From Yuukianura sp. NJ FZ-2021 (lineage: Eukaryota), in assembly GCA_046563655.1 (NCBI GenBank), contig CM102286.1, forward strand, positions 620,001-684,000: DNA of 64,000 bases, read 5' to 3'. Below, piece by piece: positions 1 through 64,000 of the stretch. The notes under the pieces are model-generated. The model was not told the origin of the DNA, made no database searches, and was given only the letters and a program-made list of their open reading frames with translations. Made by a program: the position numbers and the translations under genes. Within the stretch, counting starts at the first letter, position 1. Each line of letters begins with the position of its first letter.

Positions 1-198
1 TTTTCGGTATTGATTAAAATCAGTTTTTCAATTTTAATCGATTTTGAACTCCAAAAACACGAAATAGTTTCGAGGTCGCTTTCTCCTCAAGAATTTGCGT
101 CAGATATAAAATAACTTTAATTTTGATGAAATGCTTTAAAACTTACTTGACATGACCTTTGACCTTTGAAATGACCTTTGACTTTTTGAATTTCCTAG

Positions 199-3100
199 GA
201 ATCTCTTCAGATATTTACTACGTTCGAGAGGGCGTGGTCAACGAGTACGCCACTTCATTTCTGGTGACGGTGCCCGCAGAAGTGGATGATCTCAACTTTT
301 CATGGCAAGCTCTCACCAAACGACCAGTAAGTTTCACTTTTCAAAAAAAAACTGAAAGTTTTCAAAGTCAAATGCACAAAACAAACAAACTTTGTTTCCG
401 CGGCTCTTTTTTCGAAAGGGGAGAAAACTTATTAAAACTTTGTTTCGCCCCAGGTTAGGCAGCAGAAGAAGTAAAAGTTGAAGATCCGTTTCTAATTACA
501 AAACAGCAGGAAACGCTGTTGCTAAGCAACAACAAGCTTTTACTTGCTTCCTCTTTTCTTTAAAGTGAGTATGCGCAGCTCCATTCATCTTAATTAAAAG
601 TGACACGATTAATTTTGGTGAAAGACTTTTCGATTGAGAGGGAGAAAGTGGGATTTTCATTGCCAATGTTTCTATTCAAGAAACTTTTTATTTGAAAAGA
701 AGGACATTGATTGGACAGTCACAGTAGGTGGGCCAGTTGCCAAAATTAGTTTTTTTCAGAAAACTCTTCAAAAAAGACTTTTTTGAAATGAAAAACCAAA
801 AATTGAAAAAGTCATTTCGGGTGGATCTGGAGCCAATTTGAGTTTAGAGTAATTTTGAGTCTGGCGACTTCCAGCAGTGACATTATTATATTCGAGGACA
901 AAGGAAAGAGAAAATTGATGATGACGGTGGGGCGGTGGTGGGGCAGAGTTATGGTGGGGCGTGGTGGGGCGAAAGCAAAGTTGGGCATGTCAAGTTTTTT
1001 AAGTTTTGTCTTTCCATTGTTTTCAAAATTTTGAGACAAGTTTTATAGAAACAAAGAGATGACAAATTTAAGCTTCGGTGTCTGTCCTGCCCTGATAACT
1101 TTTTCTGATAAATGGACGTGACAAAAAGGCTCCGTGTATTTTTTTTAGAAAAAAAAGTTTTTAAAAACTCACTTTTTTGAAAATGATAGACTCCTGGAGG
1201 AAGAAACTAAAAATTTGAAACTTTCCCGGGATTTTGGTGTAGGCTAGTCCGAGATTTGGGGAAGGGGATTTATGCCTAGTAATTAGTCACTAGAAAAGTG
1301 GTAGTTTTTTTTTAATTTTAGTGTTTGAACACCACTTTCAAATTTTTCTCCCAGCCAAAACCATAACTTTTAAAATGTCACACTCTTTTCTCCTTCAAAA
1401 TCACATTCTAAGCCACACTTATTTTTAATTATACTCAAGCACGCACATAACCTAACAATTTTGAAAATAACTACAACGATTTTGACATTTTCAAAATCAA
1501 AACAAAACCTCTTTCTCAAAAATTGAGTTCAAGGAGACTAAAACTCTGAATCGGCAGAATTAGCAAAAAAGAAATTCTGCTGAATCAGAGTTTTAGTCTA
1601 TTGTTTGTTTTTCTCTTGATGAAAAGATGTAAACATAAAGCCAAATTATTTTTTTGACAAAACTGCTTTCTCTGCTGGAAACTTTGAGATGAAAAGTTGT
1701 CAGCGGAAGTGGAGAGGAAAAAACTAATGTTTTTTGACGTTATTAACTTGACTCTGCACTCAAAAAAAAACTTAAGAAGCAGGAGGAAGCTTTTTCCTCA
1801 GAAGTTAAAAAGAGAGGAACCTTTTTTCTTAGAAGTTAAAAAAAGAGGAAGCTTTTTGCTGAGTTTTGTGTGGAGAAAGTCAATCTAAAAACAAAAGGAA
1901 ACGAGACGACAGAAAATAAGTTTTCATTCTCAGTTGTTGCTTTTGTTGGGGAAAGCGTAACTTTTCTTGTTGTTTTTCCTTTTTCATTTTCTCTCTCCGC
2001 AAGTTGTTTGTTTACAATCTTTTCCTTCTGTTGTCGTCCCAAGTTGACTTTTATAACCGCAGAGGACACACACTAAACTTCCTGGAGTGAAAGCAGCCAC
2101 AGTCGAAAGGAAAAGAGAAAGCAACAGAACTCGGAATGTTATTGAAGTGAAAGTCGCTCTTTGTCCATCCTCATGGAATTCTGTAATTATCCAATGGATC
2201 CATTCTCCAACTAACTTTCAAATACGCTATTGGCTCCTGATAAATTTCCTTTTGTCCAAAACTAATTTCCTTAAGGACTTTCACTTCCAAGGATTTCCAA
2301 TTCCACGTTTTACTTCATTTAATCTCTGGAGAGGAGAAAACACAAAGTGAATAACATTTCAAACAAATTACTCAAATTTACTTGAACTAAATAAGACTTG
2401 TTAGAGTAACTTTGAATTTCGAAACTTTCCAATCAGAACACAACCGGAATTGGAATCCAACCGCTGGAATGTTTTCGAAATCGATCGATTTTGAAATATT
2501 TCAAATTTCAGAACTTTAGATTCAGAATTTACACAAAGTATATATGCAGCCCGAGAAATGATTTCTTGAAATGCGGTGAAACGGAGTCAAAAATTTTGAG
2601 AGTTTAATTTTTGAATTTTTTTTTTAGGTTTTCTATGAAATGACGGTGGAATACACGGATTTTTTTGCTCTGCTGCCTCCAACTTTCAATGTTTCAACTT
2701 CTGGACATGTACCGCAACACTTGGAAGTATTTAGGTAAGTTAAAAAAAGTTTAATTAAGTTAAAATGTTAAATGTTGAAACTAAATTAAGTAAATGAAAA
2801 GTTAAAATTAGAGTAAAGAGAAAGTTCTGTTGGCAGTTTTAGTACGGAAGTAAACCTAATTGAAAAAATTGGAATTGGAGCGGGATTTTTTCCTTTGGGA
2901 GAGGAAACATTAGCGTTCGACGTTTTTACGAACTCGAAATGTCACATAAACCTAAAAAGGGGTTCGGCAGAAGCAGACGACGGTGGGTGCGGCGCCACGT
3001 CTTTGCTTTTTGCATTGCAGTAAAGCTGGTTGGTGCTTTCACTGCTTCAATGAATTCCAGTTTCCAACCAAATCTTTTACTTTTTTCTCTTTTCATCCAA

Positions 3101-5259
3101 TTTTTTACGTCAAGAAAATTTCCGTTTGCTCAAATGATTGCCCTGTGTGCTTCAGTAGTCAAGACGACAAAATCTGGCTCGTAGATCTTTTACGCTTCCA
3201 ATTCCCATTTTACATTTCCATTTTTATCAAAGATTTCTACAGAGATTCAAACAAAATCTCAAATCACTCACATCAACTCCCGCCTTTTTCAAAAATCATT
3301 CAAATCAACTCCCGGGCTTTTCATTTCTTCCTTAAAACGTCACTTTTTGGGGCACAGCAAGCCGAAACTGTCATGGTACAAAGACGGAATATTTTCAAAA
3401 TTTAAAAAAAAACTAAATTAATTTTTCAAAATGCTTTCAAAGTTTCATGTTGATTTTTAATTTTATTGATTTTAGATTGAGTCTGCCTTGTAGTGGGCGA
3501 AGTAATGCTGAAGTGACGGTGAAAATTCGAATTGATTTTAAAATTAAACATCCCAAAGTCAATACAACAACAATCAACATCAAAAGGAATAAAATTTGCC
3601 TCTTCAAAGGTGAGACCAATCCTCAGCCAAAGTCAGAAAATGACGCCCAAAGTATAAGTTAATTTCTATCATTTCTGCTAACTACTTAAGTAGAACTTGT
3701 TTGGTTGTTGCCAAAATTGTTTTTGGAAAAGAAAATTACAGGTCTGCCTATTCCTCAGAATTTTCTGAAATTGTTCTAATCAAATGCCAAGGCCATTATA
3801 TCATACATTGAAAGCGCAATCATTGTGGAGCAGAAACTATTTTTGGGTAAAGTGTAGTCAACCATGCAATGGAAAAAAAAAATTCAGGAAAAAATTGTGC
3901 CGCGAAAGTTTGAATTCAAACGTCGTAAATTATTCAATGTGACGTTGAGTTATTTTCATCGCAAGAAAAATTTTGCGTTTTTGAAATTACACTTGACGTA
4001 GAAATGGAAAAGTTACAGATTATGGAACTTGGTCTGCAATATCACGTTTGCAACTTACTATTCGCGTAGGTTAATGTTAGGATAATTCATATTATATTAG
4101 TATTAGAAAAAGTTGTAAGTTTTTGCTCAATGATTTTATTATTATTATGGGAGTTTTATCGGAAATTGCAGTCGTAAAATGAGCTCGGCAAAAAATATTT
4201 TTGGGTAAAAGTATTTTAGTTTTCGATAGCTATTTTTATTCCAACTAAAACGTGCCGGTCATTCGACGAACTGCTGCTGCAAAGTCCAAGTGTAATCAAC
4301 ACTTTTTCCTTCATTTTTTAGAATTTGTTGAAAACAGTGCTGGATTTCCATCTGTGACGGTTGAATCTGACGAGCGCTCTCTTCCGCCTCGCCATCAATC
4401 AACGAATGGAGAAAAGCCATTAAGGAACGACCTCTCTTTCTTCTCCAATCCAACACCAACACTCCTGCTCATTGGCCTCCTCGGCTCATGCGCAGTCACA
4501 GCCTCAGCAGTCTTCCTCTCATTCTTCATCTGTCTCCGGCGCAGACTCACCCCTCAACACACAACTCCTCTCCCTGGATACAGGTGCCATGGAAACAGTT
4601 GCCATGGAGACAGCAGTTCCCATGGCGACAACTCCAGTCCAGCATCTCTCCTCAGACAGGCAGCGCCACTCCCAGCAACAGGCTGGAAGAACTTCAACTC
4701 CGTTCCACCACTGAGTTCATCCACTCAAGAAAAGAGTGGAAATGTGTTGCCGACTTCTGGGAGCCACAATTCATACGTCGGCACTGGGCCCTTGTGGACC
4801 GAAGTGAGCAATGATGGGGCCGAGAAGAGCCGAGTGCCTCCGAGTGGACTGCCGAAGGGTGGACAGACCCTTAAGGGCTCCGATGTGTCTCCCTATGCCT
4901 ATGCCCAAGTTGGGCTCCAGTTCCCTCCTGCCCTCCCGAAGTGTGGTGCTCCTCCTCTCATCGAATGGTACTCGCAGTTTCCATGTCAAAGTGGCAACAG
5001 CCCCTTGACAACGAGTAGCTACGTTGCCACTAGCAACGACAAAATCCACATCTACAACAACTTCCCAACCACATTCAGTCCTCTACTCAACAGAAACAGA
5101 AATGGAAGAAATTCTGGGAACTTTGAAACTGAAAATCCTCAACAGGAAAATCCAACTTCGACAATCAAATCTGGAACTGGAAGTTTAATTCAAGTCGATG
5201 GTTTTCAATGCAAAAGAAATTTGGCCAATGAACAAAACGTCGTAGAACGATTTCTATAA
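199..5259 (+). CDS. Ryk/Derailed-like WIF-domain single-pass receptor without kinase domain, copy 1 (5'-partial; exons 199-326, 2628-2734, 3476-3609, 4322-5259)
   Basis: GT-AG exons join in frame to give a WIF domain (ISSDIYYVREGVVNEYATSF...LNFSWQ; LPCSG...EV...KRNKIC), a TM helix (LLLIGLLGSCAVTASAVFLSFFICL followed by RRR) and an S/P/G-rich tail ending in a stop. First exon lies upstream of the window. Confidence 0.85.
1535..1599. repeat. Intronic hairpin, 27-bp stem and 11-nt loop
   Basis: AGACTAAAACTCTGAATCGGCAGAATT (1535-1561) pairs with AATTCTGCTGAATCAGAGTTTTAGTCT (1573-1599) with one G:U pair and one mismatch. Confidence 0.85.
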
Positions 5260-6491
5260 AAATTCAACAAGACACAACTCAAATATTAAATCTGCACATA
5301 CATACGCAGAAACCCGAAAAAAATTTCATAATTTGTGATACGACTATTTAAAAAAATCAAAAAAAGGCGTGCGAACTTGTTCATTTTAAAATCTTCAGAT
5401 CTTGTCCCTCCAACAATCAAAATTTAAAATATCAAATTGAATCAAAATTGTTAGACTTGTAAACCGTTAAGATTTTTTAGAAATAAAATTTTAAAATCAA
5501 CAACTTTAGAAAGTTTCGTATGGTTTCAAGAATGCTTTGGGTATTTTGAAATTTGAAACTGTTGAAATTGCGTTAAACTTGACACTTACGAAGGAAGACA
5601 TGTTGACAATGACACTGAAACTGACACTGTTGTTACCATGAAATATGGTTTTTGCCAGAACTGCCCAAAATCCTCAAAAGCACAAAGTACTTTGAAGTGT
5701 TTCCAAATGATGATGATCCTCATAATCATCAAAAGTGAACTTACGCTAAACCACATCATGACAATAATGAGCACTTCAAAAAGTGTTGTATCTTTTGTCA
5801 TTCAACTTCCACAAAACGTGCTTTTCCCGCCACAAGATCGAAACGATATGACCCCACCAAAAACATTTCCGGATTTACAAAGTTACTCTGAATGTCAAAA
5901 TCCAACCAAACGAAAGAATTTCTTCAGTTTTTAGCACTTCGCAATCCAAGAAATTTGAGGAGTAAATTGTGTAGCTTCAAAATCGTTTTCAAAATTATAC
6001 CTACTCGCTCCCACTTATGGAAAAAAATAAGTTGCGTAATTTCACAATTTGTGTTTCATTAAATTTCAAATTAAACTTTATATTGACGTGCACGTTGGAT
6101 GAAAGTCTTTGAGGTGTTAAATACTTTTCAAGTCGATTGTCCACTAACTTGAAACTAGACAGATTGAAGTTTATTCTCTCTCAACCTAAAACCACACTCC
6201 GACCAACCCTCCGCACCCGCTACATTCAAATTTCATAACGCAAGTTTTCTACGCAACAAATAATCTGACTGCTGCAAGACAACCAGTTGAGGAAGTCTGT
6301 TATTAAGAAAAACTTATCGGATCAGCCAAACATGACCTTGCGTGTACCAATTATGATGCAATCTCGCTTAATATTCCCAAGCAATTAATTCCTAAAAATT
6401 TCGTTCCAAATCCACTAATTTTAGTTATTCTACAGAATTTTTTTTACAGCAACAAGTGACAAACTTTGAAAGACTCTTTTCAGTCTACTAC

Positions 6492-6767
6492 TTAAAGGTC
6501 GGAAGCAAGCGTGTACCCAGCGAAGAGTTTATCATTTTCATACTCTCGTTCGCAATGTTCCTTGTATTCGTCTGACGACATGACTTCCCCGACCTTTTTG
6601 GCAACCTTGACCACCGTTTCAGCCGTTTTGTAGACTTGGTAGGCTTCCTTTATAACTTCTGCGCCTTTCATCACCTTGTCCGTGATAGAATTGTTTCCGT
6701 CACTTGAAGCCTTTAAGTTGAAAATAAGAAACAATAAAAATTGGCAAAATTTTGAAAAGTACCCCAT
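6492..6767 (-). CDS. Possible small secreted protein (about 91 aa), unknown family
   Basis: ATG at 6767 with a signal-like N-terminus (MGYFSKFCQFLLFLIFNLKASS), then a helical-looking segment; more GC-rich than its flanks. No family recognised and further exons are possible. Confidence 0.4.
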   Translation of the reverse strand: MGYFSKFCQFLLFLIFNLKASSDGNNSITDKVMKGAEVIKEAYQVYKTAETVVKVAKKVGEVMSSDEYKEHCEREYENDKLFAGYTLASDL

Positions 6768-9708
6768 ATGTCTTAACAAACGCAGTTAACCACCGTAAAT
6801 ATTAAAGTAAAATGAAATTAATTTAATGAAAATACTAACAAAAATTGTATAAAGTTAAAGTATGCTCTAACCATGTTTTGTTCGTCGCTAACAGCTGGGC
6901 AGTAAATGTCCTCTTCAGAACCAAAGTTATGTTTTTAGAAATTGCGATAAAAAAAGTTTTTGGCTTAAGATGAAAGCGAGCAAACCTTCGTTGTATAAGT
7001 CTATGAGCAGACTAAAAATTGGACACTGAATGCCACCCGGTTATATTTATATGAGCTTTATGTTGGTTCCACTATTCTGGGAGTGGATTCTGGGAATTGG
7101 ACTGTTTGTTTTCTTTTAACTGCCAGAGTTATCTTCTTTCCTCCTAACCGTATTCATTTCTCAGAATTCTTTGTAATCAGGAGCTTAAAGCCCAAGATAC
7201 AAAGGGCTCAAACTGCCCTGCGTTTCAGAAGTTTCCAAGCCACACTATACTTACCTGCAGCGCTGCAGGTAGGTGTGGCTAGTTAGCAGTTGTAGGTGGC
7301 TAAAGCTCCGACTTTCACCAACTACAACTTGCAGTTGCAGTTTATAAGCCTCACTGCAGTTGTAATTGTGCTGTTCTTGTTGCGACGGCAGAAAAAGCGA
7401 AGTTGGCTCGGCTGACCTCATCCTTGACTGCAGTTTTGCTTTCACACTGCAGTTTCAGCGTAGGGTTGGTGTGGGTTGGTGACAAAGCTTTAAATACAAA
7501 CAGCAACAGCGTAGTTTCGAGCTATGTGTGTCTTGGGCTTAAGGCTTGGTAATTTTTTTTTCTGCAGAAATAGTGCTCACTTCTCAGAATTTCTGCTGAC
7601 TCGTAATCACAGTAGCTCAAGGCTTGGTAAACACACATGTATTTCTTTGCAGGAATATACTTCGGTTGATAAACTCCCTTATTATATATAGAAGGCCATT
7701 TTGTTTTCGTTGTTTTTTCGCTTCCATTACGACGCATATGGACAAACTCTAACTAAATTCCAAAAAATTGATAATTTCTTATGTCAACGGCCATGAAGCG
7801 ACTGGAATTGTATTGAAAAGGGCATTCTAAAAATAGAGAAACTATAACTATGTGCATAGCCGGACGTCCTCAATAAAGAAGTCCACGAAGAGTGAAGAAT
7901 CCTGAGAAAGGAGTTACTTTTTAAATGACAATTGAAGTTTGAGACCACATCAAATAGTATTTGAATCTTATCAATCCCTTTGAAAACCGGAAAACTAGGT
8001 ATGTAATTATTGGACCTTGGTACTATTATCATTGATGCCAAAGATATTTAGTCTGCATGCCCGTAATGTTAATCAAAAAATGCTAAACATGTATTTATTT
8101 GTCCATGCCCTTACGGGCATATGCCCTTATATTAATGTTTAAATAAGAAAATATTTGGTGATTTTTAAAAGAAAATTTTTTGTCAATATTTCGGGCGTTT
8201 TTAGCCCATATTTCCGACAATCCTGATAATTATGGTTTGGACGATTGAGGTGGTGTGGGGCGAAGCCCCAGCAAGCTTTGCGCATCAAGCCCTGCAGGCT
8301 GAGATTTTGGCGGGAAACATTGAAATAGACTCAAACTGGCGATAGAGTTCAACATTAAGTGATTAGTATCTTTATAGCGTAGCGAAACCCACAAAATATG
8401 GATTTTGAAAACTCCGTGATGGCCATTTAGGAGAGTCATAATTCCCGCCAAAAATTAAAGGAGAGTCCATTAAAAAAGTCATATGGGAGAGCGTGTACAC
8501 ATGGAATTAAATGTGTTATTTCGATTCTTATCTTACACTAAAAACGACTCTTTACACCTAAGCGGAATGCGTTGTTAAATTGTTTCACTGATTTCGAAAG
8601 TCGCGCTTTCCCAGTTTTCCAAAAAGTGAGAGTAATAAATCCAAATCCAAAACGTTACGGCCCCATTTTGCTCAATTTAGAAAAGCGACGGCGGGAAAGT
8701 TTAAATTAACTGTGTACTCATGAGGTGCTTAGAGATATAAAGTGTAAGCCATCTATTAATTTCGATTAATTCACACTGATAAGCAACAGCAATAAACAAA
8801 AACCTAACGTAAACTTCAACCTAACATAACAAAAAAAGAAACGTTTTGAAAACGATATGCGGTACAACTTTCCAAACTTTCCAAACAGAATTCCACACAG
8901 TCGAAATTTCAGTAAAAAAAAATTGTCAATTTCGCATGTCGTAGAAAAAATTTAATAAGTGTTGCGTTTTCACAAAAATTTTCTAGAGTCATGCCAGTTG
9001 CTAAAATGATGCCTCCAGACTACGGTTTTTTCTGGAAGATTACATGACTTGGAGCCTTTAGTTTTTTTAAAAAGTGAAAGTTGAAACCCGGGCTTTTGGA
9101 AACTAGCACTTTGAAGCCTGAAGTGGATGACTGGAGTGTAGGGAGTGGATGGTTCTGTTATAGCCTCATTCACTTTGATCTTGTCTCCGTTTCCAAATTC
9201 AACAAGGGCTCAAGCGACGCTTCAGCCACTCAAATGTTGAACTTCAGCATATTCTGCTAGAACTTCCGTCTGAAGCTCTAAGCGTTTTCTACTTCAAATT
9301 TTACCTCTACTCGACCCCTTTGAGCTCATCACGTCTCTCAACTTGCTCTTTCAACAGCCACAAGGTCTAATAGAATCAGATTCCCGGTTACTACTACGCT
9401 AAACCAAAAGCTTTCCAGGGCTTAATAGGTAAGTAGTCAAGGAAAATTGTGTTATTGACTTTTTCAAAATTTTGAAAGATCCAACATCAGTGGAACTTTC
9501 CTGGAAACAAATTCTCAACATGGCTAACGCTAAGTAAAAGGTGAATGTAAATCTATGCGAAACAACTTAAGTTCAGGTTTTCTGAATTTTCAAAAACTAT
9601 TAGTGGAAGTGAAAGCCTGAATTTATTTTCTCCACAGTCAACAAAGATAACAATCAAAAACAAAGGTTTCGGTAAAAAAAAAAAATCACCTATTCTAGAA
9701 CCAAAGTA

Positions 9709-9833
9709 CAGTAAAACCTCTCATTTCGCAACTTTTAGCTCCGCTACACTCTCCGGACAGTTAGAGTATCGTAAACTTTCGCAAAATTTTTCTTCGAGCA
9801 ACCAAGCGTGTTGCGCAATGACGGGATCTACTG
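9709..9833. mobile_element. Tc1/mariner/pogo-like MITE, 125 bp
   Basis: Imperfect 24-bp TIRs (CAGTAAAACCTCTCATTTCGCAAC versus CAGTAGATCCCGTCATTGCGCAAC), with TA on both sides. Confidence 0.75.
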
Positions 9834-10004
9834 TACTCGAAATTCTGAAACTAAAGTTATATTACAACCTCCAGCTGACACTTGTGCTGAAACATGAACA
9901 ACTGGAGAGTATCGTCAACTGATAAGAAATGCACTATAAACTACTTACGTACACAAAAAAAGTTTGAAGATTACGAAATGATCGTTTCGGAAACGTGATG
10001 CTCC

Positions 10005-11394
<1,390 letters not shown>

Positions 11395-13534
11395 ACTAAT
11401 TGGTTCAGAAGTATTTAAAAGGTGAAAACTAGTCGAATCTTAATTAAATCGGGCTTAAAAACGATTATTCTTCTCAAGTCAACAACTGCACGACTGCACC
11501 ACTACATAAAAATGAAATTCACAAAAAAAAGCTTTTAGTAGCTGATGGGCTGCAGCAAGGGTAAACGCACTTCAATGTAGCCGTACACTTCAGCCATTGT
11601 TTCACTGCCATTATCGTTTGTGACAACCACGTTTGAGTAGTAACAAGTGTAGCTGTAGCCATTTTATCCTAGCCAGTACAACCTGAAATGGCAACATATG
11701 TTGTCACTTGCCACACAGTTTAGGCGTAGTCGTTGAGTGACCGTACTGCATGGGTACACCGATTCTCGCTAAACCTTACGTTCAATCAACCTGTTCGGGA
11801 AACTCGTGGAATGACATTTCGAAATGTCCGCGCTCTTTGCGACGCAAAATCTCAAACAGCAAACCAATGTTTAGGACAATAGGAAGAAGTTATGTAAAAT
11901 AACAATTTGATTTTTACTTATTGAATCAAAAAATTAGTTCTTTTAAATGAAAAATTCATGGGTTAAACACAAGGCTTAACTGTTGAAACTTTGACAGAAC
12001 AGGCAAGAAAAGGGGAAAACGTGCAGAGAATTTCGTAACGCGGGAAATGCGAGTCCATAACGGAGCGGTGAAAGCAGAGACAACTTTCTCTTTCCTTTGT
12101 GTAATTGAATAGTAGCACCAAAAACAGCACTGCTTTAGCTTCACATCCAAAACCAAACGAACGGTGCGAAACTTGATATTAAACAAGATTTCAAAAAAGA
12201 TTTTGCGTTTCTTTGTATAGTCTAAGGTTTCATGAGTCTCATTAAATTGAATCTGAAGTTAAACCTAAACCAAAACCAATTTAATTCAAAATTGGCAAAA
12301 TTCCACAACTTTTCATAGAAAGTTGTGAAATTTAGTCTTTTGTGGCGGTAGAATTTGAAAGACATCGAAAACTCTACACACAGAGTTCATGTTCATACAA
12401 AGACTCAAATGTCGATGAGTTAACAAAGTGGGTGACATTTGCCAAAATGTCAACTTTCGTCCCCACATTTCATTTACTATACTATGCATATTGTATACTA
12501 TACTATGTACATTGTTAGGTTAACTTAACTTATATCATAGTTCACCACAGCACTTTCACTTCCTTTTGACCACTGGAAAGAAAACCACACTTCAAGCTGT
12601 TCCTGCCGCCATTGCCATGTCGCCGGGAATTTCAAAATTTCATTTCACCCTTCCCCTCTTCCCGCCCAAAATGAATTTGAAACGAGAAGTGTCTCTTCTT
12701 TGATAGGAATGCAATAAAGTCAGGAATGAAATCAAATATGCTTGACTGCTGCAGAGGAGTCAAGTGACAATTGTACAATATTTCAGAGAAGCAGGAAGAG
12801 GAAGGAGGTTGGTTGACTTGCACAACGCTGCTCACTTGTACCCACGTACCACTTTGAGCCAAGAACAAAAGATTTATTGCAACCTGAGAAATATCTAATT
12901 TATATTTTGTGTAATAGGGTTTCCTCAACTTGGAGGATTTGTTATACCTGAGTGGTTCTCGCTCGTAGCTGGAGCTAATTAAAATTGTGAATAAGAATAT
13001 CCAGGATGAGTCAGAAGTCGGAACAAAGCGAGAAGGTTAATTACATCTACAAATTGCTTTGTGCGATTCTCAAAAGTTCCAAAAGTTGTCAAAGTTCTTT
13101 ACAAACTTTAATTGAACACAATTTTACACGAAGTCTGAAAACTAAAGCCGGGTTCACACTGAAGAAATCCAAAAAACAAGGTTCATACAAAAGGACTTCA
13201 AAAAGGTTCACACCGGTGAGTTCAGGCAGATAAACGTTAAGCAAAATTCACGCCAAAGAATTTTGAAGTTAAGCCCTGTTCACACCAAACTTTTTGGGTA
13301 AAGAAAACTTTTGGGGCATTGTGAGATTTTAGTTTTTGTGTTCTAAAAAGTTATTCTAATCACGAGTAATGTAAGTTAATGTAGATTGTTTGAAGTAGAA
13401 GCATAATGAAGATGTCAAAATTTCGAAAATTCAAAAGACTCGTCAAAAAACAAAAGAAATTACAAGCACAGGCTTCCGGACGAAGTGGGAAAGTGACGGT
13501 TGGCTGCCCACGGGTGGAATAAAGCCCTGCAGAA

Positions 13535-13943
13535 AGAGACTGCGTAATTAGTACACGGCAATTAACTCTCCCTTTCATCATTCTCGGAATTTCCATGTTA
13601 ATGTCTCTACATCCCACTTTCACCTATCCAATCTACACAATTTCAAATGTTCCCGCTTCCTGTTTGCGTCACTTTGATCCCGGAAACGAACTTTGTTGGG
13701 GCAAGATGAGATTTGAAATGGACTTTCTCTTTGCTTTGACAAGAGACTCGTTTTGAGCTTGGAATTAAATGATAATGGGCCACTCTTCTTTCTATCATCT
13801 CCCTCTCTCGTGCAAAGAGAAAGTGGAAATGCAGTCCAATTCTCTTTGATATTTTTCTGTTTCACTTTCACTTTTTCTCTTTTTTTTTTCTGAATCGAGT
13901 GACTTCCAAGAAGTTTTTTTTTTCGTTTTTTGGAAGATGTGTT
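13535..13943. repeat. Diverged duplicated non-coding segment, copy A (continues at 18221-18260 after the transposon)
   Basis: Colinear similarity to 19041-19565, for example TAATTAGT..ACGG.AATTAACT, GGAATTAAATGATAATGG and AGTCCAATTCTCTTTGATATTTTTCTG. Confidence 0.85.
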
Positions 13944-14441
13944 CCCCGGAAACAATTTTTGGAGTTGAACCCTCAGCATTACGTCAGTATTGAGTATTTC
14001 AATGACGATAACACAAGTTTGATGGAGAAATTGCGTATTTATATTATTAGTATTATATCTGAATTCAGATTAGCGTAGTATTTGCGCAAAAAAGAAAGCC
14101 GGACAGCTCGGATTATTATTGGAACTCAAATATGATACAAGACTAACATCATAGACCTGATGCAATTGTAGTGCCAATGCCATTGCTCAATTTTGGAGTT
14201 TGTATTGTGTATTTATAATTAGTGCTAGAATTGAATTGCAACATAATTGCATAGAATTGTAGTAACTTTGATTATGTCCGCATTGCGTATCCGTGCTTGC
14301 AGTTAAAAGTACGTGTTTACCAAGACAGCAAATATCAAAACGTCATTCTTGCGTACTTTTGTATGTGAATCAAACTCAGTAAAACTTGTAACGGACAAAT
14401 AGTTGCGGTGTGCTTCCCTCTGAATCACTCAGTGTCTGACT

Positions 14442-15994
14442 ATGGAACAGTTTGCCATTGTCGATTTTTGTGACGAAGATACAATCGATTACGTTCCAGT
14501 GTCATGGATAATCGGTAAAAAGTGTGCATGGCCGGTTGAAACAGGAAAGAAACTTACTCCAGCGCAGTTAAGATTGAAGGATGACGTGAAATCCAAACCG
14601 GGAAAGGACTGGTTCTACCATAAGGTGAAGATTATACGATTTTGTGGTAAGTATATTGACATTCGAAAAACGAGAACTAAATCCAATGTTACAAAATATT
14701 GTCATTGGTCATTTTCTCATTTGCTATATTTGATTAACTAAAGTGAACGTTTTTGATCTTAGATTCGCTCCAGAAAGCCAGAGACAAGGCGAAACGCAGA
14801 GAAAAGAATCCGCTATCAGCGCTCGAAAGCGAAACATCTACTCCGGTTTGCCGAAAGCCGAGGCCAAAAACAAGGAGAAAGAAAGTTGTTGTTTCCCCGG
14901 TAGGTTCTACAGAAGATGAATCCAGCAGCTTGTCTTCAGAAGTAGAAAGATCAAACCTGCCGGCATTCATTTTGGTAAACGAAGACGTTACTTCAGTAGC
15001 TGAACCTCTTGCCTTTGACGCTCCTGGACAAGACAACATCTCGCAGTCTGACGTTAACGCTGAAGCTATTGTAAATCCGTTACGTAAGTATCGAAACATA
15101 GTAGTTAAGCAGTTAACTTATAAAAGCTATAACTTTGGCAATCTTCAATTAATTGATGAGAAAATTATTTTTTGTATTTCCTAGAAATTCATACTGCACA
15201 TACGTATCAGGCTACTGATGGTGAAGGATTTATCCTTTCAGCCATCGTACAAATTCAAAATACTTTACAATCACTGGCAGCTGTTCAGGAGGATCTTCTA
15301 AATCGAATTGTTGGGATTGAGCAGGATGTAAAGCTGATTCTATCGTCCTCCGTTCAAAATTTTCACAAATTGAGAACACAGATCCCACAACATCCAATTA
15401 CAAACCAAGAGGAATTCTCAATTCTAGAGAGCTGGATTGCCCAGGAGGAAAATTCTGACATTCTTGTAAGTAAAAGTAAATTTGACGTTATTCTTTGTGC
15501 ATGTTTCTTTCATTTGTGAATTTCGTTGTCTTTTAGGTGCGATACCTTTCCGTTGTGGCACAGGGAAGCTCAGTAGTGCAGTCAGTTTATTTGATCCTTT
15601 CGAAACTATTCTCGAACCGATTTGCAGAAACCGTTAACTGGACTGGGGAAAATGGAAAAATTGAATTCCAGAAAACTGCATTTGTCGCTGTCATAAATGG
15701 TAAAGTAACAAGGAATTTAGTTATATTCGTAACTAAAAATTAAAATAACTCAAACTCAATAATATTTTACCCTAATCTTACGCAGATGCTGTGCAACTCC
15801 ACGTTTCAACGCAAAAACAAACACAAGAAGGGCCAGTGATTCTACCAAGTGAAAAGCAAGTAAAATCGGCTGTTATTCAGTGGTTTCGAAGTGCTAAAGG
15901 GAGACTCGACCCGAGTGAGAAGAAAAGGGAGTCCAAGAAGCCATGTTCCTACCAAGCGACAGGACAAAGCGCAGAAGGATCAACGACACAGTGA
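14442..15994 (+). CDS. Transposon accessory protein ORF1, DUF4806-like (exons 14442-14646, 14763-15083, 15185-15465, 15537-15699, 15786-15994; 392 aa)
   Basis: Five GT-AG exons sum to 1179 nt in frame. The N-terminal FAIVDF...YVPVSWI...CAWP and C-terminal NWTG..GK..F and QWFR motifs are typical of ORF1 in animal CACTA-like elements. The DUF assignment is from memory. Confidence 0.75.
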
Positions 15995-17895
15995 ACAGGG
16001 TCCTTCAAAATGCACGAGCAGTTTCAAGTGATGTCATTGTTCCTTCACCACATTCTCAAAATATTCCAAATCAAATTCTTGATGGTGAGGAAATAGAAAC
16101 TAGTAGTAGCCAGTTAGATATTGCTAGCAGTGATAGTGACACATTAAGTATTACTAGTAACGAGAGTACAGAGTCAGAATCCGAGTTGTGTTTAAAGACT
16201 GAACTAGCAACCTGGGCTACAAATCACAATATTACCCATGCTGCATTGTCAGAGTTACTTCGAAAGCTTCAACCATTTGTTCTGGAACAGTTACCTGTTG
16301 ACGCAAGGACACTGCTAAGGACCCCCTCCAGTACAACACATACACTTAAGAGATTAGGAGAAGGGGAATTTTATTACTTCGGTATTGAGCGGTACATTGT
16401 AGAATTCGGCAGACAAGGGTTAGTTGAGTTTCAGTATCCGTTTTTTCAGAACAGGAACAATCTTCTTACTCTTAGGATTGGCATAGATGGCTTACCCCTT
16501 AGCAAAAGTAGTAACAACCAACTGTGGCCAATTATGGGAATTTTGGATCAATCAGTTTCGCAGAATGTTTTCCTTATTGCATTTTATCACGGGCAAACGA
16601 AACCCCAGGACTTAACAGCATACTTGACTGATTTTGTTAAAGAAATGAATGAACTAGAGGAACGAGGTTTAGTAATACAGGACCGACATTACTCAGTTCG
16701 AATTAGTTTAGTACTAGCTGACGCTCCGGCTCGATCCTTTATTAAACAGTGCACTCTGTTCAATTCATACTCTGGTTGTGAACGATGTACACAGCGCGGG
16801 GTTTGGTTAAAGCGTATGACGTTTCCTGAATCCACTGCTGAATCCAGATCAGACATTTCATTTGCTAGTAGGTTAGACCGGAGACATCACTTGGGTAGTT
16901 CACCATTAGAAAAGCTTCAGGTTGGTTTAGTTAGCCAGGTTCCGCTAGATATTATGCATTGCTTGTTTCTAGGGGTAACGAAAAAGATTTTGTTTAGTTG
17001 GGTAAAAGGCAGACTATCGTTTAGGTTGTCTCCACGTGGCATTAAAGGTGTCAACGGAAACGTTTTAGCAATTGTCAGGTATACTCCAAAAAACTTCGGC
17101 AGGAAACCAAGGTCATTACACAACATTCATCATTTTAAAGCCACCGAATTCAGAACTTTCTTACTTTATACCGGTTTAGTTCTTATGAAAAATGAATTGC
17201 CAAAGTTAATTTACAATCACTTTCTGCTTCTACAATGTGCGTCGTTCATTCTTTTAAGTGCTAATGCTGCTAGTCCGGAATGGAATGATTTTGCAAAAAA
17301 GCTACTGTTGAAATTTGTGGAGGAGATTCCAGCGTTATATTGTAACGAATTTTTAATTTACAACGTGCACTGTCTTTTGCATCTACATGAAGATGCATTA
17401 AAGTACGGAAATTTAAACAATGCTACATGTTTTCCATTCGAAAACTTTATGCAGTGTTTAAAACGCTGCTGTATGCGAAACAAAAAGCATATTGGTAAGC
17501 AAATTATAAATAGAGTTGCAGAGCTTGACAATTTAAGTTCCTCGTTAACGCAACGTACAAAAGTAAGGTGCTCAGCAAAACACGTTTACTGGAATAATTT
17601 TTTGGTTGGAACCAATTCCGGTGACAATTGTTTTAGACTGAAGAGTGGCGAAATTGTTCTAGTAAGTGAAATAGAAAAGGCTGGTACGAAAACCAGCTTT
17701 AACTGTAAGAAATTTAGAAATCCGATTAATTTAAAAAATTATCCTTGTAAAAGCGAGAAATTAGGGATTTTTCGGCTACAAAATATTTTTTGTACACAGA
17801 CTGTTAGATGTACTCTTGAGGATTTTAGCCATAAGTATTATTTAATGCCTACAAATGTATCCTGTAATTCATTCGTGTGCATACCATTGTTGTAG
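15943..17895 (+). CDS. CACTA/CMC-type transposase (650 aa, single exon)
   Basis: Motifs IDGLPLSKSS..QLWPI, DAPARSFIK, GCERC, PLDIMHCLFLGV, KATEFRTFLLY, YNVHCLLHL and FPFENF. Confidence 0.92.
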   Translation: MFLPSDRTKRRRINDTVNRVLQNARAVSSDVIVPSPHSQNIPNQILDGEEIETSSSQLDIASSDSDTLSITSNESTESESELCLKTELATWATNHNITHAALSELLRKLQPFVLEQLPVDARTLLRTPSSTTHTLKRLGEGEFYYFGIERYIVEFGRQGLVEFQYPFFQNRNNLLTLRIGIDGLPLSKSSNNQLWPIMGILDQSVSQNVFLIAFYHGQTKPQDLTAYLTDFVKEMNELEERGLVIQDRHYSVRISLVLADAPARSFIKQCTLFNSYSGCERCTQRGVWLKRMTFPESTAESRSDISFASRLDRRHHLGSSPLEKLQVGLVSQVPLDIMHCLFLGVTKKILFSWVKGRLSFRLSPRGIKGVNGNVLAIVRYTPKNFGRKPRSLHNIHHFKATEFRTFLLYTGLVLMKNELPKLIYNHFLLLQCASFILLSANAASPEWNDFAKKLLLKFVEEIPALYCNEFLIYNVHCLLHLHEDALKYGNLNNATCFPFENFMQCLKRCCMRNKKHIGKQIINRVAELDNLSSSLTQRTKVRCSAKHVYWNNFLVGTNSGDNCFRLKSGEIVLVSEIEKAGTKTSFNCKKFRNPINLKNYPCKSEKLGIFRLQNIFCTQTVRCTLEDFSHKYYLMPTNVSCNSFVCIPLL

Positions 17896-19040
17896 TGTAT
17901 TTTTATGTTTATCAAATAAAACAAACGATTAATTGAATTATAAAACTAACTTGTGATTAATTTTGATTGTACCAAATTGGCTGTAGCATTTATTAATAAT
18001 ATTAAATGAGTAGTTATTGCGCATTGGGCAAGCATCAATTTCGTGTCATCATAATGATGCCATAAGTATGCATGAGTAAGTCATCACTATGTTTTAAATT
18101 CGGATGCGTCAATAAAGCGCATTACAAATGCGTCATTTTTACGCCAAATCCTTGGACACGCAGCTACATTTTCCTGACGCATTGCAGAATTTCTCCTCAA
18201 TGCACAAATTGTTTCCGGGGTTTAGTCAGTCGTAAGGACAAAAAAACAGTTGGTTGCATAGCAAAAGATTTATATTTTCAAACTTTAATATCCCAGTGTA
18301 TTTCAATAAAACTGAAAGTTCAAAATTCCTTGATTCGACAAATGCAACCTTTGCGTAACCAATTTTAGGCGATGAGGTAAAAACGATTTTATATTTTGAC
18401 GGTAACAAATTAAATAGCGGTAACATTAGAAAAGGAATGTAATTTTTCAAAAAACTTTGAGATAAAAGAAAAATTGAAAATCTATTCACGAAAAACCCAG
18501 TATTAATCGTGTCACTGTGTTTGTCGTGGGTGGTTGTGTGTTGGAATTTGGTTTCGTGCCAAAGCGTGACCTTTGGTTTGCCCAAAAGTCAGTCCAGATT
18601 AATGTTGAATTTGAAACAAATTGGCGCCATTTGCCAAAATGTCACTCTGTCTCTGTCATTAAATTGCGCTGGAAGCTACGCAGAATTGCAAATGGCCCAC
18701 GCTATTTAGATTTCAAATGACCTGAATAAAGTTCAACTTAATCTAAAGCAAAGCTTTTAGCAAAAAAAGCCTAATGTTAATTACACTTAAACCCAACCGG
18801 CTTCTTCCCCGTCGAAATTCAAGTTTGAAAAATAAAATTTTGAAATAAAAAAATCCTCTTGGTTTTATCTGAAATTGTTTGAACTGTATACCAAATGTGA
18901 TTGTTAAAATACAAGCTCTGCGAAACGTGTGAAATCAGTGCAACGGTTGATGGATTTCCTCGTTAATTGATCACCAAGGCAACAACAGAATCCGGATTTG
19001 CATGGCTGCACAAGCGAACATGCATGCTGGAAAAGCTAGG

Positions 19041-19565
19041 CAGACTCACATAATTAGTGTACGGTAATTAACTTTCTCTTTCATCATTCTCAAAATCTCC
19101 ATGTTAATGTGCTCTCTGCATCACTACGACTTTCACTTTACAAACTAAAACTAACGTAACAGCAACATAACCTTTTCAAAGGTTTAACAATTTCGACAAG
19201 CATACTCATTCCAGTATATCTTTGCGTCATTTTCCAATTACTTTGATCCCATGGAAACAACTTTTTGGAGTAAGATGACATTTCGGATGGACTTTCTCCG
19301 CTTTCACCGCTTTGACGAGAGACTGTGAGTCGTTTTGAGCTGGAATTAAATGATAATGGGACACTCTTTCCATCATCTCCTCTCCCTCGTGCACAAGAGA
19401 AAGTAAAAATAAACTCCAAAAGTCCAATTCTCTTTGATATTTTTCTGTTTTACTTTCTCTTTTCTCTTCTGATGTGGATCTCCTCCAGGAGGAATCTTTT
19501 TTAGTTTGCCTTGGAAGATGTGTTTAGTCACTCGTAAGGACAAAGGAAGGAGACAGTTGGTTGAG
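19041..19565. repeat. Duplicated non-coding segment, copy B (contains the empty transposon site)
   Basis: GGAAGATGTGTTTAGTCACTCGTAAGGAC matches the joined flanks of the 13944-18220 element. Confidence 0.85.
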
Positions 19566-20719
19566 TAGGGAAGATTTATTTCAACCTTTAATACTGCACA
19601 ATTTCTAAACAGCACCCCTCAACCCCCCCCCCCCACTCTGAACCCCCCCCCCCCTTACTTTTACTGTGCGGGTGATATTGGAAAAGTGAAAGATGAAAAG
19701 ATGGGGTGACGCCCTCGGGAGCACTGGAAATGCAACATGTGCGTAAATATTAGCATCAACGATTTACTGTCAAGATACTGCTGGAGTAAACACTTACAAG
19801 GTCACAATGTAAAGAAACGAAAAGAAAAAGTTTCAAAAAATTCAAATTTTCAAAAAATGTTGTAAGAAAGATAGAATTTTTACTTGGCCCTTGGCTCTTT
19901 TGCTTCAGTTTTTCTTATAGAAGAGTTAGAAGAAATGTTTAAAATTTGAGGTAAAAAAGGCAAGAAGTTTGAGACAAAAAGCGTCTTTTGTTTCGACATT
20001 TTTTGACATATTGTCACATTTTCAAAAAAACAACAGCGGGAATATTTGAAGTGAAGATGAAAAGTTGAACAAGCCAGCAGGAGAATAAAGTTTGAAAGTG
20101 AAACGGCTCATGTCCGTTTTCTGAGAGAAATGAACCTTACTAAAAAGAGCGGGTTTTCATGAAAACCCGGGTTTTTCGTCAGTCTCATCTCAGAACTTTT
20201 CCGGAGTGGATTTCTTTCCCAGAGCTCCAACTTCAATTTCATAAGTCAATAATCATACAGAGACATTTGAGAGTCTCAACCCCCGCGACTTTCAAAATTA
20301 CACTTTAATAAAATGTGCGGGAGAAAAGTAATAATCCGAATAGTTTCAACTTTTCAAAAACCACGTTCGAAATAATTTGAAAAAAAGTTTCCGCTTCTTC
20401 ATCTCCTTAGTTACTCCCTCCAAACCCTATCATTATCAGTTTCAAAATTTTAAAAACTTTGGCCCAAAACTTTCCTGGCGAAGCAATTATCCTTTGGTGG
20501 GAACCTTAAAATCAACGCACGCTTCACTTCCTTTCCTTTCTCATTTAAGAAAGCGGGAAAGTTGGAAGTGAAGAAAAATAGAGTTGTGCTTCCATTTCTA
20601 ACGTCTCTCAATTACTTTACGATTCTCTGGGAAAAGTTGTGTAATAAAATGAATGAACTCAGAAAAGGAAAGTTAAAAGGAAATTCAAGGAAAGTCAGAG
20701 AGTGAAAGTGACTAAAACT

Positions 20720-23700
20720 ATGGCAGAAAGTACGTGTTCACGGAACTTCTCTCTTTTTAAACTGTTCTGCCTCCTACTTTGGATGCAACTCTGGATCACC
20801 TTCCAGGAATTCACAGGAGTTGGCGCCAATTTCAATTTCTATTTGGATAGGCGGGAATTTCAAAAATTACATGGTAAACAACAAACATTTGATTTTTATT
20901 CTTCAATATTTTACACTTTTTGAATTTTCGAATTTAAAAGTTAGTCATATATTCCGATCTCATGTCAAATTTTATGAAAAGTTTCCGTTGCCAACACCAA
21001 GAAAAGCCTACCCCGACCTGGGCTCGAATTATTTTTTTTTGTTTTACGAAAAGTTTTCTGTTTTCAGAAATACAAAATTTTTGAATCAGTACTCTCAATC
21101 CCGCTTAAAGTCCCAGTCACCGCTATAGTTCTTTTCGAATCCCCTGTTCGTCAAGTACACTGCCTTGGCTTCTTCCAAAGTGTCCAACCTTTGACCTTTA
21201 GGCAAAATGCTTCTGCGGTCAAAGTTGACCAAATCACCTGAAAACATGTCTTTTCCAGCCTCAGACCATCGTCCAGAACTGGACGATCTCACAATTACAG
21301 TCGAATCCACCGCACTTCCTGGATTCGATGCGTCAATTTTAAGTTTGATCCACCCGCCAACATTTGTGTATGCGCTATTAGGGTTGTAGCTTTCCATGGC
21401 AGATTTGACAGTTGACACACCGCCGTCAACGTATCTCTCCGTTATTACCCAGGCGTCAATGGCGTTACCGTAAAATCCCTTGGCGTAGTACCCTGTTCCA
21501 TACTTTTCAAAAAATTGATCAAAGGCAGCTTGGTTCGAACCCAGGGACTCCGGTAAAGCGTTGAAAGCTCTCTCGAAGTCGCTATCGAGCAACGGCGATG
21601 AAGTTTTTGAGAGGTCGGACCTACTGGAATGTCTTGCTTCAAATTCGTAGCTGCAGATAAAAAAAGACGTTTTCAAAATATCGAACACCGCAAAAAAAAA
21701 TTAGAAAAACTTACATTCTTTTTGTAACGCGGGTAAGACATTTCTTGTTAGGCGGAATCGTGAATTCGGTTGTTCCGTCGGTTGAAGTAAACGAACCAAG
21801 CGGAGATTTTTCCCAGTCGCGAATATCGTTAAAAACGGCGGTTTTCAAAAGTTCAAAAGTTGTGTAGCATCTTGAATTGGATGAGTAGGTTCCGGTTGGT
21901 AAGGTCATGAGGCTCAGCTGATCGGGGATTTGGATTTTGACGTTGTCCTGGAACGGAAGTGTGTAGTTTTTTCTTTGGTTGCATGTAAATTGAAACAGTG
22001 GGTACAAGCTACGTTGGTTCGGTTTTGTATTCGGCAGATCCTTGCTGTAGTCAACCAAGTTTGCTCCATATGCTTGTCTCAACAGAGCTGGGTGCAGGTT
22101 GTCGCAATTTGTAGAAACCCTGTACAAAAAAAAGAGAATTTAAAAAAAATAGTTTTGAAAACATGGTCCTAAATTTTTCATAATTACCTGACTGGGACTA
22201 GTGGCGACAAAGACAGACAACTACCAACGAAATGGCAGAAAAGAAAAATTGACCACCGCATTTCGGAAAAGTTTCAGATGAAATTTTTGTAATCCACCAA
22301 AATATTCCCACTAATATTTCAAATTTTGGTTCGAAATTTAGCTGGAATCGAAGGAATCGAACGAAAGATTGACTTTATAAGGCATAAGTTAGCCTAATTT
22401 TTTTAATTGAGCAATTAATACTGCTAATTCATAGTAACCAACATGAGTCAAGATTAATTTGTAGCGAAGGATGCCAAAGAATCAAAATATTAACTTCAGA
22501 ACGCTAACTGTTTTAAGTAGTTTAAATTTCTGTGGTTATCACATAAAATTTTAGGCGTCCACGACTTCGAAGAAAAAAGTTGGGAAATTTTGACAGAGTT
22601 GAAAATTTTTATCTAACAATAAGTGATTTATTAGTTTTATGTGAAATTTGACCACTTGTGGTAAAGTTTTGTTAGCTGTAAATATGGCCATTTTTGTGGA
22701 AAATTTTTGGCACTTTTGGAAGGTGACAGTTTTGACACCTCGTGACACTTTTGTCCAAGACCTCATTAACACCTTGTGTCATGTACGTTGTCACTTAACT
22801 AAAGAATGTTGTAGATGTTTGTCACTTTGTAAGTTTCTAGTTTGACTGAACTTTATAACTTTATGTTCCTTTTAGGCTTTTTTCTTCAAACTGATTTGTG
22901 TAGCTTGAAAAAGGAGCTCCAAAATTTTAAATCCTTTGAAGAAATATGCCAAGTTTTTGGCTAACAAGGGCCTTTTTTTTACCAGTGAAGTGAAAGCAGA
23001 AACAGATTTTGTTCATGCATAAAAGAAAATGATTCATTCTTCAAAAAACTTGAAAAAAGCCATTTTTGTCATCGAAGTCGAAGGAACGGAAGGCATTAAG
23101 ACTTAAAGTGTGTTTTTCTTGCCCATTTCAAACCCAAAAAAGTCCGTAGGAACTTAGCACTTGAAAAAGTCTCCAAAAAGAGAAAATTTTCAAGTCAAAA
23201 CTTTCTCTTTTGAGGAGTCTTTTTCCCATGAGTGTAAATCTAAAGAAAACGGTTCTTGATTTTCAAGTATCCCAATGCGTCCATTTCTTTAGACCAGCAT
23301 AAAGAAAACGAAAAAAAGGAAGGAAAAAATTCAAAAAAGTTAAGTCTTCCCGCTTTTCTTCAAAAAGCTTCTGCTTTTACCTCCAAAGTAAAGAAAAAAA
23401 AAGTTGTCGTCCTTTTAGAATGAATCAAAATAAGGTTATCGGCTCCATAAAATCTTCTCCGAAACTTTCCCGCATCTTTTCAAAACTCGGCTTTTGAAGT
23501 TTTTTTCGAAAAATGAAAAAACCGATAACCGAGACGAAGGCTATGAAGCTCCACTTTCGGACTGTGTGTTGTGTGGGTCCATAAAAAACAATGGTTGTAC
23601 GATACAAAAGAGCGGAATTGTACGAGGCAAAGAGCTGAATTGTTTGTCGTATAAATCATCATAAACAGAAGTATATTTTATGATAGAAGCAATTTCTATG

Positions 23701-26700
23701 TGTACAGGGACACAACATACAAAATCCGAGTTTCCCGCTAAGAGTTTCTTGTGTGCGTATCTTGTAGCCGCCGGCGGGTAACGGAAGTATAATGACCGGG
23801 AAAAAGAAAATTGTGGTCATAAAATTTAAACGTGATTCAATACAGCCATTTTGTTGCAGTACAAGTACCATAACATTTATTTTTCAAATTATGTTTCAAA
23901 AAACCCGCCAAAATTTTTCGGTTTTAAAAAATCTCTTCTTCTTTTTTTAAATTTCACCGCTGAGAGAAATTCTGGTGGAATGACTAATTTTGAAAAACGG
24001 AATCAAGGAAAATTTTTGTTTAAGTTAACTTGGGAATTGTCCGGAAATTACTTTTTACAGAAAATTGAAATTTTGAAACTTAAATTTGTAACATAACAAA
24101 TGTTTATGCTTTCACTTTTTTAGTCTCAAGGGACGGGGAGAGTGAAAGTTATGTTCATATTTTCCTAAAGGCTAAGTAGTTTGGACAACCCTGAAAGCGC
24201 GGGGAAAAACAAAGCAAAACTAAGAGGATCTCAGCATGACTTTGTTTACAACTTCCGGAATTTTTGGTGAAAGTTAAATGAGCTTCCCGGCAGAGTTATT
24301 TTTTGAAATGAGATGTAATTCTAGGAGATTGGAAGAAGCGGGTTGCGAAGCATAGCGGTTGCCATGGAAACGCCTAGAAACCAGAACTCCTGCTGATGTC
24401 ATTTGCTTTCTCCAACCAACTTTCACCCTTTCCCTGCCTGTCACCACAAATGTCAAATACCTTCTCTATTTTCTCTAATGTACTTTGGCACTTTTATTGT
24501 ATTTTTTAAAGTTCTTGAAATTTTTACATTATGTTTTGTGAAGCATATCCTTAGGCTGAGGCGAAGAATGCAGAAGGCAGGATAGTTATTGTGGAACAAC
24601 TTGAAGTTGTGTTTCTGTGTTATCAGAATTTTGTTTACCACGGAAATGTAACACAGGTTGTAACTTTTTGGGTTTCTGAGAAAATTTTGAAGGAAGAAGA
24701 AAGTTGAGTTGGTTTGTGTTAATTTCAGAAGTTTTCACAGTTTCCGTCCCTCTAGCTCTTTTCAGTTACTTTCGGAGATCCTAAAGCAACAGAAAATGTT
24801 TTGTTTTCGTGCAAGTTGCAGCAATTGCCTCTAGTTTTTTGAAAATTTAGTTCAAAATCCATGTAGAAAAAATTCCACTTCACGTTTGAGAACTTTGAAA
24901 TTTTTAGCTCAATTGCTATATGAAAAAAATGAGCGAAGAAATGAAAGAATTAAATTTTTGCTAGAAATGAAAGCATATACTTTTCTTTTGTTTTTGGAAA
25001 AAAATGGAGAAAGTATTTTAATTTGTTGAAGCGAGAATTTCGTAATTCGGTGTTCGTAACTTTCACTTTTGATTTCCTTGGTTCATTTTAAGCAAATAAT
25101 GGACTCAATTTTCTTTCACAGTTCGAGAGATGATGTTACGTGAAGCGTAAAACTAAATTTTTTTTTCCAGGCAGGTTCATGTTCACGTAGATCCATCATC
25201 ACAACTTCTTGATTCTCAAACGGAAATAAAAGTATCGATCAATTTCTCATGTTCAGCTTCAGCTCGAAGGTTATCGTCATATTTTATGCTTTGTACTTTC
25301 TCCACTCGTGGAACTGACGGTGCCCATTTCTGTACTTCAATCTTCCAAAAAACGAAAGTTTTTTTTTGAAAATTTCTTGAAAAGAACGGAAACCTGTCCG
25401 TTCACAATTTATCCACTCCTGAATCCTGATCGCTTTTCCCTAGAGAATTCTTGGACTAAGAAAGTGAAGCCATAATAGTAAATTCCTCTTTTTTCCAAAA
25501 ATCTCCTTTCAAAATTTTTTCTTTTTCTGAAAAGAATGAAAACTGACGGAGCGGATCATACCGATATTTCATGTAACATACGATTATCATTTGTGCCCTT
25601 TGACCCCTTGTGGTGAGTTATACACCCAACCGACTCCCGCGCTTTTTTGAAAGTTCAAATCTCTTCAAGTTGGTCAAAAGACCATGGTCCAGCAACCTCA
25701 CTTTTCTCACTTTATGGAACAAGAATCACCATTCATCATTCTTTCTTTCGCCATTTTTTGCTAAAAAGGATTTCCAAATATCCAAACTTCAAAATTTCTG
25801 CGGATTTTCAAATCCTTTTTCCCCCAAAATTCTCCATCACCATAAACATAACCAAAAATCACAACTTTTTGTAGGATTTTCAAAGAATTTTAAATTTAAA
25901 TGGTCTGAATAAAGCGGGATTCAGAAACTTTTTTGATTCAGAATTTTGAATTTTAATACCAAAGCTATTTTTACACCGCAAAATCAGTAAAACGGAGTCG
26001 TGAAAAAGTGAAAATTGGCAGAAAAAATAGGTCTTGAGTAAAGACAAAAAAGTGAAAGTGAAATTGGTATTCTGTGCACAGTGGAGAAAGTGAAGACAAG
26101 AAAGAACAAAAGGCTCTTTAACGTTCATGAGTTTTTTTTTGTCACTGGTTAGACAGTACACGTCTCTAACTTTTTAGAAAAAGTAAAACAGGAAACTGGC
26201 TCAATTCAATGTCAAATGAAATAGAAAAACGTTTTAGTTCCTTTTGTCTTTGAACTGCAAACTGTGACGAAACTAAAGGAAAAATTGAATTTCGTGTCCA
26301 CTTTTGTCCAAATTCGCACTTTCACCAACTTTTACTCTCACTTAAAAGTTTGTTCCAAGTTATCTCTTACTGCCCCTTCGGTCCATCCTAGCCAATTATC
26401 ACCCTAACCTAACTTTATAAGTTAACGAAACACCCTCAGCTACTTAACTTTCGCAACTTCTAAACTGCCCCCAAGAGATCCATTAAGCACAATACTCATC
26501 ATCTCACAAAAAAGTTTGAAGGTGCAGTACCGTAATTCTCCAATTTTTCATCAAAATGCACAAAAACTACACAAAATTGGCTAACTATTATGAATAAAAT
26601 TGGCTAACTATTATGAATATGTCAGAGTTACAGTTTCGACTGCGGGGATTTATGGGAAAATTTACGGTATTTTGAAACATTTTAAACATATTGCCTCATA

Positions 26701-29700
26701 CGCAGTCTTTCACATTAAAAAATTTAGTCTTCAAAATTTCAAAATTTTACATTCTGTAAATTTTTATTTGTGTTTTAGTTTGTAAGAGTTAAGTGTTGGT
26801 GAAAAAAGGCGGGAAAACTTTTTTTTTCGAAATGAGGTAGAAAACGTGTGTTTTTGGCCAGTTTGTGAAGATGTGAATCCATAAATTGAGGTTTTCACCT
26901 TGTAAAAAATCCTTTATCTTTTGAATTATGGTTTGAAACCGGAGGATAAAAAATATTGAAGTTTCTTCTTTTCAGAAATTTATAGACGGAGAGAGTCTAA
27001 AAAGTCAGTAGAAAATAAATTAAAGTAAATCGCGTGCTCCTTTCCCCTTTTCACTGACTTTTCTCTTTGCCCATACAAACTTCTATACGCACCTTTCTCA
27101 TATTTTTTCAAAAAAGGAAAACTTTTTACTTTTCTATAACACACCCATTTCAATTCATTTCAGAAACATAAAAAAGAAACTCAAACCTCTCATCCATTCC
27201 AAATAGATTGGACCCCATTGGATTTCTTTATTTAAAAAAATGGATCCATATCTCCCGCTTTTTCCAATAATTGAAAAAAATGCATTCATTTGAATTCACC
27301 CTCCACTGCATACCAGCAAACTTTTCAAATAAGCTTGATAAAAATACCCGTCTTTTTCTTTTCCTTTTTAATCATCTTTTTAAAAACTGAAATTACACCA
27401 TCATTAATTTCTAGAAAAAGCGGAAATTCTTTTGTTCAAAATTTTAACAATATCCTGTATTTCCCTGAATTTGAAAAAAAACGAGAAATAAGCCTGCTAA
27501 CAAGCAAACAAAAGAAGCAGTGGAAAAAAGGGGGAAAGTTTAAAAAAGTTTTAATCCTTTTTTTTGTCTTAAACTTGTGGTTGGTGAAAGTGAAAACTAC
27601 AACACTGCTAAAGTTTTATCCATAATCCATACAGATGGGCTTGAACTAAACAAACTTACTAAAGTTTGGTTTTGGTGAAAGCGTAAGTGAAAATTTTACT
27701 TTTAAAAATTCGGAGGAAGTAACTGTTTTGGTAAAGTGGAGGTTTATTGAACGCAGGTTTTGTTATTTAGCAATTCCAATTCAAGGTAGTTCCAGGTACG
27801 TTTTCAGAGAAAGTCAAAGAAAAACCAAACCACTTAAATTATTCACACCTTTTCAAAGTGGAGCCCATTTTCAACGAACGTGGGAATTTAACATGTTGCA
27901 ACTTTTTTCAAATTTTCTGTATTTTTTCGAAAAGCGGGAAAACCCCAAATTACGAAAACGGGAGGTTCCCCAAAAAGTTAATTTTGTCCAAACGGAGGTG
28001 AAATTTTGATGACCTTTGACCTTATGTATTTTTTAGGAATCTCTTCTGATATTTACTACGTGCGAGAGGGCGTGGTCAACGAGTACGCCACTTCATTTTT
28101 GGTGACGGTGCCCGCAGAAGTGGATGATCTCAACTTTTCATGGCAAGCTCTCACCAAACGACCAGTAAGTTTCACTTTTCAAAAAAAAAGAAAAGTTCCG
28201 AAAGTCAAAATGCACAAAACAAACGAAAAGTTTTGCTTTGAAGAATAAAAGTTTCAGAGTTTCACTTTCAACGGTTTAGCTTAGAAGTGGAGAAACTTTT
28301 TAAACTTTCTCTTCTCTTTTCTCAAGGTAATTAGAGTAGCAGTTCATTAAGAAACACAAATCCAACTCATTCCTAAGAAAAGTTTTGAATTCCAGAAAGC
28401 AAAAACTACAAACCAAAACAAAAAGCTTTGCCATTCATTTCAATTAAACTGACATGACTAATTTCATGAAAATTTGAAAAATTGTTTTATGTTACAAAAC
28501 TAAAACCGCGAAAAGTGAATTTTCCAACATTTTAAAATTATTTATAGTTTCTTAAAACTTTGTTTTGGCATCACACTTTTTGGTAAAAGGCGGAACTTAA
28601 GGTTTTGTTTTAGTCAATTTTTTGTGGTAAAATGTTGGAAAAAAATTTTTGCGTGATTTTTTTTTGTTTTTAGCTATGCATTCATGAGGAAGTTGAAAAT
28701 GTAAAGTGTGACGGTCGTTTCTCTTAAGTTCAGTGCAGGATTTACGACTAGTAATTAGTCACAGCCGAAAGTTTAGAAAGTTATAAATCTACTTCCTTTT
28801 CTAAGGATGTCTCTCATAACTTATGTGTCACACCTCCTTATTTTACCAACACTAAAAAAATTCTAACTTTTTTACTTTTGCTTTTTTGAAATTTTATACT
28901 CCCGTTTTTGCTCCAATTTCATAAAAAGCTGAACTTCCTACTTATATTACTTTAAAAAAAAGTTCCCCCTCCTTTCAAATTTGTGCTGATTCTGATTTTG
29001 ATGTTAACAATCACAAACATAAAATGGAAAAGCAAAAAAAATTGGTTCAAAAAGGAACTTTATGGCCATGTTTATTTTTATGTCCGACGTTAAATTTTTT
29101 GGAAAAGGAGAAAGTTTTTATTTTTGGTTCACTGGAGCCAAATGCTAAGTAAAAAACACTTTTCCTTCTCTTTTTTTGCTTTCACTTCCCAAACTTAATC
29201 AACATAACTCAATTTGGTTTTCCCAAAAATTGCTTAGACAAGTTCAAAGAAAAATAAATCTACGAGAGTTAAATTACAGTATTTCCCCTAAAAACGAAAA
29301 AACAGCTCTCATAACAGTTTTTGTTAAGTTAAGCAAAAACTAGACCGGAAAGTATGTTTTTCGAAGTTTATTATGAGAGGAGAATCCATTGATGCGGAAT
29401 ACAGGAAAAACCTTTTGTGAAAGTTACTCTTCAGTTTCTTAGAAAATACATAACTTTTTTCCCGCTTTCCGCTGCTTTTAGTTTGAGTCCGAGCGGAAGC
29501 GGCAGAAAGCATCTGCAGAAAGTCAATCTAAAGACAAAAAGAAGCCTCCTTCCGTCCCGGTTTTTTTCTGGAAATGGAGCATTTGTGACTTTGTGCTTTC
29601 ACTTTTTGAGGAATTTGTTGTTTAGTTTCATTCAGTTGTTGCTTTTGTGTTGCTATCCTGAGAGTATCTTTTCTTTTTCATTTCCTCCTGTTAAACAATC

Positions 29701-32700
29701 TGTCTCCAGAAACTGACTTTTATAACCACGACGAAAGTTCTTTGGAAAGAGGGAGTTACTATATTAGAAAAAAGTGGAGGGAGTAACTATCTGAGAAAAA
29801 GCAGTGGGAGTAACTATATGAGAGAAAGAAGAAGAGTAACTTTATTGAACTTTCACTTTGTCATTACTTTTAAAGAATTTCTTTAATTAACCAATTTAAC
29901 TTCCCCCTCAGTTCAAACTAAGGTTAAGGTTACACGCCTGTAAAAAAAAGTTAGGAATTTGGAATGCCAAATTCATTACGTGAAAAGGGAGGTTGATTGG
30001 AGATGATTTGTGAAACTCAAATTAAAACGAGCGTTGAGAGAAATTTTTTTTCTGGCGATGCCCATCTCTGCAGCTTGTACGAGAAAAAATTATCTCCGAA
30101 TGCCCATCTCTGGTGATAAGCGCAGTTGCACTGATTGGCTGAAGTTGAATTTTCGAGGAATGCGGGTAACTCGAGATTAGAAAATGAAAAACGGGTTTCA
30201 ATGTAAACTAGCTTGTTAAAATAGTTTGATTTAAGTTAGGCTAGTTAGGTTTTGAGATGAGATGGAGGAAATGAAGCCACAAATACCACAAAAGTATACT
30301 TGAGTTTGGAAACTGAAAGATTTCCAATTTCCAGCTTAAAACAAATATTGGCCCAAGTCAACAAAGTTTTTGAAAGGAGGGATTTGGAGATTGGAAAAGC
30401 GCGGGAAGTTTGGAAATTGAAAAGTTATTAAACTTGACCCCCATGTTTGAATGGCTTTTGGGAGATTAGGGTTAGCGGATGAGGAGAAAGTTTGGCTTTG
30501 AAGTTGGAGAAAGTAAAAGCCTCATGTGTGTCCTGTCGAGATAAGGTTTAATTTTGTTTATTAAAAAGCTTCAGGCCATTTCCAAATTTTATTACAAGAA
30601 ATTCCAAAAAATTAATATTGATTTTAACTGTTTTTAAAATTTTTGCAGGTTTTCTATAACATGACAATCGATTACACGGATTTCTTTGCCCTTCTCCCGC
30701 CAATTTTCAACATTTCAAGTTCCGGCCGCGTTCCTCATAACCTCGAAGTGTTTCGGTAAGTTTTCAGGTTTAAATTTTTTGGCGCCAAAAATTCCTATTA
30801 TACAGAAGCGTCCTGAGGTCTTCCAACTGTGCGAATATAACCCCTATTACTAGTAACCTTGCTCAGCGATTGTGCACCACTCTTGAACCAGCGTTCCTTG
30901 GCATTGAACATTCCTGGCGGAATGTCATCCCTTGAAAATGACAAAATTTGGATAATGAATAAACCTAAAAATGCAAAGTTTACAAGGTGGATAAACAAAG
31001 AAATGCTTTTTCTTTAACAGGTTAGGCAGTAACTGGAATTTTAAGTTTTTTTGCGAAAAAATGCCACAACTGAATTCACCTAGTTTCAATAGCGGTGGGT
31101 AGGGTAAATTGGATTAAAAAAATTGGAACGATATGGCTTTTGAATTGGTAAATTGAAAGTGGAAAAGATAAATAGTAGAAAAAAAAGGTTAAAAAAGGTA
31201 GAAAATATTGTTTGATTCAAGATTTTCCGAAAGCAGGACTTATTGCCTAACCTGTTAAAGGAAAACTATTTCGTTGCTATAGCAACCTTACGACAGTTGT
31301 GTCCAACTATTTTTGTACCGTTTGGATGGATCAACGTTGAAGTAGAGTAGGACGGAAATGAGTTCCTTGTCAGTTAGCAAATCCAGCGGTGCAACGAGTA
31401 TAGAGAAGTCGGACTTATTCATCACTGGAAACCGAATCATCGGTATTAGATCCGTCAGCACATTCCGAAGAGCGTTTGCTGTTGGTTCCACGCCATCTCT
31501 CTTGCACATCTCTTTCCCCCAACTATGAATGAACAATAGGGAGTTTGCATTTATAAGTTATAGAATTTATAGAAAGTTTAGAATTTCTGAAGCCAGTTTT
31601 CAAACTTTTCGAAGTTACAAAATTTATAAACACGGAAAATGAGAAAAGTTTCGGATGTGACGTCACAGATTTAAAATCAACCAATCGCGGAAGCCGTAAC
31701 AAAGCGGGTGGCAGGAGGTGAAAAGAGGCGGGACTTATAAATTCTATAATTTCTATAATTTCTATAAATGATTTGAAATGGAAACTTCCTAGTATGGGAC
31801 GAATAATGTGTAGTTACATCATAATTTTTTTTAAATAAATAAATGACAATAAATTGCATCATAAACGTTTTAGTTTTAAGCTTGTTACCGAAGAACAGCA
31901 TTGAATACTTGAGTTTCATTTGTTGCCGCAAGTGAATCCGATGCCAGCACTTTGAACAGGTTGTGACCCGTGAAGTTCAGAAATTCTTCTGAATCCAGAA
32001 TTATGTTTGCGTTGCTAAAAAATAAACAAATACAAAACAGCCAATATTTGTATCAAATTCAACTTGGAAATTGTTTTAGGAAAACGTGGGGTTAATTTGG
32101 AGACCAAACTTTAGAATGAAGTTAAGTGCCGTGTCCCGCAATTTGTCGTTTTGGTACTTGATTGCCAATTCGTAAGCAGTTACTGCTGATTGAACAGTGA
32201 TTTGTTGTAAGGTTTTCCAGCACCATTGTTCCAAATCCTGGATCTTGAACTGGACAGCATGTTTGAGCAAGATGGCAGCTTGTTGTGATTTCGGTTCTTC
32301 TCCAGTGTACAAAAACTTCAGTTTAAAATGAAGCGGAAAATTGTCAACCAAATATATCAAGCTTCACAGTCCACTTGAGATGGAATATAGCAAGGTTCTT
32401 TTAGCAACAAAATAGTTTTTCTTTAACAGTTTAAACAATAAGTCCCCTCTCCAAAAATCATTTCCCCCTGAACTGGTTTATCGCTTTTATTTACAAAAAC
32501 TTAAAAGTTTGCACCAACCGTTCGAAATGAAGAAAAAAAACCTCGAAGGAAAAATACCCATCAAGACGAGAGTTAGGTTTGCCTAACCGGTTAAAGAAAA
32601 GCTATTTTTTGTTCGCAAACCTTGGAATACAGAGTTAAGATAACCACCTATCTACAAAAAATTTTTTCCCCAAAAACGTACGTGTAATAATTGTTTAAAA

Positions 32701-35700
32701 TCTTTCATGTCTCCTTCTTCAATGCTGTAGGTAGCATTCGGATTACTATTAGTTTTTTCAAACAGACTTTCAAAAACTGGAGAATGCAATCTGAGCACCA
32801 GCTGATGAGCCTTGATCTTCTCTTTAGTTTCTCCGACCAAAAATGTCACGTCATAAGGACATCCGAATCCATTTTCGAGAAGTGCAATCAGCCGACTTTT
32901 GTGGCTGTTTCCTAATGTCTCCCGCCAGTTCTCCATCTTCTACAATGGCACGATTTTAGACGAAAATTTAAATGTTACGTTTGTTGATGCTGATTGTATG
33001 TTCAGGAAAAGAAACTTTGAACTAACACACACGACTAACAAAAGAACTTTTTTAATCAATCACTATCTGACCACTGACCAGCTTCGCAAACTGTGATTTG
33101 AATCGCAATTAACCAACGTCAGCATATTATCTTTCAACCCGTCAAACAAAGGGGTTTTAATATTGACAAAATCCTAATGCACTTATGCATTGATATCTAA
33201 TCTATAGATTAGATATCAAACGTGTTGAGCACTGTAACTAAAAGTGCTGTAATGTGAAACCAAAGAGCCTTGCAAGGTGGATAAACAAAGAAATTTTTTA
33301 ACAGGTTAGGCAATAAATCGAGTGTTAAGTTTTTTGTGAAAAAATTTCAATACTGATTTCAGCTAGTTTCAATCGCGGTTGGTATGGTAAACGGAATTAA
33401 AGAATTCGGTGAGATGGCCTTTGAATTGGCAAATTCTAAGTTAGGAAAGGAATAAAAAGTAGAAAAAGCAAAAAAAAAAATAGGAAAAAATTGTTTGGGG
33501 CCAGGGGGCGGCAAAAATGCCTTAGCGACCAAAACCGATTCTTTATTTGTTTACAATTTCACTCACAGTGACGTCACTCCGAGTGAAAATACAGGTTCAT
33601 CCGAGTTTTTAAGCTATTTTTAAGTTTGCGGCGAAAGTATGAGACTAAAATGCTGAAAATTTTGAACAACACTGTAAATGAGTGAACTCGGAGTCAAAGA
33701 AATCCCATAGCAACTCAGTTTTGAAAAAACAATTTTCAACAACCGTACCTATAAGTATTCTATTTACCTTGGGTTCATCCGAGTTTTTAAGCTATTTTTA
33801 AGTTTGCGGCGAAAGTATTGAGACTAAAATGCTGAAAATTTTGAACAACACTGTAAATGAGTGAACTCGGAGTCAAAGAAATCCCATAGCAACTCAGTTT
33901 TGAAAAAATAATTTTCAACAACCGTACCTATAAGTATTCTATTTACCTTGGTTTGGGGCGAGATTTTTTGACAACAGGGCTTACTGCCAAACCTCTTAAA
34001 GCAAAAGTATTTCGTTGCTATAGCAGCCTTGGAGCCTTGTTTTGTGTTATACTCGGAATCAAGGTTTCTTGACAACCATGTACGCTTCTTTAACATGTTA
34101 CGTGGTACCTCCCTCGTTTATATTTTTAAATGGTGAAAAAACTGAAGGAACAGAAAAAAAAACTTTTTTTAAGTGAAGTTGCCAAAGCAGTAGTTTACTT
34201 GTTCCGAATTTCTTTTTTTGCAATTTTGGGTTTTGCTAATTACTCGGTACGAGTGATTGATAAGATTTCGTGGTTGGTCTATAATTAAATCGATTTTTTT
34301 GTGTTTTCAAAATTTGAAATTCTTTTTCTTTCAAAATTTTAGGTTGAGTCTCCCATGTAGCGGTCGGATAAACGCTGAAGTGACTGTAACGATTCGAATA
34401 GTTTTTCAAATTAAGCATCCAAAGTTAAACACAACAACAATTAAAATCAAAAGAAACAAAATCTGTCTACTCAAAGGTGAGATTTTAGTTTCTAAAATGT
34501 TAATTACTCAAGTTAATGACTTTTCTCTTCCAAGTGTCAAGGTTTAAGTAGCTGTTTGCAACTCCCTTCTTTTCTAAAATTTCAAAACTACGTCTTAATT
34601 TTCTCTTTTTATCTAATCCTAATCTTCCTCTTGTTGTTCTGCGTAGAGTCAAACCCATTCATTACACTTTTCGCCTAATGGCGCTCCAGAAATTTCAAAA
34701 AAGTCATGCAATCGTGCTTTCTCTTTCACTCAATTGCACCTTGGAGGTCATTCACCTTTTCAAAACGCGTGTTCAAAAAACGAAACTGAAGCAATTTTCT
34801 GAAAAAAAAAATACTACACAAGCGTGACATTTCAAAAATTCAGGTCACTGTGAAAATAATGTACATGAGACTCACTTCAGAATTTGTGAACGCCAAAAAC
34901 CATGATAACGTAATCATTATTACGCCCAATGAAAACCAATACACAATTCTATAACGACTATGGCGCCCAATAACACAAAGTTCAACGACTATGACAAAAG
35001 TATCGGTTTTGTAATAGACTAAAAGTGAATTGAAAGATAGAAAATTTGGAATCGTACTTTTCAAAAAAAAAAAATTAAAAAAAAACGGCCTACCGAACTT
35101 TCAATTCACATTTTTTGTTCAGTTTAAGGAAAAGTTGTCCAACATGTTTCAAATTTGAATAAAAAACGTAAAAATTTCTGAAAATGGGAGATACGCAAAT
35201 GGTTTTGGAATTTAACGACTGAAGCAACGCTACACTTTGAAATTTTTACGATAATGGAATTCCTCTATAAGCCTGAATACATTTTTTTTTTGAAATTTCG
35301 AACCAAAAATGTAGCAGAGCAATAAAAGTTGGACTTCAGAGAGAAAGTGTTTGGTCTAAAAAAATACTATTGATAGAACAAAGACTTTCACCATGCATGG
35401 ACCATATGGCTGCCCATTTCTGTCCGAATCGAACAGTAATCAACTTTTTACTTTGTTCCAGAATCTGCTCCACCAACAGCTACTTCTAAAAACACTGCTG
35501 GATTTCCATCTGTGACGGTTGAATCTGACGAGCACTCTCTTTCGCCGCGCCATCAATCAACGAATGGAGAAAAGCCATTAAGGAACGACCTCTCTTTCTT
35601 CTCCAATCCAACACCAACACTCCTGCTCATTGGCCTCCTCGGCTCATGCGCAGTCACAGCCTCAGCAGTCTTCCTCTCATTCTTCATCTGTCTCCGGCGC

Positions 35701-36423
35701 AGACTCACTCCTCAACACACAACTGCTCTCCCTGGATACAGGTGCCATGGAAACAGTTGCCATGGAGACAGCAGTTCCCATGGCGACAACTCCAGTCCAG
35801 CATCTCTCCTCAGACAGGCAGCACCACTGCCAGCACCAGACTGGAAGAACTTCAACTCCGTTCCACCGCTCACTTCAGCCGCTCAAGAAAAGAGCGGGAG
35901 TGGAAATGGATTGCCGAGTTCTGGGAGCCACAATTCATACGTCGGCACTGGGCCCTTGTGGACCGAAGTAACCAATGATGGGGCCGAGAAGAGCCGAGTG
36001 CCTCCGAGTGGACTGCCGAAGTGTGGACAGACCCTTAAGGGCTCCGATGTGTCTCCCTATGCCTATGCCCATGTTGGGCTCCAGTTGCCTCCTGCCCTCC
36101 CGAAGTGTGGTGCTCCTCCTCTGATCGAATGGTACTCGCAGTTTCCATGCCAAAGTGGCAACAGCCCCTTGACAACGAGTAGCTACGTTGCCACTAGCAA
36201 CGACAAAATCCACATCTACGCCAACAACCTCCAAAGCAAATTCAGTCCTCTACTCAACAGAAACAAAAATGGAAGGAATTCGGGGGACTTCGAAACTAAA
36301 AATTTGGAAAATCCAAATTCCTCAACAGGAAAATCAACTACAGGGAGTTTAGTACTTGTTGATGGATTTGAGTGTAGACGGAATTTGACAAATGAGGAAA
36401 ATGTGGTGGAACGATTTTTGTAA
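20720..36423 (+). CDS. Ryk/Derailed-like WIF-domain receptor without kinase domain, copy 2, complete (exons 20720-20873, 28037-28164, 30649-30755, 34343-34476, 35462-36423; 494 aa)
   Basis: Signal-peptide exon ending NFNFYLDRREFQKLH/G joins the WIF exons in phase. Internal exon sizes (128, 107, 134 nt) equal those of copy 1. TM helix and cytoplasmic tail end in VVERFL and a stop. Confidence 0.88.
21095..22261 (-). CDS. Secreted MACPF-like protein (exons 22261-22188, 22119-21715, 21650-21095; 344 aa), nested antisense in intron 1 of the WIF gene
   Basis: Signal peptide MRWSIFLFCHFVGSCLS, PLFQFTC...IPDQL segment, and DFERAFNALP...FFEKYGTGYY...FYG resembling the MACPF signature. Splice phases are consistent. 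Confidence 0.68.
29749..29842. repeat. Short degenerate tandem repeat (about 27-30 bp, 3-4 copies)
   Basis: Recurring GGGAGT(T/A)ACTAT...GAAAAA..GTG units. Confidence 0.6.
30798..32936 (-). CDS. BTB-BACK domain protein (BTBD1/2/3/6-like, no PHR domain seen), 5 exons, nested antisense in intron 3 of the WIF gene
   Basis: BTB motifs DVTFLVG...IKAHQLVL...SPVFESLF and FLYT; BACK motifs ETQVFNAVLRWG..C and IRFPVM...LLTDKE. Exons splice in frame. Confidence 0.88.
30983..31290. mobile_element. Degenerate CAAGG-ended MITE in BTB gene intron 4
   Basis: The left 220 bp is clearly similar to 33273-33500 and the right end to about 33985-34031. No TSD recognisable. Confidence 0.65.
31537..31791. mobile_element. 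Possible MITE with TAGG termini and internal TTATAGAA repeats in BTB gene intron 3
   Basis: TAGGGAGTTTGCATTT versus reverse-complement TAGGAAGTTTCCATTT, with inverted arrays of TTATAGAA/TTCTATAA. No TSD found. Confidence 0.45.
32391..32624. mobile_element. CAAGG-ended MITE with 8-bp TSD (P-element-like or hAT-like)
   Basis: CAAGGTT...AACCTTG termini flanked by GAATATAG and GAATACAG. Confidence 0.75.
33190..33219. repeat. Perfect 30-bp palindrome upstream of the BTB gene
   Basis: TTGATATCTAATCTA followed directly by TAGATTAGATATCAA. Confidence 0.9.
33273..34031. mobile_element. CAAGG-ended non-autonomous DNA transposon (759 bp) with an internal tandem duplication of about 180 bp
   Basis: Imperfect TIRs of about 45 bp, a perfect 8-bp TSD GAGCCTTG (33265-33272 and 34032-34039), and near-identical repeats at 33594-33771 and 33772-33951. 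Confidence 0.85.
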
Positions 36424-36505
36424 CATTGAGTATATTTACTAATTTATTAAATCACAATTCTTAAATAATATTTATTAATAATAAATATTATATAAATGCT
36501 AAAAC

Positions 36506-38515
36506 TCAAGTTATAAGGGGTTTAAAAACTTGAACTCTAGTTACAGTAGATTTAAAATAAGAACACTCAAGTAAAAACACAAAAATTCCGAAAACGGCAA
36601 ACATCAAACCAACCAAAATCAAATAAAATACGTAAGTTTGACTCTGTCGTACTAATTGTCCTGCACTTCTATTTTGACCACTGTTTTTCTGGTGACCTTT
36701 GACCCGACCTTGAGTACCTTGATTAAGTTGACCTTGAGGATGAGGAATGTGAATGAAAAAACCGAATTGGGCGACCCACTGTAACCGGTTGTAGTAAATG
36801 CCGAGCCTGTCAAAACTTGTGTCTAACATTTGCCAAGCGTTGGTATCTTGCATGAAACGATCTTTTCCAAAATAAAATTCAGGGCCGTCAGGGTAGATGG
36901 CGCTATTCAGGGCCGTCAATCGGCCGGAAAGTGCGCTCAATTCAGTCCTGTTACCAACAAACATGGTTTTGTCGCACTTTTGAAGTTCTTGTTCCATTGT
37001 ATGGTCGGGGCTGTAGTTGACCGAAATACTGTTGAACATTTTTTCATACCTGGAACTTGTGAAGTTTATGTTCGGTTGACCCAGGTCATTGTACATTGGT
37101 AGTTGTGGTGGTTTCAAACGTTTTGCATGCGGTTTCAATGCAAGAAGAAATTGACTACTGTCATGGTGGTCTGGCTTGTTTCTCATAAAAACGTGTTGGT
37201 AAACAGCTTCAATCGGTTGTTGTGTATAAGCCAATACTTTAACAATGTCTTTTCTTATCAAATTTGAAATTGGCGCCAAAATGGTATAACCACTTGTAAC
37301 CCCCTCTTCGATTGTTTGAACATAATTTGGAGAGACGGCGGTGGGAAAAAATGTTTGGAACATTAGTGAACCAGTAAAAATTCTACCACAAAAATTTACC
37401 GTAATGCATGCAATGACTACAAAATATTTACTCCAATTTTTATTAAATTTTGATTTAAACAAGAAAAAGATAAAAACAGTAACTAAAACCAAAATTTGAA
37501 ACAACATGAACAAAATGTTTGCAACAAATTTGAAATTTGGCAATTTGAAATTTTCGCCACTTGTAGCACATGTAACGAAATTAAAATATTGACCATCAGA
37601 GTACCATACAGTATTTGCTTTAGTATTTGAACCCAAAGTGAATTTAGTTCCAAGCCGTTGGGTTACAATTCCATAAGACGGTTCTGTTTTCAATTTTTTT
37701 AAAACAAAGAAATTTGAAATTTTTTCAAAAATGGTTTTTGATGTATTCGATACCGTAATGCCCAATAGTAGCGGTGTGTACGGGAACTCCTTTGGGAAAG
37801 TATTAGAATTTGGTACTGCTTTTTTCAAACTATCGTATACGACTACGCCACCTATCAGATGTTCTCCGGTAACGAACGAGTATTTGGTGAAATTATTACT
37901 AGGACAAAACGTCCACGTAAGTCTGCAATGTCCAAGAACAATTGCACGGTAAATTTCGTCCAGTAGTTGCCGTCTTACCACAAGAACATTGCCGGTAACG
38001 GACCCACTAACGACAGTATTGCAATATTTCGTACCAGTTTTGACGGTAAGTGCCAAACTTGCATTGACAAATTGCAAAATATAAAAAGCAGAAATTGGAT
38101 TAGATGTAATGAGCTGATTAGGCTGAAATGTGCTTTCGGAATCTTTTAAAATAATAAAATAAGTTGTACGCAGATTGCATAACATTTTGCAGTCAGATAA
38201 CCATTTGAAATCATGATAATAACGTGGGTTCAAAATTAAAATTAGTCCGCAATTGTGTGGAAACTGTGAAGTCCGTGTAAGTTTTTTAGTAGCGCGAGAA
38301 TATGTTTTTGTAGATTGAAGTAATAGCTGCATAGTTGGAACATTGTTGGGCGTAAAAGAGTCGGAATACAGTGTGTATCGGATTACAATGTTTCGACATT
38401 TTTCAAAGTCGGTAATATCGAGTAAGTCGAGAGGCAGTAGAGATTCGGTTTTACCGAAACCGTTAACGGCAATTTGTATATGAAAAATAAAAAATAGGAA
38501 TTGGGTCAAGGTCAT
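36506..38515 (-). CDS. Divergent ionotropic-receptor-like membrane protein (intronless, about 669 aa)
   Basis: Signal-like N-terminus, FNFVTC motif before M1, and three TM segments with IR-like spacing, the last ending IFVFLLE. The family call is an inference from topology. Confidence 0.65.
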   Translation of the reverse strand: MTLTQFLFFIFHIQIAVNGFGKTESLLPLDLLDITDFEKCRNIVIRYTLYSDSFTPNNVPTMQLLLQSTKTYSRATKKLTRTSQFPHNCGLILILNPRYYHDFKWLSDCKMLCNLRTTYFIILKDSESTFQPNQLITSNPISAFYILQFVNASLALTVKTGTKYCNTVVSGSVTGNVLVVRRQLLDEIYRAIVLGHCRLTWTFCPSNNFTKYSFVTGEHLIGGVVVYDSLKKAVPNSNTFPKEFPYTPLLLGITVSNTSKTIFEKISNFFVLKKLKTEPSYGIVTQRLGTKFTLGSNTKANTVWYSDGQYFNFVTCATSGENFKLPNFKFVANILFMLFQILVLVTVFIFFLFKSKFNKNWSKYFVVIACITVNFCGRIFTGSLMFQTFFPTAVSPNYVQTIEEGVTSGYTILAPISNLIRKDIVKVLAYTQQPIEAVYQHVFMRNKPDHHDSSQFLLALKPHAKRLKPPQLPMYNDLGQPNINFTSSRYEKMFNSISVNYSPDHTMEQELQKCDKTMFVGNRTELSALSGRLTALNSAIYPDGPEFYFGKDRFMQDTNAWQMLDTSFDRLGIYYNRLQWVAQFGFFIHIPHPQGQLNQGTQGRVKGHQKNSGQNRSAGQLVRQSQTYVFYLILVGLMFAVFGIFVFLLECSYFKSTVTRVQVFKPLIT

Positions 38516-39591
38516 TGTCGAAATTTTACTTAGCAAGTTTTCTCATTCACTTGCGTTAGCTTTGTTCCAACTGTTCAGCCTAAACTTGAACATCGGACAG
38601 CTAGTTCTAAAAGTGTTTGTTTGAACACGATTGTTCCCGGGAGATTTTAAATCTCATGTGAATTATCGTCTTTTTTCGAAGACTGCCTTTTAAATTCAAA
38701 ATTTTGTTATTCTCACGGGACTTTTAAAGCCCAGTTCAGCTTTTCCGGGACTAAACTATTCTTTTGCGTTTTGCCTGTCGCATGTATATTTATCTTACTA
38801 CATTTTATAAAGTTTAGCTTAGAAACATGCAAAAATGAACGCATGCGTAGACTTTTGAATATCAATCAATCAACATAAAAAAAAAGTTTTCTTTCACTTA
38901 AACATTTGGAGAAGAGAAAGTAGACCAGAGGAATGAGAAATGAAATTTCGAGAAAAATGACAAGAATAGACGCCGTAAAAAATTCCGGCGTATATTTATA
39001 CGCTCAGAATCAAAGATTCCGCTTTCGGGTTTGATCGGAGAAAGGTTAGCATGGTGAAGGTGAAATGAAATTACGACGGAGAAAGCATAGAAATTTTTTT
39101 CTGTTTGGATTTGGACAGTTTGTGCCAAACTAACTTTTAAACTCCTACAAAATAAAATACATAAGAAACAAGAATAAAAGAACACTGAAAATGGTTATTA
39201 AACGGTCCTTGGTGTACCAATTCTGGTTTCATAACTTCAAATATACGTTAATTGAATTAAATTTAATATTTAATTACTTAAATTATATAGTAATGTGAAA
39301 TTTGAATGTTGTGCTGAACCGATTTCTGCAAGGTTCCAAAAAAAGTGGTGGTGGGCAGAGACTGTAAAATTTCAACTTTCTCCGGCGCAGTGAGTCATTC
39401 ATTCAAAGTCAAACAGACAGCGTGAAAACCGTCAGAACATCCCTGGAATTTTCACCCACATCGGCTTTTATGTTATCTGCGAAAGTTCAGTCACTTTTTT
39501 AACAATGAATCAAGGTCAATCATCAATCAAATTTAGGTTTAACTGGCTTTGAATCAAGCTCAACTTGGAAATTGTGTAAACTACTCGGCGT

Positions 39592-42500
39592 ATGGGTCAA
39601 TGCACTTCTGCAGAGCCCCACCGAATCTCCTCAGTACCAAATACACCACAAATTGAAAATTTACCACAAATTGTCAACACGTCCCACCAACCAATTCTGG
39701 GAACTGGTTCTTCCGCCAAAAAGGTAACTCATTTATGAAAAAAAAATCCAATTTTATGGAAACTAAACCTTATATTCAGTTATAATGAGGATATGAGGAA
39801 TAACTGGAGTATCAGGAAATCAACTAACTTATTCTTCTAGTTATTTGCAAAGGAACAGTTCGCAGATCAGTTGTATTCATTCATAAACGAATTTCAAACA
39901 AATTGACAGTTTTAGTGGTTGGACAGATTTGTTACTGTCACTTTTGTGTAGAGATATTTGCGAGTACAATTTTGCATGGGTGCAATTGCAAATTGCAATT
40001 GGCCATAGGCCAAACCACACCGGCAAAAAAGGCAAGGAGTGAAATGAGAAATGTAAAAAAAGTTTCTCTCCTTTTGACTTTGAAGTGTGAATTGAATTTG
40101 AATTAAAATTCACTTACTCAAGTCGGATTTACATTTAACTTTTGTATTCAATTGCACGACTGAGCCTCTGCGTCACTAATTAATTTTAATTAAAGTTCGT
40201 AAATTACTGTGATTCGCCTCATCAGTCATCAATTCAATTTCACTTTTGTCATCCAGCGAAAGTCGTCATTCACTATCCAAATCACCAAGTCTAATACAGG
40301 GAGCACTATCAGAGGGTCATCTTCATCCTTACTAAAAAGTTATACACATTGCGGTCAAGGTTGAACTTTAAACTAAGCTTAATTACTAATCAGGTTCGTA
40401 AATGTAGTCTATGTCTCTGTTTAGTTGGTGTTAATTACTTGTTTAACTGAGCAAACATGAAATTGACTTGTGGTATCGTTGTTTGTTACAGGAAGGTGTC
40501 GGTGGTGGTGATTTGGTAACGGGACTGTCCAAATCATCAGACGATACAGCTCAGCTCACAACTGCGCAAGGTCAACCGATCAAAGGCATACGGAAACTGA
40601 AACCACGACGCAGAGGACTATTCGGATTTCATCAAAAGCAGCATGTGACGTTCCTCACGACTCCAGAACAGGTCAACTCAAAGTCAATAGAATCTCGAGT
40701 CCCCAGAAGACGAATCCATCTTGACCCCCTTCCAAGGAAACCTGCAAATACTGCATTAGCTAGATCAAGTTCGGAGTATCCTGAATATGAGAAACCGCAA
40801 TCTCAGGAATGCCGGAGTGCAACTCTCATTATGGGAAACAATGTCCAGAAACCAGCTAGGCGAGACTCCAAGAATGTAACTCAGAAGAAGAATCTAACGG
40901 AACAATCAGTGATCTCGAAACCGTCTCAGCTGATACCACTGTCCAAGAGTAGTGCAGCAGTTCTCTCCTGTGCTGAAGTTGATCAATCTCAAGAATTTGC
41001 ACAAACCAAAGAATACATTCCATCTTCCAAAACTACTCTTGATCTGTCCAATGCCAAATCCTTAGCAATCGCTGCTGAACTCGAGGCCAGTCGCTTAGAA
41101 AAGAATCTCCTTAGAGCTCGATTCTTCTCGTCACCTCCTTCGCACGACGAGGAGGATATGAGTGCCAATAGATTTGGATTTCGTCAGGCCCCACCAGCCG
41201 TTGGCGGTGATCAGCCACCAAACGTTTACCGGACGTTCCAGTATCATCCACCAGCACCAACCAAAATTACCCCACGGGGTGCTGGCGCCAGAGTCATCAA
41301 GACTGACGTTCATCAGTTCCAGACTGCTCTGCCTACAACGTCTTCGTCCTTAAATCAATTGCCAAATCTTCATTTTATTACATCAAAAACGACTCAGTCC
41401 AAGTCCGCCGCGGCTATTCCTGTCCCACCACCGTTAATTCCTCCTAAACGACATCAGTTCACATCATCAGCAGCATCTAGTACTCATGGAGCATCGAATC
41501 GGTACAGTCTCAGCTGTTCCTCAAAAAGTTCAACTGGATTTGGATATACTTCTAATAGTTCTGTCAGAATCTCTGGAAATACTTGTGATAACCATGGAAA
41601 CGGAACGGCTGATAGTACTAAACCAGCCACTGCTGGATCTGTAACCAGTAGATGGTCCGATGGTCACCTTGGGGCTGTTTCGGAAAACCGTGACACCGCC
41701 GATAAACCTTCTCGTTATGGATTCGGCTGGAAGAAGTCCAGTATTAGCAAAGTTGCAAGCACAGATACTTCCCAAGTACTCAAACCTCCTATGACAAAAC
41801 CTTTCTATCTCCTAGCAACCGCTGAAAACACTAAAAACGTCCTCCAGAATACTGCTCCCGTTGGAACCGTCGCTCAGAAGAAATTTTTGTTCGAACCGAA
41901 GAAACTAACGAATCTAAACAAGGAAAAACTTCTGAAAATTCCGGATTCAGAACCAGGATGTACATCATCTAATCATTCCACCGCTGTTACGACCGTTTCC
42001 GTGACGACGACGACAAATTCCGACCCGACAACGACACTGGCGACACATGATGAAACGCAAGTTAGGAAGCTGGACTTCATTTGTACTGAACAGGAAAAGG
42101 CCAGTAGTGAAGAAGTGGACAAAGGCACTGAAGGATCTCATTTCGAGTCACTCTCGTCTACAACTTCGAAGTTGTCATGCGCCGATAGTACTTTTACTTT
42201 TGAAAGTGACGATGGGCATGATCATGGACCCGGACAGTGTCAAGGTCAATGTCAAGACCCCCATTTGCAACTACTGCGTCCGCGTTCAGGCAGATCTCTC
42301 AGTCGGGAACGGGACACTCCCATATCAGATTCAGAGTACTTGATTGATGATGAAATTTCTGATCAACCAGAACTAACGTTCAATTTTCAAGGTAATTCGT
42401 CTCTTTCACTAATCATTTTTTGTTAACAAAGTAATTAGCTTTTTAATCTTTGAGGAAGTCCTTAGGCCATGGGTGTGATTAGCATTAGTTTAAGGAAGTT

Positions 42501-45500
42501 CATGCGTAGGTGTTGGGTGTATCTAAATCCATTACTGAAATTGAGCGAGTGAAATGTGAAATTGGAGAAGTTTTTGACGTGATGCTGTAAATGGACCTCG
42601 ATTTGTTTTCCAATTTCCACGCTTCTAAAACGAGGATTGTGCCAATTCGCACGTAGCAATCTAAATTTAAAATTCGCAATGTCAAAACATATTTTTTTGA
42701 TTAGCTCATAAACTTTAGGTAAAAAAAAAAATCTGGGTGTGCGGCGACAATAAGTGACTAATGGTATAATTGTAAATACTTTTTGTTGACGCAATCAACT
42801 TGTTATTTTTTTAAGTATGCATTGGAATTACTAACGTAAGTAATTTCAATTCCAAGTGTTTAGCAGGATGTTGTGAATTGAAAGCTGTGGTTTTATAATG
42901 TTATGCGGAGCATATGGAACTTGAAATGGCAAACTGGAATTGATGACTCATGTCCATTGTCCTTCCTCCCTATCTGAGCTAGAGATCAGTTCTAATCACT
43001 TTCTGGTTAAAACTTTAACCTTTAACCACTGCCCTCACCAATTTCATCCGTCTTTGGTCTTGTCATTTTAGTAACAAAATTCTGTTTAAATTTTGCTTTG
43101 ATGAAAATATCATTCTGCTTCTGCGTGCGAAAGCCCCCTTCAGAGTCGAGTTTGAAGTGTTGATGACTCGTAGAAATAAGAACTTTGGTTCAAAAGACAA
43201 GAATGTCAGGCTAAGCAACTTCGTCATCGTCCAAGTGCGATGTCATTACCTTGTGCATTTTTTGCCAAATTGTTCTACTGTCTACTCCCTTGCCAAAGAA
43301 AATCCTCAAAACTGGTTGTTTTATACGTCAATTAACTTTTATAATTTTACGACTGTGATTTGCTGTAAACGAAAAGTAACAAACAGAAAATTACTTTTTT
43401 TTTTGTTAAAACTACAGCAGAAATTTATTTCGAAACGTCTGCAATGTAATCAGTGGCGGAAATTGAAAAATGCCGAAATTTATTGCTGTACGTGTAGTAT
43501 GCGGTGCATATTTTTTGATTAAGGTGTAGTTACGTAAAAATTTGTGGATTTATGTAATCTAAATCTTTTGTTCTCAAACTAATCCTCCTCACTCGACTGA
43601 CGCACTTATATGAATGAGGATTGAGGAAATCCTCAATTTGGGTGCCTCAAGTATGGTTTTCACTCTCACTGAAGCTGCAAGTATCATTGTTCAGTTGTTG
43701 ATTTGGTTTTGCGTGGAAGTGGCACTTTTTGTAAGGTTGCGCAAATGACTCTGTGACTATGATGAGAGAGAAGCCTATCAAAGTTCCCAAACAAGTTTTT
43801 GAATAGGTGAACTTTAGTTCTTCCTGGAATTTACCGTGCTAAATAGTCATTAGGGTTATCCGTGAACTTCACACTTTGTCTAGTTGGAATCTTCCCAAGG
43901 CCACTTGAATTCCCCTCCATTTCCATTCATCTTCTAGTCATCTTCCGCAGTAAAGTGGTGGTTACTCATCTTGAGAGGTTGAAAACATGCCGCAAGGAGA
44001 TTATCTCCCGGGAAGTGAACCCAATTCACCCGGTAAATACCAACAGATTGTACGCAAAGGAGAAAAACAGAGGAAGTTTAGGTTTTGCACGGAAAAGAGT
44101 AGAGAAAGTAAAGTTAGATTTTTATGGTTGAAGAAAATCGAAAATCGATGGCAAAAGAATTTGTACGAATATTTTATAAGTTTGGTTTTTTGTTTTTTCG
44201 AAGAGTAAAATTTTTTGGACTTGCTTATAGCCCAGTCCATACGACCTTGTTTTTGTGTAAAGTGCGTTGGCGAGGACATTTTGTTGCAAAAAAAAAGTGT
44301 TAGTTTTGACTGAGATTCTGCAACTAAATTTTGTTTGTGATTTTGTAATTGAAATTATTATTTACTTTCAGATTCGTCCTTGGTGGTGCTGTCGCGAAGT
44401 TCCTCTGAAGATTCGCTCTTGCTACCATACGATGTCACTCATCCTCAATCACCAATTACGACATCCTTGCCAAGGTAAATACTTCACGTAAATACGTAAA
44501 TAACTCGTAAATCTGTAAATATTTCATGCCCTCAAGCAAAAGAGCTCTCGACATAAATTTTCTTTTGAAGAATTTCATTCCCACGGCTTTTGCCTCCGCC
44601 GCGAGCAAAGTGATCTTGAGATTAAAACTCAAATTGATGTCAGCAAGTCGTAATCTTTTGGTTGCCAAAGTCCGAAAATGGAGTTGCCAATGTAAAAATC
44701 GCTTTAATTGGCAACATTCATTTCAGACTTGGATTTTTATAGTTGAAGAGAGGAGTGACTCGACATAAATGTTTTTCATTCTTCTATTCTCTAATTTTTA
44801 TATTAGTGGGAGATGCGGAAATAAAAGTTGCTCAATTACTTCTTTTGTTTTGTAGAGATGAAAGTCCGTTTGCAACTGATGATGGAGTGGTAGGTTCAGA
44901 TGCCAAGAGTGACTCGGGTATTTCCTCAAAGCCAGAGGATATCCTACCTCCTCCGTCGGTTCGTGTCAAGTCAACGGGCGGTAAAAGTCAACAATCCCAG
45001 ACCTCAATGAAGTGGAAAGAGGTCAAAGGTCAAACGGAGGTCAAAGGTCAACCACACAGACTCAGCAGAACCAGTTTCCCAGCACAACAGACCATCCAAC
45101 CACCGACCATCCGACCATCCACTCGTCTCCCACAGTCTAAAAATATGACAGAACATCCGCCGCAGGCAGTTTCTCAGCCAAAAGGAAAACAGTTACCAGT
45201 CCATCCTGCTCCTGTGACGAGAAAAAGTGTCCAACCGAAGTCAAATGTTGTCATGACGACGAGGTCATCCAGGTCAAGTTTCGGTCCAGACAAGATCACT
45301 AATTTGAAATCAGAGCCAACGTCACTGACCACTCCTAGGCCAAAGATTGTCAACGAAAACAAAAACATAAGCAGGAGTCGCGTGTCACTCGGCACTACGC
45401 CAAATTCAACTCTCAACAAATCCAAAGTCGTCAATCACTCTTCAGTTGTAGACTGTCGCAGAAGTTTAAGTGACGTGTCACGGTCACCAGTTCCACTTTT

Positions 45501-45795
45501 AACTACTGAAGCGCTTGAAGAAATTTTACTGGGTTTCGGTGAAGTCAAAACAACGTTGATGGAGTTAGAAGTGAAGCTGCAAGAGGCTGAGGAGCGGGAA
45601 TTAGAAAAAGATGAAATCATTGCCAAGTTGATGAAGCAAGTCAACTCGTTCAAAACGGAAAGATGTCAATCCTGTGGCAAATATCCGTTTAGGACGTCGT
45701 CAACGTTAGCAGAACGACAGAAGAACGATAGTGACGAAGATAAAATTAGTGCGGACTTACTACCAGAAGAAATCGCATGCTCAGATCACTACTAG
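39592..45795 (+). CDS. Large Ser/Thr/Pro-rich protein with C-terminal coiled coil, CCSER-like (exons 39592-39723, 40492-42391, 44372-44474, 44856-45795; 1024 aa)
   Basis: Four exons join in frame (3075 nt). Acidic motif EYLIDDEISDQP, SSEDSLLL and coiled coil VKTTLMELEVKLQ...EKDEII. The gene is well supported but the family name is tentative. Confidence 0.7.
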
Positions 45796-47563
45796 TCCAT
45801 CGATCGCTGCTATTCCATTATAAAAACTAGTCACTTATGGTGAGAAATGAGCAGCAGTTATAAGATTCGTTTTGAAAATTCATTACTGAAAACTTAACTT
45901 TTTTTTAATGTTTTCATATTCTTTTTCTTTCACAGTAATTCCTGGACGCTGAAAAGAAGAACGAATTTGGAAAACTAATTTATAGTCTGTTTATTTTGTT
46001 GCATCAGCACAGCATGAAGGTAAAGTTTTTCTTTTTATAATTTTTGAGTAAAAAATTTCTGTTAGTATTTTAATCCACCATTTTTTGTTTCAGTTCCAGT
46101 GCTGATGACGAAAAGTTGGAAATCTCCTTTGGCCACTCCAGTTTGACGCCAGTTATTAATTTAATTTGTTCGATTTGAATTTGAATATCAGTTCGTCAGG
46201 TCAATTCGCGTCCTAAGCCTTCAGTATTATAATTTAACCCGGACATTTAACAGTGTGAAGGTGTTATTATGTTAACTAACTTAAGAATAGCATGTTAACA
46301 TTTCAATTTGGAAAAGGAAAAGGAGGCCTTGACTAATTCGATCTCCGTTAAACTTGTAGAGAATTTAGGTTGGATTTTTCAAAAATTCTTCTGCCGGCTC
46401 AGAAAAAGTATTTATATAAACGAAGGAGCTTCATTCTTCTAACACAGCAGCTATTTAGTATTTAATTAAACTAACAATTAAGTTTAATTATTCTAGAAAT
46501 TAAGTTCTGCTTAAACTCTACACCTAGTCTTCTCTGCTGCATTTCATAATTGGAGGAGTGGAAACTTTTTCTCCATTTGAAGAATTGGACTGATTTTCCT
46601 GCCATAATTTTTTCAATTTCTAAGTCTAAACTTTAACATGAAAAAATTATTCCTAACAAACCAGTAACTTTAACTATCGATGAACCCAGTGACTCTGGCA
46701 GGAGCAAAATGAAAAAACGAAATCAGTTGTAACTTTATTTAACAATTTGGAAACGTCAAAATAAAATTTTGGAAATTCACTGTATCACTCAATAGCACTT
46801 TAGTTCTAGTGGTTTCATTTCAATCTAAGTCTGAGGTCAAATGCGGAACTTATAGTGTGGTCGAACATCGTGTAGTTTTTACCTTTCGCAAATTAAAACA
46901 TCAGCACACGAGGCGAGTGTTGACCAATAAGCGTCGACTTTATGCTGAATTGTGCCTGGTACTTTTTAATTTGAGGTTAGTGGCTAACCTATGATTAATT
47001 ACAAATTTAATTAACTTGTAAGATTAATAACCAGGTTAGCACCGATCACCCGCTCCTGTTGGTCGTGCTTTAAAAAATGTTTCACCCGAATTTCGGAAAA
47101 AAAAATGCCCAAATGCTAAAATTTTGAATTAAAATTCCTAAAGCTGAAATTTTGATTATGTTAGAGTTAGAGTTTCGTCTGTACTTTGACTGAATTTGCA
47201 AACGATGTTTTTGACACTGGGGTCAGGAAACATTTTTTTTAAGTTATCTGCCATTTGTATTCAATTTCTCACCTTTGCCCTGGTATTAATTTGTTTGATT
47301 TTGAAAAGAATTTTGAAAAGTGTTTAATACGGTAGGAATTGAAGTCCGAGAAATTTGTGATACGTGAGGTTTGGTTATGTGAAGTTTGGAAATTATCTTA
47401 CTACGTATGTGGTGTAACTAACTGTGGTTAAAATTAACTGCTTTGGCAATTGACTTGCAGTGATTAAGTTTTTGCTTAAATAGGAATGCTGGATGCTGTT
47501 TGACCTCCAACCTGCTTTTGTGACTTGACCTTTCACAAAACAATTTCAAACCAACCAATCACG

Positions 47564-47994
47564 ATGCGCACTGCTATCCTCTTCGCTTTTGCTCTCTGCG
47601 TCGTTGTGGCCAGTGCCGGCCCAATTGAAAAGCGAGACGAACTTGATGTCTTCAAGGGACGACCAGGTACTTCCCTCTTTTCAAAATTTTGAAACTTTAT
47701 CGTGTCAAAATTAACTAAATTTTGAAACCAAAATTAAAATTTGAGAAGAAATGTTCATAAATTGTTGTTAAATTTCAGAGGTCCGCAACGGACATGCTCC
47801 AGCCAAGGACTACATTGTCATTGAAGTCTTGAAACCAATTGTTCAGTAAGTTTGGAATTTCAAAATTTTGGATTTTCTTAAAACTTTGGAAATTTTTAAA
47901 ACTGCGGTTTACAATTTGTAGCTACTATGCTGCTGAGGCCCGTGTTGAAGCCGCCGCTGGTGTCAATGCCTCTGAGGAAGCTCCGGAAGCCTAA
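47564..47994 (+). CDS. Secreted propeptide family gene 1 (exons 47564-47666, 47779-47845, 47922-47994; 80 aa)
   Basis: Translates to MRTAILFAFALCVVVASAGPIEKR-DELDVFKGRPEVRNGHAPAKDYIVIEVLKPIVHYYAAEARVEAAAGVNASEEAPEA with canonical splice sites. Confidence 0.88.
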
Positions 47995-48512
47995 ACGTCT
48001 TAATTTTAAACCACCCATTTAAAATTTAACATCCGATCAAAATATGAAATAAATATCCGAAATTCAGAGTTTTGCAAAAATAAATCTTCCTTTCTCTTCA
48101 TTCTCTTTGGTTTCACTTAATAATTTGGAATCGCTAGGACTTTTACTAAAATTGGTTTTAATTTAACTGCGTCGCACTAAAATTTGTAGACAATAAAAAA
48201 CGATAGAAAACGATAAAAATTAGTGAAGCTGTGGTTAATTTCCAAAGTTACTTTGATTTCAGCAGTTTCTAATACAATTTTGTCAAAATAAAATGTAGCA
48301 TGGACTATTTTAATTAAGTCTTTGCCGTCTGTGCAGAATCTCGGCAAGATATGAATTGAGGAAGTTAATTTAAAACCACAATTAAACAAAATTAATTAAT
48401 TGAATTGGTAAATTAAAAGGTACGTAAAGGAGAACATTCAGTGTCCAGGGATTATTGCTTTCCTTAACCAACCTACGTGACTTTGCCGCCAAATTCAAAT
48501 TGAAGAGTCGCC

Positions 48513-48905
48513 ATGCGTGTTGCCATCCTTGTTGCTCTTGCGCTCTGCATTTTTGCAGTTTCTGCCAATCCCGTGGCTCACTTCGACAAACGTGATGAAC
48601 TGGACGCCTTCAAGGGACGACCAGGTAAGATTTGAAATTTGAAAAACTTTTAAAAAAAAATCAAAATTTAAGAAGATGTTACATTTTGCTGTTAAATTTC
48701 AGAGGTCCGAAACGGACATGCTCCAGCCAAGGACTACATTGTCATCGAAGTCTTGAAACCAATTGTTCAGTGAGTGGAGATTTCGCTATTGAAAAATTGG
48801 GTTTTTTGAAATTCTGAAATTTCAATTTTACTTTGTAGCTACTACGCTGCTGAAGCCCATGTTGAGACTGTTGGGGTTGCCGCTTCTGAGGAGAAATCGG
48901 AATAA
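48513..48905 (+). CDS. Secreted propeptide family gene 2 (exons 48513-48624, 48703-48769, 48839-48905)
   Basis: MRVAILVALALCIFAVSANPVAHFDKR-DELDAFKGRPEVRNGHAPAKDYIVIEVLKPIVHYYAAEAHVETVGVAASEEKSE. Confidence 0.88.
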
Positions 48906-49638
48906 AAGTTAAAAGCCATCATCAAACCCTAACTTAACAAGCATCTTATGTTTTTAAACTATTTAAATTGCGAAAGTGTGGAATTAAAATCTTCCGTTTC
49001 ACTCTCTCTATTCTTTTATTCTGTATTTGAAATTCTCTCTTTGAAATTTGCTAATTTGTAAGAGTTCCGTAATCATAACTGGAGACCGTGCATGTAAGAC
49101 AGACTTTGTCCGGGGTAAACTTTTCCTCAGAAAACTCAGAATTTTCGCACTCATGTTTCGGTTGATGTAAGGCGAAGTTGCATTTATTTTTTTACCTTAT
49201 GTTGGAATTAAAAAAGATCTACCGGGTTTGCTCAAAATTACGACACCTCAAAAAAAATCTTCAACCAATGGGTCGGCGGTTTCGAAATTTAAAATAAAAT
49301 CAAAACCGCCAAAACCGATTAAAAAAGTTTGAGTAATTCTAAATGCTTCCGTGTGGCTTACAGGTTTTGGAAATTTGCAACCATGAACGAAATTGTGGCT
49401 TTGGTATCATCGGTATGAGGTGGAGGTGAACAGATTTGTTTTTCAAAATGGAACTTGATTGAATTTTGAAAACCAAATTCAAAATGAAACTTAATTGAAT
49501 TTTTAAAACCAAATTACCGCTATTTGCGATTATCCAATTACCGGTTGACTTAAATAAGAACGTCGCCCATGTTAGTTCAAACATTTCTAAAAAGTCTCTT
49601 AACCTGTCTCATTTTGCCCCAATTTGAAACCAATCACC

Positions 49639-50114
49639 ATGCGTGTTGCCATCCTCGTTGCCCTCTGCGTCGTCGCAGCCACCGCCAACCCAGTTGCTCA
49701 GCCCAACCATGGGTTCGAGTCTCCAGGCTTCAACCCCGGGGCAAGCAACGGTTACGAGACTCCAGGCTTCAATCCTAATGCTAAACGAGATGAACTTGAT
49801 GTCTTCAAGGGACGACCAGGTAAAATCCAAATTTCAAATTTTGAAACAAAAAATCAAAATTTGAGAAGAAATGTTAATAATTTGTTGTTAAATTTCAGAG
49901 GTCCGCAACGGACATGCTCCAGCCAAGGACTACATTGTCATTGAAGTCTTGAAACCAATTGTTCAGTAAGTTTGGAATTTCAAAATTTTGGATTTTCTTA
50001 AAACTTTGGAAATTTTTAAAACTGCGGTTTACAATTTGTAGCTACTATGCTGCTGAGGCCCGTGTTGAAGCCGCCGCTGGTGTCAATGCCTCTGAGGAAG
50101 CTCCGGAAGCCTAA
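49639..50114 (+). CDS. Secreted propeptide family gene 3 (exons 49639-49819, 49899-49965, 50042-50114)
   Basis: Signal peptide, two 13-aa repeats (NHGFESPGFNPGA, SNGYETPGFNPNA), KR, then the conserved core with the gene-1-type tail. Confidence 0.88.
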
Positions 50115-50632
50115 ACGTCTTAATTTTAAACCACCCATTTAAAATTTAACATCCGATCAAAATATGAAATAAATATCCGAAATTCAGAGTTTTGCAAAAA
50201 TAAATCTTCCTTTCTCTTCATTCTCTTTGGTTTCACTTAATAATTTGGAATCGCTAGGACTTTTACTAAAATTGGTTTTAATTTAACTGCGTCGCACTAA
50301 AATTTGTAGACAATAAAAAACGATAGAAAACGATAAAAATGAGTGAAGCTGTGGTTAATTTCCAAAGTTACTTTGATTTCAGCAGTTTCTAATACAATTT
50401 TGTCAAAATAAAATGTAGCATGGACTATTTTAATTAAGTCTTTGCCGTCTGTGCAGAATCTCGGCAAGATATGAATTGAGGAAGTTAATTTAAAACCACA
50501 ATTAAACAAAATTAATTAATTGAATTGGTAAATTAAAAGGTACGTAAAGGAGAACATTCAGTGTCCAGGGACTATTGCTTTCTTTAACCAACCTACGTGA
50601 CTTTGCCACCAAATTCAAATTGAAGAGTCGCC

Positions 50633-51025
50633 ATGCGTGTTGCCATCCTTGTTGCTCTTGCGCTCTGCATTTTTGCAGTTTCTGCCAATCCCGTGGCTCG
50701 CTTCGACAAACGTGATGAACTGGACGCCTTCAAGGGACGCCCAGGTAAGATTTGAAATTTGAAAAACTTTTAAAAAAAAATCAAAATTTAAGAAGATGTT
50801 ACATTTTGCTGTTAAATTTCAGAGGTCCGTAATGGACATGCTCCAGCCAAGGACTACATTGTCATCGAAGTCTTGAAACCAATTGTTCAGTAAGTGGAGA
50901 TTTCGCTATTGAAAAATTGGGTTTTTTGAAATTCTGAAATTTCAATTTTACTTTGTAGCTACTACGCTGCTGAAGCCCATGTTGAGACTGTTGGAGTTGC
51001 CGCTTCTGAGGAGAAATCGGAATAA
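50633..51025 (+). CDS. Secreted propeptide family gene 4 (near-copy of gene 2)
   Basis: Same three-exon structure; ARFDKR instead of AHFDKR. Confidence 0.88.
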
Positions 51026-51758
51026 AAGTTAAAAGCCATCATCAAACCCTAACTTAACAAGCATCTTATGTTTTTAAACTATTTAAATTGCGAAAGTGTG
51101 GAATTAAAATCTTCCGTTTCACTCTCTCTATTCTTTTATTCTGTATTTGAAATTCTCTCTTTGAAATTTGCTAATTTGTAAGAGTTCCGTAATCATAACT
51201 GGAGACCGTGCATGTAAGACAGACTTTGTCCGGGGTAAACTTTTCCTCAGAAAACTCAGAATTTTCGCACTCATGTTTCGGTTGATGTAAGGCGAAGTAG
51301 CATTTATTTTTTTACCTTATGTTGGAATTAAAAAAGATCTACCGGGTTTGCTCAAAATTACGACACCTCAAAAAAAATCTTCAACCAATGGGTCGGCGGT
51401 TTCGAAATTTAAAATAAAATCAAAACCGCCAAAACCGATTAAAAAAGTTTGAGTAATTCTAAATGCTTCCGTGTGGCTTACAGGTTTTGGAAATTTGGAA
51501 CCATGAACGAAATTGTGGCTTTGGTATCATCCGTATGAGGTGGAGGTGAACAGATTTGTTTTTCAAAATGGAACTTGATTGAATTTTGAAAACCAAATTC
51601 AAAATGAAACTTAATTGAATTTTTAAAACCAAATTACCGCTATTTGCGATTATCCAATTACCGGTTGACTTAAATAAGAACGTCGCCCATGTTAGTTCAA
51701 ACATTTCTAAAAAGTCTCTTAACCTGTCTCATTTTGCCCCAATTTGAAACCAATCACC

Positions 51759-52234
51759 ATGCGTGTTGCCATCCTCGTTGCCCTCTGCGTCGTCGCAGCC
51801 ACCGCCAACCCAGTTGCTCAGCCAAGCCATGGGTTCGAGTCTCCAGGCTTCAACCCCGGGGCAAGTAACGGTTACGAGACTCCAGGCTTCAATCCTAATG
51901 CTAAACGAGATGAACTTGATGTCTTCAAGGGACGACCAGGTAAAATCCAAATTTCAAATTTTGAAACAAAAAATCAAAATTTGAGAAGAAATGTTAATAA
52001 TTTGTTGTTAAATTTCAGAGGTCCGCAACGGACATGCTCCAGCCAAGGACTACATTGTCATTGAAGTCTTGAAACCAATTGTTCAGTAAGTTTGGAATTT
52101 CAAAATTTTGGATTTTCTTAAAACTTTGGAAATTTTTAAAACTGCGGTTTACAATTTGTAGCTACTATGCTGCTGAGGCCCGTGTTGAAGCCGCCGCTGG
52201 TGTCAATGCCTCTGAGGAAGCTCCGGAAGCCTAA
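51759..52234 (+). CDS. Secreted propeptide family gene 5 (near-copy of gene 3)
   Basis: Same structure; QPSHG instead of QPNHG. Confidence 0.88.
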
Positions 52235-52751
52235 ACGTCTTAATTTTAAACCACCCATTTAAAATTTAACATCCGATCAAAATATGAAATAAATATCCGA
52301 AATTCAGAGTTTTGCAAAAATAAATCTTCCTTTCTCTTCATTCTCTTTGGTTTCACTTAATAATTTGGAATCGCTAGGACTTTTACTAAAATTGGTTTTA
52401 ATTTAACTGCGTCGCACTAAAATTTGTAGACAATAAAAAACGATAGAAAACGATAAAAATTAGTGAAGCTGTGGTTAATTTCAAAGTTACTTTGATTTCA
52501 GCAGTTTCTAATACAATTTTGTCAAAATAAAATGTAGCATGGACTATTTTAATTAAGTCTTTGCCGTCTGTGCAGAATCTCGGCAAGATATGAATTGAGG
52601 AAGTTAATTTAAAACCACAATTAAACAAAATTAATTAATTGAATTGGTAAATTAAAAGGTACGTAAAGGAGAACATTCAGTGTCCAGGGATTATTGCTTT
52701 CCTTAACCAACCTACGTGACTTTGCCGCCAAATTCAAATTGAAGAGTCGCC

Positions 52752-53119
52752 ATGCGTGTTGCCATCCTTGTTGCTCTTGCGCTCTGCATTTTTGCAGTTT
52801 CTGCCAATCCCGTGGCTCGCTTCGACAAACGTGATGAACTGGACGCCTTCAAGGGACGCCCAGGTAAGATTTGAAATTTGAAAAACTTTTAAAAAAAAAT
52901 CAAAATTTAAGAAGATGTTACATTTTGCTGTTAAATTTCAGAGGTCCGCAACGGACATGCTCCAGCCAAGGACTACATTGTCATCGAAGTCTTGAAACCA
53001 ATTGTTCAGTAAGTTTCGAATCTCAAAATTTTTCACATTTTGATTCTCTTTCAAAAACTGAATTTTTATCTTCCTTTTCTAGCTACTATGCTGCCGAAGC
53101 TCATGTTGTCACCGAATAA
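52752..53119 (+). CDS. Secreted propeptide family gene 6 (gene-2-type 5' half, short unique last exon)
   Basis: Exons 1-2 as in genes 2 and 4; last exon 53083-53119 gives (H)YYAAEAHVVTE and a stop. Confidence 0.85.
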
Positions 53120-53652
53120 ATAAATCCTCAATTCGAACGACGCTAATTCAACAATTTTCAAAATTTCCACTTTTTCTTCGTTTTCTGAATTATGAAAATA
53201 AAATTATTTGTCGTTTAATAAAAACACAAAAACTCACGTCTGAAAAGCAATATTGTCTAAAACTTATTTCATTAATGAATACTTAAAATAGCACAACATA
53301 CAAAAAAAGTTATGGTGTTGGAGGTCAAAGTCCAAAACAATCCCGGTGTATTTGAAAATTTAAATTTTTAATTAAGTAATTCTAATCTTACCGCAACAAA
53401 TTAAGTGAAATGGATTTTGATGGAATTAATGAGGATACTAATGTGAAAACTTGAAAGTTACACAACATTTTTTTTTAATTTTTTGAAAAAGTTGATGTTT
53501 GACCAAAAGTTGTAACATCAAGGTGAACCTACATAAAATTGCATTCACATAAATGCAAAGTGCTTGACAGATTTCTGCATCATTTAAGTGCCAGTTGCAC
53601 AACAAGTTGGACGCAAAACGTCTCCCGGGTAAAAACCGAATTTTAAGTCATC

Positions 53653-54133
53653 ATGCGTGTTTTTATTGCTTTGACGATTTGTGTCGTTGGCACAAACGCT
53701 CTGCCTGCCGTAAACTTCTTGAACAGAGATGAATTGGATGTGTTCAAAGGACGACCAGGTGAATATTGAAATAGTCTAATTAAGCTCATCATTGAAGTTA
53801 ATTGGAACCAGATTAAGTTAAAATAATCATCAACTGAAATTAAATCACTCATGAATTTTGTCACTTGTTAAAATTTTTCAGAGGTACAAAATGGGCATGC
53901 TCCTGCCAAGGACTTCATTGTGAGTGAAATTCTGAAACCAGTCGTCCAGTAAGCTCAATTTCAAAATTTCTGTGCAAAATAAATTTTTGCATTTAAGTTA
54001 ATTAGTTTTGTGTTTAATTCTCAGCTACTATGCGGCTGAAGCGCGTACTAATGTTGTGACACCCGCCTTAGCCGGCAGACAGAAAGTGCCTCATTTCGTG
54101 CCGGAACCGGCCCAAGTCGAACCAAAAACTTGA
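53653..54133 (+). CDS. Secreted propeptide family gene 7, divergent (exons 53653-53758, 53882-53948, 54025-54133; extends to 54188 if a 1-nt insertion is removed)
   Basis: MRVFIALTICVVGTNALPAVNFLNR-DELDVFKGRPEVQNGHAPAKDFIVSEILKPVVHYYAAEART..., with the same intron phases and many synonymous changes. Confidence 0.85.
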
Positions 54134-54773
54134 AGCCGAACCAGAACCTGAAGCCGAACATGCCGAAGCTGAAAAAGCAGAAGAGTAACTTCAACACACA
54201 AATTAAAATCTGAGTTTTTAATATTGTTCTTAGTTTCAAATCTTGAACATGTTTTCTTATTCAATTTTCATGTAAACTGAGCATCCCTAAAAACAACTTC
54301 CTTTGGTTTTAAAAATCTAAATTATAACAAAACCGTTCTCAAAATAATTCTAAACCATTAATTCCAAAGTTATGGTGAAGGTAAAAACTTAGCAACGTGC
54401 GACCCATTTGCAATCAACAATTAATTGGTTGAGGTTTAGATTAACGGGGTGAAAATGTCGGTTTGCAACTTGGAATAGTAATCATAATCAATAAATTTAC
54501 AGCCGCAACTTTTACTACTCCTCCAGTTGCGGTTTTGTCTGTTGAAGCCTTTGGCAAAAAAACTTCCGCAATTGATAACGTCAATTGCTAAATGTGATAC
54601 CACTACAGAAATTGTGCAACGTATTCCAAAAATTTACAATAAACGCCTTTTATATGTTCAACTTTTGAGTTTTCCCGCAAATAAACAGAAATATTTAGAA
54701 ATTTAACTGATTACCTCCTATTTTGGTTTGGAAGATGTTGAGATTTGAGTTGAAGTTGATGGTTGCGTTGAAT

Positions 54774-56382
54774 TCAAATTTCGAATGCCGGGAATTTGGG
54801 ATGCGGGTTACATGCGAAATCGGCCAGCATGTACACGGCTCCTGCTTGACCTTCGAAGAGCGACAGCGGACGGTCAGGGGGATACTCGCAGTGTTTTCCA
54901 TAGTCAAAACACCAACGGGCGAAGATGTTGGCTCTTTGCAAATAAGTTTCGTCCTTTGTGTGTTCGTAGAATGCTCTTAAAGCATAAGCATTTCCAGAAA
55001 CACCGTGACAGATACTGTAACCTTTCTTGAGCAGACCACGGCGCCAAATGTCTTCGGCACAAGCAGTGGCTCCTTCCTTGTACTTTCCATCTCCAAACAC
55101 CTTATAGATTAATTCAAATCAATCGTCAATGACAACGAAATTAAGTTAAAAGTAGTTTAAGTTACCTGGTGGGCGGCAATGAAAGTGTAGATGGCCCCTG
55201 GAGCTCCATGGCAGAAATGAATGAGTCGATCGTCGTTTGACTCCAGTGATGAAGGTAGATTGCCTGAAGAGAAGCACAGTGTCAGCAGCCAGTCAATTGT
55301 CTTCTGTACCCATGAAACGTCGTCCTCGTTCATCCATTGTTTGGCCTAATTTAAAACCAACTAATTACTTCAAACTCATGTTAAATTAATGAAAATTAAT
55401 CAACTTGTAAAAGAATGTAGGTGATCCCGGCAATTCCGTGGGCAGCACCCAGGTAGCATTTGCGGTGCCATTCGTAGTACAGGTAATCCTGTCCAGCAAG
55501 TTTTCCTTGATCAATCAACACACGAACAATCTGTAATAGTAGAACAAGATCAACTAATTAGGTTCTACGAACATATTCGACATATAGAGGTATCTCACTT
55601 TTGTAAGTAGTGATCCATCGATGATTCCAGGAATTTCTCTGTTGAGAAGAAGCAGGGAGTACAGGTATCCTGCCCTTCCATACAAATACTCGTTGGCCAT
55701 ATTTGGATCTCTTGTGTCCAGTGCAACATTGCCCAATTCCACGAGCCTGCAATAATTCCAGTTTTAAAGTTTATGAACATGAGGCCTACGCGATAGGTTA
55801 CGTCGATAACTTACCGTTGCAGTAAATCTTGACGTTGTTTGTGGTTGTCCATCTTATTGGAAATGAGAACTCCAATTGCCAACGTTCCAGCATCTCCGTC
55901 TAGAAAAGATATTCCCTTTTTATGCAAGTGCTTCAAGTTTCTTTGGAGGAGATCATTTGCTTTCTGAAAACATTTGAATTAATAATCAAAATGACACTTT
56001 TACGTAAAAACTTTTTCACTTAACCATAACAAACACTAAAATAAGATAATATTTTTCCATACTTTGAGAAAATTCGGTCCGAATTCCAGTGAGTGAAGTT
56101 GGTAGTACAGAAGGGCGATTCCCATAGAGCCGGTGTAAACGGAAGGATCCGATCGCTGATCTGAGCGTAGTTTAATCTCCAAATCCTCCAGCAGCGAAAT
56201 TGCATGGTCTTTGATTTCGTTTTTAAATGACTCATGGTTGTCAATCGTCTAAAATCCAGAGACAAGCATTAATTGACTTTAGTTATAACTAATACTAACC
56301 AAAAAATGCAAAACTCAATTCGCCAATGTTTACTTACAGATTGTTCTTGTCCAATATACGGATTTTTGTGGTACCGACTCAT
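54774..56382 (-). CDS. LanC-like protein (LANCL1/2 type), multi-exon
   Basis: Motifs VYTGSMG, EYLYGRAGYL, YLGAAHG, GNLPSS, HFCHGAPG, WRRGLLKKGYSICHG and PDRPLSLFEG, which include the Cys/His zinc ligands. Confidence 0.93.
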
Positions 56383-56686
56383 GATGACAGCAAGTATTTC
56401 AGTGTTGGCTTATCAAAAAGTGGCCAAGACTGAGTAATCGCACTAATCAAATGATCAATCAAAATTTTACAAACAAAACAGAATCAAAACAAATTGAGTT
56501 ATCAAAAATACCCTCACATAACACTAGCACCCTCTCCTCGGTAACCAGTGTTGGGCAAGTAACCAAAAATAGTAACTTCCTTACGAGAGTTATATTAAAA
56601 ATTCGTCTTAATAAAACATTGTTGATAATTTGATTACACACACTTTACTCAAAGTGGAAGCCGTTCGCTACAAAAAATAGCTTATA

Positions 56687-56901
56687 CAGTGAGCGCCAGC
56701 TAAAACCATACACCCGAAATTGTTTAATTTCGTAACTGTGGAGGGAAAACCAGTGAAATTACGCGATTTGCAAAAATTTCATCATAAGAGTTTAACCGAA
56801 GTTTCATATTTTGAGTTATCTTTCCCGCCATGTTTACCTAATTTTCAACTCGTTTCTACGGAAACAAAATAGGAGTGTATGGTTTTAGCTGGCGCTCACT
56901 G
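56687..56901. mobile_element. Tc1/mariner-type MITE, 215 bp
   Basis: Perfect 27-bp TIR CAGTGAGCGCCAGCTAAAACCATACAC with TA on both sides. Confidence 0.9.
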
Positions 56902-57025
56902 TATTACCTACGTAGAAATTTTCCAAGAAAGGAAATATCCGATGCCGAAGACGAAGTATTTCAGCACATGCTAAAATGGACGCAAGAAATGAGTGGTTTT
57001 GGTAATTAGAGAATACAATTGACCT

Positions 57026-57932
57026 TCAGTAGTCTTGACTTTGACTATGGGAAGTTGAAGATTGGGAGTAATCATCAATGTCCATTGCCGTGGGTGACCT
57101 GGATGAAGTGGAAGGCGTAGTATCCTGTGATTCATTTTGCGAATCAGTGGATTGTGAAGAAGCTGCTTGCGATTCTTCCAGCATCGTTTGAGAAGTTGCA
57201 TATGCGTTATTCAGATCCTGAAAACAAGCGAATAAAGAACATTGATTAGATTAGAAGATTCGATAGCGAATTGTGACAAATGAACAACATTCACCCTAGT
57301 TAGACGAAACATTTGATCCATTGCGTGTGGAAGGAAGGGGCGGACCGACGACATTTCCATCTGAGTCAAATTGTTTACTTTAGCATGACACCCACCGGAT
57401 TCGACGAACTCAGCAATTGACTTTTTGAACTTGGACGTTCGTATATCCCAAATGTCCTGTTCCAAAAAGATACAATTTAGTACATTGATGATTTGATATT
57501 CACAATCACAATCATTGAACTCACTTTGAGCAAAGTTCTCAGTTCATCGGTATTTGGTATCTCAGCGGAACAAATCTCAAGTAGAATCTTGCCTAAGACC
57601 ATGTAATGTTCAGATGGCATTGGAGTAAATCCAACCAGCTTCTCTTCATGTTCCTCATCATCGTCTTGTTCTGACCTCTTTTCTTTCTCCAGTTCGGCTT
57701 CCTTTACTCTTTGTAAAGTACCCACGTCCAACCAATCCGGAACGAGTATCTTGCACTTTGATCTCTGTCGAAGATTAATTGCTAACCAAACTGGAACTTG
57801 GATTGGCAGTCCGGAACGAAACGGTCCAACGGATCCACTGAGTAAAAACAATTCCGGTAAATTAAAATTCGGAACTATTCGGATCTTCTCATTCTCGGCG
57901 AGGAATTCCAGTTCACATGGAGTATTAGACAT
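57026..57932 (-). CDS. GINS2: GINS complex subunit Psf2 (exons 57932-57525, 57456-57295, 57217-57026)
   Basis: Motifs EFLAE...IVPNF, GPF..GLP..VPVWLAINLRQR.KC, DIWDIR.SK and HAK..NLT.ME...RPFL. Confidence 0.95.
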
Positions 57933-58580
57933 AGCTTCTTAGTCCCAATTTCTCCAGTAACTACCGATTCCCTTATACTAAACGTTGGACATACGTTGCT
58001 TCTCGAAGTAGCTGCGTTGCGAATGCGATGCAATATCTATACAAAATTTCAAAAAAAAATATATATTAGATTTGCATATTTCCAAGCTTGTTCATAAAAG
58101 AACTGTTATTAGAGCGTACCTGTTATTCAAAAAGTAAGGAATTGCTGTAGTCTTGTATCATGGGCGAGATTAAAATTTTAATTAATTAAATACAACAGCA
58201 AGAGCGACTTTACTTTTACAGATAAGGATGAAATTCGGAAAAAAAAAGTCTTTTGTCTTTTCCATGCAATTTCAATTTTGTTGTTGTCTCTTTGTTTATC
58301 ATTTTCAAAATCTTCCTTTCCGCGCAAAATTATTTCAGAAAATGTGAACCGGTTTTAATTTTTTCAATTTTTAAACAAGAATAGTACCTTTGAAATTATA
58401 AAAATGCTGGAATAAAATGTTTAGTTAAATGCTGGCTACAATGGAATGTTTGTACTGAAATACTGGAATGTGATAGGTACTTCTTAAAAGTTCAACTAAA
58501 CTGACGGTAAAGATAAAAATAGTATATACAAGTTATTTCGAAGTGAATGTTTAGATCACGTGTCAGTTTTAGTTAGTTAA

Positions 58581-61500
58581 TTACTTCTTCTTATGCGAAT
58601 ACTTATGTTTTCGAGTTGGTTTCTTACCGGAATCTGAACCTGAATCAGTATCCGACGAAAAGGAAACCGTTTTACCCGGGCTTTTACGTGGAGAAGTCTG
58701 AGGAGAGGGAGTAATGGCTGGAGGAAGTTTAAAATCCGGTGGTCGCTGTCATACCTGTGGCTCACCCATTTCCTTATCTCACTTCTTATATAAGAAGTGT
58801 GGAAGGTTTTTGAGAAAAAAGTTGCAAAACACCACAACGTACCCAAGCCCTGTTTTAATTGAGTTGACATTCTTTTAACATTAATTAATTATTATTACAT
58901 TATTAAATGTTTATATTAATAAATGCACAAAAAATTATAAAAGGAGTAAAATATATATTAAAAAAAAACTATTCCGTTGGAAATCGTTTGGAGCCTTTAC
59001 AGATAATTGAATAATTTCTTATGACAAAACAACACTGGCAAAACCTAATACACATCTTTTAAACGTTTTGCAATTTACAAAATACGATAGTTCTAATTTC
59101 TTATGTACATTATTTCCAATTCAGTTGTTAATACATTAAATGAATATGAAGTAAAGTGAAACTGGAATATACAGTTGTGGTATAGTTAGAGTATAAATGA
59201 AAATGGTGAGGCGACAGATCTTACAATTACAAATCTTACACTATCAGAGATGTAAAAAATATTTATATTTATTATTTTCTGTTTAGGTTTTAGGTTGAAT
59301 ATATTTTTCAGGTCTGTTTTTGTAAGAGTTGTAACTGTAAGATTTGTAACTGTAAGATTTGTGATTGTAAGATCTGTCGCCTCACCATTTTCATTTATAC
59401 TCAAACTATACCACAACTGTATATTCCAGTTTCACTTTACTTCATATTCATTTAATGTATTAACAACTGAATTGGAAATAATGTACATAAGAAATTAGAA
59501 CTATCGTATTTTGTAAATTGCAAAACGTTTAAAAGATGTGTATTAGGTTTTGCCAGTGTTGTTTTGTCATAAGAAATTATTCAATTATCTGTAAAGGCTC
59601 CAAACGATTTCCAACGGAATAGTTTTTTTTAATATATATTTTACTCCTTTTATAATTTTTTGTGCATTTATTAATATAAACATTTAATAATGTAATAATA
59701 ATTAATTAATGTTAAAAGAATGTCAACTCAATTAAAACATAGGGCTTGGGTACGTTGTGGTGTTTTGCAACTTTTTTCTCAAAAACCCTCCACACTTCTT
59801 ATATAAGAAGTGAGATAAGGAAATGGGTGAGCCACAGGTATGGTCGCTGTGTACTGGAAACTTTTAATTCCAGCATCAGAGAATGTCTTTGAACAACTTC
59901 TGGATACGTGGCAACAAAGTCCGAGTCGAAGGGATACTTGAACTCCCATCCTGTCATGGGTATGACAACAGCTACTCCAGACAGTATTTCTGTCACTTCT
60001 TCATTTGGGAGTTTCGTCAGGCAGCACATTTCTGGTCGCTCCACGATCCGCTTCTGATTCAAGTGACTTAGCTAACAAATCACAACAAATCAAAGTTTCT
60101 GAGAATGATAATCCAACGTTTTTAAGATTCTTACAATAACGTCTCTCCCTCGTCGCATTTCAATTGCCCCAATTCCATGAGCATTTGAAGTAAAACTGGC
60201 TGGATACAAAACGTCGCTCTTGACAACCCAGCACCCCTGGACGACCAGTGCTACTGTTTGAAGGGAATGCAAAAGTGAGTCGTCATCGATATCTCCACCA
60301 AGCCTTTGGTGCACAACTTCAACAAGATCTGAGTATCGAATTACTTGAGCTGATCGACAAAAAATATTGAATTTAGTGCTTTTCAAAGTAAAATGGTAGT
60401 AAGATTTGTATAGTGCACTGACTTGAGAACATTATGTTTCGAAGTTGCTCTTCGAGGGGAAGATCTTTCATCTCTGAGATTGGAACTTTCTGGACATTGG
60501 ACGACTTCGCTTGTGAATTAGTTGAGATTCCAGGCTTAACTTCAACTACTTTTGGGAAAAGTAGCTCCAAGTAGTCTTTGGCAGACAGGCAGTAGAATGG
60601 GGTTTCACTTTCAAATGAATTCTGAGAAAGTTTGGGCAGTAGATCCTGCTGAGAATGCTTAAGATTTATCCAGGGATACTCTTGATGCTGGTGACGCTGG
60701 AAGCTGTAACTTCGAACATACTTGGGCTTAGGCCCGTTCTCACGCAACTGATTAAACTTGACACTAATTTTTGTGGGTTCGGAGTCAGCTTCAGGTATCA
60801 TCTTTGAGTCATCTGCATCGACATCTGAAAATCATCCATGTACTTATCCAAAGACAACAAATAATTCTTGTATTCGCCCTAACCTTTGCCATCTTTCTCT
60901 CGAATGTCTGGATGTGGAACGATATCTCGCATTTCTACAATTGATTTGATACAACTGAGATGTAACTTTCCTCCTTGAACGATGCCTATGACGTATCGTG
61001 ATGATCTGGCAGAAAGTGGAATGCCACTTGTTGCCATCACTCGTTGATGTTCCAGTGGAGTCCTTTCGTCCTCATCGCTTCAAAAGTCAAAAATCAATCG
61101 ATATGAACTGGAACAATGTCAGTGAATAAGCGAATCTTACTTTTCATGCTCAGTCGCCCGTGATCTCTCCTTATTTTCATCGTAGCGAACTTTAGTATTC
61201 ATATCCAATGTGACCTGAATCCTGTCTTGACCCGGCTTCACCTTTATCTAAACAACAATAATATGCGAATAATTTATACTAGTAGACTAGATGGGTTTTA
61301 GTAATTGTTCAATACTTTATTACTTTGATTTGAGTGACGCAGTCACTTACTTACTTCTCTGACTTCCCAATCGTCAAGTGACACCTTTTGTGGCATCAAC
61401 GGATATTGGATCACATATAACTGATCGTTTAGTGCCTTAGATTGATAAACAGGAATCTAGACAATGTAGACAAATACAAAACCTATGAATTATGAAACCT

Positions 61501-61592
61501 GTAAAAATTGAAAAGGATTCTTCAATGCTTGATCGTGAATTGAATTAGCAATTACCTATTACCTCATGGACGAGTTCATCATTACGTTGCAT
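58581..61592 (-). CDS. POLR3E: RNA polymerase III subunit RPC5 (Sin-like); last exon interrupted by a foldback element (as assembled, stop at 59799)
   Basis: N-terminal DELVHE/IPVY.SK.L..QLYVIQYP and later VALVVQGCWVVKSD..YP, RGRD and GWEF...D..F...YPEVVQRH. A residual in-frame tail lies at 58581-58741. Confidence 0.85.
58750..59842. mobile_element. Foldback non-autonomous element (1093 bp) with TIRs of about 490 bp and 8-bp TSD, P-superfamily-like
   Basis: Arms 58750-59240 and 59351-59842 are near-perfect reverse complements. Termini are CATACC...GGTATG and the TSD GTCGCTGT lies at 58742-58749 and 59843-59850. Confidence 0.93.
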
Positions 61593-61907
61593 CGCGCCGT
61601 CACTTAATTCGTGATTTCTCGATTTATTAAGTATGAATAATTTATGTAAAACATAAAAGAAATAGATAAACAATTAACATAAACTTTTATAATGTATACT
61701 TACTTAGTATGTAAAAAAATGTAAACATTTCATTCATGAGATTAAAACTTTGACATAACAAAAGATTTTCGCGGGTTTATTTCTCTTATACGATAATAAA
61801 CACACCGTCGTCTACAAAATTTAATAACATTAGCAAGTATCTTTTTTTCATTTTCGGTTATTGTCTTAAAAATTTTCCACGGCTTTTGAAATTACCGCGA
61901 TTTAGGT

Positions 61908-62816
61908 TTAAGCACTTGGCTCAGTATCTGAGCAATCTGCGGAAGCCTTTTCAGTTGGCGGCCATGACTGGAGACAGTTGACACTAACTTCTGTCACTGC
62001 TGAGTAAAGCACCTCAGAAATTGTCGTTAAATATTGCGATATGTCCGAGTTCGGAAGGCGGTAAAGTAGAAACACACCGTAGCCATCTTCCATAGTTTTA
62101 GTAGCTAAGGGTAACGCCTCTTCTAACGTTGTCACCATGACATCCACTGCTCCCGGTCCAAGTTGTCTTTGCGTCAAATTAGGTACTTCAGGAACGATGA
62201 ATTTTCCATACTCTCCGTTCCAGCTATAGTCCAAGAAGTCTCCAGCATTTAAATCTTCATAAGTTAATCGAGTCATCACTGGCCCATAGTAGTACAGCGA
62301 TATAATTTTAGGTTCCGGAAGGAGTCGGCGCAGTTCCCGAACCAAGTAGACGAATGAAAACTCGTTGGCTGGTTTCGGCTTTCCGGTTTCGGTTTCTTCC
62401 GGACCATAACCTGCGTATTCGTCATCAAAATCGATTCCATCCAGACCGTAGTCGTCTACAGTCTGCGCCAGTTGACTAGCAAAGTCACGGATGGATTCAA
62501 TGGTCTGGAAGTTACAAATTCCTACGCCCTGATGATTACCGAGAATTGACAAAAGGACTTTGATGCCTTTGTCTTGTAAAGGTCGAATGTACGTCGCATG
62601 TCCGCGGAGGACTGTCGTCACTTGTGTATTGAAGTGCAGAACAGCTCGGTCGTTGACCTGGTCATAGTTGATATTGGCGGCAAAAATGATTGCAATGTCA
62701 ATCAGCTGTTTGGCAACTGGAGTCTGGAGTGTGTAGCAACCAACGTTCAAAAAGTTAGTGTCATTGACCTCCACATACATCACGGTCAACGGACACTTTT
62801 TGACTATCGGCGCCAT
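61908..62816 (-). CDS. GH18 endo-beta-N-acetylglucosaminidase, Endo H-like (302 aa, single coding exon)
   Basis: YVEVN, IFAANINYD, IRPLQDKGIKVLLSILGNHQG and catalytic YGLDGIDFDDEY match the bacterial Endo H family as I recall it. Confidence 0.92.
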   Translation of the reverse strand: MAPIVKKCPLTVMYVEVNDTNFLNVGCYTLQTPVAKQLIDIAIIFAANINYDQVNDRAVLHFNTQVTTVLRGHATYIRPLQDKGIKVLLSILGNHQGVGICNFQTIESIRDFASQLAQTVDDYGLDGIDFDDEYAGYGPEETETGKPKPANEFSFVYLVRELRRLLPEPKIISLYYYGPVMTRLTYEDLNAGDFLDYSWNGEYGKFIVPEVPNLTQRQLGPGAVDVMVTTLEEALPLATKTMEDGYGVFLLYRLPNSDISQYLTTISEVLYSAVTEVSVNCLQSWPPTEKASADCSDTEPSA

Positions 62817-63025
62817 TTTGTTATCAACCTTTCTGGAGATGATGAAATATGCCCGGTTTTTCGAATTTACCTTCAAGAATTTTAGAAAACTTTATCAAAA
62901 TTGCCTTTTTTTTTTGTTGACTTTTTCCAACATAACTTTCCCGCATTTCCAGAATTTGATTTCAACCTTAAGAAATTCGCTCAGACTTTGAGTTTTTCAC
63001 AGATTTTTATTTCAAAATTTGAAAT

Positions 63026-63930
63026 TCAAAGATTTTGACGTTTTGAAAACCCCATAAGAAAAAAATAGAACATGAGACAAACCAATCTTCCAGTTCTATA
63101 CGATTCCACATCCGGATTAAATTCGCTTACGTCAACTAACATGACCTTTGGATTCCTTCCAGCTTCGAAACAGATTTCCAGAGCCTCTTGTGCCGTTAAT
63201 CCAACAGTTCCTGGAGCAGACACTCCTGGACAATCGTTACTCGAAATGGCATCGATATCAAAACTAACAAAAACAGCATCTCCCGCATTTTTCAAAATTT
63301 TAGCAAATTGTTTCGGAATTGATGTTTCTTCGTTTCGGAGTTGAGAGAGCCACAAGACTTGACTGTTCGGTTGACCCTGGACATACTGCACATGCTCTGC
63401 ACTGCACTGGTGACCTTGAGCGGCAAATTCAATCAAGTTCCCGCCGGAAGCTTTGAATAAAGGATCTTCACAGAGTTGTCGAAATGGTGATCCGGAGTGG
63501 GCGTGGCCAGATGACGTCAGTGGTCTTACGTCAAGATGAGCATCAATGTTAATGACAGTGACACCTAGCGGCACTTTTTCTGACGTTGTTAGACTTTCCA
63601 GAAGTCCTTTGGCGTTGGGATAACTTTGATCATTTCCACCACCAATGACGAACGGTATTACTCCATTTTGAATTAATTTCGCGACCTTGGCGCGTAAAAA
63701 GTCATGAGCGATTTCCAGGTCCAAATTGCTGTCAATGTCCCCGGCATCTCCAACCTTCAATCCGGTCAAATCGGCAGAGTATTCGGCATTTACGAGCGTA
63801 CCGATTCGGTTAATCAGAGATCGAATGGTGGTCGGTCCTTTGGCTGCACCGACGCGTCCGCCGTTTCTTCTGACGCCTTCGTCATACGGAAAGCCGAGGA
63901 GTGCAACATCACAACTTTTTAAATCATTCA
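63026..63930 (-). CDS. hutG: Formimidoylglutamase (HutG-type, arginase/ureohydrolase family), 5'-partial
   Basis: Motifs GFPYDEGVRRNGGR.GA..GP, GGGNDQS, INIDAHLDVR, HSGSPFRQL, SFDIDAI, PGVSAP and SEFNP. The ORF lacks an ATG and begins at a TTTTAG splice acceptor (63932-63931), so an upstream exon is likely outside the window. Confidence 0.88.
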
Positions 63931-64000
63931 CTAAAATTCAAAAATTGAGTACAATGCTAACTGAAACGTTTTAAAAATGTTAAAATATGCAAATATTTGT

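Follow-up and report, generated by a model that had tools for sequence, protein, structure and literature searches.

Small secreted peptides sharing a conserved core: a tandem array that encodes a candidate lineage-restricted family

What do seven small genes lying side by side in one tight cluster encode, and does the core that they share reflect selection or recent copying? The window, that is, the whole 64-kb stretch of DNA analysed here, carries seven intact three-exon genes, all on the + strand, which encode proteins of 71-106 aa. These are gene 1 (47564..47994; exons 47564-47666, 47779-47845 and 47922-47994; 80 aa), gene 2 (48513..48905; exons 48513-48624, 48703-48769 and 48839-48905; 81 aa), gene 3 (49639..50114; exons 49639-49819, 49899-49965 and 50042-50114; 106 aa), gene 4, nearly identical to gene 2 (50633..51025; exons 50633-50744, 50823-50889 and 50959-51025; 81 aa), gene 5, nearly identical to gene 3 (51759..52234; exons 51759-51939, 52019-52085 and 52162-52234; 106 aa), gene 6 (52752..53119; exons 52752-52863, 52942-53008 and 53083-53119; 71 aa) and gene 7, an old paralogue (53653..54133; exons 53653-53758, 53882-53948 and 54025-54133; 93 aa as assembled), the first coordinate being that of the ATG in each case. 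All 14 introns (69-123 bp) are of the GT-AG type and fall in phase 1 (intron 1) or phase 2 (intron 2) throughout, and the three-exon structure proposed in the initial annotation therefore stands. Every product has a signal-like start with a hydrophobic stretch (Kyte-Doolittle 11-residue maximum 2.85-3.35), a core that contains no Cys and a tail that is acidic, the latter lying in another frame in gene 7 as assembled. Upstream of the core is a KR pair in six of the seven genes and NR in gene 7, for which a single R had already been noted; the pro-segment of gene 3 is long and contains a Gly/Pro/Phe/Asn-rich unit twice. A family profile scored the seven exon-2 pieces at 45.8-50.1 bits, compared with at most 10.2 bits in shuffled sequence (30 shuffled windows, 90,585 segments), a control which, as the profile was built from the same genes, shows only that the shuffles hold nothing similar. 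The profile search of the window found no eighth copy. A putative TATA-like element lies at 47475..47483 (+), some 88 bases upstream from gene 1, and genes 3 and 5, as well as the homologous locus L003 described below, have a similar element upstream.

Much of the resemblance among genes 1-6 proved to be the product of duplication. The segment 47717-50984 is repeated at 49836-53108 with 98.1% identity, and the duplication unit measures 2.12 kb. Unit A (47717..49835, +) runs from the 3' part of gene 1 through gene 2 into the 5' part of gene 3; unit B (49836..51955, +) differs from it at 21 of 2120 columns, and the partial unit C (51956..53108, +) differs from units A and B at 8-9 positions over its first 1056 columns. 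Genes 1-6 are mosaics in which exon 2 has been homogenised: gene 3 is identical to gene 1 from exon 2 through intron 2 to exon 3, whereas gene 6 has a 5' half like that of gene 4 and an intron 2 and exon 3 of its own. These patterns show that the array was recently amplified and homogenised, through unequal crossing-over together with gene conversion. The mutual identity of genes 1-6 is therefore not independent evidence, and the seven genes of the array do not count as independent of one another.

Evidence for constraint comes instead from gene 7 and from relatives outside the window. Gene 7 keeps 29 of the 34 core residues of genes 1-6, at a dN/dS of 0.045-0.068 (34 codons; Fisher p <= 5.6e-7), in agreement with the purifying selection first suggested for it. 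As assembled, its reading frame stops at 54133, and an 18-bp repeat with an acidic Glu/Ala/Pro-rich tail (54114..54188, +), ending at a stop at 54186-54188, is out of frame with it. The first copy of the repeat is 19 bases long, which points to either a frameshift or an assembly slip; an array end placed at 54188 takes in a tail that lies in a different frame from gene 7. Three homologous loci (L001, L002 and L003) were found in a metagenome assembly. All three have intron 2 at the same position and in the same phase, and two share intron 1, which L001 lacks. Their cores match those of the window genes at 24-27 of 34 residues, and dN/dS between window and loci is 0.06-0.18 in 20 of 21 pairs, the remaining pair being saturated. 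Gene 7 and these three intron-matched homologues show that the 34-residue core is under strong purifying selection. A fourth locus, L004, was dropped, having 60% GC, 55% identity and no counterpart of exon 1 or exon 3.

A search of proteins of 78-2000 aa with the A4 profile identified two of 147 candidates as further relatives. P0003, judging from the protein alone, looks like an additional gene whose two introns are both read through, while in P0004/P0005 the core is unbroken across the intron-2 junction, which supports the predicted splice. P0004 has neither a pro-segment nor a KR before the core, but an RKR in it is followed by an extra domain of 84 aa. Its residues 38-58 correspond to an inner core of 21 residues, 14 of which are invariant in 12 sequences, six of these being near-identical window copies. 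The metagenome proteins P0002, P0003 and P0004/P0005 and the loci L001-L003 belong to the same family as the window genes by core and intron positions, and none bears a protein name. KR or RKR followed by D/E occurs in six of the seven window genes, all three loci and P0003. However, the peptide start DELD of the initial annotation is not family-wide: after KR the homologues begin differently or carry insertions before the core, and the distance from KR to core varies between members. The family exists beyond this genome, and the retention of an exact core sequence between variable flanks suggests a specific partner.

Could the core nevertheless belong to a known family? Pfam returned no relevant match for exon pieces (window genes being scanned one exon at a time), the L001 ORF, P0003 or P0004 with E cut-offs of 0.1 or 10, apart from a sub-threshold PepSY_2 match (E 0.15) on exon 1 of L003, and its cuticular protein families matched no exon or homologue. 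PDB sequence searches gave nothing better than E 0.63, NCBIfam had no match, the single PHROGs match (E 0.2) fell on the signal region of P0004, and the Atlas search with P0004 reached a best score of 0.78, which is at most a lead. Pattern stretches were confirmed in none of 47 cases in prokaryote genomes and none of 52 in viral contigs. A gene 3 exon-1 query against proteins of 33-105 aa yielded no candidate, and the sole candidate for the L001 ORF among proteins of 40-130 aa was the L001 ORF itself. With gene 3 exon 1 plus read-through as a query, which took in no more of the core than its first residues, phmmer over 1.84 billion representatives gave one match (P0001), a repeat protein of 1359 aa that is unrelated and aligned via the pro-segment. 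The literature covered, which excluded most subscription papers, contained nothing on the family motifs or on orphan springtail peptide arrays. The impression that no described family accounts for the core was thus borne out across Pfam, PDB, NCBIfam, prokaryotes, viruses and literature. We regard these genes as a real but uncharacterised secreted-peptide family, probably lineage-restricted and, judging from general features, from a springtail-like soil arthropod, and place high confidence in the architecture and the selection.

The predicted chemistry of the peptides narrows what they might do. None of the 10 gene models has a Cys in the mature peptide; with the hydrophobic N-terminus and the KR pair, this supports the Cys-free, convertase-type secreted precursor envisaged at the outset. 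Predicted mature peptides are anionic (net charge -1 to -6, pI 4.8-6.3) and the core carries -2 to +1, which argues against a classical cationic membrane-lytic antimicrobial peptide. What speaks for such a peptide is a helical moment of 0.53-0.56 in the best 11-residue stretch, with a central Pro, and the core helix in the AlphaFold model of P0004, drawn at a pLDDT of only ~43 (36 for the whole protein). The moment is borderline compared with shuffles (p 0.04-0.10; 0.07-0.39 for the whole 18-mer), and we consider a lytic role highly improbable. Of the amphipathic helix suggested earlier, the borderline moment is what survives, whereas the residues themselves favour beta structure (Chou-Fasman 1.28-1.30 for the inner core, compared with 1.00-1.03 for helix). 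AlphaFold drew almost no secondary structure in a 44-aa piece of L001 (pLDDT 66, pTM 0.18), and Foldseek with the uninformative P0004 model found no match at E <= 0.001. Three further candidates were rejected: a transmembrane anchor (19-residue hydropathy maximum just 0.58-1.29), metal binding via His-x-His (Asn occupies the first position in the window genes, and the motif is missing from P0004) and a lanthipeptide precursor with a LanC-like neighbour 586 bp away (0 Cys; the neighbour matches animal LANCL1/2).

The beta preference fits a different role, in which glands would secrete the product as a structural material, whether for cuticle or moulting fluid, as glue, or for a spermatophore stalk, an egg coat or the gut lining. 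Its beta-branched hydrophobic core, flanked by Pro, Lys and acidic residues, would self-assemble after propeptide cleavage or a drop in pH, gene copies supplying bulk. The anionic charge, the acidic and Ala-rich tails and the recent amplification are compatible with this, as are the promoters: strict kappaB sites are absent from 500 bp upstream in seven distinct promoters (0.28-1.09 expected per pattern), and a loose Relish pattern occurs there 18 times against 20 expected. The lack of strict sites is also weak evidence against Toll/Imd induction. Shared 6- and 7-mers in the promoters were AT-rich and unconvincing after multiple testing. However, compositional structural proteins usually need less than near-exact residue conservation, whereas this core is non-repetitive and kept almost residue for residue, and neither exons nor homologues fall into a cuticle or other Pfam family; we see a structural secretion as possible but doubtful. 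A signalling ligand for a host receptor (hormone, cytokine or pheromone) would explain why a signal peptide and a dibasic site accompany a strongly conserved core between free flanks, which is the usual pattern of ligand precursors. The hexapod neuropeptide precursors of PMC4770511 share part of that pattern, as in the portion of that source available they likewise combine a signal peptide with a dibasic processing site (cleavage being predicted for the window peptides). Unlike those precursors, the window family has no C-terminal Gly-basic amidation signal (0 of 10 gene models), no conserved C-terminal cleavage site and no Pfam match, and forms a seven-copy array; a hormone would not normally have seven near-identical copies, and the variable KR-to-core distance also speaks against a ligand. 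The family motifs are absent from one supplement of PMC4770511, a weak test as its 8,023 characters cannot hold 1,300 precursors. We rate a ligand as unlikely. The same gene anatomy suits a structural secretion or a ligand about equally well, which counts against the defence reading below. Finally, the core might serve as a portable module for escort, sorting or scaffolding, and the pieces cut from it might be the active products, namely the pro-segment that genes 3 and 5 carry in twice-repeated form or P0004's 84-aa domain. That the same core occurs with an N-terminal repeat extension in the former and a C-terminal domain in the latter favours this arrangement, but eight of the 10 gene models lack an obvious payload while their core is still under selection, making it very unlikely.

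Our best guess, held tentatively, is that this small secreted precursor family supplies a high-dose secreted effector with a fixed partner, defence being its likeliest role; the defence role taken by itself is a guess. After removal of the signal peptide, a proprotein convertase would cut after KR and free anionic peptides of 44-68 residues. The acidic flanks may hold these in solution, and the hydrophobic inner motif would fold upon a fixed partner rather than lyse membranes by charge. The peptide could then serve as a high-dose defence effector in body fluid or on gut or other surfaces, for example by binding and neutralising a microbial product or by modulating a host target. Support comes from the pairing of a conserved motif with unconserved tails in a tandem amplification, which parallels the Drosophila Bomanins. 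In the accessible part of PMC4411088, the Bomanins of the 55C cluster are short secreted peptides with a 16-aa motif containing a CXXC bend and with unconserved tails, reported from Drosophila only; the available sections of PMC9827548 describe protection against mycotoxins. Both families thus form tight clusters of short, N-terminally processed secreted peptides (processing being predicted for the window), and the overlapping, possibly dose-dependent function of the Bomanins is offered as a further likeness. The two families have no sequence similarity, and the window family differs in lacking a CXXC motif, in its three exons, KR pair and longer hydrophobic motif, and in having neither an amidation signal nor detected kappaB sites. 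Set against defence are the absence of KR from gene 7 and P0004 and the comparison with collembolan antimicrobial peptides (diapausin, Alo, diptericin, cecropin and defensin). As far as the accessible text of PMC10051947 goes, these are likewise small and secreted, and probably come from the same animal group, but all are cationic and diapausin is Cys-rich, in contrast to the anionic, Cys-free window peptides. Six family motifs gave no match in the supplement of that paper. On the side of defence, its available part reports that homology searches turned up only 45 antimicrobial peptide genes in five springtails, all from five known classes, and its authors suspected that others await description.

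In a more specific and quite unlikely version, soil arthropods possess in the 21-residue motif a hitherto unknown portable module for binding, which the source of P0004 has as well. It would act as an anionic, Cys-free defence effector, either released alone at high dose or carried with different convertase-cut payloads on either side.

The clustered secreted prepropeptide layout is itself familiar, and the family is so far one more orphan secreted family. It is nonetheless a concrete one: purifying selection acts on it, several samples contain it and Pfam does not see it. The array also offers a clean, small case of concerted evolution limited to one 67-bp exon. The core is short enough to synthesise, so its activity is directly testable. 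If the motif is indeed a portable binding module, it would represent an innate effector class unlike the known antimicrobial peptide families, directed for example against the fungal toxins or enzymes that fungus feeders meet.

All seven genes of the tandem array in the initial annotation were recovered in the window, each with three exons and in one shared orientation (start codons at 47564, 48513, 49639, 50633, 51759, 52752 and 53653, all +). Their 14 introns are all GT-AG with polypyrimidine acceptors and span 69–123 bp, and in every gene the first intron falls in phase 1 and the second in phase 2. A family profile, built from the same seven exon-2 pieces that it scores, gave these pieces 45.8–50.1 bits against a best score of 10.2 in 30 shuffled windows, and found no eighth copy in the whole window. 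The encoded proteins are 71–106 aa long and all have a hydrophobic N-terminus (Kyte-Doolittle 11-residue maximum 2.85–3.35). The proposed combination of a signal peptide, as predicted from hydropathy, and a dibasic site stands for genes 1–6, where KR is followed by an acidic residue, but gene 7 has NR. The acidic tail needs a similar reservation: gene 7 as assembled stops at 54133, and its acidic Glu/Ala/Pro-rich tail, ending at 54188, is present but lies in a different frame. Near the end of this gene lies an 18-bp repeat that has 19 bases in its first copy. The pro-segments of genes 3 and 5 carry a two-copy Gly/Pro/Phe/Asn-rich unit (49690–49785 and 51810–51905, +), which could be released as a separate peptide and is without a family match in Pfam and protein searches.

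As assembled, the array consists of a 2.12-kb unit present twice in full, followed by a partial third copy. The stretch 47717–50984 is repeated at 49836–53108 with 98.1% identity, and units differ at 21 of 2,120 columns (full units) or 8–9 of 1,056 (partial third). The genes are mosaics: 3 and 5 have a private exon 1 but are identical to gene 1 from exon 2 through exon 3, intron 2 included, and gene 6 joins a 5' half like that of gene 4 to a private 3' end. Among genes 1–6 exon 2 is 96–100% identical, but intron 2 only 58–59% between types. Over the 21 full codons of exon 2, five tested pairs among genes 1, 2, 4 and 6 showed 1–3 synonymous differences; comparison with gene 7 gave seven, plus five replacements. 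We infer that unequal crossing-over and gene conversion centred on exon 2 probably shaped the array, so that identity among genes 1–6 is not independent evidence of selection.

Over the core, the conserved 34-residue stretch that spans the intron-2 junction, dN/dS of gene 7 against genes 1–6 was 0.045–0.068 (Fisher p 5.6e-7 or less), bearing out the suggested purifying selection on gene 7. Searching beyond the window also recovered homologues. When the exon-2 alignment was scanned on metagenome contigs, 232 stretches matched and four passed tblastn; one of these, L004, looked bacterial and was set aside as a chance match. The other loci, L001–L003 from one metagenome assembly, encode homologues with a signal peptide, KR or RKR, the core and an acidic tail. 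Intron 2 has the same position and phase in these loci as in the window genes; intron 1 is common to L002 and L003 and missing from L001. Their contigs are intron-rich, with neighbours unlike the window's. Between window genes and these loci dN/dS was 0.06–0.18 in 20 of 21 pairs, the remaining pair being saturated. Second family-like signal-peptide exons, unaccompanied by a core exon on the same contig, occur in L001 (2687–2788, +) and in L003 (1387–1632, +), where the promoter was duplicated as well; these are either truncated paralogues or genes for related peptides.

When longer proteins were searched with a profile, 2 of 147 candidates were retained. The metagenome protein P0003 reads as a further family gene, apparently with both introns read through. 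In P0004 (with P0005) the signal peptide is followed by the core, an RKR site and an acidic, beta-rich 84-aa domain with three Cys (P0004 residues 75–158), which received no assignment in Pfam, NCBIfam, PDB or Atlas. The P0004 core is unbroken across the intron-2 junction and, at the level of protein sequence, independently supports the splice model. No named protein is among P0002–P0005, and relatives were confirmed in 0 of 47 cases in prokaryote genomes and 0 of 52 in viral contigs. The search of 1.84 billion proteins used exon 1 only as query, so distant core relatives may have escaped it. The core was described as near-invariant; the ten gene models agree at 20 of its 34 positions, and the likeness of genes 1–6 probably stems from duplication and conversion. 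Conservation of the core peaks in a 21-residue inner motif (P0004 residues 38–58), with 14 positions invariant in 12 sequences that include the near-identical genes 1–6. As the KR-to-core stretch differs in length among homologues, the unit under selection is this internal motif and not the mature-peptide N-terminus.

The family had been called unrecognised, and its sequences indeed gave no significant match in Pfam, NCBIfam, PHROGs, PDB or Atlas. A literature search with family motifs and topic found no paper, PMC4770511 being represented by passages and a small supplement. The nearest organisational parallel, according to excerpts of PMC4411088, is the Bomanin cluster, whose genes lie close together and encode a single conserved motif with unconserved tails; Bomanins guard flies against mycotoxins (abstract of PMC9827548). 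Bomanin membership is ruled out, as the window peptides have no CXXC. In the available parts of PMC10051947, the array peptides are not among the five collembolan AMP families, with no motif matches in its supplement. A lanthipeptide is ruled out by the lack of Cys, despite the LanC-like exon 586 bp from the array (54774–55118, −; Pfam PF05147, E 8.7e-27), whose closest PDB entries are LANCL2/LANCL1; this is an ordinary animal gene unlinked to the Cys-free peptides.

The array sits in an animal genome whose introns are short. Housekeeping neighbours are an animal-type GINS Psf2 (57477–57938), RPC5 (60373–60831) and an RNA-cap methyltransferase (10202–10558), all −. A long uninterrupted GH18 ORF (61908–62891, −; Pfam and Atlas), with bacterial endo-beta-N-acetylglucosaminidases as nearest Atlas clusters (score 0.95), is a horizontal-transfer candidate; it adjoins a 303-aa arginase-family ORF without a stop (63026–63937, −; Pfam E 2.3e-43). 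MACPF-domain exons lie at 21095–22139 (−; E 1.4e-5). Two ORFs about 31 kb apart (4249–5259 and 35440–36423, +) have closely similar translations, the latter with no Pfam family. An uninterrupted 678-aa ORF (36506–38542, −) with a signal-like start, hydrophobic segments and no Pfam match may resemble the divergent chemoreceptor-like genes of springtails, and we take a 658-aa ORF (15919–17895, +), with only a weak DUF4218 match (E 0.085), to be a candidate DNA-transposon protein.

The array holds intact, selected and amplified genes with secretory precursor anatomy. The signal peptide would be taken off, a convertase would cut after KR, and the anionic peptide set free would bind a fixed partner through its hydrophobic motif. 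The predicted mature peptides (44–68 aa) are Cys-free, as proposed, and anionic (net −1 to −6, pI 4.8–6.3). A high-dose defence effector is, tentatively, the leading reading of their role. Strict kappaB patterns had no match in 500 bp upstream of seven distinct promoters, with 0.28–1.09 expected per pattern (the loose Relish pattern is given also in an excerpt of bioRxiv 10.64898/2026.03.03.709459); absent kappaB sites and anionic charge count against defence. The suggested amphipathic helix is borderline: the best 11-residue moment (0.53–0.56) had a shuffle p of 0.04–0.10, p over 18 residues was 0.07–0.39, and core residues lean to beta structure by Chou-Fasman. A transmembrane helix is ruled out for the too polar core, and AlphaFold models were of low confidence. 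A classical lytic AMP is placed last, as very improbable.

A self-assembling secretion, glandular or cuticular, is a possible alternative, to be read beside the beta leaning of the core. That the peptide is a receptor ligand seems unlikely; an amidated neuropeptide is ruled out, with no amidation signal in any of ten gene models and no Pfam family. The results separate defence, secretion and ligand only loosely from one another. An escort module for cleavable payloads, on which the P0004 layout bears, is improbable. With defence the foremost proposal, function is only proposed; the secreted peptide family itself is real, undescribed, of a familiar general kind and conserved beyond this genome.
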